A stretch of DNA of 64,000 nt from Nanobdellati archaeon (GTDB lineage Archaea > Nanobdellota > Nanobdellia > UBA10117): contig JACOYC010000012.1 in assembly GCA_016182015.1 (NCBI GenBank), positions 29,623 through 93,622 on the forward strand, in the 5' to 3' direction. This document shows, in pieces, positions 1-64,000 of this stretch (positions within the stretch are counted from its first letter, which is position 1; every line of letters begins with the position of its first letter). Made by a program: the position numbers and the translations under genes. The notes beneath the pieces were generated by a model. That model searched no databases. It saw nothing but the letters and a program-made list of their open reading frames with translations, and had not been told where the DNA came from.

Positions 1-692
1 ATATAACAAATGACATAGCAGATATTAAAAAAGATCGTGAAAATCATGAAAAAGTGGCAAGGCCGCTTGCCTCCGGAAAAATAAAAGTCTGGCAAGCAAC
101 TGCCATGGCAATTTTTTTGCTTGGCGCGTCTTTCGCTATTGGTGCAAAATTATCTTATAAATTTCTTTCTATCCAGCTTGCCTTGTTCGCAGTTGGCCAG
201 ATTTACAACATATTTTTAAGGAAAGAGGAGTTCGCTGACATACTTACAATTGCTTCTAGCTTTGTGCTACGCGCAGTTTCTGGCACATTTATAATTGGTT
301 CAGACATTTCGCCGTGGCTGGTCATATGCACGTTTTTGCTTTCGCTTTTTTTGTCAATCGGCAAGCGCCACGGAGAGCTGATAATGCTACGTGAAAATGC
401 AGACGCCCACAGGCCGGCGCTGAAATTTTATACAAAGGAAGTTACTGGCGCGCTGATGATTGTAGCAACGACGACATTGATAATGTCATATAGTTTTTAC
501 AGCTTTTTGAGCAATAGGAATTTGCTTTTTACATTGCCAATATCTCTGTATGCGGTTTTTAGATATTTTCATTTGGCGTATTCTGGCAGTGAAATAGCTA
601 GAAAACCAGAAAATATGCACAAAGACTGGAAATTATTTGCCAGCGTGTTTATATGGGTGTTGACTATTTTTGCGATTCTTTATTTGCGATAG
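1..692 (+). CDS. UbiA-family prenyltransferase (5' truncated at window edge); membrane protein
   Basis: Frame continues to nt 1 with the motif NDIADIKKDRENHEKVARPLASGKI, which fits the UbiA NDxxDxxxD...RPLxSG signature; multiple TM segments. Confidence 0.7.
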   Translation, partial: ITNDIADIKKDRENHEKVARPLASGKIKVWQATAMAIFLLGASFAIGAKLSYKFLSIQLALFAVGQIYNIFLRKEEFADILTIASSFVLRAVSGTFIIGSDISPWLVICTFLLSLFLSIGKRHGELIMLRENADAHRPALKFYTKEVTGALMIVATTTLIMSYSFYSFLSNRNLLFTLPISLYAVFRYFHLAYSGSEIARKPENMHKDWKLFASVFIWVLTIFAILYLR

Positions 693-1872
693 CTTGTTTG
701 TAAAGAAATTCAATGTCGCCCGCAATATTATCCCAGTCATATTTTTTAGCATGGTTTTTGTTCGCTTTAGAAATTCTATTTCTCAACTTTCTGTCAGAAA
801 GCAGTTTTATAATTTTTTCTTTTAGCGCAGCAACATCACTGTAATTGACAAAAAAACCATTCTCAGGCTCCGACATAGCATACGGTACGTTGTTGACTGG
901 CGTTGCAATTACAGGACAGCCGGCCGCCATAGCCTCAAACAACGTCAGTGGCATGCCCTCGCGCTTGGAAGGCAGGACATAAATGTCCGCAGCGTTATAT
1001 GCCGCAATAACATCCTCGCGCGGAAGCCGGCCAAGAATTTTTAAGTTTGAATCGCCACCAGATAAGATCTCTAATTCTTTTTGATATCCGTCATCACCGC
1101 CCGCGAATACGAACGTAACGTCATTTCTTTCAGCAAGAATTTTCTTTGCCGCAGCCATCAAAATATCCGGCCCTTTAATTTTATTAATTCGCGCAAGAAA
1201 CAAAACCATTTTTCCGTTTATTTTGTATTTTTTCTTAAAGCCAATACTGGGCGAAGTTCGGCGCGGCGCAGCGGAGTTTATTTTACTCATATTATTTTTT
1301 CCAGTAGAATTAAAGAATTCTGCAGAAACCCCATTTGGTATAGGTATAATTTCGTTTTTTTTCTTGGATAGCTTTTTTATAAACTGTAGTTCGTATGGGC
1401 TAAGAATAATTATTTTGTTTGCCCACTTCAATGCCAGCCGGCCAAAAACGTTCTGCATCGGCCACACAAAAATATTTCCAAGAAAGTTCCTCTTGTCAGC
1501 AATCCATGGACTATGCGTGGTGTGCACGACAGGAACTTTTTTTATTCTTGCGGCCAGCCCGGCAAGGAAAGTGTGCGGCTGGTTTAGCGAGTGTGTGTGT
1601 ATTACACTGAAATCGCTGCCAAGAATTTTAAAGAAAATTTCCGGCCAGACGTAAGTCAGAGCGGTGACCCTGAACCAGTAAGGAATCCTGTGCACAAATA
1701 TCCCATCAACCAGTAAGTTTTTTTTCTTTAATCTTCGTTTTTTATCTGTATCTGCACAAAAAACGTGGACCTCATGGCCTGCCCGTACCTGTCTTTTTGC
1801 AAGCTCGTAAACGACCTGGCCAACGCCACAGATTGTAGGCTTGAAAAACGGACAGATATGCGCTATTTTCAT
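664..1872 (-). CDS. Glycosyltransferase family 4 (GT4)
   Basis: N-terminus MKIAHICPFFKPTICGVGQVVYELAKRQVRAGHEVHVF is typical GT4/GT-B; C-terminal sugar-nucleotide-binding region. Confidence 0.8.
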   Translation of the reverse strand: MKIAHICPFFKPTICGVGQVVYELAKRQVRAGHEVHVFCADTDKKRRLKKKNLLVDGIFVHRIPYWFRVTALTYVWPEIFFKILGSDFSVIHTHSLNQPHTFLAGLAARIKKVPVVHTTHSPWIADKRNFLGNIFVWPMQNVFGRLALKWANKIIILSPYELQFIKKLSKKKNEIIPIPNGVSAEFFNSTGKNNMSKINSAAPRRTSPSIGFKKKYKINGKMVLFLARINKIKGPDILMAAAKKILAERNDVTFVFAGGDDGYQKELEILSGGDSNLKILGRLPREDVIAAYNAADIYVLPSKREGMPLTLFEAMAAGCPVIATPVNNVPYAMSEPENGFFVNYSDVAALKEKIIKLLSDRKLRNRISKANKNHAKKYDWDNIAGDIEFLYKQAIANKESQK

Positions 1873-1873
1873 A

Positions 1874-2998
1874 TTAATGTGCTACTGCCATGCTGATGCC
1901 CGGCAGGCCAGCGGGATTTTTCATTTGTAAGTATGGCTTTGCCCATCTACAGCCTTCGCATAGTTTGAACATCTGTACGTTTTTGTTCAGCAAGCCGTCG
2001 CGTAGTGCTCGATAATACGCACCATTCCAGATTTCCCCCAAAGATTGCTCAGTAAGATTCATATCACCGAATTTGTGCGGTTCAAGAATTACGCAGCATG
2101 GTGTTACGCGGCCCTGCCAGTTCAGATAAATAGAACGCCAAGGCCATATACACTTTGAGTCGTGTTCGTCGTCATATGCAACAGCCACTCCAAGATTTTT
2201 TCCTTCTGCCCGCGCTTCAGAGATTAGTTTTTTTATTTGTTCTTTATATGATACGACAACTTCATCTTTTGAAAACCCGGTTTTTTCATATTTTTCTAAG
2301 TAATCATCTTTTTCCTGCAGGTCTTGGAATTCTATTTGTTCTATGCCAAGCTCGCGCGCAAATTGTACGAATTTTGGGATTTCACGCATGTTTTTTTTCA
2401 TTACAACTGCTGCGAGGGCCAGCCTGAACTTCGCACTGGTTTCTTTTCGTTTGGCGGTTAGCCGTTTTATGCCGGCCACGACGACATCAAACTTGGCAAG
2501 CTTTCTAATAGACTCATAAGTTTCCCTTTCTGTTGAGTCGACAGAGAGAATCATTTTATTTACCTGTGATTGGCAGATTTTTTCCACGATTTTTTCTGTG
2601 AAGAGCGTGGCGTTTGATGTTAAATTTACCACGATACCCTTTGAAGCTGCGTAGTTTATCATTTGAAATAAATCGCGGGCAAGGAAAGGCTCGCCTTGCC
2701 CCTGCAGATGTATTTTGACTACCGTGTCGAGTTTGTCGATTACTGTCTTGAATGTTTCAAATGACATCTCGCCCAACGGCACGCCGAGTTCAGTACGCAC
2801 GCACATTCTGCAGGCCAGATTGCACCGCAAGGTCGGCTCGATTTGCGCAGTTATTGGCTTGTGTTGAGATATATCTCCCCACGGCCTGATATGATATGCG
2901 AGCAGATTTACAGCTACTTTTGCATTTTGAGCGAGCGATCTGTTTCCTGTAAGGGCTAAGAATCTGTTGAAAAACTCCATGAAGCGATAAAATTTCAT
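1874..2998 (-). CDS. Radical SAM protein with C-terminal SPASM/twitch-like Cys cluster
   Basis: CNLACRMC matches the CxxxCxxC radical SAM motif; C-terminal CCVILEP...CEGCRWAKP cysteine cluster. Confidence 0.8.
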   Translation of the reverse strand: MKFYRFMEFFNRFLALTGNRSLAQNAKVAVNLLAYHIRPWGDISQHKPITAQIEPTLRCNLACRMCVRTELGVPLGEMSFETFKTVIDKLDTVVKIHLQGQGEPFLARDLFQMINYAASKGIVVNLTSNATLFTEKIVEKICQSQVNKMILSVDSTERETYESIRKLAKFDVVVAGIKRLTAKRKETSAKFRLALAAVVMKKNMREIPKFVQFARELGIEQIEFQDLQEKDDYLEKYEKTGFSKDEVVVSYKEQIKKLISEARAEGKNLGVAVAYDDEHDSKCIWPWRSIYLNWQGRVTPCCVILEPHKFGDMNLTEQSLGEIWNGAYYRALRDGLLNKNVQMFKLCEGCRWAKPYLQMKNPAGLPGISMAVAH

Positions 2999-3056
2999 AC
3001 CACATCAAAAATAAGTGCAGCAAAACAATTTTAAAACTTTCCTTCTTTACTTGTAA

Positions 3057-4226
3057 ATGCGCATAGGTTATGTGATTCCGTATTTTCACCCTTTTAAGGA
3101 CGGGTTGGAGAACAACTGCCTCTATTTGGCAGCCGAATTGGCGAAGCGCGGGCACGAGATTCACGTTTTTACCTCGGACCGGCGCGGCGCAGAGGTTTTG
3201 AAGAACACATATGAAGCTTATAATGGCGTTCATATTCATCGCTACCGGACTTTAGTTAGATATAAATATTATTTTTTTTACAATGCTGGAATGGTATCCG
3301 ACATACTGCGCCGCAATTTCGATGTTCTGCATTTCCATAATATTGGCCATCCGCAGTGGGATGCTATACTACTCGCCACCCGCCTGTTGAAAAAAACAAA
3401 ATGCGTAAACACTCCGCACGGGAATTTTTTTGCTGGCATAGAAAAATCATTTTTTGGAAAAATTTTTAAGACAGTTTACCGATTGTGGGAGTTTCCATTT
3501 AATAGGCTTTACCACGCCTGTGTCAAAGTGAATCAACTACAGCACAAGTGGCTGCCTGAATACGGTTTTAAGAAAAAATTAGTTTATATCCCTGACGGCA
3601 TTCCAGCGGAGCGTTTTAAGAAAATCGACAATTCAGAATTTTTGGAGAGGCACGGATTAAGCGGCAAGTTTGTAATTTGCAATCTTGGCCGGCTTCTGCC
3701 TTACAAAGGTCTGGATCAGATGGTAAAAATCCTGCCGAAAATTTTGAAAAAATATCCAGAGGTTGTATTTTTATCAATGGGGCCGGACCGTGGCGATCTG
3801 CTGCGGCTGAAAAATTTAGCTAAGGAGCTTAACGTTGAGAAGAATGTTGTATTTGTTGGCGAGGTTTCCGAAGACGATAAATTAAGAGGCTTGGATGCGT
3901 CTAGAATTTTTGTTTTCCCAAGCCAGCCGGGTACAGAGTTTTTTGGCATTGGAATGCTGGAAGGTATGGCGCGCGGCGTGGTGCCAATCGCGACAAGGCA
4001 GGAGGGGCCAAACTTCCTTTTGCGCGACGGCGAGAACGGAATGCTTTTTAATTATGGGAATTTAACTGAGCTGAAGGAAAAAATTTTATTCATGATAGAA
4101 CATTCAGAATTTTTAGAAGCTGCAAAAAAGCAGAACTTCGGGCTGGCAAAGTCATTTGTGAACGAGGAAATTGCAAAAAGCCTTGAGGCAGTATATTTTA
4201 AACTTTGTAAAGGCACAAGCCTTTAA
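3057..4226 (+). CDS. Glycosyltransferase family 4 (GT4)
   Basis: MRIGYVIPYFHPFKDGLENNCLYLAAELAKRGHEIHVFTSD; GT-B fold signature. Confidence 0.8.
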   Translation: MRIGYVIPYFHPFKDGLENNCLYLAAELAKRGHEIHVFTSDRRGAEVLKNTYEAYNGVHIHRYRTLVRYKYYFFYNAGMVSDILRRNFDVLHFHNIGHPQWDAILLATRLLKKTKCVNTPHGNFFAGIEKSFFGKIFKTVYRLWEFPFNRLYHACVKVNQLQHKWLPEYGFKKKLVYIPDGIPAERFKKIDNSEFLERHGLSGKFVICNLGRLLPYKGLDQMVKILPKILKKYPEVVFLSMGPDRGDLLRLKNLAKELNVEKNVVFVGEVSEDDKLRGLDASRIFVFPSQPGTEFFGIGMLEGMARGVVPIATRQEGPNFLLRDGENGMLFNYGNLTELKEKILFMIEHSEFLEAAKKQNFGLAKSFVNEEIAKSLEAVYFKLCKGTSL

Positions 4227-4246
4227 TATCTTTTGTTATATGTTTT

Positions 4247-5785
4247 TTGATGGATTTAAAGTTGTTGGAGACAAAAGTTAATTTATGGCTGTCTAACAAA
4301 TATAATTTATATTTTTTAATAATATTTATTTTTGCTTTTGCAGTAAGATTATATTATTTATTTTTGACCAAGAACCAGGCCCTTTGGTGGGATGAAGCAG
4401 AATATCTTAACATGGCTAAACACTGGGCGTTTAGTATGCCATATGATTTAAATCCGCAAAGGCCGCCATTATTTCCGCTTCTCGCTGCAGCTATATTTTC
4501 ACTCAGCGGCGGCGTTTTCGCGGCAAAGCTTTTACTGTCGCTGGTGCCGTCAGTTTTGATAGTTTTTTTAACATATATAATTGCGGGCGAGTTTTACGGC
4601 AAAAAAGCAGGCCTTGTTGCATCTGCATTTATGGCGCTTTTTTGGTTTGCTTTGTTTAATACTGTCAGGTCACATACTGATTTGCTGGCAATGCTGTTTA
4701 GCTCGCTGGCGATTTACTTTGTTTGGAAGCATGCCGAACAGCAAAAAAACTGGATGATGGTTTTGGCCGGCCTGCTTATTGGGCTTTCAGTACTTACGAG
4801 GCTGCTTGCAGGTATAACCGTTATAATTCTGGCAATTTTTCTGCTGATTGCAAAACGCAGGGCGTTGTTTTTTGACAAATATATTTGGTTTTCCGGGCTG
4901 GCCGCAGCCGTTTTTGTTTTGCCGTATTTAATATGGGCAAAGCTGCATTTTGGCAATATACTTGCACCATTTTCAGGCTATGAATCCGCATTTACGGGCA
5001 TTTCTAATACATTTGCGTGGCACGTTTTCGGATTTTTCAAATGGTTCGGCGAGTGGCCAATTTTTATTTTGTTCTTGGCCGGCTGCGCCATGGTTTTAAC
5101 AGATATTGTGCTGGGTCGCGAGTTGGTATTTAAGCAGGAAGGACGGATGCTGCGCGCAAACGCCCTGCTTCTCGTCTGGGTTTTCACATACGTATTTTAT
5201 TTTGTTTTTATCGTAAAAGCATATACAACAGAAGACCGCTGGCTTTTGCCGATTACGATTCCAATGTTTATACTTGCTGCGAGGCCAGTGATTGCCGTTT
5301 TTGATTTTCTTAAGAAATATAACCGCAGCGTTGCGCTTGCAAGTATAGCAGTACTTCTTGTGATTTGTTTGTATCCGCAGTATGCGCATGCCGCAGCAAT
5401 AATACCCGCCAAGGCAAATACATACGCGCAAGAGCCATGGGCCGGCCAGTGGCTCAAAGAAAATACGCAGCCAAGCGACGTTATAATGTCAGTCAACGAA
5501 CAGGCACCGCTTGCATTTTATTCAGAACGCAGAATCTATGGGCTCGACACGCCGGACGGAACAGTTGAGCGAATTAAAAAATTCAAGCCAAAATATTTTG
5601 TCGTAACCGGATACGCGAAGGCAGATTCGTGGCAGGTTAATTTTCCTGAAAAATATAAATACTCAATTGTCCCTGCGCATGCCTTTTTTGAAGACCCGGA
5701 GCACAAACAGCTGGCCATAATAATATATAAATTCAGTAATTATGATTTAAACCCAAGCACAGCTAACAGTCCAACAGATGCGTAA
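4247..5785 (+). CDS. GT39/ArnT(PMT)-like integral membrane glycosyltransferase (dolichyl-phosphate-sugar dependent)
   Basis: About 11 TM helices; WWDEAEY (DE motif) in the first loop is typical of GT-C PMT/ArnT-like enzymes; C-terminal soluble domain. Confidence 0.65.
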   Translation: MMDLKLLETKVNLWLSNKYNLYFLIIFIFAFAVRLYYLFLTKNQALWWDEAEYLNMAKHWAFSMPYDLNPQRPPLFPLLAAAIFSLSGGVFAAKLLLSLVPSVLIVFLTYIIAGEFYGKKAGLVASAFMALFWFALFNTVRSHTDLLAMLFSSLAIYFVWKHAEQQKNWMMVLAGLLIGLSVLTRLLAGITVIILAIFLLIAKRRALFFDKYIWFSGLAAAVFVLPYLIWAKLHFGNILAPFSGYESAFTGISNTFAWHVFGFFKWFGEWPIFILFLAGCAMVLTDIVLGRELVFKQEGRMLRANALLLVWVFTYVFYFVFIVKAYTTEDRWLLPITIPMFILAARPVIAVFDFLKKYNRSVALASIAVLLVICLYPQYAHAAAIIPAKANTYAQEPWAGQWLKENTQPSDVIMSVNEQAPLAFYSERRIYGLDTPDGTVERIKKFKPKYFVVTGYAKADSWQVNFPEKYKYSIVPAHAFFEDPEHKQLAIIIYKFSNYDLNPSTANSPTDA

Positions 5786-6759
5786 ATTGCTGTCGTTGCA
5801 AACATAGCAACAGGGTGAAGAAGCCACGCAGAGTCTTTTGTTTCGATTGCTTTTTGTAAACCAATAATAGTGTTTGGTAAAATTAAAAAATTTTTTATAA
5901 GCTTTAAGCCAATTTGCAGAAACTCTTTTCTGTTTTTTGGCGTCCAGGAAAAGTCTCCACGCATTTCGTTTTTAGTTACATGAACCTTGGCCCAAAGTGT
6001 TTTCTTTTTTATGAAATTCCAGAAAGAATATACTGCATAGTGATGCGTTGCGGCGTTTTTTGGTATTGCCAGCCTTGCCAGCCCGAGTTTTGCAAGTCTG
6101 AATATTACGTCAACATCTTTTGTGTATCCGCCAACGGCGTCGAGCGCCGATTTGCGGTAGATAAAACAATTTCCACCCGCAATAAAAAACTTTTCTGGCG
6201 TGATTTCAGTGGTATGATAATCGCCGCAGTCTTCCAGCTTAACTTTTTTCAGGCCAAGCAGGCCATGCAGCGAAATTTCTGCAGCAAATGGATCTGTGCC
6301 AACATAACTCAGATACCTGTTTGTTATTTTGTCTTCCTTTCGCGCAAGTAAGCGGCAATCACAGCCGAATATTGTCTGGTCGGCCAGCATCGGTTTAAGC
6401 ATTTCATAGAGCCAGTTTTCTCCAATAAGCATGTTGTCATGGTCAACAAATGCGATAAAATCGCCGCGCGCTAACGCGAGGCCCTGGCTTTTTCCCATCC
6501 CGCGGCCTTCTGGAAATCTTTTTTTATTTTGTATCAGCGTTACAGGAAAGCTGGCGATCATTTTTATTGTTTCTGCGGAGCTGCCGCCGTCAACACATAT
6601 TACTTCAAATTTGTCCTTCGGGTAACTTATTGCGAAGACACTCTTCAGACAGCGTTTAATTAAGTTATGCATTTCATGCTGCTTCGTACTGTAGGTGCAA
6701 ATGATAAAGCTAACAAACGGTGTTTTGTCCATTTTTTTCCTCTGACCCGCCAAAAACAT
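5740..6759 (-). CDS. Glycosyltransferase family 2 (GT2)
   Basis: FVSFIICTYSTKQHE N-terminal GT-A motif, DxD-like VDGGS, C-terminal TM. Confidence 0.75.
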   Translation of the reverse strand: MFLAGQRKKMDKTPFVSFIICTYSTKQHEMHNLIKRCLKSVFAISYPKDKFEVICVDGGSSAETIKMIASFPVTLIQNKKRFPEGRGMGKSQGLALARGDFIAFVDHDNMLIGENWLYEMLKPMLADQTIFGCDCRLLARKEDKITNRYLSYVGTDPFAAEISLHGLLGLKKVKLEDCGDYHTTEITPEKFFIAGGNCFIYRKSALDAVGGYTKDVDVIFRLAKLGLARLAIPKNAATHHYAVYSFWNFIKKKTLWAKVHVTKNEMRGDFSWTPKNRKEFLQIGLKLIKNFLILPNTIIGLQKAIETKDSAWLLHPVAMFATTAIYASVGLLAVLGFKS

Positions 6760-7999
6760 AGGCCACTGTCAACGAGGCAAGCAGCCCAATGGCGACGAAC
6801 GCCATTATTTTTACGATTACCCATAGCGACGAGTGAAATGTCAGAATACTAATGATTTCTGCAGCCGGGAAAAGCAGCAACATAGGCAAAAATTTTGTTT
6901 TGCCGGATGATAGAAAGTAATTTACAAATAAATATGCAATAGAAAATAGTGCCATTGTTAGGCCGAATAGCCCCATAATCGGAATAATATCAAAATATTC
7001 TGGGCCGAAAAGCATGCCAACAACAAGCTTCGGCGCTAGCGCATATACTGTTGCTGCCGCGCCAGTCAGGCCGGCCACTATGAGCAGCGATTTTCTAAAC
7101 GTTGGTTCATAGTCCAGGTTTTTAGCCTTAAGCTCTGATATTTTTGGGAACATCACTTGGCTTATAGATACAGAAGCAAAGAATATTATTTTGGCAAGAA
7201 GGGCTGCTGCAGCGTAATGGCCAGCGCTGGCAGGCGAGAAAAAATGTTTAACAAGTATAACATCAACAGTATAAATTGCGGTGATAGCACTCATCGCCAA
7301 GACTACCGGTATTGAATATGCATAGATTGCTTTTCCGTCGATTTTGTACTGCTCGATGTTATTTTTGTATTTTTTTAGCACGAGGCTGGCAAGAAGCCAC
7401 GCCCCAGCAAAAGAAAATACTATGGCCGCAAGTGCCCCATTCACGCCAAAACCCAATAAGACCAGCGCAATTCCAGAAGCTATTTTTATTATCGCCTCAA
7501 AGATGACATTTGCCCCGAGCGCGATAAATTTTTGCAGGCCTTGCAGAATGCCGCGCAGGTTTGAAACAACAAAAACAACAAGGAAAACAAAATTAAATAT
7601 GATTATGTTTGCAGCAGGTGCGTGTAGGAAAGTGCTAAGTGGTTTTGCCCCAGCCATAAATATTACAAAAAAAACCATGCCAAGTATAAGTATTTTTTCA
7701 TGTGATTTTTTAAGCAGGTAGCCGATCTCACCAAATTTTTTTTCAGCTTTCAGGGCAGACACAAATTTTGCAGTTACTGTTTGTATCGTGTTCAGGACGG
7801 CAATAAGAAAATAAAGTATTGCGAACAGCGCGCCCACAACCCCATAGCCAGCAGGCCCGAGCAGCCGGCCCATCGAAAAATGATAGAAATAATTAATCAG
7901 GCTGGCAAACAGCGTAGTTGAAAAAAGTATGCTGCCTTGCTTTAACAGCTTTTTATCTTCGGTCAGGAAAGCCAGTAATTTTTTTAACATATTAAGCAT
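6710..7999 (-). CDS. Oligosaccharide flippase (Wzx/MOP superfamily, AglR-like)
   Basis: 429 aa, about 12 TM helices; N-terminus KLLKQGSILFSTTLFASLINYFYHFSMGRLLGPAGYG is typical of polysaccharide biosynthesis protein. Confidence 0.75.
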   Translation of the reverse strand: MLNMLKKLLAFLTEDKKLLKQGSILFSTTLFASLINYFYHFSMGRLLGPAGYGVVGALFAILYFLIAVLNTIQTVTAKFVSALKAEKKFGEIGYLLKKSHEKILILGMVFFVIFMAGAKPLSTFLHAPAANIIIFNFVFLVVFVVSNLRGILQGLQKFIALGANVIFEAIIKIASGIALVLLGFGVNGALAAIVFSFAGAWLLASLVLKKYKNNIEQYKIDGKAIYAYSIPVVLAMSAITAIYTVDVILVKHFFSPASAGHYAAAALLAKIIFFASVSISQVMFPKISELKAKNLDYEPTFRKSLLIVAGLTGAAATVYALAPKLVVGMLFGPEYFDIIPIMGLFGLTMALFSIAYLFVNYFLSSGKTKFLPMLLLFPAAEIISILTFHSSLWVIVKIMAFVAIGLLASLTVAYVFGGSEEKNGQNTVC

Positions 8000-9002
8000 A
8001 GGATAATATTACGAGTACAGCCAGGACGAACTCTGTGGCGAGTATGCCGCGCGCTGCAGTTTTTTCGTGGCCAAAAAGACGTACAAAAATGTGTACAAGC
8101 GATGCAGTTTTGTCCGGGGCCTTGAGTGTTCCGTCAGGTTGCGGCACATTTGAACAGCTTTCTACTTCAAATTTATAGCGCGCTTTTAGAACCAATTCTG
8201 CGAAGTAGGGCAGGAAGAGTATGACTGCTGCGCGTTCCATGTTGCCTAGGACTGCAAGTATTGCTATGAGTGCGCCAGTTCCGTGCGTTAGTGTATTGCC
8301 CGGAAATATTTTTGCAGGAAATCTGTTGAACAGCAAAAAAGCCAGCAGGGAGACTACTGCGCAGAAGGCGATAATAGCTAACCACGGTGTTCCAGTCAGC
8401 AATGCTATGTAACCTAAGGCAGCTAAAATTATCGCGCCCATTCCCGCCTCTAAACCATTAAGCCCCGCGAGCATATTAAAGCCATTAGTGGCGCCAACTA
8501 TGCTAACTGGAATTATCACCAGCGGGTATAATATTCCAAAATCAATGACACCCAAAAGCGGCAAGAGCATTGCAGAGTGGCCTGCATTTATTACTATCAG
8601 CGGCACTGCGGCAGGCAGCGTGAGAAGCGGTTTTTGCCATTTGGCAAGGCCTTGTTTCCACCCAAGCACGTCATCTATAAAACCCACGAAGCTAGCCAGC
8701 ATGAGTGCAATTATTGCTGCGAACAAAACTATAAGATGTGTTTCTGTTTTTATAATAAATGTTTTGAAAAATACATATGCCAGCAGTCCAGTCAAAGTTC
8801 CAAACAGGACTGGCAGGCCGCCAATTTCTGGAATCAGTATATTACCCAGCTTGTTCGCATCTTTCCCAACCAGATTGAAACGTTTAGCTATGCGTATCCA
8901 CGCCCGTATTAGAAAAAAAGTAGCAAGGAAGCTTAGTAATATGCTAAACAACGCCAAAATTTCAGATCCATCCACCATTTTAACCGTACTTGCTCGGTTC
9001 AA
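7992..9002 (-). CDS. UDP-GlcNAc:dolichyl-phosphate GlcNAc-1-phosphate transferase (MraY/WecA/AglH family)
   Basis: Polytopic membrane protein with GATNGFNMLAGLNGLEAG, characteristic of the polyprenyl-phosphate hexose-1-P transferase family. Confidence 0.8.
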   Translation of the reverse strand: MNRASTVKMVDGSEILALFSILLSFLATFFLIRAWIRIAKRFNLVGKDANKLGNILIPEIGGLPVLFGTLTGLLAYVFFKTFIIKTETHLIVLFAAIIALMLASFVGFIDDVLGWKQGLAKWQKPLLTLPAAVPLIVINAGHSAMLLPLLGVIDFGILYPLVIIPVSIVGATNGFNMLAGLNGLEAGMGAIILAALGYIALLTGTPWLAIIAFCAVVSLLAFLLFNRFPAKIFPGNTLTHGTGALIAILAVLGNMERAAVILFLPYFAELVLKARYKFEVESCSNVPQPDGTLKAPDKTASLVHIFVRLFGHEKTAARGILATEFVLAVLVILSYA

Positions 9003-11625
9003 GATATTTTTTATCAGTTTTTACGCCGGGCGGATACATAACATTCCATATTTTAATTGGGCCTATTATCTGTCCGTTGTAAAATCCGAGCGGCAGGTCG
9101 TCCGAGTAGACTTCGGCGAAGTTTGGATCTGATTCGCCGTAAACATAAAGCCTAGCAAGATTAGTATCCCAAACTTTTTCAGACAGCCACATCACTGCGC
9201 CGTTTTCATATAGTCTGTTGTCCTGAAAGCCAGGCAGCACTACCATGCATCCTTTAATATTGTTAGAGCCGGCTGGCAAATTGGTTCGCGAACCATAAAC
9301 CATGGACTGCTTGTCCGGATTGTACTTGTGAATATAAATACAGCTAACATCTGCCGCAATACTTCGGCCGTTTGAATCAATTATTGCTTTTGCGCCCGTC
9401 ACGCGGTTGTCTCCTGACACATCAATACTAAAGCCAGTTATGGCGCCGCCTCCGGCTGGCAGTACAGAATCGCCGAAAACGTAATCCTTATCCAAGCCCC
9501 ATGCGCCGCCGTATGATAACTGGTAACCATCGCGTGTCTCTTTCTTGTTTTGCAGGCCAAACATACCAATTGTGCTTAGCCTGTCAAGATTTTCATCAGA
9601 CCCTATCAGAGAGAACGCGTAGTATTTTGGTATTTCCTGACTGGAGATCAGTATATGCGTGACGTTATGTGACTTTAGATATTCAAGCGTGCTTGTTTTG
9701 TCCTTTCCAGTTAAAAAGTATCTGCCAGAATCGTGATTCCAGCCCATTGCGTTTCCGCCATCTGTTACAGCGGCCCGCTCGCCAATAGCGGTTGTCATAT
9801 GTCCGTAATCCCACCAGTGGGCAACTACGGAGTCTTTGGGCGTGTTTTCCCTGAGAAAGTTCATGGACGCTTCCCATTGCCCCGGAACCATTGAGCCTAT
9901 TCCGCGGTTGTCATTGTAAGTTTCCCTTGCTTCTGCGTAAAAAGCGAGCGCTGAGAAAAGTATTAATATAATTGCGGCCAGCCGCCATTTCTTTTGTGCG
10001 CCTGCCTTTTCTACTCCTTTTGTGACAAACCAGCCAGCCATGATCGCCGCAGCAGGGGCGAGCGTGAACAGGAGCCTGATAAGTATTCGTGAGCTTACTA
10101 GCGAAAACAGAAATAATACAAGCATGATTATAACCGTGGAGTTTTCTTTTGTAAATATATTTTCGAAATCCGCGCGTTTGTAGGCAAAAATATAAACTGC
10201 TATCAGCGCAACCATAAATAATATCAGCCAGATTACATAATTTCGCGAGAAAAAATCAAACAGCGCGGAAAATTTGCTGCTTCGGCCCCAGCGCCCGAAG
10301 ATAAAAGCTACAAAAAACAACAAATACGTTGCAGAGATAAAATACATCGGTTGCTGGCGCTTAAAGTCCAGCCAGCCGACCGATTTATTTTTGAAAATTG
10401 ATGCAAGAAGCGCGAGCGAGCCAGCCAGCACAAGGAAAAAAACAAAACCGAATGTGTTCCACCAGCCGCCGCTTCCCCAAAATGTTGGCTGGGCGTTTTC
10501 AGCTACTGTTGTTGCCCATCTGGACACGTTCGTCCTGAAAATTGCGCTGACGAGAAATTCCTTAAACGAAGCAAAGTCTACCACACCAATTTTGCCAAGA
10601 AATGGTACTGCCAGGCCGGCAACAAGAAATACCGCCAGCGATGAAACAATCTGTTTCGGGGCAAACTTTGAGGCTGCGTCCATTATTTTTGTATTTTTTG
10701 TAAATTCAAATGCGGCGTAAATTATCATCGGCAGAACAAGGAATGCCAGACTCTCAGTTGATTTTACCCAGTCCAATATGCGCGCGTCTTTTATTATTGA
10801 GTAAAAAATGCTTAACACGATGTAAAGAGACAGATAGCCGTAGAATTGCCGGCGGTCTATTTTTGAGAAAAATACCGATAGAAGAAGTGAGAAGCCCACT
10901 GTTGCGGCAAGGTAGCTGAATCCACCCCACGTGCCAGCCATCAGCGCCGCAAAAAAGCCAGATAGCGAGCCAGCCAGCAGGGTTTTTTTAATATTATTTG
11001 ATTGCCACATCTCCACGAACAGCCAGAGCGATATAAACATCCAGAGCATAGCCATGGCTTCATGGTCAGCGAATCCTGCTGATGTCCTTTGGATGTATGC
11101 TGGCAGGACTGCGAGGAAGGCAGTTGATACCAATGCAACCCGATCTCCGAAAAGTTTTCTCACGAAAAGGAAGAAGAACACAAAGCTGATGAGTGTGACA
11201 ACAACCGGATAATATATGTGCCAAGTTATCAGCTTGAGGTTTGGCATGAGCAAATGGAAAAATTTATACCAGTAAACCATTGTGAGTGGGAAAAACTTGA
11301 ATGGCGCCGTAGGAACGCCGACAGGGACGTAGCGCATTAAGTCAATTGCGGGCAGCGTTCCGGTTTCTAAAATCATTTTTGAATACCTGAAGAAAAAATA
11401 CGAATCAAGCTCTATCATATACCTGCCCTGCAGCAGGCCAAGGTTTCTTGTCCTAAGGTACGCAGCCAAAACCAAAACTGCGGCCAGCAGTATGAGATAT
11501 AGCCAGGCAGAGTTAAGCGGGTTGCGCAGGTGTATGCCTTTTATGTCCTTTCCTATTTCTTCAACGCCGAACCAGCCCTTTAGTTTGGAAAAGAATACTG
11601 TTTTTCTCTGCTCCAACTCATCCAT
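8980..11625 (-). CDS. aglB: Archaeal oligosaccharyltransferase AglB (STT3 homolog)
   Basis: 881 aa, about 13 N-terminal TMs, WWDYGH catalytic motif in the C-terminal periplasmic domain. Confidence 0.92.
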   Translation of the reverse strand: MDELEQRKTVFFSKLKGWFGVEEIGKDIKGIHLRNPLNSAWLYLILLAAVLVLAAYLRTRNLGLLQGRYMIELDSYFFFRYSKMILETGTLPAIDLMRYVPVGVPTAPFKFFPLTMVYWYKFFHLLMPNLKLITWHIYYPVVVTLISFVFFFLFVRKLFGDRVALVSTAFLAVLPAYIQRTSAGFADHEAMAMLWMFISLWLFVEMWQSNNIKKTLLAGSLSGFFAALMAGTWGGFSYLAATVGFSLLLSVFFSKIDRRQFYGYLSLYIVLSIFYSIIKDARILDWVKSTESLAFLVLPMIIYAAFEFTKNTKIMDAASKFAPKQIVSSLAVFLVAGLAVPFLGKIGVVDFASFKEFLVSAIFRTNVSRWATTVAENAQPTFWGSGGWWNTFGFVFFLVLAGSLALLASIFKNKSVGWLDFKRQQPMYFISATYLLFFVAFIFGRWGRSSKFSALFDFFSRNYVIWLILFMVALIAVYIFAYKRADFENIFTKENSTVIIMLVLFLFSLVSSRILIRLLFTLAPAAAIMAGWFVTKGVEKAGAQKKWRLAAIILILFSALAFYAEARETYNDNRGIGSMVPGQWEASMNFLRENTPKDSVVAHWWDYGHMTTAIGERAAVTDGGNAMGWNHDSGRYFLTGKDKTSTLEYLKSHNVTHILISSQEIPKYYAFSLIGSDENLDRLSTIGMFGLQNKKETRDGYQLSYGGAWGLDKDYVFGDSVLPAGGGAITGFSIDVSGDNRVTGAKAIIDSNGRSIAADVSCIYIHKYNPDKQSMVYGSRTNLPAGSNNIKGCMVVLPGFQDNRLYENGAVMWLSEKVWDTNLARLYVYGESDPNFAEVYSDDLPLGFYNGQIIGPIKIWNVMYPPGVKTDKKYLEPSKYG

Positions 11626-11688
11626 TCGGTTTTAGCCCGCAGTAAACTTTATAAGGTTTTGTAGGATGCAAATATATCTAAAAACATA

Positions 11689-13323
11689 TTAGCTAAATTC
11701 GCCTTCAAGCGTTTTTCTGTCCCAGCCGTATTGTTCCAGCAGATCAATTATTTCTTTGCGGCTGTAAAGTGTGCCGCAAGCCCTTCGGAATCTTTGGAAT
11801 TTTTCCCTGCTCCTCGGGCCAATATGCATTTCATGCGCGAGGGCAAGCTTTTCCAGCAGAATTGATTTCAGGACCTGCCTGACTTGCTCGGCAGGCCAGC
11901 CGTTCAGCTCCAGTTCTGATTTTACTTCTTCTATCGGCTTTGTTTCCAGCAGGGCTTCGGCGTGTTTTCTGAGATCGAATTTCTTTTTGGCAATGGGCGG
12001 TATGGCTGGCTTGAATTCAGTAAGAATTTTTTCCGCAAGTTCTGGCGAGTAGCCTTTGTCAGTAAGATGTTTCTTCAACTCATTCCGCGGCATGAAAATG
12101 TTTTTTATGATTTCCTGCCTGATTTCAGTTTCGAGGCTGACAATTTTTGGCATTGGGATAAGCTTGCTTAATTTGGCAGCCTTTCTTGGCCGCAGCAGAT
12201 AGTGCGGCGCGGCAAGCGCGATTATTACTATGAAAATTAATGCATAAAAGCCAGGCTTGAAAAATAACGGCTTGATGCAGTCCTGCGGGCATGATAACAG
12301 GCCTTCATCTTTTTCACAGACAGAATTGCTGCATGATGATATTATTTGGCAGCTCCCGAATCTGCAGCTCTGGCCCGATGGACAACCGGCATCCATGCAG
12401 CAGGTTTCAGAGTTTTCTCCGGCATCTACGATCTGATTGCCGCACTTTGACTCGCGACAGGTATTTTCAACACATGTGTTTCCGACTGAACAGCCGCAGT
12501 CGGTACAGCAGTTATATTTGTTTTCGGCAAGCCCGCAAACGCCGTCGCCGCAGTTTATTTCCGGCAGGCCGGCCACTACAAAAACAGCATTAAGCCCGAC
12601 GTTGACGGCCTTGAATTTGTAATAAAGCGCTTCATCAGCAGTTCTTATTGTGGTTTTATCCTGCCACGATTCCGGTGTCCAGCTGGCTTTGTCCATCAGC
12701 CGTTTAAGCACTATTGTTTTTGGATCAATGCCTTTTTCAGACACCCATGACTTTGGCACTTTGAAAGTTACGTTTGTAGTTGTTATATTTGTTTCGGTTA
12801 TATTTCTCAGAGTGACTTCGAAATATTGGTATGGAATTGCATTCAATGAACCCTGTTTTGTTACATTTACATTAACTAAAAAGCTGAAGCCACGCTGCTC
12901 TGATACTACGCCAAACTCCATACCATTAAACGCAAATTGCGGCTTGTCAAAAGTAAAGCTTGACGATGAGTGGTTTGATGCGTTTGGAAAATAAAAATTG
13001 TATAAGTAATTTGCAGAGTAAGACAGGTCGAGAACGCGCTTTGAGGCTGGCAAGCAGGTACATTTATCAGTGCATCTCCTCGGACAAGGGTAGTCATCTA
13101 GTCCGTCGCACTCTTCTTTATTTTTTTCTTCTATTTCGTTGTTTCCACAGGCCCCGGATGCGTTGATATGGGTCGCTCCAGTGATGAGTGCAAAGCTGCC
13201 GGTAATTTTATTTTGATTGGTTTTTGAAAACCCAATTTCAAATGCAGCGAATGAGAATATGCTTGTTACGAAAAATAAAACTATTAATACGTCGAAATAC
13301 TTGTGCAGCGGCCATCCCCCCAT
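11689..13323 (-). CDS. Cysteine-rich, N-glycosylation sequon-rich membrane surface protein (unknown function)
   Basis: Signal/TM N-terminus, many NxS/T sequons, repeated Cys-rich modules (CGDGVCGLAENKYNCCTDCGC...), one TM, then about 170-aa cytoplasmic tail. Confidence 0.5.
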   Translation of the reverse strand: MGGWPLHKYFDVLIVLFFVTSIFSFAAFEIGFSKTNQNKITGSFALITGATHINASGACGNNEIEEKNKEECDGLDDYPCPRRCTDKCTCLPASKRVLDLSYSANYLYNFYFPNASNHSSSSFTFDKPQFAFNGMEFGVVSEQRGFSFLVNVNVTKQGSLNAIPYQYFEVTLRNITETNITTTNVTFKVPKSWVSEKGIDPKTIVLKRLMDKASWTPESWQDKTTIRTADEALYYKFKAVNVGLNAVFVVAGLPEINCGDGVCGLAENKYNCCTDCGCSVGNTCVENTCRESKCGNQIVDAGENSETCCMDAGCPSGQSCRFGSCQIISSCSNSVCEKDEGLLSCPQDCIKPLFFKPGFYALIFIVIIALAAPHYLLRPRKAAKLSKLIPMPKIVSLETEIRQEIIKNIFMPRNELKKHLTDKGYSPELAEKILTEFKPAIPPIAKKKFDLRKHAEALLETKPIEEVKSELELNGWPAEQVRQVLKSILLEKLALAHEMHIGPRSREKFQRFRRACGTLYSRKEIIDLLEQYGWDRKTLEGEFS

Positions 13324-13376
13324 GATATAAATTGCTTGTATAGATTTATAAGGATTATTTAGTTATAAATTTACAC

Positions 13377-13564
13377 GGGCCGATGGTCCAGAACGTAAGT
13401 GGACAATGGTACGACGTCTCCTTCACACGGCAGCTTCTTTCTTTCCAAAAGAAAGACGCTCCCGGGCATCTAGAAAGAAAGGAGTGCGATCGTAGATCGC
13501 ACTAAACTTTTTGGATTCCCGAGGAAAAGGGAGAAGATCGCAGGTTCGATCCCTGCTCGGCCCA
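13377..13564 (+). tRNA. tRNA-Val (anticodon CAC) with about 101-nt intron at canonical 37/38 site; possible extra insertion in D-loop
   Basis: Acceptor GGGCCGA/TCGGCCC, T-arm GCAGG-TTCGATC-CCTGC; anticodon stem TCTCC/GGAGA split by intron; loop TTCACA gives anticodon CAC; D-region longer than normal. Confidence 0.6.
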
Positions 13565-13617
13565 TTTAGTTTAATCAATCGCGATAGCTTTATAAACAGT
13601 TACCTTATGGCAATAAT

Positions 13618-14517
13618 ATGTTAGCTGAAAACAGCGTTCGCAGGGTTGCAGACCATGTCGAGCAAGAGTTACCTACAAGATTAGCAAGAGACCTTGGTGA
13701 TAGTTTAGTGTCAGTTTCTTTGGTTGGCAGCATGGCCACAGAGCCGCCAACTATAGGTTTAGTAAATGATATGGACGTTGTAGTGGTTTCTGGCGGAGAT
13801 CCAGCAACTGATACAATGAGAATCGAGCAAACAGTTGCCGCACTTTGTCAAGAGTTAGCCGGTGATCCGTCTTTAGATCTAACACACACTCTTTTACGTG
13901 GGCCGATAAAACCGGCTGCAAGCGGCAGGCCAGTATTACAAATACACTGCATACCAACAACAAAAGACAGGCTGGCCAGGACAACTCCCGATGCACCCCG
14001 ATTGACATACAATAGCTGGCGCATATTTAATCGTCCGTTATATGGGGCGCTGCTGACACAGTTAATTAAAATCCCTCGGATTGGCTTGCGTGATGTATTA
14101 GAAGACGAACGAGGCCTGCCGCAACTTCGAATAGGTCTTACAGAAATGGCTGCGAAGGAGAGGCAAGCATTGGGCGATGGTAGTGTAGTAGATGTTGAGT
14201 TTAGTTGGAAATTAAATGCTAGGGAGCGCGCCGAGGCGGCCATGTACGGTACACTTACTGCAGCTTGGAATACCATAGAGGCATTGTACCCACACATAAT
14301 TACCGAACATTATGAGCGTCCAGCTGCTGCAAGGGAGTTTGGTCAAACATTTGGCGGGCTTCCGATGGCAGGCTGGCCAGTTGAAGTTCACAGGCTATGC
14401 GAACAACACCGGTGCGGGGAACTTTTACTTACGCCCGAATCTGTAGCAAGGTTAACCAGAAAAACAGACGCGTTTTTAGGCTCACTTGAAAAAGCCATAG
14501 CAGAAATTCGCGGCTAA
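13618..14517 (+). CDS. Pol-beta-superfamily nucleotidyltransferase domain protein (AadA/ANT-like), compositionally atypical
   Basis: LVSVSLVGSMATEPPTIGLVNDMDVVVVS fits hG[GS]x9-13DhD; Lys-poor/Arg-rich, unlike the neighbouring genes. Confidence 0.5.
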   Translation: MLAENSVRRVADHVEQELPTRLARDLGDSLVSVSLVGSMATEPPTIGLVNDMDVVVVSGGDPATDTMRIEQTVAALCQELAGDPSLDLTHTLLRGPIKPAASGRPVLQIHCIPTTKDRLARTTPDAPRLTYNSWRIFNRPLYGALLTQLIKIPRIGLRDVLEDERGLPQLRIGLTEMAAKERQALGDGSVVDVEFSWKLNARERAEAAMYGTLTAAWNTIEALYPHIITEHYERPAAAREFGQTFGGLPMAGWPVEVHRLCEQHRCGELLLTPESVARLTRKTDAFLGSLEKAIAEIRG

Positions 14518-14560
14518 TTGTACAGCATAAATTTAAAATGCCGAATGTTGTTATCTATTT

Positions 14561-15677
14561 ATGAAATCCATATTAGGCCAAGCCGCAGAGCTCTGCATGC
14601 CAATCAAAGAAGAACAGGCAAAAGTAGCACAAATAATAAAAGAGATTGAAAATAAAGTTAACTCCGCGCTGAAAAAATCTAAGATTACTGCAAGATGCTC
14701 GGTTGGTGGCTCTGTCGCGAAGGGGACTTGGCTGCCAGGCGTTTCAGATATTGACTTTTTTATTTTATTCGATTACGAAAAATATAAGGGCGAGCACCAG
14801 TTTTTATCTGATGTGGCGGAAAAAGTTTTGAGAAGTATTTTCAAAGGCGTGCAGCGCCTGCATGGCTCGCGCGACTATTTCAATGTAAATTACAAAAAAT
14901 ATATTTTAGAGTTTGTGCCGGTGCTGGAAATTTCTGAGCTGTCAGATGCGCTAAACCTGACGGACTACTCGCCGCTGCATGTTTACTGGGTTCGCGACAG
15001 AGTAAAAGCAAATAGGAAACTGCAATCTGAAGTGCGACTGGCAAAGCAGTTTTTCAAAGCAAACGGCGTTTACGGCGCGGAGTCATACATCTCAGGATTT
15101 TCAGGGCATGTAACTGAAATTCTGACAATTTATTACGGCGGATTTCTGCGGCTCTTAAGCAGCCGCAGCCTTGGGCGAGGAAAAATTTTATTTACTAAAA
15201 AAAGCCGCAAAGAAATTTTTAACAAATCAATCAATAGAATTTTTCAAAATAAAACAGTTTGATGTGAATTCGCTGAAACAAAAAAAAGGCCGGGCTTTGT
15301 TTGTGCTGCAGGCAAGCCGGACAAAGGGAAAAGATGATGTTGTTGGTTCGAAGTTTTTGAAGCAGTTTGAGCAGCTTAAGTCGGGCATAAGTAAATTGGA
15401 TTTTAAAATTATAAGCTCTGGCTGGCACTGGTCCTGCGAGGGAAATGCCACATTTTGGGTTTACTTGCCAGCAAAGCCGCTTTCAAGCAAAAAGATAATA
15501 GAAGGCCCGCCAATAAATATGCCCGATGTTTTCATAAAGCAGTTTAAGAAAAAGTGGAAAAAAGTTTTTATAAAAAACAAAAGATACATAGCAAAGACAA
15601 AAAGAAAAATAATTTTGCCACGAGAAGTTATCAAAATAGCGGCGTCTGCACTCAAACTAAAACTACTAACTAAATAA
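14561..15677 (+). pseudogene. cca: CCA-adding enzyme (archaeal class I tRNA nucleotidyltransferase) interrupted by frameshift near 15156-15175
   Basis: N-terminal part CSVGGSVAKGTWLPGVSDIDFFILF and FSGHVTEILTIYYGGF is class I CCA; the reading frame switches (ORFs 14561-15262 and 15171-15677 overlap); the downstream frame carries FYLLKKAAKKF, the CCA body motif. Confidence 0.7.
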
Positions 15678-15718
15678 TTAACACAATAGTTTAAAAACCC
15701 GCACAGACTTACTAAACT

Positions 15719-16246
15719 ATGTTAGCGCCACTGCCTATTGATAGAGAGCTGTTCCGATGGGTTGTAGTTGTAAGCAACCAGCCGGGCTTAGAGTGGCTGG
15801 CATTTTTGTTCTGGATACTAACAGTTTCTGTTACCGCAGTAGTTCTGGCTGCGCTTTATTATTACTGGCGCGTCAGGCGCGATCATAAATTTACGGCTTT
15901 AATTGTTATTTCAAGCATAGCAACATTTGCGGCCACAGAAGCGATAAAGTGGCTGGCCCAGCGCCCGAGGCCGCACATAACTGATCTTCTCTCATTTCCG
16001 TCTCGGCACACTGCGCTCGCTTTTATGCTTGCATTTTTGATTGGCGCGTATGTTTTGTCAAATAAGGAAAAGGGCAGTTATAAATGGCCTGTCGCTGTTT
16101 CTTTATTCACATGGGCGGCACTAGTTGGGCTTTCCAGATTGTGGCTTGAGGAACACTGGCTGACTGACGTTTTTGCCGGAGCGGTCATAGGCGCTTTGCT
16201 TGGGTGGATTTTTTGGAAAATGAGAAACAGAATATATAAAAAATAA
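15719..16246 (+). CDS. PAP2-family phosphatase (candidate polyprenyl/dolichyl pyrophosphate phosphatase)
   Basis: PAP2 motifs KWLAQRPRP, PSRHT, SRLWLEEHWLTD; 5-6 TM. Confidence 0.8.
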   Translation: MLAPLPIDRELFRWVVVVSNQPGLEWLAFLFWILTVSVTAVVLAALYYYWRVRRDHKFTALIVISSIATFAATEAIKWLAQRPRPHITDLLSFPSRHTALAFMLAFLIGAYVLSNKEKGSYKWPVAVSLFTWAALVGLSRLWLEEHWLTDVFAGAVIGALLGWIFWKMRNRIYKK

Positions 16247-16259
16247 ATAATTGTTAAAA

Positions 16260-17540
16260 TTAGATATCTGATGCAGTTAATATTTTGGTTTTTCTGCTTT
16301 TGGCCACAGAACTCGAAGCTACGATGTACTTAATATCTTTATCCTCTGCGACCTTCACAAGTCTTTGTTCTGCTGGCCCATCCATCACGACAGCGAAAAC
16401 GCCTTCAGATATGTTCTGCAGAGTGTCCTCAAGTTCTTTGACTGGCACGCGACCCATTATGTTTAAACCATTGTCAAGGACAAATGCCCCCCGAGTGCCA
16501 ACTAACTCATCAGCCATTGACTTAAGTTCAGTTAGGCTTCTGGCAGGCTGCACAGGTGCGACGCGCCTTACGACTGCTTCAGCTTCTCCGCCATTTTTTT
16601 CAGGCTCCGCGGATACAGATTTTGTAAGGTCTACAACTTTTGTTATCGGGGCTGAAAAGTTTGCTGTAGCTGATGAGCCGTTCACTTTATAATCGCTCTT
16701 GGCCTGCTCCCATGCTATTTTTGCACGCAGGGATTTGTTAATTTCCTTTAATGTCAGCTCTTCTACTTCCTTGCCGTCTGGCGCTCTCGCTACAAAGTCG
16801 AGTTCTGCGCCGTTGTCAACTAAGCCCCTTATAATCAGCTCGCCGCCACGGTCGCCGTCAACAAAAACAGTGATTGTTTTGGTTTTTGTCAGATCGACTA
16901 CTGTCTGCGATGGCTTAGTACCCTTCATTGCTACAACATTTCTGATGCCGTACCTAAGCAGGTTAACAACATCTGCGCGGCCCTCAACAAGAATAATTTC
17001 GTCTGAGTCCACAACATCCGGGCCGGCAGGCAACCTGTCAGTTCCGTATTCTGTGACTTCCATCGCCCGCACATCTTCTGTAATGGCCAGCGTAAGCGCC
17101 TGCGAGTCTGGCATCTCTGTTATCAGGGCTGCCAAAAGCTGTTTTGCCCTGTCTAATATCTGGTTGCGCTTTGATATTCGAACATCTTCGATTTTTGTGA
17201 CTTTGATTTTTGCATCACATGGGCCGACACGTTCAATTGTTTCGAGCGAGGCTGCTATGATTGCAGTTTCTGATTTGCCCATCGAGCTTGGCAGAAGAAT
17301 TTCGCCGGCGGTTTTTCCGCCCTTTGTTTCAGTTTTAACATCTATTCGCCCTATTCGGCCTGATTTTTGCAGCTCACGCAGTTCAAGGTCTGAACCGAGC
17401 AGGCCTTCTGTCTGGCCAAAAACTGCACCGATTATGTCGGGCCTGTCAGCCACGCCTGTAAGATCAAGGCTTGCACGTATTATATATTTTATTGATACCG
17501 GACTTATTTTTCCCATTTTAGTTCTCCGAGGAAAACGCAA
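16260..17540 (-). CDS. dnaG: Archaeal DnaG primase-like protein (Toprim; exosome-associated)
   Basis: 426 aa; Toprim region ILVEGRADVVNLLRYGIRNVVAMKGT, FVDGDRGGELI. Confidence 0.85.
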   Translation of the reverse strand: MRFPRRTKMGKISPVSIKYIIRASLDLTGVADRPDIIGAVFGQTEGLLGSDLELRELQKSGRIGRIDVKTETKGGKTAGEILLPSSMGKSETAIIAASLETIERVGPCDAKIKVTKIEDVRISKRNQILDRAKQLLAALITEMPDSQALTLAITEDVRAMEVTEYGTDRLPAGPDVVDSDEIILVEGRADVVNLLRYGIRNVVAMKGTKPSQTVVDLTKTKTITVFVDGDRGGELIIRGLVDNGAELDFVARAPDGKEVEELTLKEINKSLRAKIAWEQAKSDYKVNGSSATANFSAPITKVVDLTKSVSAEPEKNGGEAEAVVRRVAPVQPARSLTELKSMADELVGTRGAFVLDNGLNIMGRVPVKELEDTLQNISEGVFAVVMDGPAEQRLVKVAEDKDIKYIVASSSVAKSRKTKILTASDI

Positions 17541-17712
17541 GCCAAACTGCAGTCTGGCTGCGCACAGAAAAATCCTTCTGGATTTTTCTTGTGATTATCT
17601 GACCGCAGTCAGATTTACGCAAAAAAATGTTTTGACATTTTTCTGCGCCCAGCTGAATTTCATTCAACTCGGGTTTTTCCCATTTTATATCACCTTTAAT
17701 TTTTGGAGAAAT

Positions 17713-18120
17713 CTACTCAGCCAGCTTCAATTCTTCGACATGCCTAACCCTTGCGTTCTTTAGAATTAACTCGCCAATTTTAGTGTCTGTTTTGACACCA
17801 TTCATCTGCAAGTAACCCTTGAATGTCCTGCTTAATTGCCTGCCTTTTTTGTCGGCATCGAACATAAGCAGTGCGCTTTTGTGAGTCATAGCTATCATTT
17901 CAGCCGCCTCGTAGAGGCTTCTCCATTTGTTTTCCTTGTTAAGGATGAAGAGGTTCAGAACTCCAAGGCTTTGCAAGGCATGCGCATCCCGCTTGCCTTC
18001 CACGACGATGCGAGACGATTCTGCTTTGGTTTTAAGCCCTTCGAGCAGCCCTTGTAGGCGCTCCTGATTTGCATCGCGAAGCCTGCTAGTCTCGCGGAGC
18101 CAACTGTTGTTGGTGAGCAT
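17713..18120 (-). CDS. Small Toprim-domain protein (COG1658-like)
   Basis: IVVEGKRDAHALQSLGV ... LMFDADKKGRQL Toprim E and DxD motifs. Confidence 0.6.
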   Translation of the reverse strand: MLTNNSWLRETSRLRDANQERLQGLLEGLKTKAESSRIVVEGKRDAHALQSLGVLNLFILNKENKWRSLYEAAEMIAMTHKSALLMFDADKKGRQLSRTFKGYLQMNGVKTDTKIGELILKNARVRHVEELKLAE

Positions 18121-18264
18121 GATTAACCGGAGTCTTACTCTTCAATACATATTTTAGGCCGTTAGAGTATATAAAGCTTTCTATAATGCACTGTTAATAG
18201 TATCTGTTATATATTTATATATATTTTTATATAAATAAATATAAAAGCAAAAAGTCCACTGGTT

Positions 18265-19053
18265 TTAACCAACCTTTGGCAACTTTGTGATGTCCTCTGA
18301 ATGCATCCACACCCAGCCAGCCCCGCCAGCTATAAGTCCAAATATCAGCGCAACCCAGAACGGCAGGAATACCAAAGTCAGTGCGGTTACAGCCGCGAAT
18401 GCCAGAAATCCGACATACAAAATCGGGTTGCCGCCGAGGATGAATGCGCCGTCAAACGGCTGCACAGCTTTTTCGGTGCTCTTTTTAAGCAACGCGGCTA
18501 AAAACGGCAGTATATTAAATGGCACCAAATGGAAGAAAACCATCCACAGATTAAAAATAAACAAGTCCTGCAAGAAGCGCACATCTCCAAAAACGCCAAG
18601 AAGTATTTTGGCGGCAATTGCGAGCAAGAGTGAAGCAAGCGGGCCAAAGAGTGCAATTTTGGCTTGAGTGTGCGGGCCAACGAATGGATATTTGAATCCA
18701 ATTCGTTTGAGTTTAACCGCCATCGAAGCACCGACTGCGGCGAATATTACTGCACCGGATGTAAGTACGCCGACTATGCCTGCAATCGCCAACATTAGCC
18801 ATGATACACTGAATTTTGTGGCGCTGCCGTAACGTGCGGCGCTTATTTTGTGCGCAAATTCATGCACAAGCAAAGAGATTAGTATGGCTGGAATGGCAAT
18901 CGCAATATTTTTCAGGCCTTCTGCGGCGCTGAATCTTGCTGCGCCCCACTGGCCGGCTGTAAGGGCGATGGACAGCACGAGCGAAGAAATAGCAATCGCA
19001 ACTGCTTCATCTTTATCAAAGGTTAATCCCACTCGCACCATTTTAACCAACAT
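18265..19053 (-). CDS. M50-family (site-2 protease-like) membrane metalloprotease
   Basis: HEFAH zinc motif within a TM helix; polytopic. Confidence 0.7.
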   Translation of the reverse strand: MLVKMVRVGLTFDKDEAVAIAISSLVLSIALTAGQWGAARFSAAEGLKNIAIAIPAILISLLVHEFAHKISAARYGSATKFSVSWLMLAIAGIVGVLTSGAVIFAAVGASMAVKLKRIGFKYPFVGPHTQAKIALFGPLASLLLAIAAKILLGVFGDVRFLQDLFIFNLWMVFFHLVPFNILPFLAALLKKSTEKAVQPFDGAFILGGNPILYVGFLAFAAVTALTLVFLPFWVALIFGLIAGGAGWVWMHSEDITKLPKVG

Positions 19054-19555
19054 TAGATAACTCAGTCGCGTAAACGTTTATGAACTGCTTTGCCTCGTTG
19101 AAATACTCCCAGCCAAGCCTCCAGACATCTGCCTTTAGCTGGTCAACTGTGTTTTTGTAGAGATATTTTTCATAGAAGCCCTGCATAAAACGCAGCGTAG
19201 GATTCTTTCCCCAGACTTCATTTTTGTCAGTCTTGAATTTTGCTGTTACCATCATGATTAAATTTGCCTTGTTGAGTTTGTACGGCCTGCCGTCTTTTTT
19301 AGCTTCGACTTCTGTCAGCCCATAAACGTACCAGACAGTTTCTATGATTATTTTTGTGTACTCATCATAGTCTTTTTCGTCAGCCCACCGGATTTCTATA
19401 TCTTTTGCTTCGCCTTTCACTTTTTCCTTGTATTTTTTTTCCTCATGGCTGAATCCCCGCCAGGTCAGCCAGTCGTACAGGTGCTTGTAGAGTCGTTCTA
19501 AGTCGAACACTCCGACGAAGTCTATTTTTTCTTTATCCAGCTGAACTGATTCCAT
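19043..19555 (-). CDS. Hypothetical protein, paralog B of tandem pair
   Basis: 170 aa; about 35-40 percent identity to 19556-20062, abutting with no spacer. Confidence 0.5.
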   Translation of the reverse strand: MESVQLDKEKIDFVGVFDLERLYKHLYDWLTWRGFSHEEKKYKEKVKGEAKDIEIRWADEKDYDEYTKIIIETVWYVYGLTEVEAKKDGRPYKLNKANLIMMVTAKFKTDKNEVWGKNPTLRFMQGFYEKYLYKNTVDQLKADVWRLGWEYFNEAKQFINVYATELSNVG

Positions 19556-20062
19556 TTATTTATACGCGTAGAGGTGCAGCAGGGCCTTTATTTCATTTAT
19601 TAAATCCCAGCCCTCAGACCACACACGGTTTTCAAATTTTTCCCGCAGTCCTTTGTATATATATGTATCGTAAAACCTGCGCAGGAATTTGAGCGGGAGG
19701 TTATACTCCCACACGTCATCCTTGTCGAGCACGAGGTTTCCATTGACAGAGATTTTCATGTTGCCTGCGTTCATTTTCACGCGCTCGCCGGTTTTTGTTG
19801 TTTTTTCAACGTCCACAAAGTCTTCAATTTTAACCTCAACTTCAAGCTGCAGCTGCGTGTACTCATCCACATCGCGGACCGCAGACCATTTTACCTCTAT
19901 TTCGCGGCCGAGCGCCTTTACTTTGTCTTTGTACTTTTTTTCTTTTACATCGTACTTGCGCCACTTCAGCCAGTCATAGATATGCCTGTAAAGCTCATCG
20001 AAATTGAATTCGCCGTTGTAGTCTACTCGCTCGGGGCCAAGGACTGGCAGGTTGTTGGACAT
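19556..20062 (-). CDS. Hypothetical protein, paralog A of tandem pair
   Basis: 168 aa; shares a (F/Y)DELY(R/K)H(I/L)YDWL(K/T)WR motif with the downstream paralog. Confidence 0.5.
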   Translation of the reverse strand: MSNNLPVLGPERVDYNGEFNFDELYRHIYDWLKWRKYDVKEKKYKDKVKALGREIEVKWSAVRDVDEYTQLQLEVEVKIEDFVDVEKTTKTGERVKMNAGNMKISVNGNLVLDKDDVWEYNLPLKFLRRFYDTYIYKGLREKFENRVWSEGWDLINEIKALLHLYAYK

Positions 20063-20165
20063 ACAAATAAACCTTCGAAGGCAAATAAAAAGGTTGCTGT
20101 TAAAGAATTACTACTGCAGATTAGCGTTTAGTAAGGTTTATAAAAGTTCTACCTGTTTATCGTAC

Positions 20166-20342
20166 ATGGTAAAAGTATTAGAAGCGGCATTAAAAGTTAC
20201 TGGTGTAGTTCTTGCAGCTTTGGGAATTGTTCTGTTAATTGAACCCCAAAATGTTGGTTCTATACCATCGGTTTCTACGGCAATATATGGAATTATAATT
20301 ATGGCTATGGGTGGTTTTTTATTTGTGATATCTGAAAAATGA
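20166..20342 (+). CDS. Small membrane protein (2 TM)
   Basis: MVKVLEAALKVTGVVLAALGIVLL...; start is uncertain (ORF track begins at 20052, overlapping the upstream gene). Confidence 0.35.
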   Translation: MVKVLEAALKVTGVVLAALGIVLLIEPQNVGSIPSVSTAIYGIIIMAMGGFLFVISEK

Positions 20343-20596
20343 AGTTTCAAGATTTGCTATTAGAAAATTTGCGTTTAGAACACCAACAAACACTCCAGGA
20401 ATATTGGGGGATACTGTTAAGTGTGATTACTGTGCCAATCGCACTTTTTAGTTTATTTTTTAATATTACACATAACTTACTCGAATCTCTACCGCCCGCA
20501 GCCATACTTTTTGTTGTTTTATTTATTAGTTGGAAAAACGTTAAAAGTAAATTAATTGCTATTCGATCTAACATATTAGAGATGGATATTAAGTAG
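20339..20596 (+). CDS. Small membrane protein (2 TM)
   Basis: 85 aa, two hydrophobic helices, 4-nt overlap with the preceding ORF. Confidence 0.35.
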   Translation: MKFQDLLLENLRLEHQQTLQEYWGILLSVITVPIALFSLFFNITHNLLESLPPAAILFVVLFISWKNVKSKLIAIRSNILEMDIK

Positions 20597-20730
20597 TCTT
20601 GGTTATTTAAAATAAGCGCAACTCTTAAAAAACTTTCTGAAGCATAATAAGCCGATTGATAGGTGATTAGCATGTTAATGCAGAAATGCTCTGCATTTTG
20701 CAAATCATTTTATTCATAAAGGGGTGAAAA

Positions 20731-22359
20731 ATGACAAACCAGAATGTACAGCCGATATTTATCCTGCCGGAAGGCACACTGAGAAGCCAGGGAAGAAACG
20801 CACAGAAAGCTAACATAAGCGCAGCTAAAGCGGTGGCCGATACAGTCCGGACTACGCTCGGGCCGAAGGGCATGGACAAGATGCTCGTGGATTCCATTGG
20901 CGATGTTGTAATCACAAACGACGGCGTCACGATTCTTAATGAGATGGAGATTGAGCACCCTGCCGCAAAGATGATGGTCGAAATCGCGAAGGTTCAGGAG
21001 GATGAGGTTGGCGATGGGACAACGACCGCGGTAGTGCTGGGCGGCGAGTTGCTGAAAAATGCGGAATCGCTTTTGGAAAAAAATATACACCCGACTGTTA
21101 TCGCGAACGGCTACAAGCAGGCCTCTGAAAAGGCACAGGCCATCCTTAACGAACTGTCAAAGCCAGTCTCCATAAAAGACACTGATGTTTTGAAAAAAAT
21201 CGCGATGACAGCGATGACAGGCAAAAATGTAGAGATTGCACGCGAAAAGCTGGCGCAGATCGCATTAGATGCAGTCCTGAAAGTCGCAGAAAACTCAGAT
21301 ATAGACCGAGACGATGTAAAACTTGAGAAAAAAGAGGGCGGCGGGATTGATGACTCGCAGCTGATCGACGGCGTTGTTATTGACAAAGAAAAAGTTCATG
21401 CAGACATGCCAAAGTCCGTGAAAAACGCGACGATTGCGCTGCTGGACTGCGCCCTCGAAATAAAAGAGACAGAGACGGAGGCAAAAATTCAGGTGGCTGA
21501 CCCCAAGCAACTTCAGGCGTTCCTTGACCAGGAGGAAAAAATGCTGAAGAACATGGTTGAAACGATTGTAAAATCCGGCGCAACTGTTGTTTTCTGCCAG
21601 AAGGGCATTGACGATATTGTACAGCACTACCTTGCGAAGAAAGAAATTTATGCCGCACGCCGAGTGAAAGAGTCAGACATGAAAGCGCTGGCAAAGGCGA
21701 CTGGCGCAAGAATAATTGCAAGCCTTAATGATTTGAAGGCAGGGGATTTGGGCAAGGCCGGCCTTGTTGAAGAGAGAAAATTACACAAAGAGTCAATGAC
21801 TTTTGTTGAGCGGTGCAAGAATCCTAAGTCGGTTACTATTTTGCTGCGCGGCGGCACAGAACATGTTGTTGCAGAAGTTGAGCGCGCGATGACAGATGCG
21901 ATTGGCGACTTGATTGCTGCAATTATTGTTGGAAAATTTGTTGTTGGCGGCGGCGCTGTTGAAATTGAGCTGGCAAAACGGATGCGAAGCTTTGCTGAAA
22001 CACTGTCGGGAAGGGAGCAGCTTGCGGTGCAGGCGTTTGCGGATTCTCTCGAAGTAATACCAAGAACGTTAGCAGAGAATGCGGGCCTTGACCCGATTGA
22101 TTCCTTAACCGAACTGAAAGCAAAGCACGATAAGGGCGAGGCAACAGCCGGTCTGAATGTTACGACGGGCAGGGCGGAAGACATGTTGGCGAAGGGCGTG
22201 ATTGAGCCGCTAAAAATAAAAACGCAGGCAATTCAGTCGGCATCAGAAGCTGCGATAATGCTGCTGAGAATTGACGATGTAATATCGGCAAGCAAATTGA
22301 GCCGGGGCGGGCCGCCCGGAATGCACGAACCTGGACAGATGGGCGGGGAAGATTTTTAG
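20731..22359 (+). CDS. ths: Thermosome subunit (group II chaperonin)
   Basis: [28 protein letters not shown] motifs; 542 aa; C-terminal GGM-like tail. Confidence 0.95.
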
Positions 22360-22428
22360 ATTTTTTTGATTACAATTGTTGCATTGGCAAAGCCAATGCG
22401 ACTCGGGGATTGGAAGTGACTAAGAACG

Positions 22429-22445
22429 AAGGGGCAGAGCCCCTT
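22429..22445. terminator. Stem-loop AAGGGGC-AGA-GCCCCTT between convergent thermosome and ATPase genes
   Basis: Perfect 7-bp inverted repeat with 3-nt loop in the convergent intergenic region. Confidence 0.4.
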
Positions 22446-22492
22446 GGGTCTTAGGGACAGATGGGCGGGGAAGATTACTAAAAATCTGCTAA

Positions 22493-24247
22493 TTATGCCA
22501 TTAGATTTGCCAGCTTTGCAGGATTGACTGCATAGAGATTCAGAAACTGCGTGACTTCCTTGAAACCCTTTATTCCTTTTTTCTGCATGCGCGCAAGCAG
22601 GCTTGCTCTCCTCTTGAGCTCCTGCTGAATATCGTTTTCTGTCCATCCGTGCCTCGAGGCTATTCTTTGCATCAAATGAGAATCAGATGTTGTAAAAACG
22701 TCCTGGCTTGGAATCCAGTGGGCAACCTCATTTGTCTTTAGCTGATTCCTCTCGCGGTCAAAGCCCTCGACCTCAACAATCTGGCTGACCTTTCTCACCA
22801 AACGCCCTTCAATTTTTGTCTTCTGCAAAAATACGATTACGTCAAGGTTTTCAAGCAGCGACATCGGCAGGCTTATCGGCCTCGTGGTAAATCTGTCTAT
22901 CACGCTGTTAATGTCATCTGCGTGCAAGGTTGACAGCGATGCGTGGCCCGTGGCCATCGCCTGAAACATTACAAATGCTTCTGCACCACGAACTTCGCCG
23001 ACGATAATATAATCCGGCCTCTGCCTAAGCGCGGCTTTCAGCAGGTCGAACATTGTTACCTCGCCGTATTTCTTCGGGCCGAAGCCGGTGCGCGCAACCT
23101 GCGGCATCCAGTTTGTGTGCATCAGTGTAAGCTCGGCGGTATCTTCTATCGAAACAACCTTTGCGGACGGGTTGATAAATTCCGCGATTGCATTCAAAAA
23201 AGTTGTTTTTCCGACGGCGGTCGTGCCTGCCACAAGAACAGATTCTCCTTCTTCGATGGCCAGCCACAGATAAGCGAGAATCATTGGATCAGCGGTTTGA
23301 AAATCCATTAAATCTATTACTGTCAGCGGTGTTTTGAAGAATTTTCGGATGCTGAAGTTAGAGCCTTTTCGCGCAATATCAGTGCCGTAAGTAATCTGCA
23401 GTCGCGAGCCGTCCGGCAGCGCAGCATCAAGCAGCGGCGCGGCTACAGAAACAGTCCTGCCGGATTTCTGGGCCAGCTTCATGGCAAATGCGTCCAGTTC
23501 ATCCTTTGATTCAAACCAGACGTTTGTCGGCATCTGCCCGTAAATCGGATTTCTGTGGAAAATAAAAATCGGCACGCCAGTCCCATCACAGGAGATATCT
23601 TCTATTTTCTGGTCGCGCATTATCGGCTCTATCCTGCCAAGGCCGATTGTATCGCGGTAAATGTAATATTTAACATTCAGTGCATCGTCGTCTTTTGGTT
23701 TTGCGCTGAGAAATTCCCATGCCTCGTTTATTTTTTCGTCAATGTAGCCGTAAATTTCCTCTTTCTCATGCAGCCTGCCGAAGTCAACTTCCAGCCTGTC
23801 GTGCAGTATTTCTATAGTTTTAGCAACCAAATCCTTGAGGTCCGGCGTAAGCTCCGGCTCGACAATGTGATAGATAAGCTGGTTGGCAATTTGGTTAAAA
23901 TGAATATCTGCATGAGCCAGCACGCGTTCCTTGCCGTGCCATTTTGTCTTGATTAGCGGATATGTTTCGTGAACTGTTTTGATTTTCCCGAGAAAGTCCT
24001 GTTTTTTTCCAAGCACTTCGTCAAATGTTTTTGGCAGCACAACTCGTTTGCCGCCGCCTTCAAGTTCCAGATGCGCCTCAGCTAATGTTTGTTTTGGCCT
24101 GCTATCTTCCGCAATCGGCATAGCAACTTCCTGCGCAGGAATTTCTGTAATAGATTGAGCTGGCTCTGTTGCCCGGCTTGCTGTTTCTGCCTGCTGCCGC
24201 TTGCTTCGCAGGCCTGCAAGCAATCCAAATAAAGCAAGGGTGGCCAT
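22493..24247 (-). CDS. Type IV pilus/archaellum-type secretion ATPase (FlaI/PilB/VirB11 family)
   Basis: Walker A AGTTAVGKTTFLNAIA, Asp box, His box; 584 aa. Confidence 0.85.
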   Translation of the reverse strand: MATLALFGLLAGLRSKRQQAETASRATEPAQSITEIPAQEVAMPIAEDSRPKQTLAEAHLELEGGGKRVVLPKTFDEVLGKKQDFLGKIKTVHETYPLIKTKWHGKERVLAHADIHFNQIANQLIYHIVEPELTPDLKDLVAKTIEILHDRLEVDFGRLHEKEEIYGYIDEKINEAWEFLSAKPKDDDALNVKYYIYRDTIGLGRIEPIMRDQKIEDISCDGTGVPIFIFHRNPIYGQMPTNVWFESKDELDAFAMKLAQKSGRTVSVAAPLLDAALPDGSRLQITYGTDIARKGSNFSIRKFFKTPLTVIDLMDFQTADPMILAYLWLAIEEGESVLVAGTTAVGKTTFLNAIAEFINPSAKVVSIEDTAELTLMHTNWMPQVARTGFGPKKYGEVTMFDLLKAALRQRPDYIIVGEVRGAEAFVMFQAMATGHASLSTLHADDINSVIDRFTTRPISLPMSLLENLDVIVFLQKTKIEGRLVRKVSQIVEVEGFDRERNQLKTNEVAHWIPSQDVFTTSDSHLMQRIASRHGWTENDIQQELKRRASLLARMQKKGIKGFKEVTQFLNLYAVNPAKLANLMA

Positions 24248-24277
24248 TAAATTAAAACACTTAGCATATTTATAAAG

Positions 24278-24727
24278 TTAGCTCAGCCTTAACCTTCCAG
24301 GCCCGATAAAGCTTATCTTAACCTTGCCAGCCGAGGAGCCAGAAGCGCCGTCAATTGTCGCGTTTTCCCAGATTAATGTTATGTTTGTGTTTTTTACTAT
24401 TTGCGGTTTGCCCAGCGTCCTGAACTCCAGGATTGTGTTCCTGCCGGCCAGCAGGTATCTCTGGTCGCCAACCGTCTCCGGAATCTCAAAAATCCTTGTA
24501 AAGTTCCTGACATCGTCAGTATATCTTGTCGTGGAGTTAACTGTAACCTTCATCTCAGCGATTGTTGCCAGCGCCTTGTTCAGGACTGCTTCGCCAAATT
24601 CACCTGCCGCGTTTTGAGTTGCAGATTTTTTGTATAGCTCAGATGCCGCGAAAACTCCGACTAGCATAAGGAATGATATGCCTAAAATAAGAAGCGCGTA
24701 TGTCGTGTTAAGCTGTGCCTTTTTCAT
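24278..24727 (-). CDS. Pilin-like protein with class III signal peptide
   Basis: MKKAQLNTTYALLILGISFLMLVGVFAA: charged leader plus hydrophobic helix. Confidence 0.6.
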   Translation of the reverse strand: MKKAQLNTTYALLILGISFLMLVGVFAASELYKKSATQNAAGEFGEAVLNKALATIAEMKVTVNSTTRYTDDVRNFTRIFEIPETVGDQRYLLAGRNTILEFRTLGKPQIVKNTNITLIWENATIDGASGSSAGKVKISFIGPGRLRLS

Positions 24728-24728
24728 T

Positions 24729-25313
24729 TTAAATCATGTTAACATCAACTATTTCTGTTGTGTTTCTTATGCAGCCAGGAATGCCCTCATTCGACTCAAA
24801 TGCCCAAGTTATGAAAATTAAATGGCTGCCGGCCCCGACAGCAGACTGCTGGCCAGGCCTTAGTCTTATGCGATAACAGTTCGAGCTTGTGTCGTTTAGT
24901 GTTATGTAATGCAAAGTCATTTCTATCGCGCCAAGTTCTGTCATGTAGGCCGGCTCGTCGATGCCAAGCCGCCCAAGCTCTGTCTTGTTTCCGATAAAAG
25001 TCCGGGAGTATGGCTGCGGCAACCTGATGTTAGCAACATATACTATGGAATTATTGTTTGTTCCATTGGTGTCAAGGAAAACCCTGCCTTTCTTAATCTG
25101 AAACGGAACAGACGCGCGAGCCTGCTCGCTCGCAGATTTTTTTATCGCCGCGTGAAGCTGAAGGAATTGGTTCTCCATCGCGGAAACATCGTCGCTGTTC
25201 TGCGCCTTTTGTATGTTTGGGACTGCCCACAAAAAAACACCAGTCATTACTGTAACAGCTATTGCAGTCAGTATCAAAAAACCAATCAGGCTGGAAACGC
25301 CGCGCTTGTCCAT
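24729..25313 (-). CDS. Pilin-like protein with class III signal peptide
   Basis: MDKRGVSSLIGFLILTAIAVTVMTGVF: KRG followed by hydrophobic helix. Confidence 0.6.
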   Translation of the reverse strand: MDKRGVSSLIGFLILTAIAVTVMTGVFLWAVPNIQKAQNSDDVSAMENQFLQLHAAIKKSASEQARASVPFQIKKGRVFLDTNGTNNNSIVYVANIRLPQPYSRTFIGNKTELGRLGIDEPAYMTELGAIEMTLHYITLNDTSSNCYRIRLRPGQQSAVGAGSHLIFITWAFESNEGIPGCIRNTTEIVDVNMI

Positions 25314-25433
25314 GCACAGAAATCTTGCCAGTGGTTAAATAATTGTATTATAAACTAAAGAGTGAAAACCAAAACCTAAATACGCCTAAAGCTTTATATT
25401 GGTTGTTATAATTATGAATGTGAGGTAAATAAA

Positions 25434-25772
25434 ATGGCCATTGCAGAATACCGAATACAAGTGCCAGCGACACACGGCCTGAAAAGGCAGTTGCGCCAGA
25501 ATCTGAAGTCCGGCACAGACACCCAGCTCTCTTCCCTAAAGGGCAGCGTGGACGAACTCCTTGGCATTATCAAGCAGGCCTCTGAATCCGAAGATGCAAA
25601 GCAGGTTTCTGAGATTGCAAAAAAACTTGACAAAATTTCCGAACAAAATGCTGCAATAATAGCGGTACTTACAGACCTTGCAAGCCTGATAAAAAATCTT
25701 AAGCCGCCATTCGATCCATCGCAGCCAAGGCTTCGCAGCACAGCAGGAATTGCATACCAGAGGACCAGATGA
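25434..25772 (+). CDS. Hypothetical coiled-coil protein at head of pilus locus
   Basis: 112 aa, no recognised domain. Confidence 0.4.
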   Translation: MAIAEYRIQVPATHGLKRQLRQNLKSGTDTQLSSLKGSVDELLGIIKQASESEDAKQVSEIAKKLDKISEQNAAIIAVLTDLASLIKNLKPPFDPSQPRLRSTAGIAYQRTR

Positions 25773-26314
25773 TATTCAAAATTAAAAAAACAGGTAGAAA
25801 AGCCCTGACACCAATAATCGCAGTCATACTTTTGCTCATGATGACTGTCGCGGCGGCAGGCGCGGCATTCTTCTGGATTTCCAGAATACAAGGGCAGATG
25901 CAGGGCGGCGTGGAATCTTTCGAAGGCAGGATTTTCGAGGGCATTGCATCGCAGATAAATGTTATTGATGCGGACTACTCCACAAGCTCCGAGAACTTGA
26001 CTATTTTCTTTCACAACACCGGCAACAAAAAAATCCCGCTGAAAAACACGGATGTGAACCCTACAACAACCTGGATTCTGAGAAACCCCGACCAGGAAGT
26101 TGTATGCTCAACGGACTGGAGCGGCAAAAGCACTAGTGTAGCATGCAGCGGGTGCGGCTCAACAGTCGAAGTTGACATAGGCCAGCTGAAGAGCATCTCT
26201 CTGAACACTGCAAACACTGCCTGTGATATAACAAAATATGGCGGCGGGAAGGCATTTACGTTTACAATAGATTTTTCAGGGCAGACAACAACATCAGGCA
26301 GCTTTATTTCTTAA
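25769..26314 (+). CDS. Archaeal type IV pilin-like protein (DUF1628-type N-terminus), paralog 1
   Basis: RKALTPIIAVILLLMMTVAAAGAAFFWISRIQGQ; Cys-containing C-terminal module with DWSG. Confidence 0.65.
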   Translation: MIFKIKKTGRKALTPIIAVILLLMMTVAAAGAAFFWISRIQGQMQGGVESFEGRIFEGIASQINVIDADYSTSSENLTIFFHNTGNKKIPLKNTDVNPTTTWILRNPDQEVVCSTDWSGKSTSVACSGCGSTVEVDIGQLKSISLNTANTACDITKYGGGKAFTFTIDFSGQTTTSGSFIS

Positions 26315-26354
26315 TAGGAAAGCTTATATTAGAATAAATTAAAGACAATATAAA

Positions 26355-26987
26355 ATGGCCACTACGAAACGTGCAATAGCGCGCAGCCTGCTGGCTCCGC
26401 GAATTGCTTTTTCAAATAGAAAAGCAATAATGCAGAACAGAGTTCCGCAAATTGCATTTCGTCCGCGAAACGCGATTACACCAATAATCGCAGTCATAAT
26501 GCTGTTGATGATGGCGGTAGCCACTGCGTCAGCAATGTATTACTGGTTAAACAGGATACAAACGCAGCAGCAGGGCGCGATAGAAAGCTTTCAATCAGGC
26601 GTGTTTGAAAACCTTGCGTCTAACGTAGATATAATCGGAACAAAATACATAGACGGCAACCAAACCCTGGAGCTGGTAGTAGAAAATACTGGCAATACAA
26701 AAATTACTATCTCGAACTCTGGCACAAAACCGACAACTGAGTGGACTGTGCTTGACTCTGACCAAAAGCCCGTGTGCGCGGTAGACTGGAGCGGGACTGG
26801 CAGCAACACGCGCTGTCTCTCCGGCTGCGGAACTTCGACTATTCTTAATACTGGCCAGATAAGGCGCATCCTGCTTAATTTGACCGCCAGTGACTGCGCA
26901 ATACAATACCTTGCGAATGGCTCTACATTCACATTCGAAATAAGCTGGAGCGGCAAAACAAAATCCGCAGGGAGCTTTGTAAAATAA
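26355..26987 (+). CDS. Archaeal type IV pilin-like protein, paralog 2 (probable true start 26430)
   Basis: MQNRVPQIAFRPRNAITPIIAVIMLLMMAVATASAMYYWLNRIQTQQQG; C-terminal VDWSG...CLSGCG. Confidence 0.65.
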   Translation: MATTKRAIARSLLAPRIAFSNRKAIMQNRVPQIAFRPRNAITPIIAVIMLLMMAVATASAMYYWLNRIQTQQQGAIESFQSGVFENLASNVDIIGTKYIDGNQTLELVVENTGNTKITISNSGTKPTTEWTVLDSDQKPVCAVDWSGTGSNTRCLSGCGTSTILNTGQIRRILLNLTASDCAIQYLANGSTFTFEISWSGKTKSAGSFVK

Positions 26988-26988
26988 A

Positions 26989-27918
26989 ATGCAATATAAG
27001 GCTGTAACGCAGGACAGAGTTCCGCGAATTTTTTGTTCCAGGAAAACAATTACTCCGATTATAGCAGTCATACTGACTATGATGATTGCAGTTGCAGCTG
27101 GCGGCGCAATGTTTTATTGGATAAGCAGGCTTCAGACGCAGGACCAAGGCGCAGTTACGCAGTCTCAGCAAAGGCTTTTTGAAACACTGTCGGCCTGCCT
27201 ATCACTATCATCTTTTGACATGAACTTAATTAGCAACAGATCAAACTTCGTACTGCAGAACTGCGGCAGCACAAAAATAAATTTTGGAGATGCAAATGCT
27301 GAGGACTTTGGCATAATCAGCTCGCAGGGAATAGATCCGTGCACTTTTAGTGTAAACACAACAAGCTGTATCGGCTGTCCGGTTTTTCTTAAACCCGGGG
27401 AGGCCGCAACACTGTCGCTGAATTGGACAAACGAAAAACGTTGTGTCGGCCAGATCGTGGCTGGCAAGCAATATCAAGTATTATTCAACGTCGACAGGAC
27501 GGTCAGTGCATCGCGCGATTTTGTGCCTGAATCAGCAGCAAGATGCGGCTTAAATTTTGAGAACGCCACAAGGCTGGCCGCACAGGCACACCACGCAGGC
27601 AACCCACCAAGCTACTGCTACAAGTTCCAGCTGACAAACACCGGCAACGCGGCCGACACATACAACTTTACAAATTCTACCGGTACAAACTGCGGCTCTG
27701 CTCGCATACTTACAATCGGCTGTGGGGCAACGGGAATTGCGAACCACACAATATCGCTGGCTGCAAGCGAAAACTACACAATTTATTTTAACCAGACTGT
27801 AATAACCGCGGATTTAACTTGCACAAGTACCATTACTGCAGCCTCGCTCAACTGCAGCGCAAGCATATCTAAGGACACCAGCACTTCATATATATCTCCA
27901 GGGGATGCCGCACAGTAA
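26989..27918 (+). CDS. Archaeal type IV pilin-like protein, paralog 3
   Basis: DRVPRIFCSRKTITPIIAVILTMMIAVAAGGAMFYWISRLQTQDQG; extended Cys-rich C-terminus. Confidence 0.65.
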   Translation: MQYKAVTQDRVPRIFCSRKTITPIIAVILTMMIAVAAGGAMFYWISRLQTQDQGAVTQSQQRLFETLSACLSLSSFDMNLISNRSNFVLQNCGSTKINFGDANAEDFGIISSQGIDPCTFSVNTTSCIGCPVFLKPGEAATLSLNWTNEKRCVGQIVAGKQYQVLFNVDRTVSASRDFVPESAARCGLNFENATRLAAQAHHAGNPPSYCYKFQLTNTGNAADTYNFTNSTGTNCGSARILTIGCGATGIANHTISLAASENYTIYFNQTVITADLTCTSTITAASLNCSASISKDTSTSYISPGDAAQ

Positions 27919-29281
27919 CATGAAAGCCATAAATTGTTTTGGAAAACGCTCAGCTACAGAAGTACTGACAGTAATATTGTTAGTCATGATTCTTGTAGCA
28001 GTGGCATCCGTGGCTGGCTACTGGCTGACAGGCATACAGCAAAGCCAGCAGGGGCGAACAGAGCAGTCACAGTCTTCGCTCATAACAACGCTGTCAAGCT
28101 GCCTGAACTTCGAAAGCTTTCACTATGATACAAGAAGCAAAAAATCAGATGTTGTGTTCGAGAATTGCGGCACAACAAAACTTGATGTCGGTGATGTAAG
28201 AATAGGAGATTTAGTTCAACTGTCCGGCCCGAACGTTGATCCGTGCTCATTCACGCTAAACACTACAAACTGCCCTGCCTGCCCATTCACGCTTCAGCCC
28301 AAATCAAAGCAAAAATTTTCTATCGCCTGGAATGCCGAGCCGGCCTGCTCAAGCCGTATAGTCAAGGGCATAAAATACCAGGTCTCTTTTTTTGTTGACC
28401 GGCTTGGCACAGGCTCAAAAACATTTTTGGCGCAGGACGAGCCGCTTACAAAAACTCTGGGACTTTCAACAAGCTGCGGAATAGATGTTATTAACGCAAC
28501 AACTGGAGTTAACACGCCCTGGGAGGCCAAAGACTCAAGCTACTGCTTTGCGTTTGCTGTTAATAAAACCGGCACCCTCGGCGGCCTTATAACAATACAA
28601 AACACATCTACCTCTGGCAGCTGCAAGCGGGCGGAGATTACAACCCTATCAGGTGCGCCGGCAGGCTTTGACCCTAACAGGGCTGCCTGCACAGAAACAT
28701 TTCGCACGGCGGGCACCTTCGGCTCGCCCCAATCTTTGGCATCATTCGGTGTTTACCTGACAAACAGCAGTGCCGGCGGATGCAACCAGACAATACAATT
28801 TGGTCTGAACGACTGCGGCGACTTTGTTTCCAAAACAGTAAACTTTAGAGTTGGCACTGGCGTAGTTGGTGACACAAACACATTATGTAATATAACTTTT
28901 GATCCGACAAGCTCAACAGGGCCAACAAACCTGACAAATGTAACAAATTATATATTCAGCGCAAATTTCGTAAATAACGGCTCCACAGTTGATAATGTAA
29001 CAGTCAAAAATCTGAGCGTAACAACAACTAACTGCGCAAGCATGCGGTTTACAAAAGGTACAGGCGCGCAGTGTTCCCAAAATACTGCTGGCGAGTTTAG
29101 CGCAGCTGCCGGCGCGGAGGTCGGCTTTGACACTGGTATGGGCAGTGCGCAAAGGCTCTGCTTGCAGTTAAACCTTACACAAGGTACCGGGGCAGGACAG
29201 TGCACGCTAAGACTGTTTGTAAACTCGAGCGCGTGCACGAACGCATCTGTAACAAAAGAGTACGCCGTAGGAACTTTTTAA
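27905..29281 (+). CDS. Archaeal type IV pilin-like protein, paralog 4 (largest, 458 aa)
   Basis: KRSATEVLTVILLVMILVAVASVAGYWLTGIQQSQQG; long Cys/Thr/Asn-rich C-terminal region. Confidence 0.6.
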   Translation: MPHSNMKAINCFGKRSATEVLTVILLVMILVAVASVAGYWLTGIQQSQQGRTEQSQSSLITTLSSCLNFESFHYDTRSKKSDVVFENCGTTKLDVGDVRIGDLVQLSGPNVDPCSFTLNTTNCPACPFTLQPKSKQKFSIAWNAEPACSSRIVKGIKYQVSFFVDRLGTGSKTFLAQDEPLTKTLGLSTSCGIDVINATTGVNTPWEAKDSSYCFAFAVNKTGTLGGLITIQNTSTSGSCKRAEITTLSGAPAGFDPNRAACTETFRTAGTFGSPQSLASFGVYLTNSSAGGCNQTIQFGLNDCGDFVSKTVNFRVGTGVVGDTNTLCNITFDPTSSTGPTNLTNVTNYIFSANFVNNGSTVDNVTVKNLSVTTTNCASMRFTKGTGAQCSQNTAGEFSAAAGAEVGFDTGMGSAQRLCLQLNLTQGTGAGQCTLRLFVNSSACTNASVTKEYAVGTF

Positions 29282-29331
29282 GTTAGATATACGCATATTT
29301 AACAAATTACTGCGGCGAAAGTTTTATAAGT

Positions 29332-29366
29332 GTGTAAAAAGGTGTATTTTAGTGTAAGAAGGTGTA
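29332..29366. promoter_or_regulatory. Four GTGTA motifs at exact 10-bp phasing immediately upstream of RHH gene
   Basis: GTGTA at 29332, 29342, 29352 and 29362; the RHH ORF starts at 29370. Confidence 0.45.
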
Positions 29367-29369
29367 ATA

Positions 29370-29552
29370 GTGGCAGGCAAGCTCATAACAATTAAGATTG
29401 ACAGGGAGCTGTACGAAAGAGTCAAGAAAATTCTGGGCAAAAATGAGCTTAAGTACAAATATTCTTCTGTTGCAGCATTTACAAATGAGGCGTTATTTGA
29501 AAAATTAGAATCTTTGAAAGGAAAAATAAAGTTTCCGAAGATAAAGTGGTGA
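29370..29552 (+). CDS. Ribbon-helix-helix (CopG-like) small DNA-binding protein
   Basis: KLITIKIDRELYERVKKI beta-strand/helix pattern; 60 aa; GTG start. Confidence 0.5.
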   Translation: MAGKLITIKIDRELYERVKKILGKNELKYKYSSVAAFTNEALFEKLESLKGKIKFPKIKW

Positions 29553-29590
29553 AATGTCACAAAATTTCATAAGATTGAAGAAGCAAAATT

Positions 29591-30400
29591 TTGCGGACAT
29601 CATTCGCAGGAGCTCATGTGCACAAGGCCAGAATATCTATCCCAACAGAAAATTGGATTGCAATGATGTTTTTTGCGGCCCTGCTAGCCGGCGTAGCTAC
29701 ACTATTTTCCGCGCTGCTCATTACAATTATATCCGGTGCGCTTAGCGTTGTAGCAATTTTATTTTCCTTTGTTGCCGCAGCCCTGATCAGCGTTCTGACC
29801 GGACTATTAGTTTTGTATTATCCGGCAATGGCCGCTTCAGAGCGAAAGAAAAAAATCGAGAATGCACTTCCGTTCGCTACAATTTATCTTAACACGATTT
29901 CGCGGGCCGGCTTTCCGCCGCAGGATCTGTTCAAGATGATTGCAAAGTTCAAGGAATACGGGGAAGTTTCCGAAGAAGCCAAAAAAATTTCTAACGAAGT
30001 GCACGCGCTCGGGCTTGACCTGCCGTCCGCCCTTAATAACGCAGTAGCCCGTTCGCCAAGCAACTCGTGGACAGAGCTGCTGGCCGGCATGAAAACGACA
30101 ATAACTATCGGCGGTGACCTTGGCCAGTTCCTCTCGGAAAAGGCAAAGGGATTTGTTGCAGATTACCAAAGAAGACTGCAGGAGTTCAGCAATTTTCTTA
30201 CACTCATGATTGAGATTTACATAACATTAGTTATAGTGGGCGCGGTGTTTTTTATAATCACGACTTCGATAATGGTCTCGATAGGCGGCGTGCCTGTTGC
30301 GCTTGTGAAGGCGCTTAATTATGCAATTGTGCTTGTTGGCCTGCCGGTCATGACGGCTGCATTTTTGCTCATGATAAAAGGGGCGTCGCCGATGGAGTAG
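29591..30400 (+). CDS. TadB/TadC/FlaJ-like pilus platform membrane protein (T2SS-F domain)
   Basis: TM hairpins flanking a cytoplasmic domain with LPFATIYLNTISRAGFPPQDLF... Confidence 0.65.
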   Translation: MRTSFAGAHVHKARISIPTENWIAMMFFAALLAGVATLFSALLITIISGALSVVAILFSFVAAALISVLTGLLVLYYPAMAASERKKKIENALPFATIYLNTISRAGFPPQDLFKMIAKFKEYGEVSEEAKKISNEVHALGLDLPSALNNAVARSPSNSWTELLAGMKTTITIGGDLGQFLSEKAKGFVADYQRRLQEFSNFLTLMIEIYITLVIVGAVFFIITTSIMVSIGGVPVALVKALNYAIVLVGLPVMTAAFLLMIKGASPME

Positions 30401-30402
30401 AT

Positions 30403-31569
30403 ATGAAATTCAGCATACTTGGCAATTTGGGGTTCAGGGATCTGCTTGGAGTCAGGCGGGAGAAGCTTCAGTTTACTATCATGCTCCTGCCCGTTCCGCT
30501 CATAATCGCCCTGCTTCTTTTTTTATTAGGGGCCGCAAGTACGCTTGTAATAGCCGCGATAACACTCGGAATAATCGCGGTCCTGACACCATATCTCGCT
30601 CTTACATTTATAGAGTTTCAGGAGCTGTCGGCCGCAGAGGATGCGTATCCTAATTTCCTGCGCGACATGGCGGAAGCGGTTAACTCCGGCATGACAATAC
30701 CGTATGCCATACACACCGCGGCGCAGGCAAAGTATGGAGTCCTGTCAAAATATGTGAATAAGCTGAATTCATGGGTGTCATGGAGCCTGCCATTCCCGCA
30801 GGCATGGCAGAAATTTACAGAGTCGCTGAAAAAGTCAGAGCTGATTTCACGGGTTAACGGAATTATTCTTGAGGCGTTTGTTTCGGGCGGAGATGTAGGG
30901 ACTGTCCTTTCTTCTCTCGCAGACGATGTTAATCTGCTTAAGCGCATAGAATCAGAAAAAAAATCAATGGCGCGGCAGAATATAATAATAATGTATGTTA
31001 TATATTTTATTTTTCTCGGCATAATAATCGGGCTGTTTAAAATACTTGTGCCGATATTATATATACAGCGGCTTGGTGTTTTCGGCGGCCTCGCACTTAG
31101 GCCTTCTGACATAATCACAACAGATTATTTCAAGAATCTTTTTTTCCTAATGACAGTGATACAGTCAGCCTGCATTGGCCTGATTGCCGGCCAGATATCA
31201 GAGGAGCGCTTGATTGCAGGATTTAAGCATGTGATATTAATGGTCGGCCTTGGGACTGCGGTATTCTTTTTGGCGATTTTCCCTGCCGGCCTGACAGCAA
31301 CAGTTGAGGTATTTCCGCAGAATCCGTCAATCGGTCAGGACGTTATAGTCTCGGGGAGTTCTTTCTTTGAGGCAACGCCAGCCGCAGGTGCTACAGTAGA
31401 AATAATCACGCCGTCAAAAGAGGTTCTTGTTGTGTTTACCGATGGGCTTGGCGAATTTTTAACGAGCATGAAGTCACCGACGCAGGAGGGCACATATCCA
31501 ATCATTACAACAGTTACTTACAAAGGAGAAACAGCGACAGTGATAAGAACAATAACTGTGGGTGGTTAA
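30403..31569 (+). CDS. TadC/FlaJ-like pilus platform membrane protein (second T2SS-F domain) with C-terminal extracellular extension
   Basis: YPNFLRDMAEAVNSGMTIPYAIHTAA ... T2SS-F-like; adjacent to the previous gene in a different frame. Confidence 0.65.
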   Translation: MKFSILGNLGFRDLLGVRREKLQFTIMLLPVPLIIALLLFLLGAASTLVIAAITLGIIAVLTPYLALTFIEFQELSAAEDAYPNFLRDMAEAVNSGMTIPYAIHTAAQAKYGVLSKYVNKLNSWVSWSLPFPQAWQKFTESLKKSELISRVNGIILEAFVSGGDVGTVLSSLADDVNLLKRIESEKKSMARQNIIIMYVIYFIFLGIIIGLFKILVPILYIQRLGVFGGLALRPSDIITTDYFKNLFFLMTVIQSACIGLIAGQISEERLIAGFKHVILMVGLGTAVFFLAIFPAGLTATVEVFPQNPSIGQDVIVSGSSFFEATPAAGATVEIITPSKEVLVVFTDGLGEFLTSMKSPTQEGTYPIITTVTYKGETATVIRTITVGG

Positions 31570-32460
31570 ATGAGATATGATATTTTCAGAGTGAAAACCG
31601 CCCAGTCGTTTACTGAATTTTTAATAGCTGCGTTTTTATTTCTAATAATTGTATCTGCAGTTTTTATAACAGTCATTCGTAAGTCTGGCACGGAGACGGA
31701 ACGCGCTGCAGACTTAACATCATTCCAGAAGGCATCGATACTTTCGACTATTGCATTAAGAGATACGGGCCCCATCAGCTGGCAGAATTCTCCCGGCTTG
31801 CCTGCAATCTGCGGGCTTGGCGACGGAAATGGGCATGTCCTGCTTTCGAAGTGGCTGAGATTCAGCAATTATACATTTGATTTTTATGGCGGCTGCCTCG
31901 GCATCAACACAACTTGGCAGGCCAGCTATGCAATACGCGGCTTTCCGGACAGCCTTGATACAAACGCCGCGTGCACACCGACACGAGACAGGGCGGTTAT
32001 CTGCAGGTTTGCAAACGGGCTTGGTGTTTATGTTAACACAAGCAACAACGCGATATTAGATGCTGAGCTGTTTTTTCCAAATGCCACTTCGGCCACCGTC
32101 ACACAAAGCGTGGCCAGCCCGCTCGAGGCAAATGACGTTGCAACAACAGATGCAACTCCGGACGGCATAAAAGTTGTTCTGCAGCTGCGCACAAGCGCCG
32201 GAGACAGGGATAACATAACAATACTTGCCGTGCCATGGAATACTACTGCAGTAAAAAGTATATATTTCAAATCATTCGACAACCTGACAGACATTAATGT
32301 TACGATTGGAGATGTTAAGATACTTGATTCAATTGGCGTGCAGACAAGCGCGAGATTTTTCAAGCCGAATTTCGCAGAGATAAGACGCGGTGCCGCGATA
32401 AATAATACAAACACGGGAGATTTGTTTCCGGCCGTGTTCAAATTTGTGGTGTGGAGATGA
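31570..32460 (+). CDS. Pilin-like protein (class III signal peptide)
   Basis: KTAQSFTEFLIAAFLFLIIVSAVFI: Q-x-x-x-E-F-L-I motif. Confidence 0.55.
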   Translation: MRYDIFRVKTAQSFTEFLIAAFLFLIIVSAVFITVIRKSGTETERAADLTSFQKASILSTIALRDTGPISWQNSPGLPAICGLGDGNGHVLLSKWLRFSNYTFDFYGGCLGINTTWQASYAIRGFPDSLDTNAACTPTRDRAVICRFANGLGVYVNTSNNAILDAELFFPNATSATVTQSVASPLEANDVATTDATPDGIKVVLQLRTSAGDRDNITILAVPWNTTAVKSIYFKSFDNLTDINVTIGDVKILDSIGVQTSARFFKPNFAEIRRGAAINNTNTGDLFPAVFKFVVWR

Positions 32461-32921
32461 TGAACAAAAAGGGATACTATTATTTTATTGAGCTGGCCGT
32501 AATAGTTATAATAGTTGTGCTGATATTTTCACAGCTTCCAATCTCAAAGCCAGTGCATGCCGGCCAGATTGAAACGGAAAACCTCAGGCAGGTCGGGTTT
32601 GGAACACTTAAGGCGCTGGACGATTCCGGGTTTATATCTAAATATATGAACACCACGCATTTTCAGAATTCTTCGTTCCAGATGCTTCAGCAGGGAATTA
32701 AAGCCCCGCTCCCCAAAACAGTGATCGCAAGGCTTGAATATGTTTATAACTCGACCACATGCTACAACGAATCCGGCGCGTTTGGCGGCTGCGGCGTTAA
32801 TTTTACCGGCGGTTTATCCACAACTATTTATTATACTTTTACAAACAGGACAGAACCAATCACAATTAAGCTTTACCTTGCAAACATATTTGAGACTGCA
32901 GTAAAGGAGGCCAGCGGATGA
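32451..32921 (+). CDS. Pilin-like protein (class III signal peptide)
   Basis: MNKKGYYYFIELAVIVIIVVLIF. Confidence 0.55.
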   Translation: MEMMNKKGYYYFIELAVIVIIVVLIFSQLPISKPVHAGQIETENLRQVGFGTLKALDDSGFISKYMNTTHFQNSSFQMLQQGIKAPLPKTVIARLEYVYNSTTCYNESGAFGGCGVNFTGGLSTTIYYTFTNRTEPITIKLYLANIFETAVKEASG

Positions 32922-33622
32922 GGCGCGCGCAGTTTTGGGCGATTTCAATAATCTTGCTGTTTATTGTTACAGCAGTAATATTTACATACGTGCGCAGCTC
33001 TGAGTCCGCATCTGTAAGGCTGTTTGCTGAGACATCTGATTTGGAACTTCAGAACGCGGTTAATGCGATAAAAGCACGCAACGGCTGGCTGGCAAGCACG
33101 GCAAATGACTGGTTTAATCTTAACTGGAATTACAGGAAGCTTGTCGAACTTAATATTGGGGCGGACAGCACAGTTGAATTTAATGCATTTGTGAATGATG
33201 CAGGCAAGGTCGGCAGTTGCGTGGATGATGTTCGCGTTACGTGGATAAACGGTTCCGAGCGGCAGTCAAATGTTTCCGCGACTTCGCCGCCGTGCAACAT
33301 CACGATTGTGGCAGGAGCAGGCCCGCAAGTTTATTATGTTTATTACAGCAATCCGTCTGCAGCCACGCCAAGCTACAGGCTGGCAAACACAGTTGTTCAG
33401 GGAACAGAAACAGATGCAGTTGCTTATGCAGAAGTCGAGGTGCCAACAAAAAATCTGTGCACACATTTGAATGAGCTCTACCCGAAGTTAGGTATTGCAA
33501 CGAACTGCAGTTTGAGAAATACCGCCTGCGCAGCACCGGCAACGCAGGCAAATATTACTTTAGTGATGCAGAGCACTGATATGTTTTTTAATGGCACAAT
33601 ACAGCCGCCGCCCTGCCCATAA
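32918..33622 (+). CDS. Pilin-like protein (class III signal peptide)
   Basis: MRRAQFWAISIILLFIVTAVIF. Confidence 0.55.
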   Translation: MRRAQFWAISIILLFIVTAVIFTYVRSSESASVRLFAETSDLELQNAVNAIKARNGWLASTANDWFNLNWNYRKLVELNIGADSTVEFNAFVNDAGKVGSCVDDVRVTWINGSERQSNVSATSPPCNITIVAGAGPQVYYVYYSNPSAATPSYRLANTVVQGTETDAVAYAEVEVPTKNLCTHLNELYPKLGIATNCSLRNTACAAPATQANITLVMQSTDMFFNGTIQPPPCP

Positions 33623-33634
33623 TGTTTTAAATTT

Positions 33635-35890
33635 TTGTTTTGCTATTTGGTAATGCAACTGTCAGAATTAGGAAAAAAATTGCCGGCTAAGCTTTTAGAG
33701 AGCTTAAGCAAAACACAAGAACTCAGGCCATGCCAGCAGAAAGCGATTGATACTGGTTTATTGGAAGGGAAAAGCCTGCTGGTGTGCTCGCCAACCGGCT
33801 CGGGCAAAACACTCGTGGCAGAAATTGCCGCAGTAAAAAATATTCTCGAAGGAAAAGGAAAATGTGTTTACATCGTCCCGCTAAAATCGCTTGCCTCAGA
33901 AAAATTCGAGGAGTTTAAAAATAAATATGAAAAGCTTGGAGTAAAGGTTGCAATTTCGATCGGCGATTTGGATTCGGCAGACCCGTGGCTGGCCGAGAAA
34001 GATTTTATCATCACGGTTTCAGAAAAGCTGGATTCTTTGATTCGCCATGGTGCGCCTTGGATTTCTCAAGTTGCCACTGTTGTGATTGACGAAATTCATC
34101 TGCTGAACGACCCTGGGCGCGGGCCGACACTAGAAATATTGGCGACAATGCTGAAGAAAATTCTAAAGAACTCTCAGTTTATCGCCCTCTCCGCAACGAT
34201 TGGCAACCCAAAAGAACTCGCCTCCTGGCTCTGTGCAGAATTAGTTGAAGATGCCTGGCGACCCGTAAAATTATATGAAGGAACGTTTTTTCCAAATGAA
34301 GTTGATTTCTTTGGCGGAAAGGAAAAGATAACCATTCCGGAAAAGTTTTCTGAGCCGGCAGTCCAGCTGGCAATAAACACGATCGCGATTGGCAAGCAGG
34401 CCCTGGTGTTCTGCGCGACAAAACAATCGGCCGAGGCTATGGCAGAAAAAATTTCAAAAGCAAATGCAAATGTTCGGCAGGTTGATTTAGCAAAGAAAAT
34501 TTTGCACGCGCTCCCAAAACCAACTGTGCAGTGCAGAAGGCTGGCAAAATCTGTTCTGCGCGGCGTCGCGTTCCATCACGCAGGCCTTGTTCAAAAGCAA
34601 AAAAGCCTGATTGAAAATTCATTCAGGAGTGGCGCGGTAAAGATTATCTGCTGCACCCCGACTTTAGCGGCGGGCGTTAATCTCCCCGCATTCCGCGCGA
34701 TAATGAAATCCCTGAAAAGATATTCGGAGAAGTGGGGATACTCTTACATCCCTGTTCTCGAATATAAGCAGATGACTGGCCGCGCTGGCCGGCCCGGCAT
34801 GGAAGCATTTGGCGAAGCCATATCCATCGCCGGCTCTGAGGATGAGGCGCGCGAGATTTACGACAAATATATCTGTGGCACGCCGGAGGAGATCGATTCA
34901 AAGCTTGCAGTTGAGCCAGTTCTGAGGATGGCAATTCTTGGCCTGATAGCATCCGGCTTCTGCAGGACTGCTGAATCAGTGATAGAATTTTTTGGAGACA
35001 CGTTTTACGGATTTTCATACGCAAACGATTACGAAATTAAATCTAACGCAAGCCGAACAAGTTCGGCTGCGCCCAGTCGAATAGAATTCGACTTGGGAAT
35101 TATGAAAATTCTGCAGAAATTAAAAGATTACAAATTTATTGAACAAAACGCGGAAAAGATTTATGCGACTTACTTGGGAAAACGGGTTGCTGAGCTATAT
35201 TTGGATCCGGAGTCCGCATTTACTCTAATTAACGGATTGAAAATTGCGGATGTTGCTGAAACGCAGACAATTTCTTACTTGCATTTGATTTCTTCTGTAA
35301 TTGAAATTCCAAATCTAAAATTCAGGAAATCAGATTCTGAGTTCTTGCAGGAGAAGCTGATCGAGCTCGAGCAATACCTGCTGGCCAAGCCGCCTTCAGA
35401 ATTCTCTTGGGAGTATGAGGAATTTCAGGATTCTTTCAAGACCGCTTTGTTGTTTGAGGATTGGATTTCGGAGATGTCCGATGATGAGCTGATGGAAAAA
35501 TATAAAATCCGGCCTGGTGAGCTTCGCACTAAGTTAGCAAACGCAGACTGGCTTCTGTATTCGTGCCAGGAGATTTCACGCATTTTAAACTTCAAGGATT
35601 TAATTTCCGAGCTTATCAAATTGCGCGTCAGGATGAAGCACGGGCTTAAAGAGGAGCTGCTGTCGCTGAAAAAGCTGAAGGGCATCGGCAGGTACAAAGC
35701 CCGCAAGATGTTTCGTGCTGGCCTGACAAGCATACAGAAAGTAAAGGAAGCAAAGTATGAGCTGCTTGCCGGTCTGATCGGCCCGAGGACTGCTGTCAAG
35801 GTGAAGGGCCAGCTTGGGGAAAAAGTCGAGCCACAGCAAATAATTAAAAAGGGACAATCTGGACTTTCTGATTATGGGGCTGTAGTCTAA
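33635..35890 (+). CDS. hel308: Hel308/Ski2-like ATP-dependent DNA helicase
   Basis: Walker A SPTGSGKT, DEIH box, 751 aa, C-terminal HhH/WH domain. Confidence 0.85.
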   Translation: MFCYLVMQLSELGKKLPAKLLESLSKTQELRPCQQKAIDTGLLEGKSLLVCSPTGSGKTLVAEIAAVKNILEGKGKCVYIVPLKSLASEKFEEFKNKYEKLGVKVAISIGDLDSADPWLAEKDFIITVSEKLDSLIRHGAPWISQVATVVIDEIHLLNDPGRGPTLEILATMLKKILKNSQFIALSATIGNPKELASWLCAELVEDAWRPVKLYEGTFFPNEVDFFGGKEKITIPEKFSEPAVQLAINTIAIGKQALVFCATKQSAEAMAEKISKANANVRQVDLAKKILHALPKPTVQCRRLAKSVLRGVAFHHAGLVQKQKSLIENSFRSGAVKIICCTPTLAAGVNLPAFRAIMKSLKRYSEKWGYSYIPVLEYKQMTGRAGRPGMEAFGEAISIAGSEDEAREIYDKYICGTPEEIDSKLAVEPVLRMAILGLIASGFCRTAESVIEFFGDTFYGFSYANDYEIKSNASRTSSAAPSRIEFDLGIMKILQKLKDYKFIEQNAEKIYATYLGKRVAELYLDPESAFTLINGLKIADVAETQTISYLHLISSVIEIPNLKFRKSDSEFLQEKLIELEQYLLAKPPSEFSWEYEEFQDSFKTALLFEDWISEMSDDELMEKYKIRPGELRTKLANADWLLYSCQEISRILNFKDLISELIKLRVRMKHGLKEELLSLKKLKGIGRYKARKMFRAGLTSIQKVKEAKYELLAGLIGPRTAVKVKGQLGEKVEPQQIIKKGQSGLSDYGAVV

Positions 35891-35995
35891 CTTGGTCACA
35901 TGCCAAAAACTGCGTTTTTGTCGGGTGTTTGGCGTAGCCAAACAGGACTCGCGGTTCGGGACTGCGCGGTCGAGGTTCAAATCCTCGCAGCCTCA
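35876..35995 (+). tRNA. tRNA-Pro (anticodon CGG) with about 47-nt intron at non-canonical D-loop position
   Basis: Acceptor GGGGCTG/CAGCCTC, anticodon stem CGCGG/CTGCG with loop TTCGGGA, T-arm CGAGG-TTCAAAT-CCTCG; D-stem GTC...GAC split by inserted CATGCC...AAACAG. Confidence 0.6.
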
Positions 35996-35999
35996 TTTC

Positions 36000-36812
36000 C
36001 TAACATTTTCTAATAACCACTAAAAAAGCAGTATGCCCGAGCATCTGATGCTCTGGCCTTGCCAGCTGTCTCTCACCTTGCTTTTCTATCTTCCACTCCC
36101 TCTGGATTGTTTCCACAACCTTTTCTAATTGCCAGCCTGCCCCGAGTTTTCCAACTAGCTCAATTGCCTGTGTTACCTGCGGGCAGTATGCAACAAAGTA
36201 TCCGCCCGCCCGTAAAGCCTTACCTGCAGAAGGCAGGGCAAGCCACGGCTCAGAGAAATCAGCAACAACTAAATTCACATCTTTTTCATCAATCTTATCA
36301 ACTGCATTTTTATTTTTCAAAGCAACATTCTTCAAGCCAAGAAACTTAAAATTTTTCTCTGACATCTGGTAAAAATCCTTCCTAATCTCATACGTTACAA
36401 CTCTCTTGCAAACATTTGCAAGCTGTGCGGCAAGCCAGCCGCTCCCCGCGCCAATCTCAACGCAGACCGAGTCCTTTCCAACGCCAGTCAGAGAAATAAT
36501 TGTCGCGAAGTCTTTTGGCAGAATCACGGCAGGCCCGCGCCTGCAATTCGCGAGTAGGTCATAGAACTGCGGCTTCGCCAGCAAAACTTTTCGGCCAGCA
36601 GATGTTTCGATAACAAAATTGTAACTTTTCCCAACAAGCTTTTTCAAATCTAATATGCCTAAGTCACTTTGGTGTTTTTTGTTTTCTGCGCGCACCAATA
36701 TTTTTCTGCCAGCATGCAATAACAAAACCAAATCATTGTTTTTGATTTTCATTTGTGAGCCCGCGAACAAATGATTAGCGAACACCTGGTTCGCTTTATC
36801 ACATAAAAACAA
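36000..36812 (-). CDS. trmI: tRNA (adenine57/58-N1)-methyltransferase TrmI (Gcd14 family)
   Basis: SAM-binding VEIGAGSGWLAAQLA; N-terminal beta-barrel; 270 aa. Confidence 0.8.
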   Translation of the reverse strand: MFLCDKANQVFANHLFAGSQMKIKNNDLVLLLHAGRKILVRAENKKHQSDLGILDLKKLVGKSYNFVIETSAGRKVLLAKPQFYDLLANCRRGPAVILPKDFATIISLTGVGKDSVCVEIGAGSGWLAAQLANVCKRVVTYEIRKDFYQMSEKNFKFLGLKNVALKNKNAVDKIDEKDVNLVVADFSEPWLALPSAGKALRAGGYFVAYCPQVTQAIELVGKLGAGWQLEKVVETIQREWKIEKQGERQLARPEHQMLGHTAFLVVIRKC

Positions 36813-36883
36813 GAAAGCATTTATTTAAAAAACTATCAATTGTTACCAGAAAGTTATTTAAACCCTTTGCCGCAGTTATTTGT

Positions 36884-37270
36884 ATGGGTAGTAGTGATGG
36901 TGGTTACGATGACCGCAACTTGTTAGACATCGTGGGCGAGGAAATAGCGCGGGCCCATACCGACAAACATTTTGTCTGGGAATTCCACTCGGATCGCCCT
37001 TCGCAGATCGCACCAAATGGCGAAGCACACACACTAGGATCAAGAATCCTAATTAAGCTTGGTTGGTTAGGCTCTTACTCTTCGTGGCTCGGAGCAAGGC
37101 GCGTGTTAGAAATTGAGTTAGACGTTACCAAAGGGGAAACAAAATCGGACTGGACAACGTTTACAGTAGGCGATGATAGATATATTACACCATTCGTACT
37201 TGCTCAATTACGTGCTGCTGGAGTTAAGCCAACACAAGCGCAGTATGGCAGTGGATTTGGCAATACTTAA
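36884..37270 (+). CDS. Hypothetical protein, atypical composition
   Basis: 128 aa, no recognisable domain, Lys-poor. Confidence 0.35.
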   Translation: MGSSDGGYDDRNLLDIVGEEIARAHTDKHFVWEFHSDRPSQIAPNGEAHTLGSRILIKLGWLGSYSSWLGARRVLEIELDVTKGETKSDWTTFTVGDDRYITPFVLAQLRAAGVKPTQAQYGSGFGNT

Positions 37271-37292
37271 ACTTTAAAAACCAATCTTTTCA

Positions 37293-38198
37293 GTGTTTTG
37301 CATGGACGAACCGCCCAAAAGCAGCTTTCTGGAGCCGCTAAAGCAGGTTTATGAACAGAAGTACAAGCTGCTGATGTTCATCACAATCGGTTTGCTGATA
37401 TTCTCATTAGGTGTTCTGGCCCATCAGAAGGCGACAACCGGCGAGTTCATACAAAAAGATGTCAGCCTGAAGGGCGGCTTGATTATTACAGTTCAGACCG
37501 ACAAGGAATTAGATATTGATGGGCTGGAATTGAATTTGTCAAAAGTGCTGGGTGTTTCGGTTGATGTTAAGTCGCTTTCCGCGCTGGCTGGCCAGCGGCT
37601 TGGTTATACAATAGAAATTGAGAAGCTGAGCCAAGATAAGGTTAAAGCAGAGGTCGAGAAACTCACTGGCGTGCCGTCCGCTACGTATACGATTGAGGAA
37701 TCATCAAGCGCGTTGTCTGATGCATTTTTTAAATCAATTGTCAAGGCTTTGTTTGCCGCATTTGTATTTATGTCAATTGTTGTCTTTGTTTATTTCAGGG
37801 TGCCTGCGCCAAGCCTGGCAGTCATACTGGCAGCCGCGTCCGACTTGATTGGAACGGTTGCGTTCATGCAATTACTTAACATCAAGCTGTCCGGGGCCGG
37901 CGTGGCCGCGCTGCTCATGCTCATAGGCTACTCTGTTGACACGGATATTCTGCTTTCAACCCGCGTGCTCAGGGGTTCAAAGCCGCTGATGGAGGAGGTC
38001 TACAGCTCGCTCAAGACCGGCATAACAATGCAGGCCACTGCGATAGCTGCCCTTGCTGTTCTGTATTTTGTAGCGCCGGCTGCGACCCTAAGGCAGATTT
38101 CAGTCATATTAATAATTGGCCTGATACTGGATGTTTTCAACACATGGATTCAGAATGTTGGCCTGCTGAGAATGTATCTGGAGTGGAAGAAAAAATAA
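37293..38198 (+). CDS. secF: Protein-export membrane protein SecF
   Basis: 301 aa, N-terminal TM, periplasmic domain, C-terminal 5-TM bundle; followed directly by secD. Confidence 0.8.
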   Translation: MFCMDEPPKSSFLEPLKQVYEQKYKLLMFITIGLLIFSLGVLAHQKATTGEFIQKDVSLKGGLIITVQTDKELDIDGLELNLSKVLGVSVDVKSLSALAGQRLGYTIEIEKLSQDKVKAEVEKLTGVPSATYTIEESSSALSDAFFKSIVKALFAAFVFMSIVVFVYFRVPAPSLAVILAAASDLIGTVAFMQLLNIKLSGAGVAALLMLIGYSVDTDILLSTRVLRGSKPLMEEVYSSLKTGITMQATAIAALAVLYFVAPAATLRQISVILIIGLILDVFNTWIQNVGLLRMYLEWKKK

Positions 38199-38199
38199 A

Positions 38200-39741
38200 A
38201 TGATAAAGATTAAAGAACTATTTACATCGTGGCGGGTATGGGTGCTTTTATTCCTGATAATTGCGTCTTACGCGGCGATAAATCCCAGATTTAAAGCCAG
38301 CGGCCTGACAATTTCGCAGGTAGATTTTAACAGCTCTGCTTATCTGAATGGCGTGCCAGATAATGTTCGGATAACGGAATTAAACGGAAAAACCGTTAAT
38401 AATATCCAGGATTTTAATGCTATTGCTGCAGGTATAAAGCCCGGCGACCTTGTTAAAATAACCGCGCTGCAAAAGCCGTTTGCCTTTCGCGCGATTGAAA
38501 AGGACAATCAGACCTATCTTGGCGTAACAGTTGAGCCGCTCCCGACATCGAATCTGAAAAAGGGCCTTGATCTGGTCGGCGGGGTGCGTGTTTTGCTGAA
38601 ACCAAAGGAAGCTGTCTCGCAGGAACAGTTTGCAGATTTGGTTGACATAACGCAGAAGCGCCTTAATGTTTTCGGGCTGAAGGACATAAGCGTGAAGCAG
38701 GTTTCTGATTTGGAGGGGAATAAGTTTCTTTTGGTCGAGATGGCCGGCACGACACAGCAGGAGGCCATTAAGCTGATTTCACAGCAGGGCAAGTTCGAGG
38801 CAAAAATCGGCAATGAGTCTGCATTTGTTGGCTCAGAGATAAAGCAGGTTTCCAGGTCTGCCCAGCAGGGCGCGGGCGTACAGCGATGCGCGCAGGGCGA
38901 GGACTGGACGTGCAGGTTTATGTTCCCGGTTACGATAACGCCTGAAGCAGCAAGGAGGCACGCAGACATAACAAGCAGGCTTGCAGTGACAACAAATGTC
39001 GGCGAGGAAAGCTATCTTGAAAAAAAGCTTGATTTGTATGTTGACGATGAACTGGTTGATTCGCTTTACATATCTTCATCATTGAAGGGGCAGGAGGCAA
39101 CGGAATTTACTATTCAGGGCTCAGGCGGCGGCAGCACAAGAGATGCCGCATTTAACTCCGCGCTTGACAACATGAAGCGCCTGCAGACAATTTTAATTAC
39201 CGGCTCGCTGCCCGTCAAGCTGCAGATAGAGAAGACTGATGTTATTTCACCGGCGCTTGGCTCGGAATTTTTAAGAACTGCGATAATTGCACTTTTCGCC
39301 GCGATCGTGGCTGTTGGCGTGATAATCGCTATCCGCTACAGGAAGCCGCACATTGCAATTCCCATTATGCTGACCAGCCTGTCAGAGGTTTTTATCGTGT
39401 TTGGCGTGGCCGCGCTGATTAAGCAAAATATAGATCTGGCAGCGATTGCCGGCGTGCTTGCCACTGTGGGAACTGGCGTAGACGCGCAGCTAGTTATAAC
39501 TGACGAGGTTCTGGAGCGCGGCTCGCAATTTGCGTACGACTGGAAGGAAAAACTAAAGCGGGCGCTGTTTATTATTATGGGTTCGTATGCAACTGTTGTT
39601 GCGGCGATGATTCCGCTGCTGGCAGTTGGTGCTGGCCTGCTCAAGGGCTTTGCAATCGTCACGATAATCGGCGCCACGATCGGCGTGTTCGTGACAAGGC
39701 CGGCATATGCGAGGATTATTGAGGTCCTTTTAAACAAGTAA
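38200..39741 (+). CDS. secD: Protein-export membrane protein SecD
   Basis: 513 aa, large periplasmic domain, C-terminal TM bundle with GVDAQLVITDE. Confidence 0.8.
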   Translation: MIKIKELFTSWRVWVLLFLIIASYAAINPRFKASGLTISQVDFNSSAYLNGVPDNVRITELNGKTVNNIQDFNAIAAGIKPGDLVKITALQKPFAFRAIEKDNQTYLGVTVEPLPTSNLKKGLDLVGGVRVLLKPKEAVSQEQFADLVDITQKRLNVFGLKDISVKQVSDLEGNKFLLVEMAGTTQQEAIKLISQQGKFEAKIGNESAFVGSEIKQVSRSAQQGAGVQRCAQGEDWTCRFMFPVTITPEAARRHADITSRLAVTTNVGEESYLEKKLDLYVDDELVDSLYISSSLKGQEATEFTIQGSGGGSTRDAAFNSALDNMKRLQTILITGSLPVKLQIEKTDVISPALGSEFLRTAIIALFAAIVAVGVIIAIRYRKPHIAIPIMLTSLSEVFIVFGVAALIKQNIDLAAIAGVLATVGTGVDAQLVITDEVLERGSQFAYDWKEKLKRALFIIMGSYATVVAAMIPLLAVGAGLLKGFAIVTIIGATIGVFVTRPAYARIIEVLLNK

Positions 39742-39818
39742 ACCCAAGTACATCCTAGTTAACCCCAATATACTTAAGTAAGCTTTAAATATGTGGCTTG
39801 CAGTCTTAACTGGGGTAA

Positions 39819-40013
39819 ATGGTGGCCACACTAATCAAGGTTAAAGAGCACACTAAAGCCAGGCTTAAAAAGCTGGCAATAGGGAAATTTGGCAGGGAGA
39901 TAGGCACCGACATGACTTATGATACTATAATATCGCTGCTACTAAAGGAAGCCGAGAAGCGCGGTTTTGATTTTACAAAACTTATAAAAAGTCTGGAGAG
40001 GGGTGCTGATTAA
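39819..40013 (+). CDS. Small hypothetical protein (possible RHH/antitoxin-like)
   Basis: 64 aa, TLIKVKEHTKARLKKLA pattern. Confidence 0.35.
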   Translation: MVATLIKVKEHTKARLKKLAIGKFGREIGTDMTYDTIISLLLKEAEKRGFDFTKLIKSLERGAD

Positions 40014-40909
40014 TGGTTCTAGAAGATTTAATACCAGTCCGGACAGCAGAGCGCAAGCCATATGAGATGCTGCCAATCGCGTTTATTTACGCGACAGTCT
40101 CTATTTTTGTGGCGCAGTGGATTTTTCCGACGCAGGCCGCAATAGTTGCAGTTTTCATGACTACAATTGCCTGCCTGCCACTTATGATTAATATAATCGG
40201 CTTTGAGAAAGAAAAGCTTGAGCATCACAAGGATTATCTGCGCGATGTTATCTATTCGCTGTTTGGCCGTGCCCACCCGGAGCGCTCGGAGCCGGAAGAG
40301 CGGGTTTTGCCGTTCTTTATATTTTTGTTTCTCGGCCTGACAATTGCAGTCATTGTCTGGTTTGTCGTGCTTCCAAAGGAATCCGCGCAGAATATTTTTT
40401 ATGTGCAGCTTAATACGATACGCGAGATTAACCTTGGCATACAAGGCGGAACGACAGCATCGTTATTTTTTGCGAAGATTCTGTTAAACAACGTGAAGGT
40501 TCTTTCATTCAGCGTTTTATTTTCGCTTATCTATGGAGCCGGTGCGATTTTTATTTTAGTTTGGAATGCATCTGTAATCGGGGTTGCAATTGGTGACACT
40601 ATGAGAAACGCGCTAGCCAAAGCCGCAGGCGCTGCCGGAAGCGCTACGGTTGGAGTCGCAGGCTACTCTACGGCAGTTTCTGCATCTGTGTTTCGCTACA
40701 TGATTCATGGCGTGCCAGAAATACTTGCGTATTTTATAGGCGCACTGGCCGGCGGTTTGATATCCATCGCGGTAACGCGGCATGAATGGAATTCTGAAAA
40801 ATTCGAGGAGACAACCTACGACGCACTTGGGCTTGTTGTGATAGCAATACTTGTGCTCATACTTGCAGCAATACTTGAAGTGGCTGTTTCTCCGCTCGTA
40901 ACCGTGTGA
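40013..40909 (+). CDS. Polytopic membrane protein, SpoIIM/DUF95-like
   Basis: 298 aa, 6-7 TM segments. Confidence 0.45.
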   Translation: MVLEDLIPVRTAERKPYEMLPIAFIYATVSIFVAQWIFPTQAAIVAVFMTTIACLPLMINIIGFEKEKLEHHKDYLRDVIYSLFGRAHPERSEPEERVLPFFIFLFLGLTIAVIVWFVVLPKESAQNIFYVQLNTIREINLGIQGGTTASLFFAKILLNNVKVLSFSVLFSLIYGAGAIFILVWNASVIGVAIGDTMRNALAKAAGAAGSATVGVAGYSTAVSASVFRYMIHGVPEILAYFIGALAGGLISIAVTRHEWNSEKFEETTYDALGLVVIAILVLILAAILEVAVSPLVTV

Positions 40910-41012
40910 AAAGTGTTAAAAAGTGCTTTTTCATATCTTAGTCAGATATAATGATGGCAGAGACGAGCGGCATCTGTTAAATGATATTTCTAGGGTTATT
41001 GAAGAAAGACTG

Positions 41013-41609
41013 CTAGCTAAATAGCGCTTTCAGGCCGGCTGCGATTATTTCATCGGCGTTGGCTTCGTTCGACCCAGGCACTTCCAGCTTTTGTCCGTGC
41101 TGCAACTTGAAATATTCATAGAACTTTTTTGTTGGCTCGAGCCACTTGGAGAGGCCTGCCTTTGAGCTTTCAATAAATCCCTTTTCAATTAGCAGTTTGA
41201 TGTGGGAGTATGCCTTGTTGCTTCTTACTCTTACTACATCGCACTGCCTTGAGCCGCTGCGCCACGCAATGTAGGCCAGCGTTTCCAGAACAGATTTGTC
41301 AAACTCAGGCTCAGCAATGTTTTTAACAACGGGAATAAATTCATCAGGCACTTTAAATTTCCATAGATTACTGTCATTTACGAGCTGGATGCCGCGCTTG
41401 CCTGCATACTCCTGCTGAACTTGAATAAGCACAGCCTTTATCTTCCCGCGCTGGATGACGCCAAGCTTTTCTCCGAGCTTGTCTATTGTAACGCCATCAG
41501 GAATGCAGTATAGAATTGCTTCTATTCTTGCTTTTAATTCTTCATTGCTGAGCTCATCGCCAGTTGCCTGTATCTCTGCGACTTGCTGCGGAACCTTTTG
41601 TCTGGCCAT
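41013..41609 (-). CDS. scpB: Segregation and condensation protein B (ScpB)
   Basis: Tandem winged-helix pattern EAILYCIPDGVTIDKL ... LLIEKGFIESSKAG. Confidence 0.75.
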   Translation of the reverse strand: MARQKVPQQVAEIQATGDELSNEELKARIEAILYCIPDGVTIDKLGEKLGVIQRGKIKAVLIQVQQEYAGKRGIQLVNDSNLWKFKVPDEFIPVVKNIAEPEFDKSVLETLAYIAWRSGSRQCDVVRVRSNKAYSHIKLLIEKGFIESSKAGLSKWLEPTKKFYEYFKLQHGQKLEVPGSNEANADEIIAAGLKALFS

Positions 41610-41641
41610 GTTTTAGAGGCAATTAACACATTTATTAAACT

Positions 41642-41689
41642 ATCGTTAAAGCATGTAGCTAAAAAATTAGTAAAATATGCTTTAACGAT
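41642..41689. promoter_or_regulatory. 13-bp perfect inverted repeat ATCGTTAAAGCAT(N22)ATGCTTTAACGAT
   Basis: Located between scpA 3' end and scpB start. Confidence 0.4.
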
Positions 41690-41814
41690 TCCTTCGAACT
41701 GCCGTATATTTAAGGTTGGTTCGAAGTTATGAAAAAATGCCGAAACCTAGCAAAATCCCATTGGATTTTGCAGAGCAGCTAAAAATACTAGGTATTTTTA
41801 TCTGACCCCGCGCT

Positions 41815-42699
41815 TCAGCGCGCGGGATGTGACAAAATTGTTCCTGAACTGGCCGATTTTTTTCTTTGTAATCGCCTTCCATTTTGTTTTCTTGCTGGCT
41901 TGGCATGCTCTTTTTCTGGCTCAATTATTTCCTCTGGCTCGGCAAACTCCTCTTTCTTAATTGCTGCATCGCCAAGACCGTCGTGCAGGTCTATAAAAAT
42001 TTCCTTAAATGCCTCTTCCTGCCGCAGCTCGACTTTCTGGTGTTGCGCGAGATGAAGCAGCGGCAGCAGCGTCCAGATAATATCTTTCTTTTCCTTGCTG
42101 GGCAGGATTTCTGAAAATGTTACAGAATTCTTTTTGAACCGGTGCACAAATGATTTTATTTTTGCCCAGAGCAGCTCTATTTTAGCGAAAATATCTACTT
42201 TCTTAATTGTTATTTCCCTTGGTTTTCGGAGCTCAGCCATATCAATTTGTTTTTGCTCTCTTCTTTGATCAACTTCGAGGGCTTTTTTCAGCGCGTCCAT
42301 AAGTTCGAATACAGTGACTTTTCTTTTTCTTACGCCGGGGATTCGCGCGGCCAGCGAAGCTTTTTTGAAGTGCTTTTCCTCTTCTAAGTCAACCAAATCA
42401 GTTTCATTCTCATGTAAATCATCGCCGCACTCATCCGGATTTGTTAGGGCAAGCAACTGTTCAACGCCTAGCCGCTCAGTTTTCATTTTTAGAAGAATAG
42501 CCGCAGCAAGAACAACCTTGCCGGACAGCCGAAAATTATGCTGTTTTAACTCTCGCAGCACGCGCAGGTATTCCCGGGCCAGCACAGAAACGTCCAAATC
42601 CCACGGGTCAATCTTGCCTGCACGAACAAGGTCATAGATAATGGCCTGCCATTTGACATCGTCTCCCTGCAGTATCATATCATAGATTTCCTTAGACAT
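41815..42699 (-). CDS. scpA: Segregation and condensation protein A (ScpA, kleisin)
   Basis: N-terminal WQAIIYDLVRAGKIDPWDLDVSVLAREYL kleisin motif. Confidence 0.8.
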   Translation of the reverse strand: MSKEIYDMILQGDDVKWQAIIYDLVRAGKIDPWDLDVSVLAREYLRVLRELKQHNFRLSGKVVLAAAILLKMKTERLGVEQLLALTNPDECGDDLHENETDLVDLEEEKHFKKASLAARIPGVRKRKVTVFELMDALKKALEVDQRREQKQIDMAELRKPREITIKKVDIFAKIELLWAKIKSFVHRFKKNSVTFSEILPSKEKKDIIWTLLPLLHLAQHQKVELRQEEAFKEIFIDLHDGLGDAAIKKEEFAEPEEIIEPEKEHAKPARKQNGRRLQRKKSASSGTILSHPAR

Positions 42700-42700
42700 T

Positions 42701-43342
42701 TCACACCAGACTTAAAAAGAGCAAGCTACCGCTTATTAACATTTCCGCAAGCCAGACGCCTTTGCTCCAGCTCCATATTTTTTGACCGTCGAGGACAGCA
42801 AAGGGCAGAAGGTTAAAGATTGCCAGCCCCGCATTGACAAAAGCGCCCGTTTTGAAAACCTCTAACCCAAAAGCCAAAGAAAGAGCTACGAAAAAAAGCG
42901 TAAGGATGTTGTTAACTACCGGGCCGGCCAGCCCGATCTTTCCCATTTTTTCTTTGGTTATACTAACGTGTTTCATGACAAAGCCGTTTTTTGTTTCGCG
43001 AATCGGCGCAATCATTGTCGCGCCGGGCGCGGCAAAAACAAAGCTGCCCTTTGATATAAGCGACATGCCGATCGCGAGCATCAACCCAAATGGCCACATC
43101 CTGAACTCTGCCCAAAGGCCGTATTTTTCTGCTACAAATTTATGGCCTAGCTCGTGCAGCACAAAGGCAAAGCCGACAGCAATCAAGGTTTCTGTAAAAA
43201 ATCTGAAATTGTAATTGAAACCGCCGGAGAAAATCTCTTTGCGAAAAAGTACTAACGAGAATGCGAAGGCGAGGGCCAGCAGCGCTATTGTAATGTGCTG
43301 AATCTCGGTGCGCGATGTTTTGAATCTTGTTGATTTTATCAT
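42701..43342 (-). CDS. M50-family membrane metalloprotease
   Basis: HELGH zinc motif in TM helix; sits between smc and scpA. Confidence 0.7.
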   Translation of the reverse strand: MIKSTRFKTSRTEIQHITIALLALAFAFSLVLFRKEIFSGGFNYNFRFFTETLIAVGFAFVLHELGHKFVAEKYGLWAEFRMWPFGLMLAIGMSLISKGSFVFAAPGATMIAPIRETKNGFVMKHVSITKEKMGKIGLAGPVVNNILTLFFVALSLAFGLEVFKTGAFVNAGLAIFNLLPFAVLDGQKIWSWSKGVWLAEMLISGSLLFLSLV

Positions 43343-46300
43343 ATTTTAACGCTTACTACGTTCGACCAGCCGTCCTTTGTCATACTAACGCCATAAATGC
43401 TGTCAGATTCGGATATTACTGCGTCGTTGTGCGTCACAATTATCACCTGCGCTTTTTGCGAGTATTCTTTCAGCAGCCTCGCAACTCTCTCAGAATTTAC
43501 CTTGTCGAGTGCGGCGTCAATTTCATCCAGAAGGTAGAACGGTGCAGGCTCGTGCTCCTGGATTGCGAAGATAAACGCCAGCGCAGCAAGGGTTTTCTCA
43601 CCGCCGGACAGCGATGTCAGGCTTGTCCGCCTGCCTTTCGCATCAATTATTTTTACAAGCACGCCGCCCCCAAACGGATTTTCAGGATTTTCCAATTCAA
43701 GGGTTGCGTGGTTTTTGTCGGCAATTTTTGCGTGCAGTTCCATGAATTTTTCAGCAATTTTTTCATATGTGCCGATGAACGCATCTTTCTTTTTCTTTTC
43801 GATTTCATCTATAACGCCAAGCACATCATTTTTTTCCGCTTGCAGCTTATTTGTTCTGCTAGCAAGGTTCTCGTACTCCTGCTGAACAGCTTCAAACACT
43901 TCCAGCGCGCGCATATTTATAGAACCGAGCGACTGTAGTTTGTCATTTACTGATTTTATTTTCTTTTTTGCGTCTTCAATATTTTTCACTTCTGCAAGCG
44001 TAATATCTGTGAAGGGCTCAAATTCCTGTTTCAGGCCGGCAAGCTCAGCTTCGTACTGGGCCTTTTCTATTGCGAAGTTATTTTTTGCCTGCTCTGCCTG
44101 CGAAATTTTCAGCATATGCTCGTTGAGCTGGGATTCCGTTTCGCGTAAAAGCGTGCCTGCCTGATTTTTGTTTGCAAATAGTTCTTTTATTTTCGCGTGG
44201 AATTTTTCTTCATCAGTTTCTTTGCCGTTTATGTCTTTTTCCAGTTTTTTCAACTGCGACTCTTCATCAACAATTTGTTTTTCAAACTCCTTTTTTTCTT
44301 TTTCAAGGTGCTTTAGGTTTTTCTCGATGCGCTCAAGCTCTGGGCGCAGGCTGTTGTCAAGAGCAGCAGTTATCGTGGCAAGCTGTGATTCTACATCAGA
44401 TTTTTTGGCCAGAAGCTCCTCGATTGCTTTTTTATTACCGCCGAACTGCAGGTCGCGCGCCCGCAGGCTTAGTTCATTTCGCTCCTGCGCTGCGGTTTTT
44501 AGTTTTGATTCAATTGAAGTGCGCTCGCTTTCAGCCTCAGCAAGTTTTTTCTGCAAATCAGATTTTTGTTTTTCCAAATCGTCCTGTTTTTTCCGGAGCT
44601 TTTCCTTTTCTTTCTCGCCGTAAATTTCTTTTGCAAGGACTGCCTTGCCTTCCAGCTCAGCTTTTTCCCCGCGCAGGCCGGAAATTTTTTCCTGAAGCTT
44701 CTCTCGCTCAGCCTGCATTTGTTTAATATTTTTATTTATGACAGAGAGGTCAGCTTCAAGTTTTACGACGAGGCCCTGCATCTCTGTTTGCTCAAAACCT
44801 ATTCCCGCACCTTTTTCACGGAAGCCGCCGGTTATAGCACCGCTCTGTTCAAACAAATCGCCGTCTAAAGTTACCATTCGGTATTTTCCTACGCCGAGCG
44901 ATCTTGCAGTTTGTATGCTTTCAACAACAAGCGTGTTCCGGAAAATATATTTGAATAAATTTTTATATTTTGATTCACATGTTATGAGGTTGTGTGCAAG
45001 GCCGATCACGCCGGACTTTTTCAGCGTGCTGGCCTCGACCTGCTGGCCCGCAGATATCTTGTCAAGCGGCAGGAAAGTAGCAGTGCCTGCCCGCGCATCT
45101 TTCAGGACTTGTAGGCATTTTATCGCAACATCAACAGATTCAGTGACTATATTTTTCATCCGCGCCCCAGCCGCGATTTTCAGGGCTTCTGCGTATTCTT
45201 TGTCAACTTTTCCCAGTTCTGCTATAGTTCCAAGCACGCCAGGCATTTTTTTCTTTGCTATTTCCTTGACTGCCTGATCGCGCTGCAGCATTTCTGAGAT
45301 AGAGCTGGCATGGGCCCGCGCCTTTGCAAACTCTTCTTCTTTTTTGATAAGTTCTTTATGCAGCTCGCCGGTGTCAAGGGCGAGTTTTGAATCCCGGCTG
45401 GCCAGCGCGGATATCTCGTCAGATATTTTTTTGAACCTGTTTTTGGCATCCTTCACGTCAGAAAACTTTTCTTCATCCTTTTCTATTTTTTTCAGTTCTT
45501 CTTCAGCAGATTTAAGTTCATGCTCGAGAATTTTCATATTTGATTGTATCTGGTAGTAAGCAGTGTTGGCTTTTTCCCGCTCGTCGCTGAGATCTTTAAG
45601 TGCTTCATCGAGGCGTTTTGCGTCCTTTTCCAGTTCGGCAAGCTCCGAGTCTGACTCGCCCTTTTTTGATGGCTCTGCGCGTTTTTTTATTAATGTAAGC
45701 TCCTTTTCAAGTTCAGTTTTATTTTTTTCATTGTTTTTTATTTTTGTTTCCAGCTCAGCGAGTGCGCCGCTCCAGTCCGCCTTTCTTGCATCTGCCTTCT
45801 GCAGCTCCGCGCGCGAGTTTGAAATTAGCAGCCTGCTCTTTTCAGCGGAGACTTTTAGGCCTTCAATTTCTTTTTGCAGGGCCTGCGCTTCTTCGCCGCC
45901 TTTTTTTTGGATTTCTTTTTCGAGGCGCTCTATGTTGTTCCTGAACTGGCCGATTTTTTTCTTTGTAATCTCGACTTCGAGCCCAAGGTTGTTTACTGCC
46001 TGCTCCTGCTTTTCTATCTCGCTGAGGGTTTTGTTTTTTCTTGTGTTTGTCAAGTCAGTGCGGAGTTTTATCTCCGCGGCCCGCAGTCCTTTCAGCTCGG
46101 CCTGCATGCTTCTGTATCTCTCCGCGCCCTTCTTTTCCTCTTCGAGATTTTTCATGTAATTTTCTTTTTCGCGCAGGATTATGCCTGCTTCTTTCAGCTT
46201 ATCATCAACTTTTGCAAGTTCTGCCAGCGCTTTGTTTTTACGCTCTTCATATACGCCGATGCCAGCCACTTCTTCAACAAGCTGCCTTTTTTCCAGAGGC

Positions 46301-46758
46301 TTCATTTCTACAAAATGGGCGATGTCGCCCTGCAATATTATGTTGTGGCCTTCCGGATGAACCCTTACGAGGGAAAGAAGTTCCAGCACTTCGCCGCGGG
46401 TCGAATTCTTGCTGTTTATTTTATACTGTGTGCCGCCGTCTTTTTTTATTTTTCTTTTGATTTCAATCTGCTTTTCCTGCATCGGAAAAACGCCCGCGGA
46501 ATTATCTAAATATATCGCCGTATCCGCCTCGCTTGCTGTGTTCGATTTTTTCTTGAAAATTAAATCAGAAAAATTTTCAGCCCTGAGGTCTTTCGATGAC
46601 ATCCGGCCAAGAATGAAGCAAAAGCCGTCCAGCACGTTCGATTTTCCCGAGCCGTTTGGGCCGATTACTGCGTTAAGCCCGGGGCCGAACTGCAGCTGGG
46701 TTGTCTTGCCGAATGATTTGAAGCCGCGCAAATTCAGGCCGGATATAAATGTCTTCAT
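43339..46758 (-). CDS. smc: Chromosome segregation protein SMC
   Basis: N-terminal Walker A GPNGSGKSN, long coiled coils, hinge, C-terminal LSGGEKTLAALAF signature and Walker B; 1139 aa. Confidence 0.95.
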   Translation of the reverse strand: MKTFISGLNLRGFKSFGKTTQLQFGPGLNAVIGPNGSGKSNVLDGFCFILGRMSSKDLRAENFSDLIFKKKSNTASEADTAIYLDNSAGVFPMQEKQIEIKRKIKKDGGTQYKINSKNSTRGEVLELLSLVRVHPEGHNIILQGDIAHFVEMKPLEKRQLVEEVAGIGVYEERKNKALAELAKVDDKLKEAGIILREKENYMKNLEEEKKGAERYRSMQAELKGLRAAEIKLRTDLTNTRKNKTLSEIEKQEQAVNNLGLEVEITKKKIGQFRNNIERLEKEIQKKGGEEAQALQKEIEGLKVSAEKSRLLISNSRAELQKADARKADWSGALAELETKIKNNEKNKTELEKELTLIKKRAEPSKKGESDSELAELEKDAKRLDEALKDLSDEREKANTAYYQIQSNMKILEHELKSAEEELKKIEKDEEKFSDVKDAKNRFKKISDEISALASRDSKLALDTGELHKELIKKEEEFAKARAHASSISEMLQRDQAVKEIAKKKMPGVLGTIAELGKVDKEYAEALKIAAGARMKNIVTESVDVAIKCLQVLKDARAGTATFLPLDKISAGQQVEASTLKKSGVIGLAHNLITCESKYKNLFKYIFRNTLVVESIQTARSLGVGKYRMVTLDGDLFEQSGAITGGFREKGAGIGFEQTEMQGLVVKLEADLSVINKNIKQMQAEREKLQEKISGLRGEKAELEGKAVLAKEIYGEKEKEKLRKKQDDLEKQKSDLQKKLAEAESERTSIESKLKTAAQERNELSLRARDLQFGGNKKAIEELLAKKSDVESQLATITAALDNSLRPELERIEKNLKHLEKEKKEFEKQIVDEESQLKKLEKDINGKETDEEKFHAKIKELFANKNQAGTLLRETESQLNEHMLKISQAEQAKNNFAIEKAQYEAELAGLKQEFEPFTDITLAEVKNIEDAKKKIKSVNDKLQSLGSINMRALEVFEAVQQEYENLASRTNKLQAEKNDVLGVIDEIEKKKKDAFIGTYEKIAEKFMELHAKIADKNHATLELENPENPFGGGVLVKIIDAKGRRTSLTSLSGGEKTLAALAFIFAIQEHEPAPFYLLDEIDAALDKVNSERVARLLKEYSQKAQVIIVTHNDAVISESDSIYGVSMTKDGWSNVVSVKI

Positions 46759-46939
46759 TCCCAGCCAGCCCTAGCGAGAGAATGATTAGCAAATGGGCCA
46801 CGTGAAATTTGTTTCATTACGCTGTTCCTCCAACCGCCACACAATTAAATGGGTGCTTATAAATTTAACTATATTTTAGCTCGGATTAAGCGATGAATTT
46901 AAATAATAGGGTTTTTATCTGTATTTAGGAGGGCTGGCC

Positions 46940-49105
46940 TTGCTAAACCCAATTCATCCGAGAAACAGGAGGCAGAGGAATTTAGAGCGCTTGCAGGCAT
47001 ACGTATCAGGTGCGCTTGCCAGCGGAGTTTCAAAAGGCCGGCTGAAGAAAAGGCTGCTCCAGAGCGGGTGGGGAAGTGATGTTGTTTCAGGCGTTTTGCC
47101 GGATACAAAGCCGAGCTTGCCTGCGGTTATTGCCTTGATAGGGCTTGTCGTATTTTTTACAGGGTTAGCAGTATTTGCCGGCGGGCCAAAACTAACTGGG
47201 TTTTTTGCAGCCGGCGGGAGCGAGTGGGAAGCGCTAACAGAAATTAATGTAAATTCCAGTGTTCAGTCAGTACAGCATCTCGTAGTTTTTGGCAATTTCA
47301 AGCCGCAAAATTGCGCGGATGGCATACTTGTCCAAACTAGCGGCGCACCGATAAATTTCACAACGCAGTTTGAAACCGTGCAGAATAGCCAGTGCGTGAG
47401 CGCTGTAGCGAGTTTTAATAATATAATTTATGATCCAGATTCTAACGGAACGTTACAAGCAACATATAAAATTTATTACGGCAAAATTGTGCAGACTGTG
47501 ACATTTATTCCGCCTACGCCGGAAAATTATCAGATAGTAAATGGCAGCGCCTTTGCAGTCCGCGTGGCGCTAAGCCTGCCAGCAGTCGCGTGGCTCGAGC
47601 TTGATGGCGTAAATAAATCTATGACTGGCAATGGTACTGTGTGGTGGTCTGAGGAGAATCAGACCTTTGGCAACCATACGTTTATGGCACATACACAGCT
47701 TGCCAGCTCTGAGCAAAGGAGCATAACCACGCAGGCATCTGCTCCGGTTCCGGTTCAAGTGCAGTCACCCCCGCCAATTATTAATATAACTCTGGTTACG
47801 CCCACGCCGGCAAACCAATCTACACTGACAAAAAAAGAATTTACAGCTAATGTAACTTTCTCAGATATAGTTTACGGGCCAATGCTAGAACTAATATCTA
47901 ACAGGACCGGTGTGCCACAGTACCAGAATCTTTCGATGACTGGCGGCAATAAATCATGGATGCGCGATGTTACAAACCTGAACAACGGAGTTTATGAATT
48001 TGCAATTTATGCAAATAACACAAAAAGCGAGCCGCGTACAGTCACTGTAAATTATCAGGAGCCGCTGGCACAGCAGACCAAAAGTGCGACAATAACACAG
48101 TTCTCCGCAACAAGCCCAGAGTCGGCAGAGTCAGAAGTCCAGATAACTGCGGTCGTGAAAAATTCCGGGCAGGCAGAGATAAAAACAGTTTCAGGGACAG
48201 CAAGCATTTACAAGGGGACAGAACTTATGGCGGAGGTTTCCCTTGGCTCAGCAGGCAATATAACAATCGGAAATTCAGCGACACTGGCTGGAAAATGGAA
48301 GCCGCAGACCCTTGGAAAATACAAAGCAACTGTTGTTATAAAGTATGATAACGAGGAAGCCAAAGAAGCAGCTTCATTCAGCGTTGGCCTGGCCAATTTG
48401 GAAGCCGCACGGACATCAGTGTTCCAGACGCCCGACGGCAAGGCGGAATTTTTGGTAGAGTTAAACAATAAATGGGTTGAAGCGATACCCGTAGTCGCAG
48501 AATTCAAGATTAAATTTGGAGGCGCGGTAATCGAGACACTGAAATCAGAAGAAATTTCTGTGCCGCCTAACGGCGCCAAGGCAGCGTCTGTTGTCTGGGA
48601 CCCGGCTGGCAGGGATGTCAAGTCGCTTGGCGCAGAAATAACAGTAACATATTCTGGCAAGTCTATTACTGCAGTTATTGAGCCGGCAGCAAAGCCGCCT
48701 GCTGTCCAGCAAGAGGTCAAAGCTGAGGCAGAACAAGGACAGAAGCAGCAGGAGGAGTTAAAAGCAAACAGCGAACAGGAAAAAGCAACTTCCGGCCTGA
48801 CTGGCGCGTTCACCGCGATTAAAGCAGCAGACAAGAAGACTGCGGCGGTTGCGATTGCAGTGATTGCCGGCCTGTTTGGGGCGATTTTTTACGCAGTCAG
48901 GATGGATTTACTGCCTCAACTTGGAAAGCCAAAGAAACCAGCAGGGCCATGGCAGCAAGCTGCAAAGACTGGTGGCCAGCAGGCCGCTGCACAGCCGGGC
49001 AGCAAGGCTGCGTTATACAAGCAGTGGCACGATTATTACGAAGCCTATTACAAAAAATATTACCCGCAGTGGTACGAATATTTAAAGAGGAGCGGGAAGT
49101 TATAA
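46940..49105 (+). CDS. Large cell-surface protein with N- and C-terminal TM anchors and Tyr-rich cytoplasmic tail
   Basis: 721 aa; TM near aa 60 and near the C-terminus; beta-rich repeats (CARDB/Ig-like); tail KQWHDYYEAYYKKYYPQWYEY. Confidence 0.5.
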   Translation: MLNPIHPRNRRQRNLERLQAYVSGALASGVSKGRLKKRLLQSGWGSDVVSGVLPDTKPSLPAVIALIGLVVFFTGLAVFAGGPKLTGFFAAGGSEWEALTEINVNSSVQSVQHLVVFGNFKPQNCADGILVQTSGAPINFTTQFETVQNSQCVSAVASFNNIIYDPDSNGTLQATYKIYYGKIVQTVTFIPPTPENYQIVNGSAFAVRVALSLPAVAWLELDGVNKSMTGNGTVWWSEENQTFGNHTFMAHTQLASSEQRSITTQASAPVPVQVQSPPPIINITLVTPTPANQSTLTKKEFTANVTFSDIVYGPMLELISNRTGVPQYQNLSMTGGNKSWMRDVTNLNNGVYEFAIYANNTKSEPRTVTVNYQEPLAQQTKSATITQFSATSPESAESEVQITAVVKNSGQAEIKTVSGTASIYKGTELMAEVSLGSAGNITIGNSATLAGKWKPQTLGKYKATVVIKYDNEEAKEAASFSVGLANLEAARTSVFQTPDGKAEFLVELNNKWVEAIPVVAEFKIKFGGAVIETLKSEEISVPPNGAKAASVVWDPAGRDVKSLGAEITVTYSGKSITAVIEPAAKPPAVQQEVKAEAEQGQKQQEELKANSEQEKATSGLTGAFTAIKAADKKTAAVAIAVIAGLFGAIFYAVRMDLLPQLGKPKKPAGPWQQAAKTGGQQAAAQPGSKAALYKQWHDYYEAYYKKYYPQWYEYLKRSGKL

Positions 49106-49110
49106 TATTA

Positions 49111-50439
49111 CTAAATTAAACCGAGTTGTTTAAGTTCTCCGCGGATTGCCGTAGGATCTTCCCCGCCATGCCAGCTGTACTTTGGCCTGACTTGCATCGG
49201 GTAGATTTTTTCCAGCTTGTCGTCTATCAGGACTGCTGAGCCTTTGTCTGCAGGCAAGTCGTCTATGTAGCGCTGGATGTCAAAAGTAAGATAGGTGGCT
49301 GCAATTTCGTTTAACGCTGATAAGTCTATTTTTGAAGTGACTTTATGTGAGAGCACGATGTCGGCCTGCGTCATCACGTCAGTGTGAATTTTGCCAGGCT
49401 GCTGAGTTGCAAGCACGAGTGAGATTCCGGGTTGCCTGCCTTCGCGCAAAATCTGAATCAGCGCGTTAGACGCCAGGGTTTTTCCGGTTCGCGGTAGGAA
49501 TTCATGCGCTTCATCAATCATCATCCATACAAGCGGCGCTTCCTTTTCAGCGATTACAGATTTTTCTCCAAACAAAAAACCACCCTCGGAAATCAGTTTT
49601 ACTTCCTCTGCCTTTCGTGCGGCCATGCGCTGCGCGAGGATTTTCTTGCTGACTAAACCAATTACAAGCGCCTTCAGCCGCTCGCCATTTTCAACCTGCG
49701 CGTATGCCGAAAGGTCGAGAATTGTTGTTGTGCCGCTTTTTAACAAATCTAAAATTTCTGTGCCAGCCGCTTTGAATATACCCCAGCCGTCTGCGGCTAA
49801 AAACTTGTTTTTTAGAATCTGCTTCTCTTTTTTTTCTGCATCTTTGTCTGTTTCTAAAACGTTAATTAGTTCGCCAATTTCGAAAGTTCCCAGGTTTTCT
49901 TTAGCCTTTGTTACCGTGCGTTCAAGTAATACGCCAGCATCAGATAATAAATCAATTCCAAAAATTTCCGCCCAGTCGTCAGCAGATATTTCTGATGGCC
50001 TGATGGCAAAAGGCAGGTCGCACGGCACGCCTTTTTCTTGGTAAGAATCGAACAGGCCAAACGGAACAAAAATCACTGGGCTCAGGCCTTTGGGAGTCAA
50101 GCCCCATTCTTTTAGGATTTTGTCGTCTTTGTAATTTGGGTATTTCATCGTCCAGAAAATCCCCATCGTGTCAAAAATCAGGAATGATAAATTATTTTTT
50201 ATTTCGTCCGGCAAATCTGCAAGGCCTTCAGCAATTACGGAAATTGTGTAGCTTTTTCCTGTCCCGCGCTTGCCGCTTACTAATATAATATGCGGGCCAG
50301 CCACATCAAGATAAACGGGATTTGACAGCGCCTGAATCCGCTCCATCTGCACATAGTGCTTGCCAAGGAAGATTGTTCCTGCTAAACCTAAACGTTCTTT
50401 CTCCTTCGGGGACCTGCCCGCGATTATTTCGTATGCCAT
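49111..50439 (-). CDS. HerA/FtsK-like P-loop ATPase (DUF87/COG0433)
   Basis: Walker A GKRGTGKSYT, Walker B MMIDEAHEF; 442 aa. Confidence 0.7.
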   Translation of the reverse strand: MAYEIIAGRSPKEKERLGLAGTIFLGKHYVQMERIQALSNPVYLDVAGPHIILVSGKRGTGKSYTISVIAEGLADLPDEIKNNLSFLIFDTMGIFWTMKYPNYKDDKILKEWGLTPKGLSPVIFVPFGLFDSYQEKGVPCDLPFAIRPSEISADDWAEIFGIDLLSDAGVLLERTVTKAKENLGTFEIGELINVLETDKDAEKKEKQILKNKFLAADGWGIFKAAGTEILDLLKSGTTTILDLSAYAQVENGERLKALVIGLVSKKILAQRMAARKAEEVKLISEGGFLFGEKSVIAEKEAPLVWMMIDEAHEFLPRTGKTLASNALIQILREGRQPGISLVLATQQPGKIHTDVMTQADIVLSHKVTSKIDLSALNEIAATYLTFDIQRYIDDLPADKGSAVLIDDKLEKIYPMQVRPKYSWHGGEDPTAIRGELKQLGLI

Positions 50440-50535
50440 CGGTGACCGTGATTAGATTTAAAAGCTGAGAATAAAAGCTTTGTCTGTGCCGATAGCCCAA
50501 AAGCTGCGCTTTTGTGGAATCGTCACGCTCCGCGT

Positions 50536-50719
50536 GCCGACGTCGCTTAACCCGGTATAGCGCTGGTCTCGAAAACCAGTCCCGCAAGGGATTGCAGGTT
50601 CAAATCTAAGATCCAAGGGGGCGCTGCCCCCTTAGTTCTTAGTCACTTCTGATCCCCCGGTCGCATCGCTACGCGATGCAACTAAGGATTAGCAGTGAAG
50701 GAAAATCCTGCCGTCGGCG
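50536..50719 (+). tRNA. tRNA-Ser (anticodon CGA) with about 101-nt intron at non-canonical T-loop position 60/61
   Basis: Acceptor GCCGACG/CGTCGGC, discriminator G, D-arm GCT-TAACCCGGTAT-AGC, anticodon stem CTGGT/ACCAG with loop CTCGAAA, long variable arm TCCCGCAAGGGA, T-stem GCAGG and T-loop TTCAAAT, then an insert before CCTGC. Confidence 0.75.
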
Positions 50720-50814
50720 CTCAATTTTTTCATAATATAGAAATAAGGATTTTTTGATTTCAACCACAAACTATTTAAATGCCCGCAAGTATGTTTAACT
50801 TGAGGTAAATTAAA

Positions 50815-51285
50815 ATGGCCGCATGGTTAAGTGAAAAATCAGTAACAGTGTTAGCTGTATTAGTCGCCCTGGTAGCTGTAGGAGCACCTTTGCTTACAGG
50901 GAATACGGGAAGGTTGGCAATAGCTACGGGTACCAGTTCTCTGCCATTTGACTTTTCTGTAACAAATGTAAATGTGCCTGAGCCACAGTACTCGTATTAC
51001 CCTGTCAGGGGCATTACTGCTACTTTCAGGAATACCGGGCCAATAAGCTTTGGCTTTGTAAATTACAAGATGGAAATATCCAGTTCCAAGGGCCATTATT
51101 ACAGAGACGGTGTTGGAACTGTCACGCTGCCTGCCCGCGGTTCGGCGTCAGCAGAGATGCCAGCGGTGCATGACTTGCCAGCCGGCGAGTATAATGTCAA
51201 GGTCACAATAGATTACCTTGGCGAGCACAGCGAGACAGATGAATCAAATAACGCGTTCACAACAAAGCTCGTGATAAAAGGCTGA
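50815..51285 (+). CDS. Secreted single-domain CARDB-like beta-sandwich protein (paralog family)
   Basis: Signal peptide; C-terminal motif EHSETDESNNAF shared across the family. Confidence 0.6.
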   Translation: MAAWLSEKSVTVLAVLVALVAVGAPLLTGNTGRLAIATGTSSLPFDFSVTNVNVPEPQYSYYPVRGITATFRNTGPISFGFVNYKMEISSSKGHYYRDGVGTVTLPARGSASAEMPAVHDLPAGEYNVKVTIDYLGEHSETDESNNAFTTKLVIKG

Positions 51286-51354
51286 TTTTTTCCATTTTTT
51301 GTTTTTTTAAGTCCGATAGAAAGCCCCAGATAGTTTTATAAACAAGTATTTCAA

Positions 51355-51828
51355 GTGCTGAATGTAATGGCCACATACGAGAAATATATTGCAGCCTTAG
51401 CGGCAGTATTTTTGCTGGCCAACATCAGCCATAATTTTTTGGCCGCAGGCAGCGCAACAGTAAAAACGCCGGTTGATTTTTCTATTCAGGCGTTGTATTA
51501 CCCGAAAATAATGCTGCCGAACACGCATATCACTACGAGGGCAATTTTATCTAACAAGGGCACGCAGTCCGCTTCTTTTGTAACGTATGATTACCGTATT
51601 TTTGACGAGCGCGGCGCGGAAGTATACAGGAGTTCCGATGGGTCATACATACAGGTTTTGCCGGCGAGCACGGAGGTTTCAAGATATCTGAGCACGGTGA
51701 TGTTTCAGAAGGCTGGCAAGTACAGAGTTCGCGTGACTATTGATTCTGAAAAGCGGTTTGATGAGACAGATGAGACTAATAATATATATGAAACAACAAT
51801 AACAGTTACAGATTCTTTGCCGAAGTGA
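51355..51828 (+). CDS. Secreted CARDB-like protein (paralog)
   Basis: MATYEKYIAALAAVFLL...; FDETDETNNIYETTITV. Confidence 0.6.
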   Translation: MLNVMATYEKYIAALAAVFLLANISHNFLAAGSATVKTPVDFSIQALYYPKIMLPNTHITTRAILSNKGTQSASFVTYDYRIFDERGAEVYRSSDGSYIQVLPASTEVSRYLSTVMFQKAGKYRVRVTIDSEKRFDETDETNNIYETTITVTDSLPK

Positions 51829-54800
51829 TAGAAATGGAAAAACATAAAAAAACCAAAATAGCCGCTTTGTTTCTGATAGTTCCGATAATTTTCCTCTGGC
51901 CGCTGTCCATTGCAACGTTACAAGAGTCAGATCTATCTTTTTTTGCGAAGGGCAAGGATGATTCTGGTGTAGGTTCATCCTCGTCCGGGTCCTCTGGACC
52001 GTCAGCACCATCTTCCCCAGCCATAGCTTCTGAGCCATCAGCACCGGCCTCGCCGTTAGAATCAGCATCTTCTGATACCAGTGAGGCAGAAAGCAGTTCC
52101 GCATCCTCGGGGCAGGCAGAATCTTCAGGCGGGAAGGCAGGCAAGGAAAAATCAGAATCTGGCGGTGAAGCGCAGTTAACACCTTCCGAGGAAAAAACAG
52201 AAGCCAAGGAAGAAAAAGTTAAAGAGGAAAAAGTAAAAGAGACCAAGGAAGAATCAGCAGAAGCAAAGGAGGAGAAAAAATCCGAAGCGCGCGAGAGCGC
52301 AGTCATGGGGCCGGCCGCAAATGAAATTGCAACTGTCAACGAAGTTGCTGCCGAAGTTGTGGCGACAGACCCCGGTGTTACACCTGACTCTCCAGTTTAC
52401 AAATTAGAAATAGCTGCAGAACAGATACAGGACTCTGCAGTGAATAATCCTGAAAAGAAGGCGGAAGTAGCCGCCGAACGCGCAGAGGAGCGGCTGGCCG
52501 AAGCAAAAGCAGTTGAGGAAAAAGGAGACTACAAATCAACAGGGGTTGCGCTGGAAAAAGCGCAGGAGAGCGTAGAGGCAATCTCGCGGGCCGTGGATGC
52601 AGTTCCAAAGAGCGAGGAAAAAATTGAGGCTGCAAATAAAATAGAAAAACACGCGCTTCAGCTCGAGGACTATGCTGAGAGCGTAAAAGATAAGCTAGAG
52701 GAAAAAGTAAAATCCGGCGATGCGCCGCCCGAAGCGGTTGATGCTTTGGACAGTGTAAAAGAGCTTGAGGCCGCAGCAGTCGAGGCGCAATACAGAGCCG
52801 AAAAAACAAAAGATAAAATTGCAGACAAAATAAGGGAAGAGCAGGGCGTTACAAAACAGGAGGCAGAGCTGATCGTCGAGCAGAAATCCGATGAGTCCGG
52901 GCTTACAGAACTGCAAAAGGAAAAAGTTGCGGATGATTTTGAAAAAATCCGCGAGAAAATAGAAAAACTTGACGAGCGCGCGGGCGCAGTTGAGGAAGCC
53001 AAAAATGAGAAGCCTGCCGAAAAAACAAAGGAAGCGATTTCTGATAATTTTGATGATTTGAAAACTGTGCTGAAGGATACAAAAGACTCGCTGAAGGATG
53101 TTGCTGAGGAGCGCATCCCTGAAATCGAGCAGCAGTTTGCGGAAATAGATTCGAAAGTAAAGAGTGCTGAGGAAAAGAGCAGCAAGGATGCTGGCGAGAA
53201 GCCTGCTGAAGAGGTTAGCGCTCAGCTGGCCAGCGATTTCTCCGAGATGAAAAATAAAGTTGGCATAGCAGAGGAAGAAATAACAAAAGCTGCAGATGCA
53301 GAAATTTCAGTGCAGTTTGGCGAAGTTAACGATAAAATAGAAAAAGCAGAAAAGAAGGCGAAAGAGACTGCAGAGGAAGATGAGAAGGCGCAGATAGAGC
53401 AACAGTTTTCAAAATTAAAAGACGAAGTCGATAAAGCCGAGAAAAAAATCAAAGGTAAAGAAACGGCCCTGCAGGAAGAAGCAGCGATAGCTGTTGAAAC
53501 AAATTTTAATGAGATTAACAATAAAATTGAGACTGTAGAGGCCAACGTTGAAGAAATAAAATCTGCAGACGCTGAGGTTGCATCTGAATTTGCAGGCCTT
53601 AAAGACGCGGTTGAGCAGGCCGAAGGTGCAGTTGCTGAAGCGGCCAAGCCGGAAGACAGGGGCAAGGTTGCATCTGAATTTGAAAAAATAAAAAAAGAAG
53701 TTGAAGATGCCGAGAAAAAAACTGGCGAGGCAGCCGGAGAAAAAACATCTGAGGAAATAAAATCTGAAATCGCAAAAGAGTTCGATGATGTAAGCAAAAA
53801 GATAGATGAAGCAGAGCACAGCATAAAAGCGGCCAAGTCGGCATAAAAGCGGCCAAGCCGGCAACGGCTGAAATTGCAAAGGAATTTGACGAGCTGAAAG
53901 GCAAGGCTGATAAGGCTGAGGAAAAAGTAAAAACCGAGAAAGCGGCAGACGTAGAGCTTAAAAAAGAATTCGAAGAGCTGGTGATAAAGTCATCAGAAGC
54001 TGAAGAAAAAATAAATGAAAAAAAATTAGAAAAGGCGGAAATTAAAAATAATTTTGATAAAGCTAAGGATGAAATAATTAATATTGAACGCAGTGTCCAG
54101 GCTGAACTTGTACCGGAAACTGTGGCTGTGCCGGAGGTTCCGGATGTTGTTGCTGACCTAATCGAGGAAGCAAAAACGCAGCTGCAGGTATCAGAAAGTG
54201 CTTTTGAAACCAAGCAGGCAGGCAAGGCCTACAAAGAGCTCAAGGGCGCAGAATTTATGGCAAACAGCGCAGAAAAAGTTTTGGATTCGTTGTCCGGTGA
54301 TTTTGAAATAAAGGAAAAAGCAGAGAAGATAGAAAAGTCCGCGGAGAAAGCCGACAGGGATGCGGAAAAAGAGGTGAAGGAGCGCGTTGATGATATAAAA
54401 GAGAAACTTAGCAAGGCCGAGGAAAAGGCGGTAGAAGTGGCAGAGCCGAAAGACAAGGCAGACCTAGCCAAGGAATTTAAAGAAACAAGGGACAGGCTTG
54501 ACGGAGCCGAGAAAAAAATCAAAGATGATGTCCGCAACAAGCCGGCCGAAGAGGCTGGCCCAGAAGTCGCGGCCGAGCTTGCAGATGTAAAAGATAAAAT
54601 TGACAAAGTGGAAGAAAAAGCCAGAGAAAAAATCAAAGGCAAGGAAATTGATGACGTAGTGCAGGAGCTGGCCAGCGCAAAAGACAAGGCAGACAAGGCG
54701 GAAGACAAGATAATAGAAAAGGCGGCCAGAGCTGAAGAAAATAAGGACAAGGTTGACAAGGCGTTTAAAGAAATTGAGACGCCGCTGTCTGTGACTGACG

Positions 54801-56476
54801 TTTTGAACGAGCTTAGCAAGGTAAAAAGAGACGCTGACGAAGACAAGGCCAAGAGAATAAAAGACGCAGAGGATTTTTCAGTTGATTATGAAGCTGCAAA
54901 GGAAAAGCTGGACAAAGAACATCCGGGCAAAAAAGATGCCTTTGAGAAAGAGTACGCGCAGTCCAAGAAAGTCCTTGAGATAAATGAGAAGCTTGATGCG
55001 GATAATGCAAAAGAACTGAAGGAGCTGCGGGAAGACCTGAAGGCAGAGACAAAGGACGAAGCAAAAGCAGAGAAAGAGGCAGAAAAGCTGCTTAAGAAAA
55101 GCGCTGCAGATGAGTTCCGCAAGGCATACGGCGAAGAGTTTTTGCCGCCAGGCATCAGCCTGAAACACGAGGGCGACAAGGAAAATGGCAAGCTGGATGA
55201 AAAGTTCGAAGCAAAAGAGGCAGGCCATGTTAAAGGGTACAAATACAAGGATGATGCTGCTACCGGCTATGAATATGAGTTTACTTCTGACGGATATAAA
55301 TTCAAGACGCCGCGCGGCAATGAATATGAAGTGAAGTACGACTCGGATTTTGTGCCGCCAGATGGATATGAAACCGGAAATGAAATGCATAAGTTCAAAG
55401 CCAAAACCCTGAAGGGCAAGGCAGAATATATATTTGTGCCGACTGGATACAAGGTAAAAACAAAAAGCAAGGAAAAGGCAGGCGCCTACGATGTTGGTGA
55501 ATATGAAGTGAACGGCGGCGGCAAGATAAAAATAAGGCCGACTGGTTACTCACTTGAGAAAGACGGAAAAGTGAAAGCAGAAAAAGAGAAGGCAGTAAAG
55601 GAAAAGAAGGAGAAAGTAAAGAGCGAGAAGAAAGAGAAAGATGAGAAAGCGAAGGAGGAGCGCGTAGCAAAGGAGAAGAAAATTAAACTAGAGAAGGAAG
55701 CCAAAATTAAGGCGGTAAAAGAAAAATCAGAAACTGCAAAAGAAAAGAAAGAGCGCGAAGTGAAGGAGAAAAAAGTAAAAGGAGAAAATGAAAAGAGGGA
55801 TAAGAAGCTAAAAGAGGAAAAAATAAAGAAAGAGAAGGAAGATAAAGACAAGAAAGAAAAAGAAGTGAAAGAAAAGAAGGCCAAGAAAGAAAAAGAAGAA
55901 AAAAAGGTGAAGGAAGAAAAGATAGTCAAGTACAAATATAATCCAAAATCAAAGAAATATGTTTCGGCAGGCGGGCGCGTGTTTGTGCCGCCGCAGGGGG
56001 CAAGCCTGCATGAGCAAGCCAAGTACCTGCCAGATAAAAACGTATATGAACTTAAGGTAAACGGCGATGTTTGGACTTACGATCCTGTTACAGATGCATG
56101 GACATCGAAAAGCGGCGAGGCTGATCAGGACGTTACGCCGGCGATTTTAGTTGATTTCGGAGTTGACGATGTTAGCAGGCCGGGCGTGACTTCGCCGCAG
56201 GCCGCGACAGCTTCTGTTAAGAACATTGGCACTGCCACAGCTACAGCAGTACATTACAAGTACGAAATAGTCGCAGCTAACGGCGCAGTAAAGTATTCAA
56301 CAACCGGCGATATAACTGCGGTGCCATCTGACAGCTCAGTGCTTGTAAGGACTGCAACAGATTCTGGACTAAGCCCCGGGGCATACAAGCTTAAGTTCAC
56401 AGTGGACTCTGACGGCAAGTTTGACGAAGGCGACGAAAACGATAACGTCTTTGAGAAGGAGCTGATTGTGGCCTAA
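51825..56476 (+). pseudogene. Giant E/K-rich coiled-coil surface protein (about 1540 aa if repaired) with C-terminal CARDB-like domain; interrupted by 20-bp tandem duplication at 53822-53861
   Basis: ORFs 51825-53846 and 53981-56476 are in different frames. Removing one 20-nt repeat copy restores a continuous frame with matching repeat style (EIAKEFDELKGKADKAEEKV). N-terminal TM, S/P/A-rich linker, then EK repeats, and the tail ends FDEGDENDNVFEKELIVA. Confidence 0.7.
53822..53861. repeat. 20-bp tandem direct duplication cataaaagcggccaag(t/c)cgg x2
   Basis: Two adjacent copies with one mismatch; 20 nt is not a multiple of 3, so the duplication shifts the frame. Confidence 0.85.
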
Positions 56477-56512
56477 GAAAAGGTTAAATAGTGCGCAGCG
56501 GTAGTTGGTTAA

Positions 56513-56930
56513 TTGAAAATGGCCACATACGAAAAAATATCGGCAGTGCTGGCAATATTTTTAGTAATAGGAATTGCCGGCTACTCATTTTACGGCAACT
56601 CAACGCAGGGCGCGGCCGCAGCAGGCTATTACGAGTTTTCCATCAAAAGTCTTGACTTCCCGGAGAAGATAACTAAGGATAATCCGTTCAAGGCGAACGC
56701 GACCTTTGTGAATTCCGGCACGCTGACCGCCTCGTTTGTTGCATACGACTATGAAATTTTTGATTCCCGCGGGGCGTATGCATACCGCAGCAGAATTGCA
56801 GAAGCTGCAGCCAGCAGTCTACTTAACAAATGGCACTTACTTTGTCAGGCTGACATTAGATTCAGAAAATCATTTTAGCGAGGATAATAAATCAGATAAT
56901 AAAATTGTGACAAACATACGAGTATACTAG
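56513..56930 (+). pseudogene. CARDB-like paralog disrupted by frameshift/deletion
   Basis: N-terminus MKMATYEKISAVLAIFLVIGIAG matches the family; the C-terminal family motif (TYFVRLTLDSENHFSEDNKSDN) lies in another frame (ORF 56736-56930). Confidence 0.65.
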
Positions 56931-56950
56931 GAGTATACTGGCAGTATACT
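56921..56950. promoter_or_regulatory. Three copies of palindromic AGTATACT at 11-bp phasing
   Basis: Copies at 56921, 56932 and 56943. Confidence 0.4.
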
Positions 56951-57071
56951 TGAGATGATACGAATTGTTTAGCTGTGCGCTTTCTAAAGAGTAAAAAGCT
57001 TTTTAAATAACACAATTCATGTTAAACATAACGCGGAACAAGTTCCGCGGATTTGCTCACGGAGTTCGCAA

Positions 57072-57515
57072 ATGGCCACAAATGAAGGTTTAGTTACAAT
57101 TATAGCCGTGCTTGCAGTCCTTGTGTCTGTCGGGCTTGGTTCTGTTTCTGAAGGCGTGTCGGGGAGCGCGGTTGCAGATATTTCAGAGCTCTCTGTTAAA
57201 TCTATTTCTATTCAGCCGCAGGCATATGCCGGCCAGACGATACGCGGGACAGCAATTTTTTCCAACACCGGAGGTTTGAGCGCGAGCTTTGTCCAATACA
57301 AATACGAATGGATAAATGAATATGGGAATGCACTTTTTACAACAAGCGATAAACTCGCGTTGATTGCAGGCCGCGATACCGATGTTACTCTGAAGGATGT
57401 TGAAGGCCTGCCGGCAGGCAAGTATGCAGTCCGCATCACAGTTGACCATCTGAAGGAATTTTCTGAACTTGATGAAACTAATAATGTTTATGAAACAAGT
57501 GTGACGGTATTATGA
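57072..57515 (+). CDS. Secreted CARDB-like protein (paralog)
   Basis: Signal peptide; FSELDETNNVYETSVTVL. Confidence 0.6.
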   Translation: MATNEGLVTIIAVLAVLVSVGLGSVSEGVSGSAVADISELSVKSISIQPQAYAGQTIRGTAIFSNTGGLSASFVQYKYEWINEYGNALFTTSDKLALIAGRDTDVTLKDVEGLPAGKYAVRITVDHLKEFSELDETNNVYETSVTVL

Positions 57516-57949
57516 AACAGGCAACAATTGCATGGATCGCGATAGCTGTTTTCCTTGGCGCGTTTGGCGGGCCATTGCTGACCGGCCAGCACAGCGCCAG
57601 CACAGCAGTAAGCCCGCTTGACTTTTCGGTTAAATCCGTAACTTACTCAGACACAAAGGCAGGCCTGCCGTTTACAGCAACAATTGTTTTTTCAAACTCA
57701 GGTTCGATAAGCGCGAGCTATGCAAAATATAATTATGAAGTCTTTGGCGAATTTGGAAATTTGTTTTACTCAAATACTGATTATGTGCAAGTCCTGCCAG
57801 TCGGCGGGGACGCAACAGTAACAACGCCAGCTTATGTTACGATGCCAGCAGGCAAGTACACAGTTCGCGTAACGATAGACAGCGACAAAAATTTTGACGA
57901 ACTGGATGAGACAAATAATAAGTGGGAAGAAAGCTTGGTGATTAAATAG
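57512..57949 (+). CDS. Secreted CARDB-like protein (paralog)
   Basis: Signal peptide; FDELDETNNKWEESLVIK; 4-nt overlap with the upstream gene. Confidence 0.6.
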   Translation: MKQATIAWIAIAVFLGAFGGPLLTGQHSASTAVSPLDFSVKSVTYSDTKAGLPFTATIVFSNSGSISASYAKYNYEVFGEFGNLFYSNTDYVQVLPVGGDATVTTPAYVTMPAGKYTVRVTIDSDKNFDELDETNNKWEESLVIK

Positions 57950-58033
57950 GCCTTTAGTTTTTTATTTAGTTTTTTTGGCACGTTAGTATGTAACCGCAAG
58001 CTATATAAATAGTCTTTTACATATAAATATAAA

Positions 58034-58474
58034 ATGGCCACACATGTCGATAGTAAAGCTTTAGCAGGAATAGCCGTATTTATCGCGCTTGCAGCGTTTG
58101 CCAGCCCATATTTGACTGGTAATGTAGCAGCAACAGTTGACAATCTGGATTTGGTTGCTTCTGATGTGACTGTGCCAGCCAGAATACTGGCCAGCGTTGA
58201 GTTCCAGCCGACATTCAAAGTCAGTAATGTGGGCACTGCCGGCATAAGCTCGACAATTTACAAATACGAAATCCTGCGTGGCACGCAACTTTTTACGAGT
58301 TCGACAGAAACATTTACTATAATTGGCGGCCGAGAGCAAATAGTGGAACTGCCGAGGAATATATACCTGCCAGCAGGCACGTACACGCTCAGAGTAACCG
58401 TTGACCCGTACAACTATTATGCTGAAGTAAGCGAGGCTAATAATGTCGCACAGACTGAGTTTACAGTTGTTTAA
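58034..58474 (+). CDS. Secreted CARDB-like protein (paralog)
   Basis: Signal peptide; AEVSEANNVAQTEFTVV. Confidence 0.6.
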   Translation: MATHVDSKALAGIAVFIALAAFASPYLTGNVAATVDNLDLVASDVTVPARILASVEFQPTFKVSNVGTAGISSTIYKYEILRGTQLFTSSTETFTIIGGREQIVELPRNIYLPAGTYTLRVTVDPYNYYAEVSEANNVAQTEFTVV

Positions 58475-58475
58475 A

Positions 58476-59231
58476 ATGACAAATGTAAAAGCCCTAGCGA
58501 TAATAGTTTCGCTGCTGGTTTTTACAATTGCTGTTGCGCCGAATATAACTGGTTTTGTCACTGCAGTCGATTCTGGCGGATGCAGGGGCGTGCCAACTTT
58601 GACATTAGATCCCAACCCAGTGCAGGCCGGCAAGATAGCAACTGCCAGGGTGTCTGGCCTGATGGACTGCAATGGCAAGACTGTTGATTTGAAGCTGGAC
58701 AGCTGCTTTGGTGCAAAGCTTGGCTCGTTCAGATGCGTTGATAAATTTTGCACTTCCACTTTTCCGGTAAAACTTAGCGCGCCAAAGGACTATTTGATTG
58801 CAGCCTGCATTGACAAGAACGGCAACGGATATTTGTATGATGCAGGCGAACGCGCAGCATCGCTTTTCAAGGTGCGCTCGATGCCGGATGTTTATGTAAA
58901 CAAGATTTCATTCCTGCCAGCAGACCCGAGGAGGGGCCAGCAGGTTATTCCAGTAATCAGCGTCGGAAACCGCGGCTCAGCTTCCGCATATTTCTTTAAC
59001 CTGCGCGTGACCCTTTCCCAAAAGGACAGCAATAACAGGGATGCAACAATTACCTCGTGGGAAAACAATGTTCAGGTTGATGCGAACAGCGTGAAGGACT
59101 TCAGGGCGCCAGGCTACTCTTTGAGTCCGGGCGATTATAAGGTTACGGTAGAGCTGGACAGGCTGGACTACATAGTTGAGCTGAACGAGCGCGATAATAA
59201 TGCAAATGCCAAGCTGAAGGTTTATCCATAA
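58476..59231 (+). CDS. Secreted two-domain protein with C-terminal CARDB-like domain
   Basis: MTNVKALAIIVSLLVF signal peptide; Cys-containing N-domain; C-terminal VELNERDNNANAKLKVYP. Confidence 0.55.
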   Translation: MTNVKALAIIVSLLVFTIAVAPNITGFVTAVDSGGCRGVPTLTLDPNPVQAGKIATARVSGLMDCNGKTVDLKLDSCFGAKLGSFRCVDKFCTSTFPVKLSAPKDYLIAACIDKNGNGYLYDAGERAASLFKVRSMPDVYVNKISFLPADPRRGQQVIPVISVGNRGSASAYFFNLRVTLSQKDSNNRDATITSWENNVQVDANSVKDFRAPGYSLSPGDYKVTVELDRLDYIVELNERDNNANAKLKVYP

Positions 59232-59281
59232 TTGCGGCAGCGTTGCAAAAGCCTTAAAACTCTTCTCTTTCTGATTTTTAT

Positions 59282-59620
59282 ATGGCAAAATCAGTGTTAG
59301 CCGCCGCCCCGCAAAATAAATTTGAGTTATTAGACTGTCTTAGTAGACTGCCGTTAGGAATACCTGAAGAGATACCTTGGAACAAGAAAAAGACCAAGCT
59401 ATTGGAAGAAAAAGTTGATGAAGTAGTTGGGCATGCTATGCGAATCATGGGCAGATATCTGGACTTGCCGGCCGGCGACAATTCAAGGGAGTATTACGGG
59501 CCAGACGTTATTCGATTGAGACAGGCGCATGCAGAATACCAAAAAAATAAGAACAACACCACATTAGTAAAAGTTGCAGAAGCACTGAGCTGCATGGCAG
59601 CATCTATTCGATGGGATTGA
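59282..59620 (+). CDS. Hypothetical protein, atypical composition
   Basis: 112 aa, no recognised domain. Confidence 0.35.
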   Translation: MAKSVLAAAPQNKFELLDCLSRLPLGIPEEIPWNKKKTKLLEEKVDEVVGHAMRIMGRYLDLPAGDNSREYYGPDVIRLRQAHAEYQKNKNNTTLVKVAEALSCMAASIRWD

Positions 59621-59989
59621 TTATTCGGCCTCAATAAGCTTGATTTTCAGAAATTTCTCTAGCTTCCTTGCCAGCCCCAAATCCAAGCGCTTGCCTTGTT
59701 CTGCAGCTTGAATGACTGGCAGTTTTTCGCTTAATCTGTTCGCGAGTTCTTCCTGCTTTAAACCCATTTGCTGCCTTGCCGAGGAAATTATTTTTCCGAA
59801 ATTTTCGGTTACTGTTTCGCCGGATTCCGGCGCAATGTATTGCAGGACTGGCTGCCTTGCCGCAGGCCTTGGCTGTTCGATAATCTTGCCCGTGGAAGAA
59901 CAGGGAGCGCAGACATTTAGAGCTACGCTGTCAACACTTGCTTTCACGGTTGCGCGGGCAGAGCCGCAGATTTCGCAATCAATGGGCAT
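59621..59989 (-). CDS. MBF1-like transcription factor (N-terminal Zn-ribbon plus C-terminal XRE-type HTH)
   Basis: CEICG...CAPC zinc ribbon; HTH region ARQQMGLKQEELANRLSEK. Confidence 0.7.
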   Translation of the reverse strand: MPIDCEICGSARATVKASVDSVALNVCAPCSSTGKIIEQPRPAARQPVLQYIAPESGETVTENFGKIISSARQQMGLKQEELANRLSEKLPVIQAAEQGKRLDLGLARKLEKFLKIKLIEAE

Positions 59990-60033
59990 TACCTAATTAT
60001 TATAAACCCCAAAGATATAAAGTTTTCTATAAC

Positions 60034-60057
60034 AAAAACTAGCTACGGCTAGTTTTT
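60034..60057. promoter_or_regulatory. Perfect 10-bp inverted repeat AAAAACTAGC-tacg-GCTAGTTTTT in divergent MBF1/NMD3 promoter region
   Basis: Seen directly; 27 nt upstream of the NMD3 start. Confidence 0.4.
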
Positions 60058-60083
60058 GAATGCTCAATCACAGGTGATTTCAC

Positions 60084-60761
60084 ATGGGACTCAAATCCAA
60101 ATTCTGTGCAAGGTGCGGAAAAGAGACCGGCAAGCTAGCTGATGGTATCTGTGTCGAGTGCAGGCTTGGCGGGTCAGATATAATAGTGCCGAAGCGCGCG
60201 GTGCTTGTGGCCTGCAAGTCGTGCGGTTCTGTGGACTTTGAGGGCATCTGGATAAAAAGCGACGAGCCAGACGAAACACATTTTGAGAACAATCTGATTA
60301 AAAAAATACGTGTTCCGGAAAACACAGAACTCGAATCCGTGAAAATCTCTGAGCGCAATAACATATTTGGGAAAATTGCAGTCACATTTTCGTTTGCAGG
60401 CCGGCAGTTTACACAAATATTTCCAGTTCAGTTCGAGAAAAAACTGGTCGTGTGCCCGGAGTGCTCGATGCACAGGCGCAAGGAATATGTTGCGACAATC
60501 CAGCTGCGCGACAAGCCAGAGAATGTCAGAAAAATGATGGAAAATATGCGGGGATTTGAGACAAATATTCTGAAGACCGAGGGGCAGAAGCGCGGTATTG
60601 ATATTTATTTCACAAACAAGGAAGCGGCAAAGCATGCCGCGGCAGAGATGAGAAAAGAATTTAATCTGTTCATGAAGCAGTCCGGGCAGGCCTACTCATG
60701 GGATAAGCAGAAGAACAGGCCGAAGTATAAGCTCGTAATTCTGCTGAGGGCGAGGGAATAG
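60084..60761 (+). CDS. NMD3-family protein (ribosomal large-subunit export/biogenesis factor homolog)
   Basis: Two CxxC pairs at the N-terminus (CARCG...CVEC, CKSCG), a further CPEC, and the basic tail typical of archaeal Nmd3. Confidence 0.6.
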   Translation: MGLKSKFCARCGKETGKLADGICVECRLGGSDIIVPKRAVLVACKSCGSVDFEGIWIKSDEPDETHFENNLIKKIRVPENTELESVKISERNNIFGKIAVTFSFAGRQFTQIFPVQFEKKLVVCPECSMHRRKEYVATIQLRDKPENVRKMMENMRGFETNILKTEGQKRGIDIYFTNKEAAKHAAAEMRKEFNLFMKQSGQAYSWDKQKNRPKYKLVILLRARE

Positions 60762-60793
60762 TTTTTAAATCGTGTTTAACAGCTTAATATAAA

Positions 60794-61168
60794 ATGTTCA
60801 AACCACGCCCGCGTTTTCAGCAGAACAGAAGGCCTAATCGGGGCCAGCAAAACCAATCGGGCGAGCAGCAGGTATTCAGGGTAAGGCTGCCGCGAGGGAA
60901 AGAAGTTTTGGGAATTGTTGAAATGCGCCTCGGATTTGGCCACTCCCGAGTCAGATGTGTGGATGGCAAAACCAGAATCTGCCGCGTTCCCGGCGCATTG
61001 AAACGCCAGTTGTGGGTCAGGCCAGATTCTATTGTGCTGATCGAGCCTTGGGAGTATGAGGGCGACAAAAAGGGAGATATAATTTACAAATACACAGACA
61101 ACCAGGCCAGGTGGCTGAAAGAGCAGGGTCATTTGAAGGTGCTGTTTGAGCAGAAGGAATTTGCATAA
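60794..61168 (+). CDS. eif1a: Translation initiation factor aIF-1A
   Basis: S1/OB-fold VLGIVEMRLGFGHSRVRCVDGKTRICRVPGALKRQLWVRPDSIVLIEPWEY. Confidence 0.85.
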   Translation: MFKPRPRFQQNRRPNRGQQNQSGEQQVFRVRLPRGKEVLGIVEMRLGFGHSRVRCVDGKTRICRVPGALKRQLWVRPDSIVLIEPWEYEGDKKGDIIYKYTDNQARWLKEQGHLKVLFEQKEFA

Positions 61169-61210
61169 CAATATAGAAAGATTTAAAAATCCGTTTATAC
61201 TTATTTTTGT

Positions 61211-61990
61211 ATGACACATTCAGATTTAGAGCGTAGAATTAGGGCTGGCGAAACATTAGCGCCAGACGAAGTGTTAGATGTTTGGGATGATGTAAAATGC
61301 GGACTTAGAAAGCAGTTTCCACACGGGACTAGACCTAATAATTATAGTTTTTTAAGAGATAGGCAGCATCGGCGTTGGATACTTCAAAAGTTTATTTCAA
61401 ATTGTTTGCGCGATAAAGGCAGACACCCCGAACAAAATGACTACAAAGATGCAAGACTGAATGGTTTGTTAGGTCATTATTTAAACAGTTCATCGTATGA
61501 TGCGGCAGTGTTTGCAGGTTTTACAAATCCAGAAAATGTTGTGTATTATGATGTAGTTTTAGATAAGATGCCATGGCTTGCCATTCGTTTGCCTCAGAAG
61601 TTCTGGCTGGTTCGAGAAACAAGGACAAAAGGAACAAAATGGGCGGTAAGGGTTTTGCGAAAGCTTGGCAAAACGCCGGAAGAAATTGAATGGCGCGACA
61701 TAGAGCAGTTAATTGGCCATGTACGCGTAACGCAAAAAACACGCTTGACGTTACCTGAGTTATTAGATGAAGCAGGCTATAAAATAAGCCCTGCAAAAAT
61801 GCAAAAAGCGCCAAATAGTTACTGGCGCGAGCCGGAAAACAGGAGAGCGTATATTTTGCACAGAAAAGAGGAGCTAGGCAGACCACCACGCAGCAGGGAA
61901 GTTCCGTCAAGCCTGCTTAGGGCTGCTGGCAGTTATGAATGTTTGCTTGCAGAGGCAGGCTTATTAACATCAGAAGCGAAAAGTGAGTAA
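61211..61990 (+). CDS. Hypothetical protein in the position usually held by Rio kinase
   Basis: 259 aa; no Rio motifs (P-loop STGKEA, HxDLSEYN, IDxxQ absent); atypical composition. Confidence 0.4.
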   Translation: MTHSDLERRIRAGETLAPDEVLDVWDDVKCGLRKQFPHGTRPNNYSFLRDRQHRRWILQKFISNCLRDKGRHPEQNDYKDARLNGLLGHYLNSSSYDAAVFAGFTNPENVVYYDVVLDKMPWLAIRLPQKFWLVRETRTKGTKWAVRVLRKLGKTPEEIEWRDIEQLIGHVRVTQKTRLTLPELLDEAGYKISPAKMQKAPNSYWREPENRRAYILHRKEELGRPPRSREVPSSLLRAAGSYECLLAEAGLLTSEAKSE

Positions 61991-62543
61991 TATGCAATTC
62001 ATTGATGAGATTCTGGTTCCGAGGACAAGGGTTGCTGTAGTTATAGGCCCAAAAGGCGCGACAAAGGTTACCCTGGAACAGCTTGGCAACGTAAAAATTA
62101 CTGTGAAAAATAATTTGGTAGAAGTTGAAGGCACTGACGCTTTGGAAGTAATGATTGCTAAGAATGTGGTTGATGCGGTCGGCCGCGGATTTTCGCCAGA
62201 GTCTGCAAAACTTTTATTCAAAGAAGATTATGCCTACGAAAAACTCTCGCTGCCGGACTACGGACACAAAAAACAAAGCCACCAGCAGCGCGTCCGTGGC
62301 GTAGTGATTGGAGCAAACGGCAAAGCAAAAAATCTGATCGCGCGGGAGACCGGCGCTGAAATTGTGGTGCAGGGCAAGACTGTTGCGATCCTAGGAAAGT
62401 ACGATGCTGTCGAAAAGGCAAGGCAGGCCGTTGAGATGCTGCTTACGGGAAGACGGCATGCCACGGTTTATAGGTTCCTGAGCGGAGGCAAGGGTTCCGC
62501 GAGGCCCAGCCAAGAAGAGCTCGGCTTGGGTTTAGAGCGGTAA
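61983..62543 (+). CDS. KH-domain RNA-binding protein (Dim2/Krr1-like, COG1094)
   Basis: Two KH-like segments VVIGPKGATKVTLEQ and VVIGANGKAKNLIARETGAEI. Confidence 0.75.
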   Translation: MSNMQFIDEILVPRTRVAVVIGPKGATKVTLEQLGNVKITVKNNLVEVEGTDALEVMIAKNVVDAVGRGFSPESAKLLFKEDYAYEKLSLPDYGHKKQSHQQRVRGVVIGANGKAKNLIARETGAEIVVQGKTVAILGKYDAVEKARQAVEMLLTGRRHATVYRFLSGGKGSARPSQEELGLGLER

Positions 62544-62695
62544 TAAATACATAAATTTTATACATAATAATATATAAAAACATATATCTAATATATAAAT
62601 TTATATGTATGCGTCTCTATAAAAATTGATATTGGCGACGTATACCGATTTTCAAGCGAAAGCATTTTAAAGCCTGCTAACTAAACCAATTTCTT

Positions 62696-64000
62696 ATGGT
62701 TGATAAGCCAATCGTAAATAATAACAACGACCTTAGATCGATCTCTCCAGCCGAGTTTTTCGAGAAAAACCGCCATTTGTTAGGTTTCGATAATCCAATC
62801 AAGGCCCTTTTAACAAGCGTAAAAGAGGCAGTAGATAATTCTCTAGACGCCTGCGAAGGCCACAAGATACTGCCAGAGATTTTTATCCAAATCCAGAAGC
62901 TCGGTGAAACAAGATTCAAGATGATTGTGGAGGACAACGGCCCAGGCATTTTAAAAGAACACGTGGCTAAGGCGTTTGGAAAACTCTTGTACGGCTCAAA
63001 GTTCCAGACTTTCGGCGGCAAGCAAGGCCGCGGCCAGCAGGGCATCGGCATCTCGGCCTCTGTGATGTATGGCCAGCTCACGACCGGCAAGCCTGCAAGA
63101 ATAATAACAAGAACCAAGGGTCAGAAAAACGCATTAGTTCAAGAGCTGAAAATAGACATCAAGACAAACGAGCCACAAATCATAACAGAGGCATCAATTG
63201 AGTGGAAGCACGAACACGGAACTCGCGTGGAAATTGAACTAGAAGCAAAATACATGGAGAAGAAAGCCTCAGTTGTAGAATATGTCCGCCAGACCGCGGT
63301 CGTGAACCCGCACGCAAAAATCACATACATCGATCCGGAAGGCCAGAAAACTGTTTTCGACCGTGTGGTTGAAAAGCTGCCAAAAGAAGCTGAGTTCATC
63401 AAGCCGCACCCATACGGCGTTGAGCTCGGCGTTTTGCTAAGGATGCTAAAAGAAACTTCAACAAGGGCGCTAAATTCATTCCTGACAACGGAGTTTGACA
63501 AGGTCGGCTCGACAACAGCGGAGGAGATTCTAAAAACATCCGGCCTTGACCCGAAGATAATGCCCAAACTCTTGTCAGTCGAGCAAGCGGATAAATTAAT
63601 CAAGGCGATGCACGGGTGCAAAATAATGTCTCCGACTACGACGTGCTTATCGCCAATCGGCGACGAGAATTTGAAAAAGGCGTTGGAAGCAGAGTATGAC
63701 TTGGAATTTGCTTTTGCAGTTACAAGACCGCCATCGGTTTACCGCGGAAATCCATTTTTAATAGAAGTTGCAATCGGCTACGGCGGCGAACTGCCGGCAG
63801 ACCAGCCAGTAAAATTAATCCGATTTGCAAACCGCGTCCCACTTTTATACCAGCAGGGCGCGTGCGCGCTGACGAAGTCAATTACAAGCGTTGATTGGAA
63901 GAACTATGGTCTGCAGCAGAGCGGCCAGAACGTGCCGAACGGGCCGGCCATCATTCTCGTGCACATGGCGTCGGTCTGGGCGCCGTTCACTTCAGAATCA
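62696..64000 (+). CDS. top6B: DNA topoisomerase VI subunit B (3' truncated at window edge)
   Basis: GHKL ATPase motifs EAVDNSLDA, VEDNGPGI, GQQGIGISA; transducer domain follows. Confidence 0.9.
   Translation, partial: MVDKPIVNNNNDLRSISPAEFFEKNRHLLGFDNPIKALLTSVKEAVDNSLDACEGHKILPEIFIQIQKLGETRFKMIVEDNGPGILKEHVAKAFGKLLYGSKFQTFGGKQGRGQQGIGISASVMYGQLTTGKPARIITRTKGQKNALVQELKIDIKTNEPQIITEASIEWKHEHGTRVEIELEAKYMEKKASVVEYVRQTAVVNPHAKITYIDPEGQKTVFDRVVEKLPKEAEFIKPHPYGVELGVLLRMLKETSTRALNSFLTTEFDKVGSTTAEEILKTSGLDPKIMPKLLSVEQADKLIKAMHGCKIMSPTTTCLSPIGDENLKKALEAEYDLEFAFAVTRPPSVYRGNPFLIEVAIGYGGELPADQPVKLIRFANRVPLLYQQGACALTKSITSVDWKNYGLQQSGQNVPNGPAIILVHMASVWAPFTSES

Follow-up and report, generated by a model that had tools for sequence, protein, structure and literature searches.

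A woesearchaeal tRNA-Val(CAC) gene with two probable BHB introns and its relation to dispersed intron families

A 64,000-nt stretch of archaeal DNA, hereafter the window, very probably carries a functional Woesearchaeota tRNA-Val(CAC) gene with two BHB introns, at positions 15/16 and 37/38, the longer of which belongs to an intron family (family V) that has changed its site in the past and shows no detectable homology to the intron of a tRNA-Ser gene in the same window. The gene occupies window positions 13377-13564 on the forward strand, including a 15-nt insertion in the D loop and a 101-nt insertion in the anticodon loop. Its neighbors are archaeal (an AglB/STT3-like ORF, DnaG, and a class I CCA-adding enzyme), and the relatives of this DnaG identify the host as a member of the Woesearchaeota (DPANN).

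The tRNA-Val(CAC) gene and its two insertions

The gene and its upstream region comprise the following features.

13346-13352 (+): putative TATA box (TTTATAA) of tRNA-Val, centered 28 nt upstream of G1, as read from the sequence
13377-13391 (+): tRNA-Val exon 1, nt 1-15 (acceptor 5′ strand, U8 G9, D-stem 5′ strand, A14 G15)
13392-13406 (+): 15-nt D-loop intron at 15/16 (AACGUAAGUGGACAA), a relaxed BHB of HBh′ type, from the fit of helix and bulges
13407-13427 (+): tRNA-Val exon 2, nt 16-37 (remaining D arm, anticodon stem 5′ strand, U32 U33 C34 A35 C36 A37)
13428-13528 (+): 101-nt anticodon-loop intron at 37/38 (family V), from folds and from homology to the orthologs in L002 and L016
13529-13564 (+): tRNA-Val exon 3 (G38, anticodon stem 3′ strand, variable loop, T arm, acceptor 3′ strand, discriminator A)

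Divided into its structural parts, 13377-13564 reads GGGCCGA UG GUCC AG[AACGUAAGUGGACAA]UGGUA CGAC G UCUCC UUCACA[101 nt]G GGAGA AGAUC GCAGG UUCGAUC CCUGC UCGGCCC A. Neither default ARAGORN nor Rfam at its gathering threshold found a tRNA anywhere in the 64-kb window, and permissive Rfam settings gave no tRNA match in the tRNA-Val region, but ARAGORN in intron mode returned gene ends identical to 13377-13564, with the gene misparsed as Phe(aaa). Excision of 13392-13406 and 13428-13528 leaves 72 nt that align without gaps to the intact orthologs in L004, L005, and L033, and ARAGORN calls this spliced form tRNA-Val(cac), with the unspliced and half-spliced forms going unrecognized. Of 775 candidate excisions run through ARAGORN, nearly all were accepted, so that this screen had no discrimination and was replaced by comparison with intact orthologs together with an explicit BHB rule.

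Across seven orthologs, 95.9% of the tRNA-Val cloverleaf is paired (acceptor, anticodon, and T stems 100%), compared with 81% in shuffled and 40-55% in slid controls, and neither the observed paired fraction nor the covariation score was reached in any of 500 shuffles. The cloverleaf holds eight compensatory pairs, a count equalled in 9 of 500 shuffles. Two examples separate the window from L002 (DnaG 81% identical), whose tRNA-Val is interrupted at the same two sites: A7-U66 is replaced by G7-C66 and, across the intron, C29-G39 by G29-C39 (alignment columns, corresponding to tRNA positions 30-40). Because the cloverleaf is kept paired by compensatory changes, the gene appears to be under selection as a tRNA, which requires both insertions to be removed at the RNA level. 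Upstream, the block ATAGATTTATAAGGATTATTTA is kept in the L002 ortholog, and the TTTATAA sequence can be inferred to be the promoter.

The geometry of EndA substrates is well established, namely a 4-bp central helix and 3-nt bulges. Our BHB rule was a 4-bp central helix (H) between two 3-nt bulges, with the cut in each bulge placed between its second and third nucleotides, following the standard archaeal geometry and its relaxed forms HBh′ and hBH (PMC4090602). This rule returned a perfect 4/4 helix with correct bulges in six independent introns: the D-loop introns of tRNA-Val in the window (15 nt), L002 (22 nt), and L016 (99 nt), the D-loop intron of tRNA-Pro in the window (46 nt), and the T-loop introns of tRNA-Ser in L030 (36 nt) and L031 (33 nt). 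In the 15-nt Val intron the central helix is GUCC/GGAC, flanked by the 3-nt bulges AG|A and AA|U and by an inner helix of 2 bp capped by GUAA. This exon-intron helix covaries, being GUCC/GGAC in the window and GUCU/AGAC in L002 (C13-G to U13-A). The original prediction, made from the sequence of the window, had suspected a second micro-insertion of ~13 nt in the Val D region; the insertion exists, and its size is 15 nt (13392-13406).

That prediction had also placed an intron of ~101 nt at 37/38, and here it holds: removal of 13428-13528 restores the anticodon loop TTCACAG found in the uninterrupted orthologs of L004, L005, and L033, with a splice point that can shift by 1 nt since an A is repeated there. 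The intron consists of hairpin A (13433-13459), a long hairpin B (13460-13525), and the tail GGAAAA (fold z −6.5). It conforms to the relaxed hBH form, with the 5-bp anticodon stem as outer helix, the bulge AA|G, and a central helix of 3/4 formed by U32-A, U33-A, and C34-G (UUC/GAA) plus an A35·G mismatch, and its 5′ splice site is without a flanking inner helix; L002 is arranged in the same way. The 5-bp outer helix, the 3-nt AA|N bulge, and the 3/4 central helix are common to the long Val intron, its L002 ortholog, and the T-loop intron of tRNA-Ser. The 101-nt insertion is thus a plausible but imperfect candidate substrate of EndA that fits the hBH form of PMC4090602, and its cleavage at 37/38 would need an endonuclease of broad specificity. 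A Pfam survey of the 64-kb window found no genes for EndA or RtcB. DPANN EndA variants with broad specificity have been reported, those bearing the L3 loop accompany more disrupted tRNA genes, and undetected disrupted tRNAs are suspected in DPANN genomes (PMC5829648).

Under this reading of the gene, the precursor would be transcribed from the TATA box ~28 nt upstream and cut twice by EndA, once to release the 15-nt intron at 15/16 (HBh′) and once to release the 101-nt intron at 37/38 (hBH). For the latter, the intron GAA would pair with U32-U33-C34 and thereby set the 3′ splice site in the AA|G bulge beside the anticodon stem. A ligase of the RtcB type, as in the known pathway, would presumably join the three exons into a 72-nt tRNA-Val.

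Intron families across orthologs and outside tRNA genes

In relatives, tRNA-Val(CAC) adjoins DnaG and is found in several intron states. The gene is uninterrupted in L004, L005, and L033 (72-73 nt, D loop AG(C/U)GGUA, anticodon loop UUCACAG), carries a 99-nt D-loop intron at 15/16 and an uninterrupted anticodon loop in L016, and has only a 43-nt T-loop intron in L034; the sequence of L032 (DnaG 87%) stops before the tRNA-Val site. The 37/38 intron of the window and the 15/16 intron of L016 align with a local score of 61, against 19.6 ± 3.8 in 1000 dinucleotide shuffles (z 10.9; nhmmer E 2e-19), over hairpin A and the base of hairpin B, and the window intron also matches that of L002 (z 6.4). 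Since the 15/16 site in the D loop of the same tRNA is occupied in a related genome, the family V intron has shifted position in evolution, and its occurrence at different positions in orthologous tRNA-Val genes supports mobility of the family. At 15/16, the window and L002 have no more than a short intron of 15-22 nt, ending in the same (G/A)GACAA, which fits a scenario in which a long 15/16 intron was copied to 37/38 and the D-loop copy then shrank. Family V comprises only three sequences and its alignment is therefore shaky. It is absent from L033 (DnaG 72%) and L034 (68%), both of which are closer than the V-bearing L016 (64%), and therefore either precise losses or independent gains are required.

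The tRNA-Ser(CGA) gene, of which Rfam recovered a partial tRNA match at 50545-50579 only, led to a second family, family S, with copies inside and outside tRNA genes.

50536-50719 (+): tRNA-Ser(CGA) gene including its T-loop insertion; ARAGORN calls the spliced form Ser(cga), 83 nt
50606-50706 (+): 101-nt T-loop intron of tRNA-Ser (family S), at 59/60 or 60/61
22355-22454 (−): 100-nt family S element outside tRNA genes, between the thermosome and T2SSE ATPase genes
22333-22354 (+): direct repeat copy 1 (GGACAGATGGGCGGGGAAGATT), the last codons of the thermosome CDS
22455-22476 (+): direct repeat copy 2, identical to copy 1

The ~101-nt tRNA-Ser intron had likewise been foreseen, at 60/61, and is confirmed as the T-loop insertion 50606-50706, for which 59/60 is an equally good position. 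Its first 61 nt match 22454-22396 on the reverse strand of the window (85% identity, E 4e-12), within the element at 22355-22454. Compensatory changes keep hairpin A paired in this element, and likewise the distal stem of hairpin B; the element gave no Rfam match and is bracketed by a perfect 22-bp direct repeat. A role for this repeat in forming a BHB was rejected in either register, the repeats being direct and not complementary. One metagenome scan with the family S core gave a single match, a third copy on a short contig from Hainich groundwater (L029) with unrelated flanks, and a scan of viral contigs with the same core gave no matches. A family V hairpin pattern run on the viral contigs returned eight chance matches inside coding sequence and was too loose for the metagenome. 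Judged by these sequence matches, the Ser T-loop intron is a member of a dispersed family, separate from V, that has also landed outside tRNA genes.

The 3′ end of the thermosome gene is occupied in different ways in related genomes. L035 has a family S copy bracketed by a 26-bp duplication, with a 100-nt element nested in the loop of hairpin A together with a 5-bp repeat; a shorter derivative of S occupies the site in L002, where 29 bp are duplicated; the hairpin element found in L037 is a different one, with ~27 bp duplicated; and the site is empty in L036, with a single repeat copy. In each genome with a duplication, the two copies of the repeat agree exactly (almost exactly in L037), and they correspond to the CDS end of that same genome, which has diverged between genomes.

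A third family, family P, joins the D-loop intron of tRNA-Pro to an element at the 5′ end of tRNA-Ser.

35876-35995 (+): tRNA-Pro(CGG) gene with a 46-nt D-loop intron at 35898-35943 (family P); ARAGORN calls the spliced form Pro(cgg), 74 nt
50493-50540 (+): 48-nt insertion at the tRNA-Ser 5′ end, made up of a 41-nt family P element and one copy of GTGCCGA

The Pro intron has a 4/4 central helix UUGG/CCAA with bulges UC|A and AC|A, and it resembles the element at the Ser 5′ end (z 5.1; nhmmer E 1e-6). The other copy of the 7-bp direct repeat GTGCCGA lies at 50486-50492, and at the tRNA-Ser 5′ end of L030 and L031 the site is empty (...TGT|GCCGACG). No register gave a convincing motif for an acceptor-stem BHB intron here, and the element may simply be a 5′ leader. 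In the T arm of three tRNA-Ser orthologs, introns of differing sequence sit at 54/55 (36 nt), 58/59 (33 nt), and 59/60 (101 nt), and L030 has a further intron of 11 nt at 37/38. These three introns, together with the four states of tRNA-Val (intronless; T-loop intron; long D-loop intron; short D-loop plus long anticodon-loop introns), point to very fast gain, loss, and repositioning of introns in the lineage, and the ortholog comparison amounts to a natural series of these events.

Such findings bear on the origin of the introns, and because they concern origin they are compatible with splicing of a functional tRNA-Val as described above. It is conceivable, though we hold it to be rather less probable than otherwise, that the ~100-nt introns are first of all mobile elements at the DNA level (miniature non-autonomous elements or integration scars), which insert at many kinds of site, leave target duplications (7 bp, 22-29 bp) as the signature of insertion, and are kept in tRNA loops because EndA can splice them. 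The thermosome site argues for such an origin, with family S in the window, L035, and L002 flanked by duplications (22, 26, and 29 bp) that each match the CDS end of their own genome, an empty site in L036, and a different element in L037 that likewise has duplicated flanks. So do the further element nested in L035 with its 5-bp repeat, the family P insertion at the Ser 5′ end with its 7-bp duplication and its empty site in L030/L031, the S copy amid unrelated sequence in L029, and the precedent of Sugahara 2012 (PMC3293823). Against it, the duplications vary in length (4, 5, 7, and 22-29 bp), which does not look like one transposase at work, the elements have no spanning terminal inverted repeats, copies within tRNA loops are without long duplications, and repeats that are identical within each genome could equally reflect gene conversion after one ancestral insertion. 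The Pfam survey found no transposase or integrase gene in the 64-kb window.

In its most explicit form, which we put forward tentatively as a minority possibility, the introns would belong to small families of mobile elements (V, S, P, X) whose targets for DNA-level insertion resemble hairpin loops, i.e., the D, anticodon, and T loops of tRNAs, the loop of another element, and the thermosome 3′ end. Insertion outside tRNAs would create target duplications of 5-29 bp, and inside tRNAs the A-rich 3′ tail would pair with the loop to yield an EndA substrate. If true, this would be direct evidence on how archaeal BHB introns are gained, a question open since the 2010 report of intron transposition.

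Comparison of the tRNA-Val and tRNA-Ser introns

The original prediction had further claimed homology between the Val and Ser introns in their 3′ halves, by way of a shared module ACTAA...GGATT...GGAAAA, and had proposed alignment against shuffled sequences as a check. Over the full length, the similarity is not above background: local alignments stay at shuffle level in four scoring schemes (z −1.0 to +0.3), and z is −0.18 in local alignment with dinucleotide shuffles. Global alignment of the 46-47-nt segments singled out by that prediction reaches z 3-4 (1-4 of 1000 shuffles), with segment boundaries that had been hand-picked after seeing the sequence. Profiles built from three members each of families V and S gave no cross-family nhmmer match at E up to 10 in ~470 kb, and a covariance model of family V, run with filters off on the whole window, scored the Val intron at 99.8 bits and did not report the Ser intron at any E up to 10. 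A borderline nhmmer match of family V in L019 was set aside as chance, as it falls inside the DnaG CDS. Of the proposed module, neither ACTAA nor GGATT is conserved inside either family: both words are absent from the remaining V copies as well as from the remaining S copies, which read GCAACAATTGTAATC and GCAACGAAGACGATG.

The likeness between the two introns is one of architecture. In both, hairpin A is followed by a long hairpin B that ends in a perfectly palindromic tip with a triloop, and then by a single-stranded tail; folds of this type are very stable (z −4.6 to −7.1), and both introns are inserted after nucleotide 6 of a 7-nt loop that begins with UUCA and sits on a 5-bp stem. At the 3′ end of each intron, GAA+AA pairs with U32-U33-C34 (Val) or U54-U55-C56 (Ser) and forms an AA|N bulge. 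The T-loop intron of tRNA-Val in L034 also ends in GAAAA|U, and its similarity to both V and S is low (z < 1.4). Since this unrelated intron has the same tail, GAAAA is best regarded as a structural requirement of pairing with UUC that arose by convergence and not by common descent.

Descent of the Val and Ser introns from one ancestor, with a conserved 3′ module and one of them copied into the other tRNA, could draw on their equal length of 101 nt, their matching hairpins, insertion point, and hBH geometry, and the z of 3-4 for the selected 3′ halves. Set against the full-length z of about 0, the silence of profiles and of the unfiltered covariance model across families, the restriction of ACTAA and GGATT to single copies, and the recurrence of GAAAA in an unrelated intron, we consider it improbable. 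Detectable homology between the two introns is not supported, and a very deep one would lie below the resolving power of 100 nt. The broader idea that related introns occupy different tRNA positions does stand, carried by other pairs (such as the 37/38 and 15/16 introns of family V) and not by the Val-Ser pair.

Least probable of all is that the interrupted tRNA genes are dead, inactivated by small mobile elements whose insertions are never spliced: although the genes are rejected by standard tRNA finders, their long inserts form relaxed BHBs only, and family S also occurs at non-tRNA sites with target duplications, this is very hard to reconcile with exon helices upheld by compensatory substitutions between intron-bearing genomes, a covarying exon-intron BHB helix, a conserved promoter block, the interruption of all three tRNA genes in 64 kb, each giving a perfect tRNA when spliced, and the different spliceable introns held by the orthologs of five genomes.

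Relation to known systems

Genes for tRNAs with multiple introns of non-canonical BHB type were reportedly described by Marck & Grosjean in 2003 and by Sugahara in 2008. Thermoproteales possess multi-intron tRNAs, relaxed BHBs at non-canonical positions, and families of similar introns ascribed to "intron transposition," and disrupted tRNAs are also known in Nanoarchaeota and Micrarchaeota (PMC4090602, PMC3239211). The tRNA genes of the window resemble those of all three groups in combining relaxed HBh′ and hBH motifs, in holding several introns per gene, and in being missed by standard finders. The multi-intron BHB tRNA is itself of an already known kind, and the lineage is new. Unlike in those systems, the host here belongs to a groundwater lineage of Woesearchaeota (DPANN), three of three tRNAs in the 64-kb window are interrupted, and the orthologs of close relatives differ in their introns and intron positions, indicating very fast turnover. 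Woesearchaeota tRNA genes would thus be far more fragmented than standard annotation shows, and hidden interrupted tRNAs would help to explain incomplete DPANN tRNA sets.

In Haloferax and Pyrococcus, the intron of tRNA-Trp contains a C/D box sRNA. The Val intron is similar in length (~100 nt), in being highly structured, and in its position at 37/38, but families V and S are without a C box (RUGAUGA) and V is also without a D box, a D box (CUGA) being read from the sequence only in the Ser intron. Rfam searches of four regions, at gathering and permissive thresholds, returned no family for the introns, snoRNA included, and nothing suggests a guide function in families V and S. Self-splicing ribozyme cores take up at least ~200 nt in group I and 400 nt in group II introns; with inserts of 15-101 nt and no Rfam match, both groups are ruled out. 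MITEs are recognized by terminal inverted repeats, target-site duplications of fixed length, and empty sites in relatives. The elements described here are MITE-like in their empty sites (L036; L030 and L031) and their bracketing direct repeats, and unlike MITEs in that repeat lengths vary and their termini are without spanning inverted repeats. A link to the circular omega-RNAs of IS200/IS605 elements was dropped, as there is no BHB at those circles (PMC12558985).

A closer parallel for origin is the model proposed for Caldiarchaeum subterraneum, in which the integration of a mobile genetic element gives rise to tRNA introns (Sugahara 2012, PMC3293823). It is shared with our case that tRNA disruption is tied to DNA-level insertion and repeated flanks, but the Caldiarchaeum element is 1.8 kb and encodes a recombinase, whereas the elements here are 40-100 nt, encode no protein, and have no recombinase nearby.

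Transposed intron families, as reported by Fujishima in 2010, have similar sequences at different positions, with the mechanism given as unknown (cited in PMC4090602), and because similar introns sit at different positions they point to gain by copying and not to vertical descent. Compared with them, the clearest case here (family V) sets a D-loop intron against an anticodon-loop intron within the same orthologous tRNA-Val, and family S extends outside tRNA genes, where long target duplications flank it. Copies of an intron family at non-tRNA sites with long target duplications are, to our knowledge, not part of the Thermoproteales picture, and we know of no description of a BHB-intron family that combines non-tRNA copies, long duplications, and both empty and filled sites in sister genomes. 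With copies of family S beyond tRNAs, flanked by duplications, and with sister genomes that show the site both empty and filled, how archaeal introns are gained becomes a testable question in this lineage.

Hairpin elements at the thermosome 3' end

The 3' end of the thermosome gene is a recurrent target of small hairpin elements, with an element present there in four of five related genomes and the remaining one empty (L002, L035, L036, and L037 are sequences from these relatives; rc, reverse complement):

Window 22333-22476, filled site
L035 1843-2103, filled site
L002 (rc) 9611-9739, filled site
L037 about 4606-4730, filled site
L036 about 4369, empty site

Each element is flanked by a 22-29-bp duplication of the CDS end of its own genome. 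The two repeat copies are identical within three of the genomes and differ by two mismatches in L037; between genomes they have diverged. One filled site has a family-S element (related to the tRNA-Ser T-loop intron) whose hairpin-A loop contains a second, nested element, X, with a 5-bp repeat, TCTGC when read in the orientation of family S:

L035 1956-2055, element X, 100 nt, two hairpins

No further copies of X were found among the sequences compared.

Introns and insertions in tRNA genes

Orthologs of the window's tRNA-Ser(CGA) and tRNA-Val(CAC) genes in three relatives carry introns of their own:

L030 (rc) about 8330-8470, tRNA-Ser(CGA), 36-nt T-arm intron at 54/55
L031 (rc) about 6868-6990, tRNA-Ser(CGA), 33-nt T-arm intron at 58/59
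L034 8062-8175, tRNA-Val(CAC), 43-nt T-loop intron with 3' end GAAAA|U

The two tRNA-Ser T-arm introns are unrelated, the L030 gene has a second intron of 11 nt at 37/38, and ARAGORN, intron mode included, missed both genes. The D loop and anticodon loop of the L034 tRNA-Val are intronless.

The window's tRNA-Ser gene also bears an insertion at its 5' end, at a site that is empty in the L030 and L031 orthologs:

Window 50486-50540 (+), 48-nt insertion with the 7-bp direct repeat GTGCCGA on both sides

Because the first repeat copy fits a TATA-to-G1 spacing of 28 nt, equal to that of tRNA-Val, this element is probably transcribed, either as a leader or as an acceptor-stem intron; a search for the bulge-helix-bulge (BHB) motif of such an intron found none.

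A third hidden tRNA gene was identified, its BHB having a perfect UUGG/CCAA central helix:

Window 35876-35995 (+), tRNA-Pro(CGG)
Window 35898-35943 (+), its 46-nt D-loop intron

An upstream Hel308-like helicase ORF (33635-35890) overlaps this tRNA by 15 nt.

Other repeats and a split gene

The class I CCA-adding enzyme (14561-15677, +) comprises two overlapping ORFs (14561-15262 and 15171-15677) in the window and one 422-aa gene in L033 and L034, relatives both; either a frameshift or an error in sequencing may account for the split. The stretch 25797-27152, which follows the type IV secretion ATPase gene on its downstream side, contains diverged tandem paralogous segments that share 73-78% identity, and the small ORFs around them have no Pfam match. 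Lastly, a 36-nt sequence (GATTACAAAGAAAAAAATCGGCCAGTTCAGGAACAA on the minus strand) occurs twice as a perfect direct repeat, at 45935-45970 and 41838-41873, within the SMC gene and the ScpA gene 3' end, in differing reading frames.

Follow-up and report, generated by a model that had tools for sequence, protein, structure and literature searches.

A CCA-adding enzyme gene broken by a 143-nt internal deletion beside an ancestry seam in a nanobdellotal contig: most likely either a dead allele or a scar left by assembly

Gene content of the locus

The stretch of DNA that was analysed, hereafter called the window, comprises 64,000 nt of the 107-kb contig JACOYC010000012.1 of a metagenome-assembled genome (MAG) of an uncultured Nanobdellati archaeon (GCA_016182015.1). 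ORF reading revealed an archaeal class I CCA-adding enzyme gene (cca) that is split over two frames, the second one being +1 relative to the first. The features of this locus, together with three tRNA genes of which the 3' ends were read directly, are the following:

13377..13564, plus strand, tRNA-Val(CAC) gene with two insertions (introns), ending in ...TCGGCCC-A and followed by TTTA
13618..14517, plus strand, 299-aa ORF (HYT16_02310, MBI2040914.1) with a predicted aminoglycoside-nucleotidyltransferase-like Pol-beta fold, not part of cca
14561..15157, plus strand, 5' part of cca (codons 1-199), head domain with GGS...DxD and start of the neck, ending in ...YYGGFLRLL
14561..15262, plus strand, ORF1 (233 aa), including an out-of-frame tail
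15159..15677, plus strand, 3' part of cca in the +1 frame, remaining neck, body, and tail
15159..15262, plus strand, overlap zone, in which the upstream frame contains a 34-codon out-of-frame tail (SSRSLGRGKILFT...) with stop codon TGA at 15260-62
15719..16246, plus strand, PAP2 phosphatase gene (MBI2040917.1; PF01569), belonging to the right flank, which resembles that of homologue P0002
35876-35996, tRNA-Pro(CGG) gene, ending in ...CAGCCTC-A and followed by TTTCC
~50488-50723, tRNA-Ser(CGA) gene, ending in ...CGTCGGC-G and followed by CTCA

The two pieces of cca follow the head-neck-body-tail domain order of the Archaeoglobus fulgidus CCA-adding enzyme (AfCCA; PDB 1R89/1SZ1; TIGR03671; PF01909, PF09249, and PF21133). 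ORF1 matched positions 4-206 of the 410 positions of TIGR03671 (cca_archaeal; 174.4 bits) and contained NTP_transf_2 (PF01909, E = 6.5e-9) and only the first half of tRNA_NucTransf2 (PF09249, positions 2-57 of 113). It also carried the head motif GGSVAKGTWLPGVSDIDFFI, representing the Pol-beta motif G[SG]x9-13DxD with the third carboxylate, the columns of which were invariant in the homologue alignment and which is shared with AfCCA. The downstream frame (ORF2) matched positions 232-401 of TIGR03671 (62.8 bits) and contained CAA_C (PF21133, E = 3e-9) in the +1 frame behind the stop; in the overlap zone, this frame codes for the conserved AAAALGEEKFYLLKKAAKKF. The two frames that had been proposed in an earlier note on this DNA were thus recovered, as the ORF at 14561..15262 and the frame at 15159-15677 differ by +1 and the TIGR03671 and Pfam matches are split between them. 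Similarly, the TAA codon at 15156-15158, which the same note had assigned to the alternative frame, does belong to the downstream frame and closes it on its upstream side. The A7 run, which had been placed at 15196-15204 and considered as possibly involved, has its true span at 15197-15203, on the 3' side of the junction; intact relatives keep the same run, coding for LLKKA in a continuous ORF, so that it represents conserved coding sequence and not the lesion.

Unlike the archaeal class I CCA-adding enzymes, the window cca is distributed over two frames, has no equivalent of AfCCA residues ~190-225, including Arg224, and consists of pieces that remain under the family cutoff. Indeed, both pieces missed the TIGR03671 equivalog cutoff of 281.3 bits, and the sum of their scores (237.2 bits) was below it as well. 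A complete neck domain with a DPxxxxRN block and the base-selecting arginine is lacking, and the body and tail do not share a single polypeptide of ~410-430 aa with the catalytic part. Furthermore, inspection by eye revealed neither an ATG nor a Shine-Dalgarno-like start for the 3' part of cca, the sole candidate starts being TTG at 15171 and GTG at 15264. As assembled, the window cca is a gene remnant that falls outside the functional family. The surrounding order of tRNA-Val, cca, PAP2, and DnaG is common to the window and to the loci of intact DPANN cca homologues.

With regard to the tRNA genes, the earlier claim that those for Val, Ser, and Pro do not encode a 3' CCA was confirmed by direct reading. 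Neither ARAGORN with default settings nor Rfam (at the gathering score and at E <= 1) reported a tRNA in the window; the three genes are missed because of their introns. Indeed, ARAGORN called tRNA-Pro(CGG) and tRNA-Val(CAC) once their insertions had been removed in silico (two insertions in the case of tRNA-Val), and produced an odd call at 13377-13564 when used with the -i option. The Val, Pro, and Ser tRNA genes carry insertions that are long or multiple and lie at non-canonical sites, namely in the D region, behind the anticodon loop, and in the T loop. In addition, the D-region inserts of tRNA-Pro and tRNA-Ser share a common hairpin motif, CCAAAA[A/G]CTGCG(C)TTTT(T)GT.

The tRNA-Val element is conserved upstream of cca in three relatives (L001, L002, and L092). 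In these, the ATG of cca is located only 5 nt past the 3' end of tRNA-Val (L001:1845-1905, L002:4955-5015, and L092:170-232), and this tight spacing suggests a tRNA-cca co-transcript.

The 299-aa ORF upstream of cca

In the window (13565-14560) and in the relatives L083 and L091, an insertion of ~1 kb containing the 299-aa ORF splits tRNA-Val from cca; the ORF is absent in L001, L002, and L092. No Pfam match was found for this ORF, and its family counts 14 representatives among 1.84 billion proteins, with G37, D51, D53, G95, K98, H110, G143, and N218 as invariant residues. An AF2 model (pLDDT 87.5, pTM 0.84) gave ANT(3'')(9)/AadA, ANT(9), and ANT(4')/KNTase as best Foldseek matches in the PDB (E = 1e-6, TM 0.5-0.6). 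As in these enzymes, the modelled protein would consist of an N-terminal Pol-beta nucleotidyltransferase domain with GS...DxD and a C-terminal helical domain, but it is only 11-17% identical to them, has no Pfam match, and belongs to a tiny family. The suggestion that an unrelated Pol-beta nucleotidyltransferase gene lies directly upstream of cca is supported by this predicted fold, despite the missing Pfam match. The ORF neighbours an intact cca of 432 aa in L091, and the adjacent cca of L083 enters the block deleted in the window before the contig ends. The ORF is therefore older than the deletion and is not a replacement of cca.

A 143-nt deletion in the neck domain

In MAFFT DNA alignments with L091, L092, L001, and L002, exactly 143 nt were absent between positions 15158 and 15159, and this only in the window. 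The gap was a single clean one of 143 columns, where all aligned relatives (4/4) have 143 nt. At the protein level, alignment with the nearest full-length homologues (P0001-P0008; 419-477 aa, 64-74% amino acid identity) showed that the window protein runs from ...YYGGFLRLL(K) straight to AAAALGEEKF..., with 47 residues gone, namely NAVEWKHGDVIDVNKNYKNPNQIFNEVNESKLQSPIIVIDPVEPTRN. Using tblastn with ten homologues, residues 1 to ~199 were placed at 14561-15157 and residues 248 to the end at 15159-15650, and residues ~200-247 found no placement anywhere in the 64 kb; the same searches retrieved no second cca within the 64 kb. Because 143 equals 3n+2, the remainder of the gene is shifted to the +1 frame, and the junction itself (...CTC TTA A|GCA GCC...) generates the TAA of the downstream frame. 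No microhomology could be clearly reconstructed at the junction.

The small frameshift that was implied by the earlier note is not what happened to this gene, as ~47 codons (143 nt), including the DPxxxxRN block, are absent. Its proposed check, an alignment to archaeal CCA-adding enzymes, did locate the lesion (15158|15159), which turned out to be a 143-nt gap instead of a small indel, and the refutation it had envisaged, in which reads would expose an assembly error of one base and thereby bring back a single frame, is inapplicable to a gap of this size. Indeed, neither a single-base correction nor slippage can restore the enzyme, because 143 nt are absent. The block is missing in every frame, and we therefore rejected A7 slippage, a programmed frameshift, and an enzyme split into two subunits. 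In particular, no programmed ribosomal frameshift or transcriptional slippage in 15159-15262 recovers the 47 residues, and the relatives have a single ORF with the same A-run.

The missing block corresponds to AfCCA residues ~190-225, including D218-P-V-D-E-K-R224-N225, as found by phmmer comparison of P0001 with the A. fulgidus enzyme (PDB 1R89 and others). It was kept in all of the full-length homologues (117/117; >= 380 aa, among the best 120 matches), 111 of the 117 matching a regular expression of the block motif and the remaining six being obvious variants. In AfCCA, Arg224 and tRNA backbone phosphates hydrogen-bond the base of the incoming CTP or ATP, and mutation of Arg224 lowers the addition of C74 and C75 (PMC3925840). 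Since this mutation alone already cuts C74/C75 addition in AfCCA, CCA-adding activity of the window cca is predicted to be absent. As assembled, the gene is predicted to give no working enzyme, be it as one protein, as two proteins, or by way of slippage in translation or transcription.

Apart from the lesion, the gene was well preserved. At columns that are invariant in ten other sequences, unique changes numbered zero in the N-part and two in the C-part, compared with 0-7 in intact homologues. This lack of decay implies that the event is either very recent or non-biological.

Mosaic ancestry of cca and its flanks

The two halves of the window cca have different closest relatives. The N-part shows amino acid identities of 87% with P0004, 85% with P0003, 85% with P0001, and 76% with P0002. 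For the C-part, the identity amounts to 71% with P0002 and to 58% with each of P0001, P0003, and P0004, these three being 75-80% identical to one another in that part. Neighbour-joining trees placed the N-part within the P0001/P0003/P0004 clade (98% bootstrap support; 0% with P0002) and the C-part with P0002 (100%). At the DNA level, the ratio of A-like to B-like informative sites was 59:8 on the left side of the junction and 30:50 on its right side (Fisher p = 1.6e-10). Chi-square was highest for a breakpoint between 15079 and 15106, and window-wise identities changed over within 15080-15158. On these alignments, the ancestry switch is placed at the deletion or up to ~80 nt upstream of it, which is as finely as the data resolve.

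The flanks agree with this partition. The tRNA-Val gene, the 299-aa ORF, and the 5' part of cca show 80-85% DNA identity to L091, L001, and L002, and positions 15159-16157 (3' part of cca and PAP2) show 79.8% DNA identity to L092. In L092, the order from cca to PAP2 is as in the window; in L001, an extra EamA gene precedes PAP2, and the PAP2 gene of L001 is far more divergent than that of L092, giving no DNA match to the window. As assembled, cca is a mosaic, with adjacent segments in conflicting phylogenetic placements. Judged from the differing phylogenetic affinity of the gene halves, the break is located at or beside a seam of two diverged sequences, an ancestry switch that the earlier note had overlooked.

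The junction in independent assemblies

A Logan contig from run SRR12113430 (L093) was 100% identical to the window from position 13453 over 1,700 nt and ended at 15152, 6 nt short of the junction. The next retrievable Logan contig from this run begins at 15525, and the contigs from other runs end earlier or miss the gene. The MAG may stem from the groundwater study of He et al. 2021, in which MEGAHIT was combined with IDBA-UD scaffolding. Exact-protein look-ups with ORF1, ORF2, the 299-aa ORF, PAP2, and DnaG gave no Logan contig spanning the junction. We roughly estimate that, with contigs of about 1.6 kb, a break so close to the junction would arise by chance in ~1% of cases. Given this improbability, the assembly graph was branched or thin exactly at the junction. 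The end of L093 fits a heterogeneous or poorly supported site, and it fits a mis-join equally well. A metagenome scan yielded one close relative (L083), the contig of which ends inside the block and shows its start only.

The assembled window is free of N, and the two sides of the junction have neither a repeat nor any stretch of >= 7 nt in common by which a k-mer assembler might be led astray. Tetranucleotide composition did not change at the junction, and three runs (SRR12113430, -384, and -420) contained identical copies of proteins from both the left and the right side; both of these are weak tests for the presence of two organisms. The window is otherwise ~94% coding and contains no other comparable split gene. 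At positions 14034 and 14037, T>G and G>A differences occur in the contigs L094-L096 from three other runs; these are synonymous-level differences in the gene for the same 299-aa protein. The two differences indicate that strains of the same organism co-exist across samples.

Possible origins of the broken gene

Taken together, cca is broken by a 143-base internal deletion beside a seam, most likely as a dead allele or as an assembly scar. A pseudogene allele or an assembly scar is an object of an ordinary kind, and there is a small chance of something more interesting.

The reading that we prefer, at an even chance, is a real, very recent, dead recombinant allele, the function of which is covered by intact alleles or by another gene. 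An ordinary archaeal class I cca would have undergone recombination very recently, and the exchange between diverged relatives would have ended out of register, in the way of homology-facilitated illegitimate recombination; real DNA molecules in the sampled population would carry the junction. The 143 nt lost at 15158|15159 would have removed ~47 neck-domain codons, including those for DPxxxxRN with Arg224, and placed the rest of the gene in the +1 frame, leaving a dead allele. CCA addition would then have to be provided by an intact allele in other cells or by another gene outside the window; because the local tRNA genes do not encode CCA, the working function must lie elsewhere. This reading is favoured by the clean gap, the conservation of the block in 117/117 homologues, the mosaic, the agreement of the flanks, the lack of decay, the absence of N and of a shared repeat of >= 7 nt, the otherwise ~94% coding window without a comparable split gene, and the co-occurrence of left and right proteins, as well as by the intact cca of 432 aa in a relative that shares the 299-aa ORF. 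Against it count the lack of an independent contig across the junction, the lack of clear microhomology, and a switch that possibly lies up to 80 nt upstream of the deletion. Moreover, the loss of the only cca should be lethal, and this essentiality lowers the prior for a dominant real dead allele.

Homology-facilitated illegitimate recombination and the pseudogenes that it leaves as scars have been described in naturally transformable bacteria; we know of no account of it in DPANN archaea. The window resembles such events in that, on one side, donor-like sequence is contiguous with homologous flanks and, on the other, the join is out of register and has cost bases of the recipient or the donor. 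It differs in that no microhomology could be shown at the junction, and an assembly chimera gives an equal picture.

An assembly artefact is a serious contender, at somewhat less than an even chance. In that case, the MAG contig would, within cca, either combine sequence of two related DPANN populations that occur together or collapse a stretch that varies between strains, and the real genes would be intact. The ancestry switch beside the junction has the look of a chimeric join. Indeed, mis-joined MAG contigs are likewise recognised by a switch of nearest relative within one gene and by an independent assembly that breaks at the same place, here 6 nt short of the junction and a second time at 15525. 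Neither half has decayed, cca is essential, and strain variants are present (the two SNPs in L094-L096), all of which would fit an artefact. However, a de Bruijn assembler would require junction-crossing k-mers to make this join, and the two sides share no stretch of >= 7 nt and are not separated by N. A homologous chimera would furthermore be in register, and the join is 143 nt out of register. The steady tetranucleotide composition differs from the compositional shift of known mis-joins, the left and right proteins share the same three runs, and L093 already holds 15080-15152, where the identities change over, contiguous with the left part.

A genuine loss, in which the organism has no CCA-adding enzyme of its own and the junction is real and fixed, is very unlikely. 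The enzyme would be supplied by a host, or its role would be taken by a non-homologous nucleotidyltransferase such as the 299-aa ORF. DPANN archaea are reduced symbionts, the disrupted gene is located on an otherwise clean contig, and the nucleotidyltransferase gene directly upstream of it is unusual and very rare. In one DPANN clade, the Pacearchaeota, class II CCA-adding enzymes are reported to have replaced class I enzymes (bioRxiv 10.64898/2026.05.29.728689). Yet the 299-aa ORF is found beside an intact cca in L091, and its predicted fold is that of a small-molecule aminoglycoside nucleotidyltransferase, without the body and tail that bind tRNA. In addition, the undecayed remnant points to selection until very recently, and all three tRNA genes examined need CCA addition. 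If such a loss were true, CCA-less, intron-rich tRNAs would be matured by a host enzyme or by a non-homologous nucleotidyltransferase.

A simple frameshift in an otherwise complete gene, be it through a one-base indel or a sequencing error or through slippage or a programmed shift at the A7 run, can practically be dismissed: two overlapping frames with an A7 run in the overlap do give that appearance, but the alignments refute it with 143 nt (~47 conserved codons) missing, a shift at the A7 run would exchange the conserved AAAALGEEKFYLL for out-of-frame residues, and the relatives carry the same A-run in a continuous ORF.

Consequences for annotation and other features of the window

In GenBank, ORF1 (MBI2040915.1; 233 aa) goes under the name 'nucleotidyltransferase domain-containing protein', and the 3' part of cca is represented only by 15264-15677, a 'hypothetical protein' starting at GTG 15264 (HYT16_02320; 137 aa). 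A protein search with the 3' half of cca retrieved only two matches, P0124 among them, namely this 137-aa NCBI fragment and a distant one. Surveys of completeness or metabolism would score the MAG as being without cca, and the case matters mainly for annotation and quality control. It illustrates that an apparent frameshift in raw sequence may mask a larger deletion where recombination or assembly has left a seam, which changes the decisive check. A real junction would document inter-lineage recombination in DPANN archaea by which some members of a population lose an essential gene. In the unlikely case that the junction were also fixed and not compensated for, it would be relevant to how deeply the dependence of symbionts can extend into the translation apparatus.

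Among the other features of the window, an Rfam match to CRISPR-DR33 at 63643-63679 (25 bits, E = 0.46, below the gathering score) is most likely due to chance, as 62500-64000 contains no second copy of the repeat. Two adjacent ORFs on the same strand (58034-58474 and 58443-59231) contain one complete CARDB domain each and overlap by 32 nt in different frames; this is the sole unusually long overlap besides that of cca, and the pair could be either a second split gene or two genuine genes. Finally, positions 1-7579, with glycosyltransferase and SPASM genes, are lower in G+C (0.42, compared with ~0.45-0.47) and deviate more in their tetranucleotide profile than any other part of the window, a composition that is typical of a surface-glycosylation island.

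Follow-up and report, generated by a model that had tools for sequence, protein, structure and literature searches.

A conserved DPANN type IV pilus-type gene cluster with modular pilin paralogs

Introduction

Several described filament systems share parts with the gene cluster reported here. The Epd pilus of Methanococcus maripaludis, the archaeal TFF 'System 1', comprises the EpdL ATPase, a two-gene platform (EpdJ and EpdK), the EpdA-E pilins, and the EppA peptidase. It has many pilin genes, is reported in DPANN, and has a major pilin of ~70 aa without a globular domain. Euryarchaeal clade 2, or 'System 2', is represented by PilA1-6 of Haloferax volcanii together with PilB3/PilC3, and includes the minor pilin arCOG02911, a group of variable-length, Ig-like archaeal proteins (PMC4858521). 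Many clade 2 loci contain two tadC-like genes (PMC4858521); the platforms of System 2 are single genes according to a 2026 census, which also catalogues split-platform, pilin-rich systems in DPANN (bioRxiv 10.64898/2026.04.22.720090).

The archaellum (ArlB, ArlF, ArlG, ArlH, ArlI, ArlJ, and ArlCDE or ArlX) keeps all seven of its components in every archaellated archaeon (Makarova et al.), and archaellum-like filaments drive the swimming of a DPANN archaeon (PMC11104419). Among bacteria, the Tad/Flp pilus combines the CpaF/TadA ATPase with TadB, TadC and the TadE/F pseudopilins, its Flp pilins being tiny and devoid of a globular domain. Bacterial modular pilins, such as PilB and PilC of Streptococcus sanguinis, CofB of ETEC, and TcpB of V. 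cholerae, carry one or more extra modules grafted onto the C-terminus of a pilin module; such modules are presumed to sit at the pilus tip and serve adhesion, and architectures with several copies of a module exist (PMC8179133).

Results

The locus was found in a metagenome-assembled genome, within a window of 64 kb (the whole stretch of DNA analysed). All 14 genes named in an initial sequence-only reading are present, and an ORF check returned the same coordinates, strands, and lengths. The following features were considered, with a slash marking predicted cleavage sites:

22493..24247, minus strand: assembly ATPase, 584 aa, an archaeal FlaI/GspE/PilB-type secretion ATPase with a PilB3-like C-terminal domain
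24278..24727, minus strand: p149, 149 aa, predicted class III-type signal MKKA/QLNTTYALLILG and a single N-terminal hydrophobic segment
24729..25313, minus strand: p194, 194 aa, predicted signal MDKRG/VSSLIGFLIL
25314..25433, no strand: region between the divergent p194 and cc112 genes; a BRE/TATA-like box, AAAGCTTTATAT, stands at 25388, ahead of cc112
25434..25772, plus strand: cc112, 112 aa, a small cytoplasmic helical (coiled-coil-like) protein encoded upstream of pilin A
25769..26314, plus strand: pilin A, 181 aa, predicted class III signal GRKA/LTPIIAVILLLMM and one beta-sandwich pilin domain
26355..26987, plus strand: pilin B, 210 aa (mature ~170 aa), predicted signal ...RNA/ITPIIAVIMLLMM after a leader expanded to 40 aa
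26989..27918, plus strand: pilin C, 309 aa, a pilin module (helix 22-68, beta-sandwich 71-178) followed by an extra beta-sandwich module (188-299)
27905..29281, plus strand: pilin D, 458 aa by the longest ORF (453 aa with the start at 27920 in the NCBI annotation), a pilin module and two copies of the C-type module
29370..29552, plus strand: 60-aa ORF, with a BRE/TATA-like box at 29318 ahead of its start
29591..30400, plus strand: platform protein 1 (TadB-like), 269 aa, one T2SSF domain
30403..31569, plus strand: platform protein 2 (TadC-like), 388 aa, one T2SSF domain and a C-terminal extension of ~90 aa
31570..32460, plus strand: p296, predicted signal KTA/QSFTEFLIAAF (Gln +1, Glu +5) and an N-terminal TM segment
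32451..32921, plus strand: p156, predicted signal NKKG/YYYFIELAVIV and an N-terminal TM segment
32918..33622, plus strand: p234, predicted signal MRRA/QFWAISIILL and an N-terminal TM segment

The ATPase matches the Pfam families T2SSE (2.9e-35) and, above its cutoff of 27, PilB3_C (28.2 bits). Among PDB sequences it is closest to afGspE (2oap; 2.8e-112) and FlaI (1.6e-83), far ahead of CpaF (2e-41) and VirB11 (4e-20), in agreement with its initial description as FlaI/PilB-like; on the same figures, a VirB11 identity was rejected. Both NCBIfam matches stay below their cutoffs (FlaI model, 434 bits against 550; VirB11, 132 against 250). The proposed TadB/TadC-like pair is likewise confirmed: platform proteins 1 and 2 each have a single T2SSF domain in Pfam (1.9e-16, in one stretch, and 6.6e-15), and BLASTP finds no similarity between them. 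Platform protein 1 is conserved as the neighbour of the ATPase in 20 or more DPANN loci. Its 5' end shows a net 23-nt deletion relative to a related locus (L001), which places the ancestral ATG (29554) out of frame. Platform protein 2 has 99 homolog clusters. Most are 370-400 aa long, and almost every one matches T2SSF once; the few homologs with a source name come from DPANN, Nanoarchaeota or DHVE6.

Pilins A-D are true paralogs, their similarity in pairwise BLASTP being far beyond chance (A-B 2e-56, A-C 2e-21, A-D 1e-14, C-D 3e-47). Their N-termini follow a class III-type signal peptide pattern, [KR]x[AGS]/ITPIIAV..., and several observations bear this prediction out. Pilin A passes TIGR02537 (35.7 bits, cutoff 20), with B, C, and D just below the cutoff; residues 41-65 of B align with the mature N-terminus of Iho670 (start I41); and the modelled helix of C begins at the predicted +1/+2 residue (AlphaFold). 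Leaders of orthologs are canonical (MKRG/ITPIIA, MYRKA/ITPIIA), KRG/ITP and RKA/ITP matching PibD-type processing sites tabulated in PMC4371748. In this genome, position -1 is Thr in C and Ser in D. Of the N-terminus initially described as common to all four, (N/D)RVPxI...TPIIAVILLMM, the leader motif holds for B and C only, and the H-domain part fails for D (TEVLTVILLVM versus TPIIAVILLLM). The (N/D)RVPxI motif sits in a leader segment built of local DNA repeats; the leader of B has direct repeats of 18 nt, at 26396, 26444, and 26462.

The label 'DUF1628-type' had to be dropped: Pfam gives no PF07790 match at E<=0.1, and only sub-threshold matches to PF01917 (1.2e-3 for A; 1.4e-5 for B, 26 bits against a cutoff of 29.5). 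Pilin A is 93% identical overall to its L001 ortholog, 100% over the N-terminal mature segment (residues 13-58), and 61% identical to L004_183. Pilin B has 25 homologs, all of ~175-205 aa, those with a name being from DPANN. As one-domain pilins and the most conserved of the set, A and B are candidate major subunits.

The increasing size of the paralogs reflects, as had been suggested, accretion of C-terminal domains: a module profile HMM and the AlphaFold model of C count 0, 0, 1, and 2 copies of one module in A, B, C, and D, respectively. The model of C (pLDDT 85) shows a long helix and two beta-sandwiches; that of D is poor beyond residue 178 (pLDDT 56). An HMM built without D scores 28.5 bits at D ~186-320 and 14.3 bits at ~321-458, compared with 7.4 and 3.5 bits for the best of 200 shuffled controls. 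The score of the second copy varies with settings (6-14 bits), and the L001 ortholog of D gives two significant matches (2.9e-5 and 1.8e-5). The duplications are old rather than a recent series, since A, B, and C each have an ortholog in a distant relative. C-like pilins occur in several lineages and D in a narrow one; relatives in the C/D family bear other C-terminal modules, e.g. DUF2341. The extra module is an unannotated beta-sandwich, rich in cysteines and sequons (Cys counts of 4, 4, 13, and 19 and N-x-S/T counts of 1, 3, 10, and 15 in A to D). The C-terminal modules are thus Cys-rich, as first described, but the DWSG motif assigned to them lies in the pilin globular domain, and in A and B only. 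An AglB/glycosyltransferase cluster in the same window is consistent with so many sequons in C and D. Identity to L001 declines from 96-100% in A and 92-100% in B to 82-94% in C, 89% in the pilin domain of D, and 68-75% in its modules, a gradient in keeping with conservation of structural subunits and rapid evolution of exposed modules.

The two minus-strand and three downstream pilin-like genes are present as described, with predicted class III-type signals. Orthologs of p149 (weak DUF7266 match, 6e-4) immediately precede the ATPase in ten or more DPANN loci, the one in L004 reading MKSG/QQTILYALIV, and p194 (weak DUF7289 match, 4.7e-4; TIGR02537 0.037) is kept upstream of p149-ATPase across DPANN loci. 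The positions of the downstream genes are conserved as well, with ortholog signals NRNA/QSPAEF, KKA/QAFTEY, and MKG/QTWIEF for p296, KKG/FFFYVEIML and RKG/LFYWIELIL for p156, and KKS/QFFLIAM and SKG/QFYIITL for p234. One p296 ortholog (L017) matches DUF7287 weakly (2.7e-4); p156 and p234 have no Pfam match. Of the five accessory proteins, p149, p296, and p234 have Gln at +1, as do orthologs of p194.

The co-directional order pilins-p194-p149-ATPase-T2SSF-T2SSF-p296-p156-p234 recurs in nine of the Woese-, Pace-, and Nanoarchaeota loci fetched, and in reduced form in Undinarchaeota, one Nanohaloarchaeota contig, and several unclassified contigs. Most DPANN loci have 2-3 short pilin paralogs. Two to four pilins with five accessory pilin-like genes are what this conserved DPANN operon normally contains, and the locus is not, as the sequence-only reading held, unusually pilin-rich.

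Orthologs of cc112, which has no TM segment and no significant Pfam match, occupy the same position in L001 (86%), L009 (68%), and L013 and L014 (26-28%). The 60-aa ORF has an 88% identical ortholog in L001, between the ATPase and T2SSF genes, and was not detected in more distant loci. Its strand-helix-helix sequence pattern suggests an RHH fold; searches of Pfam and PDB sequences gave no match to back the proposed RHH regulator. A scan of both strands of the 64 kb for the motif AAAG(C/T)TT(T)ATA(T/A) gave only 11 regex matches, at nine distinct sites. Three of these precede cc112, B, and the 60-aa ORF by 35-55 nt, as BRE/TATA-like boxes that may act as promoters.

Discussion

Judged by its sequence, the locus is a fairly ordinary archaeal type IV pilus-type gene cluster of an uncultured DPANN (Woesearchaeota-like) archaeon, complete save for the signal peptidase. 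The initial assignment to this class stands, with class III-type signals on the pilins and an ATPase that groups away from VirB11. That the locus encodes no prepilin peptidase also proved correct, and extends to the 64 kb window: no multi-TM ORF there has the GxGD motif of A24 peptidases, and the ten plausible multi-TM ORFs match other Pfam families. We assume that the pilins are processed by a peptidase encoded outside the window.

The Epd system resembles the locus in its two-gene platform, its many pilin genes, the Gln +1 of four of the five accessory proteins, and the Glu +5 of p296, as in EppA substrates. Differences are the complete beta-sandwich domain of A and B, their PibD-type K-G/A/I-T-P site (cleavage before I), the absence of EppA from the locus and the window, and the PilB3-like C-terminal domain of the ATPase. 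That domain, the proximity to Archaeoglobus GspE, paralogous pilins with a common conserved H-domain, and the weak DUF7266, DUF7287, and DUF7289 matches recall System 2; however, the pilins lack a Pilin_N/DUF1628 match and are encoded in cis with the machinery. The Tad/Flp pilus shares two single-T2SSF proteins adjoining a related ATPase and accessory pseudopilin genes downstream, but archaeal GspE and FlaI are much closer to the ATPase than CpaF is. Bacterial modular pilins parallel C and D in architecture, yet have an IPR012902 N-terminus and vWA, lectin or beta-repeat modules with shown binding, whereas C and D combine an archaellin-like fold with a beta-sandwich module that is a putative adhesin.

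The observed gene content, paralogy, fold, module count, and operon conservation are best read as an adhesive DPANN pilus with A and B as major and C and D as modular minor pilins, which we consider probable. Nine proteins would carry class III signal peptides; Sec would insert them, and a PibD/EppA-type peptidase whose gene lies elsewhere in the genome would cleave them. A hexameric FlaI/GspE-like ATPase, working on a platform of two separate single-T2SSF proteins, would lift the processed subunits out of the membrane, and these would polymerise via their almost invariant N-terminal helices. C and D, with one or two Cys-rich, sequon-rich beta-sandwich modules behind the pilin module, would probably be incorporated rarely or at the tip, projecting the module as an adhesin, and p194, p149, p296, p156, and p234 would probably form a priming or cap complex. 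The likely use of such a pilus is attachment of a small episymbiotic cell to its host or a surface.

A second reading makes all of A-D major pilins, each forming its own filament under different conditions, like PilA1-6 of Haloferax volcanii; the cell could then exchange thin A/B pili for thick C/D pili decorated with modules, and back. The nearly identical H-domains of A-C, as in the six interchangeable PilA proteins of H. volcanii (PMC4371748), the separate BRE/TATA-like boxes ahead of cc112-A and B-C-D, and the short paralogs of most DPANN loci point this way. The diverged H-domain of D, the faster evolution of C and D than of A and B, and the very narrow range of D-type proteins make it unlikely, and we know of no described precedent for a shaft made only of three-domain subunits. 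The surface-protein reading of C and D, perhaps also of the accessory proteins, takes the class III signal as no more than a means to anchor the protein in the membrane or to display it on a short pseudopilus, comparable to the bindosome and SPIII substrate-binding proteins. Such signals are common on archaeal non-pilin surface proteins (bioRxiv 10.64898/2026.04.22.720090), and the same H-domain occurs on some very large DPANN proteins (1074 and 1342 aa; L051). As C and D retain the full pilin beta-sandwich domain plus helix, stand in tandem with A and B, and have no linked ABC transporter or substrate-binding domain, we regard this as highly improbable.

The locus could also encode a reduced DPANN-type archaellum, with A and B as archaellins and p194 and p149 replacing the ArlF/ArlG stator of a filament that rotates for swimming, as reported for Nanobdella aerobiophila. 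PF01917 is the sole Pfam family matched by A and B; A, B, and D weakly match ArlF/ArlG; the ATPase has FlaI as its top NCBIfam model; homologs bear the labels 'FlaJ' or 'flagellin-like' at JGI; and two small TM proteins are encoded directly upstream of the ATPase, like arlF and arlG. But all archaellum-type matches fall below curated cutoffs, p194 and p149 do not match the ArlF/ArlG models, the platform is split over two single-domain genes instead of one ArlJ, no ArlCDE or ArlX candidates were found, and no ArlH-like second P-loop ATPase is encoded here or, for seven related loci, within ~10 kb. Measured against the invariant component set of archaella, a swimming filament is very unlikely; the sub-threshold similarity to archaellin, ArlF, and ArlG models may leave room for an archaellum-like role.

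The adhesive pilus favoured here thus belongs to a class of DPANN split-platform systems that is already on record, and its pilin number is not exceptional. With bacterial modular pilins and the arCOG02911 minor pilins as precedents, the extra module of C and D probably helps a tiny cell to stick to surfaces or hosts.

Results

A rearranged copy of a conserved DPANN operon

The 14 ORFs that a sequence-only reading had assigned to the pilus locus (22493-33622) are all present, with the strands and sizes it described. The locus and its flanks comprise:

20731-22359, flanking thermosome gene
22493-24247, minus strand, assembly ATPase (584 aa)
beside the ATPase, minus strand, small pilin-like genes p194 and p149
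before pilin A, plus strand, helical gene cc112
25769-29281, plus strand, tandem pilin paralogs A, B, C and D (181, 210, 309 and 458 aa)
before the platform genes, plus strand, 60-aa ORF
29591-30400, plus strand, platform protein 1 (TadB-like)
30403-31569, plus strand, platform protein 2 (TadC-like)
downstream of the platform genes, plus strand, pilin-like genes p296, p156 and p234
33635-35890, flanking Hel308-type helicase

The thermosome gene and the helicase mark the window as archaeal. Protein D shares 100% identity with the NCBI entry 'hypothetical protein HYT16_02400 [DPANN group archaeon]', and the closest species-level genome is the groundwater 'Candidatus Woesearchaeota archaeon nzgw42'.

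A survey of one genome per GTDB species, scanned for loci encoding the A-D pilin family, yielded 44 loci, nearly all from DPANN archaea (Woese-, Pace-, Nano-, Undin-, Naiad-, Nanohalo- and Aenigmatarchaeota). The pilin H-domain, KKG/ITPIIAVILLLMMTVAAAGAAFFW (slash, predicted cleavage site), is almost invariant across them. Nine fetched loci from Woese-, Pace- and Nanoarchaeota carry the co-directional order pilin(s)-p194-p149-ATPase-T2SSF-T2SSF-p296-p156-p234, where T2SSF-T2SSF are the two platform proteins, and a reduced pilin...ATPase-T2SSF-T2SSF arrangement is kept in Undinarchaeota, one Nanohaloarchaeota contig and several unclassified contigs. The window locus is a rearranged copy of this conserved operon, with the p194-p149-ATPase block inverted. 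In the locus of a close relative (L001, 1-12338), p194-p149-ATPase-60aa-T2SSF-T2SSF-p295-p154-p233 form a single operon on one strand, and the pilin genes run divergently from it; these two close relatives (77-94% amino acid identity) differ in gene order. Given that seven to eight pilin-like genes are normal for the operon, the nine present here do not make the locus unusually pilin-rich, as had been proposed.

Several observations accompany the survey. In L001, pilins A and B are separated by an additional small membrane protein of 109 aa. A typical DPANN-type pilin (KKA/ITPIISVILLLMM) is encoded on a 3.6-kb contig labelled MAG: Sulfurovum sp., a bacterium (L048); the label is most likely a binning error. 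The thermosome gene adjoins the pilin cluster not only in the window but also in L001 (12584-14212) and in a distant groundwater relative (L004, 7417-9048), a synteny without obvious functional reason. A recurring AAAG(C/T)TT(T)ATA(T/A) box lies 35-55 nt 5' of start codons (25388, 26319 and 29318; also 11659-, 18180- and 60025-) and has the appearance of this organism's BRE/TATA promoter element. Its positions suggest three plus-strand transcription units, namely cc112-A, B-C-D, and the 60-aa ORF to p234. The 60-aa ORF, described as an RHH regulator, shows a strand-helix-helix pattern by eye only; its Pfam matches are all non-significant, and a PDB sequence search returned no match. An Rfam scan of the whole 64 kb found zero RNA families. 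The strong purine skew at 51825-56476 (reaching 0.33 for GC and 0.48 for AT) is caused by two large low-complexity proteins (673 and 831 aa) that are rich in Glu, Lys and Ala and free of Cys, the 673-aa one with a hydrophobic segment at its N-terminus; an rRNA operon was ruled out as its source by the absence of an Rfam match and by the proteins encoded there.

Pilins A to D: class III signals and a predicted archaeal pilin fold

The four tandem proteins are real paralogs, as pairwise BLASTP shows (A-B 2e-56, A-C 2e-21, A-D 1e-14, C-D 3e-47). Their class III signal peptides are supported by three observations: A passes the NCBIfam model TIGR02537 (35.7 bits against a cutoff of 20, which C, D and B miss with 18.2, 15.7 and 13.8); B aligns from Ile41 with the Ignicoccus fibre protein Iho670, at the N-terminus of its mature form; and ortholog leaders (MKRG/ITPIIAI, MRLNKRKRG/ISPVIAI, MYRKA/ITPIIAV) have the canonical form [KR][GA]/I[TS]P, in agreement with the PibD-type sites (KAIS, KGIS, RALS) that PMC4371748 lists for characterised pilins of archaea. 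The +1 residue of A and B is I/L.

Some details of the initial description needed revision. The (N/D)RVPxI motif occurs in the leaders of B and C, where it sits inside short DNA direct repeats common to both genes, but not in A and D. The hydrophobic N-terminus is shared, except that the hydrophobic domain of D has diverged, and the DWSG motif is confined to the globular domain of A and B rather than belonging to the C-terminal modules. The DUF1628-type label has no support from Pfam: PF07790 matched none of the nine pilin-like proteins at E<=0.1 and none of ten relatives scanned at E<=0.01, and the only related signal was a sub-threshold PF01917 match (cutoff 29.5) in A (19.6 bits) and B (26.0 bits), with no match in C and D and precomputed matches in some relatives.

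The leader of pilin B has grown to 40 aa (26355-26480), compared with 7 aa in L001 and 21 aa in another fetched locus (L009), via tandem 18-nt repeats (26396, 26444, 26462) that each encode a cleavage-site-like [KR]x-A-I motif. A 33-nt stretch of it (26421-26453) is 82% identical to the C leader at 26998-27030 (within 26989-27050), which suggests that sequence has passed between B and C.

An AlphaFold2 model of C from a 41-row alignment was good (pLDDT 85.3, pTM 0.65) and predicts a helix from the predicted cleavage site (22-68) followed by two separate beta-sandwich domains (71-178 and 188-299). C was modelled for its deeper alignment, the model of D (32 rows, pLDDT 56) being too poor to use past residue 178. 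The pilin subunit is predicted to have the archaeal pilin/archaellin fold, given the structures listed in the fold comparison; a Foldseek search of PDB returned nothing more specific than tandem Ig/Fn3 matches of low TM-score.

Table. Fold comparison of the pilin subunit (the figures carry no label).
S. acidocaldarius FlaF: 10.4
Pyrobaculum calidifontis flagellar-like type IV pilus: 10.0
M. hungatei archaellin: 9.9
S. solfataricus pilin: 9.9
P. arsenaticum pilin: 9.8
FlaG: 9.7
Aap pilin: 9.0

The size ladder reflects added C-terminal modules

A profile HMM of the extra module was built from the second domain of ten C-like proteins, with D left out. It matches D twice, at about residues 186-320 (28.5 bits) and 321-458 (14.3 bits), both matches being collinear and full length, whereas 200 shuffles reached no more than 7.4 and 3.5 bits. 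Searched against 2,428 ORFs, the HMM gave two independent module matches in the D ortholog of L001 (2.9e-5 and 1.8e-5), and in the window's D a first module at 7.8e-6 and a weak collinear second match. From these matches and the second beta-sandwich in the model of C, we assign A and B as bare pilins, C as a pilin with one predicted module and D as a pilin with two. Mature lengths of 168, 169, 288 and 441 aa for A, B, C and D are consistent with 0, 0, 1 and 2 modules. Most of the cysteines lie in the modules (13 in C and 19 in D, against 4 in each of the bare pilins), as do most N-glycosylation sequons (10 in C and 15 in D, against 1 in A and 3 in B). Every module detected in the window or in the fetched loci is fused to a member of the A-D pilin family. 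The pilin domains of A-D score no higher with the HMM than shuffled sequences do, and an origin of the extra module by copying of the pilin beta-sandwich is therefore not supported.

The proposal that the ladder arose by serial duplication with C-terminal domain accretion is therefore upheld for accretion (0/0/1/2 modules), but not for a recent serial event, since the distant groundwater relative encodes separate orthologs of A, B and C (61%, 55% and 38% identity), whereas identity between A and B themselves is only 44%. D-type proteins are rare, with only four among 5.8 billion clusters. The globular part of D has only 15 relatives among 1.84 billion representatives, and its last module matches its own ortholog only. 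These 15 share the pilin module while their C-terminal parts differ, DUF2341 included, which is the signature of a modular pilin family. In architecture, C and D are modular pilins sensu Raynaud et al. 2021, with a pilin module fused to one or more extra modules; the definition also asks that the extra module act directly in a function of the filament, which is a putative role here. Such pilins are well documented in bacteria (PMC8179133).

In an Aenigmatarchaeota MAG (L051, 10010-17382), proteins of 1342 and 1074 aa open with a DPANN pilin signal and H-domain (KG/VSPIIAVILLVMIV...), so that the modular-pilin theme reaches giant sizes in other DPANN phyla. Proteins of 421 and 301 aa with the same start are encoded in two further loci (L036 and L050).

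Assembly machinery and accessory proteins

The ATPase carries a T2SSE domain (2.9e-35; PF00437, 122 bits against a cutoff of 24.9) and a PilB3-like C-terminal domain (28.2 bits, gathering score 27). In PDB its closest match is Archaeoglobus GspE (afGspE, 2.8e-112), followed by Sulfolobus FlaI (1.6e-83), CpaF (2e-41) and VirB11 (4e-20), and the best NCBIfam model is FlaI, at 434 bits under a 550 cutoff. The VirB11 model TIGR02788 reaches 131.8 bits, under its cutoff of 249.95. The ATPase thus scores highest with afGspE and FlaI and far lower with VirB11, so that the VirB11-clade grouping that would have spoken against a pilus is not observed, and a VirB11 / T4SS system was rejected on both sets of scores. 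An exact-sequence look-up of the ATPase returned no record.

The TadB/TadC-like pair was recovered as two adjacent genes with one T2SSF domain each (PF00482, 60.6 and 55.6 bits against 25.2), between which BLASTP detects no similarity. The family of platform protein 2 comprises 99 clusters, most of them 370-400 aa long and, with few exceptions, showing one T2SSF match each; those bearing a source name are DPANN, Nanoarchaeota or DHVE6. This TadC-like protein has an extension of about 90 residues past its last predicted membrane segment (31290-31569; TATVEVFPQNPSIGQDVIVSG...), which is kept at full length in most of the 99 clusters; Undinarchaeota loci align to only about 240 residues of the protein, and the searches run returned no comparable annotation for the extension. 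The 5' end of the TadB-like gene (29545-29640) shows a net 23-nt deletion relative to its L001 ortholog. This puts the ancestral ATG (29554) out of frame, with the ORF now beginning at TTG 29591; either the protein has genuinely lost about 20 residues from its N-terminus or the assembly is in error.

All five accessory proteins (p194, p149, p296, p156 and p234) have one N-terminal hydrophobic segment after [KR]x[GAS]. Gln at +1 is kept in p149, p296 and p234, and Glu at +5 in p296, a pattern resembling the EppA substrates of the Methanococcus Epd pilus. Only weak matches to DUF7289, DUF7266 and DUF7287 were obtained, a weak hint of a haloarchaeal link at the sequence level, and a literature search on DUF7266, DUF7287, DUF7288 and DUF7289 found nothing. 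A by-eye assignment of p234 as DUF2341-like was dropped, as neither p234 nor any of four orthologs matches DUF2341.

The reported lack of a prepilin peptidase in the locus extends to the full 64-kb window: by GxGD motif and Pfam, no A24 peptidase and no multi-TM ORF with a GxGD motif was found, and all ten plausible multi-TM candidates belong to other families.

Discussion

The observation made from sequence is confirmed as a whole. Its interpretation stands with regard to C-terminal accretion and a pilus-type ATPase, but not for DUF1628-type pilins, unusual pilin richness or recent serial duplication. The locus encodes a T2SSE ATPase, a T2SSF platform and subunits combining a class III signal with a hydrophobic helix, as expected of the TFF superfamily; the remaining hallmark, a dedicated class III (A24) signal peptidase, is missing from the 64-kb window. 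Archaeal PibD is commonly encoded apart from pilus loci, and this absence therefore does not bar membership.

Could the locus instead encode an archaellum? Homologs bear database names such as 'flagellin-like' and 'FlaJ', there are sub-threshold matches to PF01917, ArlF, ArlG and FlaI, and swimming has been seen in a DPANN archaeon (PMC11104419). However, the locus has no ArlH-like P-loop protein, and seven related loci have none within about 10 kb (the only other Walker-A proteins of the window are an SMC and a 442-aa ATPase 25 kb away), and in the relatives examined the platform is split into two single-domain genes in place of a single two-domain ArlJ. The locus likewise lacks ArlCDE or ArlX-like Pfam matches, and all equivalog models remain below their cutoffs, FlaI as well as ArlF and ArlG (16-24 bits on A, B and D against cutoffs of 110; p194 and p149 unmatched). 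Lacking ArlH and ArlJ, an archaellum is rejected as very improbable.

Among pilus systems, features are mixed: judged by sequence, they appear partly System 1-like and partly System 2-like, with archaellin-like pilins in cis. System 1, as defined by the 2026 census (bioRxiv 10.64898/2026.04.22.720090) and PMC4371748 Table 1, includes the Epd pilus, which this locus resembles in its two platform genes with an ATPase and in combining a split platform with Gln +1 accessory signals. It differs in that no EppA-type peptidase is encoded within the 64-kb window, and whereas the Epd major pilin is short, without a globular domain and with Gln +1, a globular domain is present in A and B and their +1 residue is I/L. 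The PilB3_C domain and afGspE affinity of the ATPase recall System 2 (PilB3/PilB4-type), but the PF07790 PilA pilins of that system are not encountered here. The split platform agrees with clade 1 and many clade 2 loci, which have two tadC-like genes (Makarova et al. 2016, PMC4858521), while the 2026 census gives System 2 a single platform gene; two platform proteins also occur in some DPANN subsystem 4A loci (bioRxiv 10.64898/2026.04.22.720090).

For a pilus of this kind, precursors would be cut by a peptidase encoded elsewhere in the genome, and the ATPase and a heteromeric platform would polymerise A and B via their conserved helices; both steps are well supported by homology. The later steps we infer. 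By analogy to the minor pilins of bacteria, the five accessory proteins may serve to prime the filament or to cap it. C and D would enter rarely or at the tip and show disulfide-stabilised, glycosylated beta-sandwich modules. Compared with L001, A (96-100% identity) and B (92-100%) are conserved, C is intermediate (82-94%) and the D modules have diverged (68-75%), a pattern consistent with exposed, fast-evolving adhesin parts. The glycans could be provided by a protein-glycosylation gene cluster at 664-11625, which could act on the sequon-rich C and D:

664-1872 and 3057-4226, GT1/GT4 glycosyltransferases
1874-2998, radical SAM/SPASM enzyme
4247-5785, PMT_2-family transferase
5740-6759, GT2
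6710-7999, flippase-like Polysacc_synt protein
7992-9002, GT4 phosphotransferase
8980-11625, STT3/AglB oligosaccharyltransferase (881 aa)

Adjoining the AglB gene, a 544-aa protein (11689-13323, minus strand) with an N-terminal hydrophobic segment, 25 cysteines and no significant Pfam match may be another secreted or surface protein.

The pilus locus does not reveal a new kind of machine. It does define, gene by gene, an operon conserved in DPANN archaea, corrects database labels for genes variously named flagellin, FlaJ or hypothetical, and provides the near-invariant pilin H-domain as a search handle across several DPANN phyla. DPANN archaea need physical contact with their hosts, and the molecules mediating this contact are mostly unknown; the small modular pilin family described here offers, in its extra beta-sandwich modules, obvious adhesin candidates. 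A bolder reading, to which we give low credence, is that the operon builds a host-recognition organelle of Woese-, Pace- and Nanoarchaeota-type episymbionts, in which C/D-type pilins in the shaft set host specificity. Variable module type and copy number, fast evolution and sporadic incorporation into the shaft would then characterise these subunits. The two signal classes in one operon (I/L-T-P at +1 to +3 versus Gln +1) would imply two peptidase specificities, which could serve as a checkpoint placing cap assembly before shaft assembly. Under this reading, C/D-type subunits could also correspond to the 'thorn-like' densities that decorate the 9-nm filaments of Nanobdella aerobiophila (PMC11104419).

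Follow-up and report, generated by a model that had tools for sequence, protein, structure and literature searches.

A probable T-loop intron in tRNA-Ser(CGA) of a Nanobdellati archaeon that is, or contains, a dispersed and probably mobile two-hairpin module

The tRNA-Ser(CGA) gene found at positions 50536-50719 (+) of the window, i.e., the whole stretch of 64,000 nucleotides analyzed here, has colinear exons and a 101-nt insert in its T-loop. It is likely that this gene is live and that the insert is a 59/60 T-loop intron, which the host splicing endonuclease would remove by means of a relaxed motif, the core of the intron being a dispersed, probably mobile element. As an intron it is a further case of an established class; what is new is the link between an intron sequence and insertion-marked copies of it outside tRNA genes.

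Anatomy and predicted splicing of the tRNA-Ser(CGA) gene

The acceptor 5' strand (GCCGACG) is followed by the D-arm, the anticodon arm CTGGT-CTCGAAA-ACCAG with the anticodon CGA, and a long variable arm (CCC-GCAA-GGG). The T-stem 5' strand GCAGG and the T-loop TTCAAAT are both located 5' of the insert, and on its 3' side the gene resumes with CCTGC, CGTCGGC, and the discriminator G73. In the 59/60 register, the 5' exon (50536-50604, +) comprises tRNA positions 1-59, from the acceptor 5' strand to U54-A59 of the T-loop, the intron extends from 50605 to 50705 (+), and the 3' exon (50706-50719, +) provides U60, the T-stem strand CCUGC, the acceptor strand CGUCGGC, and G73. When the exons are joined, an 83-nt class II tRNA is obtained, which ARAGORN identifies as tRNA-Ser(cga) with every stem paired. 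The sequence-only reading had described intact and colinear arms around a 101-nt T-loop insert, and this is how the sequence reads; its mature length of 85 nt has to be corrected, being 83 nt for the spliced product and 86 nt with the CCA, which is not encoded in the gene. A split or permuted tRNA gene is ruled out, the exons being colinear, 101 nt apart, and on one strand.

No tRNA was detected by ARAGORN in the raw 64-kb window, and nothing was reported in the precursor when introns in the anticodon loop were allowed, which is expected because this program has no model for T-loop introns. Also, Rfam gave no match for the unspliced gene at the gathering score, and in E-value mode only a partial tRNA match was obtained, covering the D and anticodon arms (18.9 bits). 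The precursor folds far better than shuffled sequence (z = -7.15).

Upstream of the gene, a TATA-like box (TTTAAAAG, 50457-50464, +) is, judging by its sequence, the likely tRNA promoter. It is located 31 nt upstream of the first GCCGA (50488), and in two of the orthologues described below (L019 and L021) TATA-like boxes are likewise found 31 nt from tRNA position +1. Downstream, a run of six T (50725-50730, +) would be an archaeal transcription terminator. Between the promoter-proximal GCCGA and the real 5' end of the tRNA there is an extra stretch of 48 nt (50488-50535, +), bordered by a duplicated GTGCCGA (50486-50492 and 50534-50540), and the orthologues lack this stretch, TTTGT being directly followed by GCCGACG. 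No convincing bulge-helix-bulge (BHB) motif is seen for it in any of its eight possible registers, and no paralogue is found in the window or in the fetched loci. The 48-nt stretch is probably a 5' leader made by a second small insertion.

The sequence AAATC is present at both intron junctions, and therefore six junction pairs (56/57 to 61/62, the pair 50601/50703 having been added by inspection) give the same product. Only the 59/60 register, with the 5' exon ending at 50604 and the 3' exon starting at 50706, fits a BHB-type geometry; thus, the T-loop site proposed earlier stands, whereas its exact position, given as about 60/61, does not. In this register, helix h is the 5-bp T-stem, the central helix H has three of four pairs followed by an A.G mismatch, and h' is absent (0 bp). 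The 5' strand of H corresponds to U54, U55, and C56 (50599-50601, +), which pair with GAA at 50701-50703; this 3' strand and the three bases after it, AA and U60, make up the region of the predicted 3' splice site (50701-50706, +), which lies in a regular 3-nt bulge with the T-stem on one side and the 3-bp helix UUC:GAA on the other. The predicted 5' site, between A59 and U, is located in a 4-nt single strand of the multiloop and not in a 3-nt bulge. A BHB-like fold at both junctions, which the sequence-only reading had set as a test, is thus found at the 3' site, the 5' site being single-stranded. A strict hBHBh' motif, defined by two 3-nt bulges, a 4-bp helix, and cuts after the second bulge base, is not formed by the window intron, whereas a relaxed motif, for which a single proper bulge-helix half suffices if its register gives the tRNA, is formed. 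The predicted junction is then a relaxed hBH/BHL motif and not a strict BHB, and it is weak when taken alone: with the register fixed by the T-stem, at least three of the four H pairs would arise by chance in about 15% of cases (our estimate), and therefore the motif by itself proves little. With the cloverleaf imposed, helix H forms without being forced, at a cost of 1.5 kcal/mol above the minimum-free-energy fold. Moreover, the T-arm plus intron of the window, and likewise that of the orthologue L020, adopts the splicing-competent fold without any constraint.

According to this geometry, the tRNA body would fold and U54-U55-C56 would pair with the GAA near the 3' end of the intron. The 3' cut, between AA and U60, would thereby fall in the 3-nt bulge between helix H and the T-stem, and the 5' cut, between A59 and U, in the 4-nt single strand across helix H, giving a relaxed hBH/BHL substrate. 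The intron would most likely be excised by the archaeal tRNA splicing endonuclease (EndA), and an RNA ligase would join the exons. The predicted spliced junction is ...GGUUCAAA joined to UCCUGCC..., and a circular 101-nt intron would join A50705 to U50605. Relaxed hBH/HBh'/BHL motifs and T-loop positions are known, as are endonucleases of broad specificity (PMC6379350), and α4 EndAs with an L3 loop have been reported in DPANN (PMC5829648). Among the window ORFs scanned, no EndA domain was found.

Other classes of insert were also considered. For a group I or group II self-splicing intron, no Rfam match at E ≤ 10 was obtained in 50400-50850, and the insert has only 101 nt. A C/D box guide RNA can reside within a tRNA intron, for example in the tRNA-Trp intron of Haloferax; here there is no C box (RUGAUGA), the single CUGA (CACTTCTGATCC) reads CCAA in the three other copies of the element described below, and no Rfam snoRNA match of note is obtained at the insert.

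Orthologous tRNA-Ser(CGA) genes in relatives

The gene of a HerA-like ATPase is located about 100 nt from the tRNA-Ser(CGA) gene, and orthologues were found by means of close homologues of this ATPase, a tRNA-Ser(CGA) gene being present in four loci. In L019 (HerA 89%), a 36-nt intron at 54/55 of the T-loop shows a strict 3-4-3 BHB (H GCAG:CUGU, four of four pairs; h' of 8 bp), and the gene has in addition an 11-nt canonical intron. Also, L021 (HerA 81%) has a 33-nt T-loop intron at 58/59 with a strict BHB (H GUUC:GAAC, four of four pairs; h' of 11 bp) and no other introns. In the case of L020 (HerA 88%), the T-loop intron has 97 nt and is located at 59/60 with a relaxed motif (three of four H pairs, h = 5), the same junction geometry as that of the window intron, and further introns are present in the D-loop (44 nt) and in the anticodon loop (104 nt). 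Finally, the most distant locus, L023 (HerA 76%), has an intact T-arm with no T-loop intron and a 12-nt canonical intron; this is the only one of the genes that ARAGORN detects, all those with an interrupted T-loop being missed. The five related genomes have, therefore, 0, 1, 1, 1, and 1 T-loop introns, at three positions, with up to three introns per gene.

Once spliced, the five tRNAs have a mean identity of 90%, and with their sequences placed on the cloverleaf, each of the 23 pairs is a standard one in all five (115 cells). Seven of these pairs have changed on both sides in a compensatory manner, a number that none of 500 shuffles reaches, and when the partners are slid by one to three columns as a control, the pairing falls to 25-47%. 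For example, the anticodon stem of the window gene carries a compensated sequence of its own (CUGGU:ACCAG). Four of the genomes have identical T-arm exons. Conversely, the interiors of the window and L020 introns show no significant similarity (z = 0.1), and the covariance model of the element (R1, see below) has no match in L020. The exons being near-identical and the intron interiors unalignable, selection would therefore act on the exons only.

In the relatives, the gene thus either has introns that could be spliced or is intact, and its exons are constrained as those of a tRNA. The earlier proposal of a non-canonical, endonuclease-type intron in the T-loop gains support from this comparison, mostly from the T-loop introns of three relatives and from the covarying spliced tRNAs; the intron reading rests mainly on it, and splicing and the exact cut sites are what we infer from the sequences. 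We argue that with intact and covarying exons, identical T-arms, and a promoter at conserved spacing, the gene would be functional, and therefore the insert must be removed.

The two-hairpin element inside and outside the tRNA gene

The insert is not private to the tRNA gene: of its 101 bases, 77 (50606-50682) are part of a repeated two-hairpin element with copies also outside tRNA genes. The copy in the intron core (copy A, 50606-50682, +) has a mean column identity of 88% to the other three, and the covariance model R1, which was built from the four copies, gives it 102.9 bits (E = 7e-27). Both hairpins noticed at first are real and extend further than stated: hairpin 1 is a 37-nt imperfect hairpin (CUAAGAUCCAAGGGGGC-GCU-GCCCCCUUAGUUCUUAG, 50606-50642, +), and hairpin 2 has the sequence GCAUCGC-UAC-GCGAUGC (50663-50679, +). 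A BLAST of the region against the window located copy B (22378-22454, -; 88.2 bits with R1), which lies between the convergent genes of a thermosome subunit (20731-22359, +) and a PilB/T2SSE-like ATPase (22493-24247, -). Copy C was found with a 21-base core pattern in a species-representative genome set, at the 3' end of an ATPase gene in a groundwater Nanobdellati MAG (L001), and copy D with a 19-base pattern in metagenomes, at the end of a Hainich groundwater contig (L017). Each of these pattern scans gave one true match, which would mean that few copies exist in those collections or that exact patterns miss the more diverged ones.

Copies A to D are 88% identical over 77 nt, copy A being the most diverged, and both hairpins are kept in all of them. 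Moreover, hairpin 2 covaries, its stem changing in sequence and length among copies with the pairing always maintained. R1 scores 88-103 bits on the four copies, and with it the window and the fetched loci, together about 110 kb, yielded no further copy. The left end of the element is CTAAGAYCC, whereas at the right end the copies have A/T-rich tails of 11-23 nt that are unrelated to one another; in antisense, the thermosome and ATPase reading frames are directly followed by a stop codon and a T-run that come from this tail. Rfam, at the gathering score and in E-value mode, has no family for the insert, and the matches to Plastid-psbJ-4 reflect the hairpin only. A viral origin was set aside, since scans of IMG/VR either gave no match or matched an unrelated phage gene by chance only.

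Two of the three non-tRNA copies (B and C) are flanked by target duplications of 22-26 nt, and the third is cut by the contig end. At copy B, a 22-nt direct repeat with 100% identity and a spacing of 122 is observed; the gene-proximal repeat (22333-22354) contains the last thermosome codons (GGACAGATGGGCGGGGAAGATT) and in the gene reads GQMGGEDF followed by the stop codon, and the distal one (22455-22476) would read GQMGGEDY and a stop. In the case of copy C, a 26-nt repeat with two mismatches duplicates the end of a T2SS/T4P-type ATPase gene of 797 aa. This gene now ends in ...KQEVKRHF and a stop, and the distal repeat runs into ...KMEVKRHANQNL and a stop, which matches the C terminus ...KMEVKRHQNI of the closest homologue (94% identity). 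Also, in a homologue with 88% identity the next gene starts 2 nt past the stop codon, which according to the gene table leaves no room for the element. By its sequence, copy C would then behave as an insertion, interrupting a frame whose ancestral end survives downstream. A scan in the orientation of the element revealed no BHB at the borders of copies B and C, and therefore these copies would not be introns. Taken together, the sequences suggest that a module dispersed in this lineage and probably mobile makes up the intron, wholly or in part.

The thermosome site is occupied in all four genomes examined, so that no empty site was found among them, and each has the same layout: the end of the thermosome coding sequence, a hairpin spacer, and then a copy of the coding-sequence end. 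In L024, whose thermosome is 93% identical, the same element is present and a nested insertion of about 108 nt, flanked by TCTGCC, is located in the loop of hairpin 1. The spacer of L025 has 73 nt, the second half being homologous to the element (z = 5.3; 1 of 3000 shuffles), and that of L026 is a 61-nt two-hairpin spacer with no detectable similarity to it. The repeats of the coding-sequence end have 22-30 nt in the window, L024, L025, and L026; within a genome they match exactly or almost exactly, whereas between genomes they differ, each tracking its own gene. For example, at the one base where the window and L024 differ (G/A), the two repeats of either genome agree. Since the repeats track their own gene in every genome, a single ancient insertion followed by neutral drift is an inadequate explanation, and the site would have undergone either repeated re-insertion of the element or homogenization of both repeats by gene conversion.

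If the element behaves as an insertion elsewhere, the tRNA gene could instead be dead, the element having landed in the T-loop and never being removed, with UCG read by another tRNA-Ser. In general, tRNA-Ser(UGA) could read UCG by wobble, and therefore the tRNA-Ser(CGA) gene need not be essential; nonetheless, all exon stems are intact, and the anticodon stem has lineage-specific compensated changes. The plain DNA insertions at the other sites, with no BHB at their borders, and the AAATC at both junctions, which resembles a 5-bp target duplication, would be in agreement with a dead gene, yet no decay is seen in the exons around copy A, although this copy has diverged more than the other three. 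As for the motif, which is of the relaxed type only, L020 has an intron at the same position and with the same geometry, so this interruption probably outlasted a speciation with the exons unchanged, and the relatives with strict BHB introns in the T-loop show that the lineage splices such introns. Finally, a second insertion-like stretch is located at the 5' end of the tRNA gene, but promoter and terminator are kept. We consider, then, that a dead gene is rather unlikely.

A quite improbable alternative is that the intron is an ordinary, vertically inherited BHB intron that resembles the other copies because all of them contain a common functional RNA module, such as protein-binding or terminator hairpins, with no mobility involved. 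The conserved structure of the two hairpins would fit a shared module, as would the stop codon and T-run that the antisense tail gives after the thermosome and ATPase frames, although no similarity to any Rfam family is found. The thermosome-end layout in four genomes, including the spacers of L025 and L026, looks old and maintained rather than the result of a recent hop; however, copies with 88-94% identity are present at non-homologous sites of different genomes, each with its own duplicated flank, and copy C breaks a reading frame that still has its ancestral end downstream. Moreover, the tRNA-Ser intron of the genome with copy C lacks the module. An assembly or binning artifact, in which the insert would be a chimeric join in a metagenome-assembled genome, is suggested by the MAG-like source of the window and can be dismissed as extremely improbable, given that the exons are exactly colinear and a clean register restores the tRNA, independent assemblies from other samples have introns in the T-loop of this gene as well, and the element recurs in three further independent assemblies.

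Origin of the intron and relation to known systems

Regarding the origin of the live, intron-containing gene favored here, the intron would have been either created or enlarged by insertion of the element at the DNA level, or would itself be the source of the dispersed copies. Three options can be distinguished. An older 59/60 intron, common with L020, may have been invaded by the element; the insertion of the element may have created the intron, in which case a 5-bp duplication could account for the AAATC at both junctions; or, in the reverse direction and equally open, the excised intron may have been copied into other sites. The window and L020 introns have their position and junction motif in common but no similarity in their interiors. 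A further candidate mark of insertion, in which the intron tail (50683-50707) would be a decayed copy of the 21-27 nt to the left of the insert, was not adopted (shuffles, p about 0.05-0.06). More generally, it can be proposed, tentatively and at somewhat less than an even chance, that DPANN archaea have in the two-hairpin module a non-autonomous mobile element, which would insert in DNA near the 3' ends of transcription units and duplicate up to about 26 nt; within a tRNA gene, a permissive endonuclease would remove it, giving rise to a new non-canonical intron.

The window also encodes, in addition to the thermosome subunit, a Hel308-type helicase, AglB/STT3, SMC with ScpA and ScpB, a CCA-adding enzyme, an archaeal-type pilin/flagellin, T2SS-like proteins, and many CARDB proteins. 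Its G+C content is about 45%, the nearest relatives are labeled Nanobdellati, Nanoarchaeia, or Woesearchaeota and come from groundwater, and the host appears to be a mesophilic-looking groundwater DPANN lineage. Within the 64 kb, no integrase, transposase, reverse transcriptase, or Cas1 gene and no CRISPR array was found; a match to CRISPR-DR33 at 63643-63679 (E = 0.46) has no repeat array and was taken as chance.

T-loop and other non-canonical introns, tRNA genes with several introns, and relaxed motifs are established in Thermoproteales, Korarchaeum, Nanoarchaeum, and ARMAN (PMC6379350, PMC4033280). The window intron resembles the archaeal BHB introns of these groups (ARMAN-1/2 in the last case) in its location outside 37/38, in the T-loop, and in its relaxed hBH/BHL junctions. 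Also in common are the presence of up to three introns per gene, as in L020, the rapid turnover of positions, and the failure of standard tRNA finders to detect the genes (PMC6379350, PMC4033280, PMC5829648). Unlike the known archaeal BHB introns, however, it is long (101 nt), its core is also present outside tRNA genes, and its host is a mesophilic-looking DPANN archaeon from groundwater.

The mechanism of tRNA intron transposition is described in reviews as unknown and presumed to operate at the DNA level, and snapshots of insertion have been called for (PMC4090602, PMC4033280). Related intron sequences at different sites, from which a spread at the DNA level was proposed, were described by Fujishima et al. 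in 2010, as summarized in these reviews (PMC4090602, PMC4033280), and the present case is similar in this respect. According to the same reviews, other tRNA genes harbor the related copies, and how they got there is unknown, although the original article may report non-tRNA copies. Compared with that work as reviewed, the kin of the window element are located at the 3' ends of protein genes, with flanking duplications of 22-26 nt and no BHB.

A model of intron gain tied to a mobile element was put forward for Caldiarchaeum (Sugahara et al. 2012, PMC3293823), where, as here, direct repeats of the target end flank the insert. In that case, the insert has 1.8 kb, encodes a recombinase, and involves att-type recombination at a tRNA (PMC3293823), whereas the unit in the window has about 100 nt, is non-coding, and its targets are unrelated in sequence, no integrase, transposase, reverse transcriptase, or Cas1 gene having been found in the window. 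The integration of SSV/pNOB8-type elements at att sites likewise leaves direct repeats of the target 3' end at both borders, comparable to those of 22-30 nt at the thermosome and of 26 nt at the ATPase gene of L001. Nonetheless, the inserts described here are non-coding and of 60-100 nt, the repeats at different targets are unrelated, and no integrase is present in the window. On the other hand, the element is similar to MITEs and to REP/PATE-like elements in being short, non-coding, rich in hairpins, multi-copy, and located in intergenic regions or at gene ends, and the L024 copy hosts a nested insertion. It differs from MITEs because it has no terminal inverted repeats, the inverted repeat being internal (hairpin 1), and because the duplications of 5, 22, and 26 nt are not short and fixed; an assignment to MITEs, which are defined by terminal inverted repeats and a fixed short duplication, was thus rejected.

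Kaneta et al. noted that L3-loop EndAs of DPANN accompany an increased disruption of tRNA genes, and they described incomplete tRNA sets in these archaea, which point to unidentified disrupted genes (PMC5829648). The tRNA-Ser(CGA) described here is a concrete case of the hidden disrupted genes suspected in DPANN, and it bears on tRNA annotation and on estimates of MAG completeness. Moreover, the locus offers substrates for the unusual endonucleases of DPANN, the relaxed 101-nt intron and the strict 33- and 36-nt introns being located in the same loop of the same tRNA. Finally, if the reading as a mobile element is true, the window would be a sequence-level snapshot of the gain or enlargement of an archaeal tRNA intron.

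Introns and a probable small insertion in tRNA-Ser(CGA) genes

At the 5' end of the window tRNA-Ser(CGA) gene, the conserved promoter-to-+1 spacing and the real tRNA 5' end are set apart by a 48-nt stretch (within 50486-50540), which carries a duplicated GTGCCGA, with the repeats at 50486-50492 and 50534-50540, and the hairpin CAAAAGC-UGC-GCUUUUG. A search for a bulge-helix-bulge (BHB) motif that would serve this stretch found none. The gene seems to have taken up a second small insertion here, which would probably give its transcript a 48-nt 5' leader.

Multiple interruptions are observed in an orthologous tRNA-Ser(CGA) gene from a relative (GCA_023245115.1; locus L020, 1288-1615, minus strand), where three introns, located in the D-loop (44 nt), the anticodon loop (104 nt), and the T-loop (97 nt), leave an 83-nt tRNA from a gene of 328 nt. 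Two other orthologues, both on the minus strand, each contain a short T-loop intron with a textbook BHB, being at 54/55 in locus L019 (2337-2466) and at 58/59 in locus L021 (872-987). Therefore, the intron position varies among genomes whose neighboring ATPase is 81-89% identical.

Duplicated ends of protein genes

In all the relatives examined, the thermosome gene has its final 22-30 nt repeated downstream of a hairpin spacer of 60-200 nt (L024, 1870-2114; L025, 4112-4238; L026, 4106-4226). The paired repeats are alike inside each genome and different across genomes, the candidate reasons being re-insertion, gene conversion, or function. Moreover, in the L024 copy of the 77-nt two-hairpin element, the loop of hairpin 1 hosts a nested insertion (about 1950-2054; about 105 nt), with its own hairpins and the 6-nt repeat TCTGCC on both sides. 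No paralogue of this insertion was found among the fetched loci.

A duplicated gene start is present in the window itself (17507-17694, minus strand), where the start of a Toprim/primase-like gene (..CTAAAATGGGAAAAA) has a second copy 167 nt upstream, with 86% identity over 21 nt, and hairpins are abundant in the ~150 nt separating both copies. Here, too, a short sequence may have been inserted and a long stretch of its target duplicated, in this case at the 5' end of the gene.

Other window features and tRNA-processing genes

Besides the interrupted tRNA-Ser(CGA), no tRNA genes were detected by ARAGORN or Rfam in the window (1-64000), and no further disrupted tRNA genes were found in these 64 kb, though hidden cases could exist. 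A weak CRISPR-DR33 match (63643-63679, minus strand; 25 bits, E = 0.46) has no surrounding repeat array and is most likely due to chance. Two long ORFs of 673 and 831 aa (51825-56476) show an extreme purine skew and degenerate repeats rich in Lys/Glu; the second has a CARDB domain at its end, and several small CARDB proteins lie near them.

As CCA is not encoded in the tRNA-Ser(CGA) gene, the CCA-adding enzyme is of relevance here. In the window (14561-15677), this enzyme occupies two overlapping ORFs in different frames, corresponding to the nucleotidyltransferase domains (14561-15262) and the C-terminal domain (15171-15677). The gene could be truly split, or a frameshift or sequencing error could account for the two ORFs. 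Finally, the window encodes a GCD14/TrmI-like methyltransferase of the tRNA m1A58 family (36000-36812, minus strand). The target base of this family is one position off the predicted splice site of tRNA-Ser(CGA), so it could make a difference whether modification or splicing comes first.
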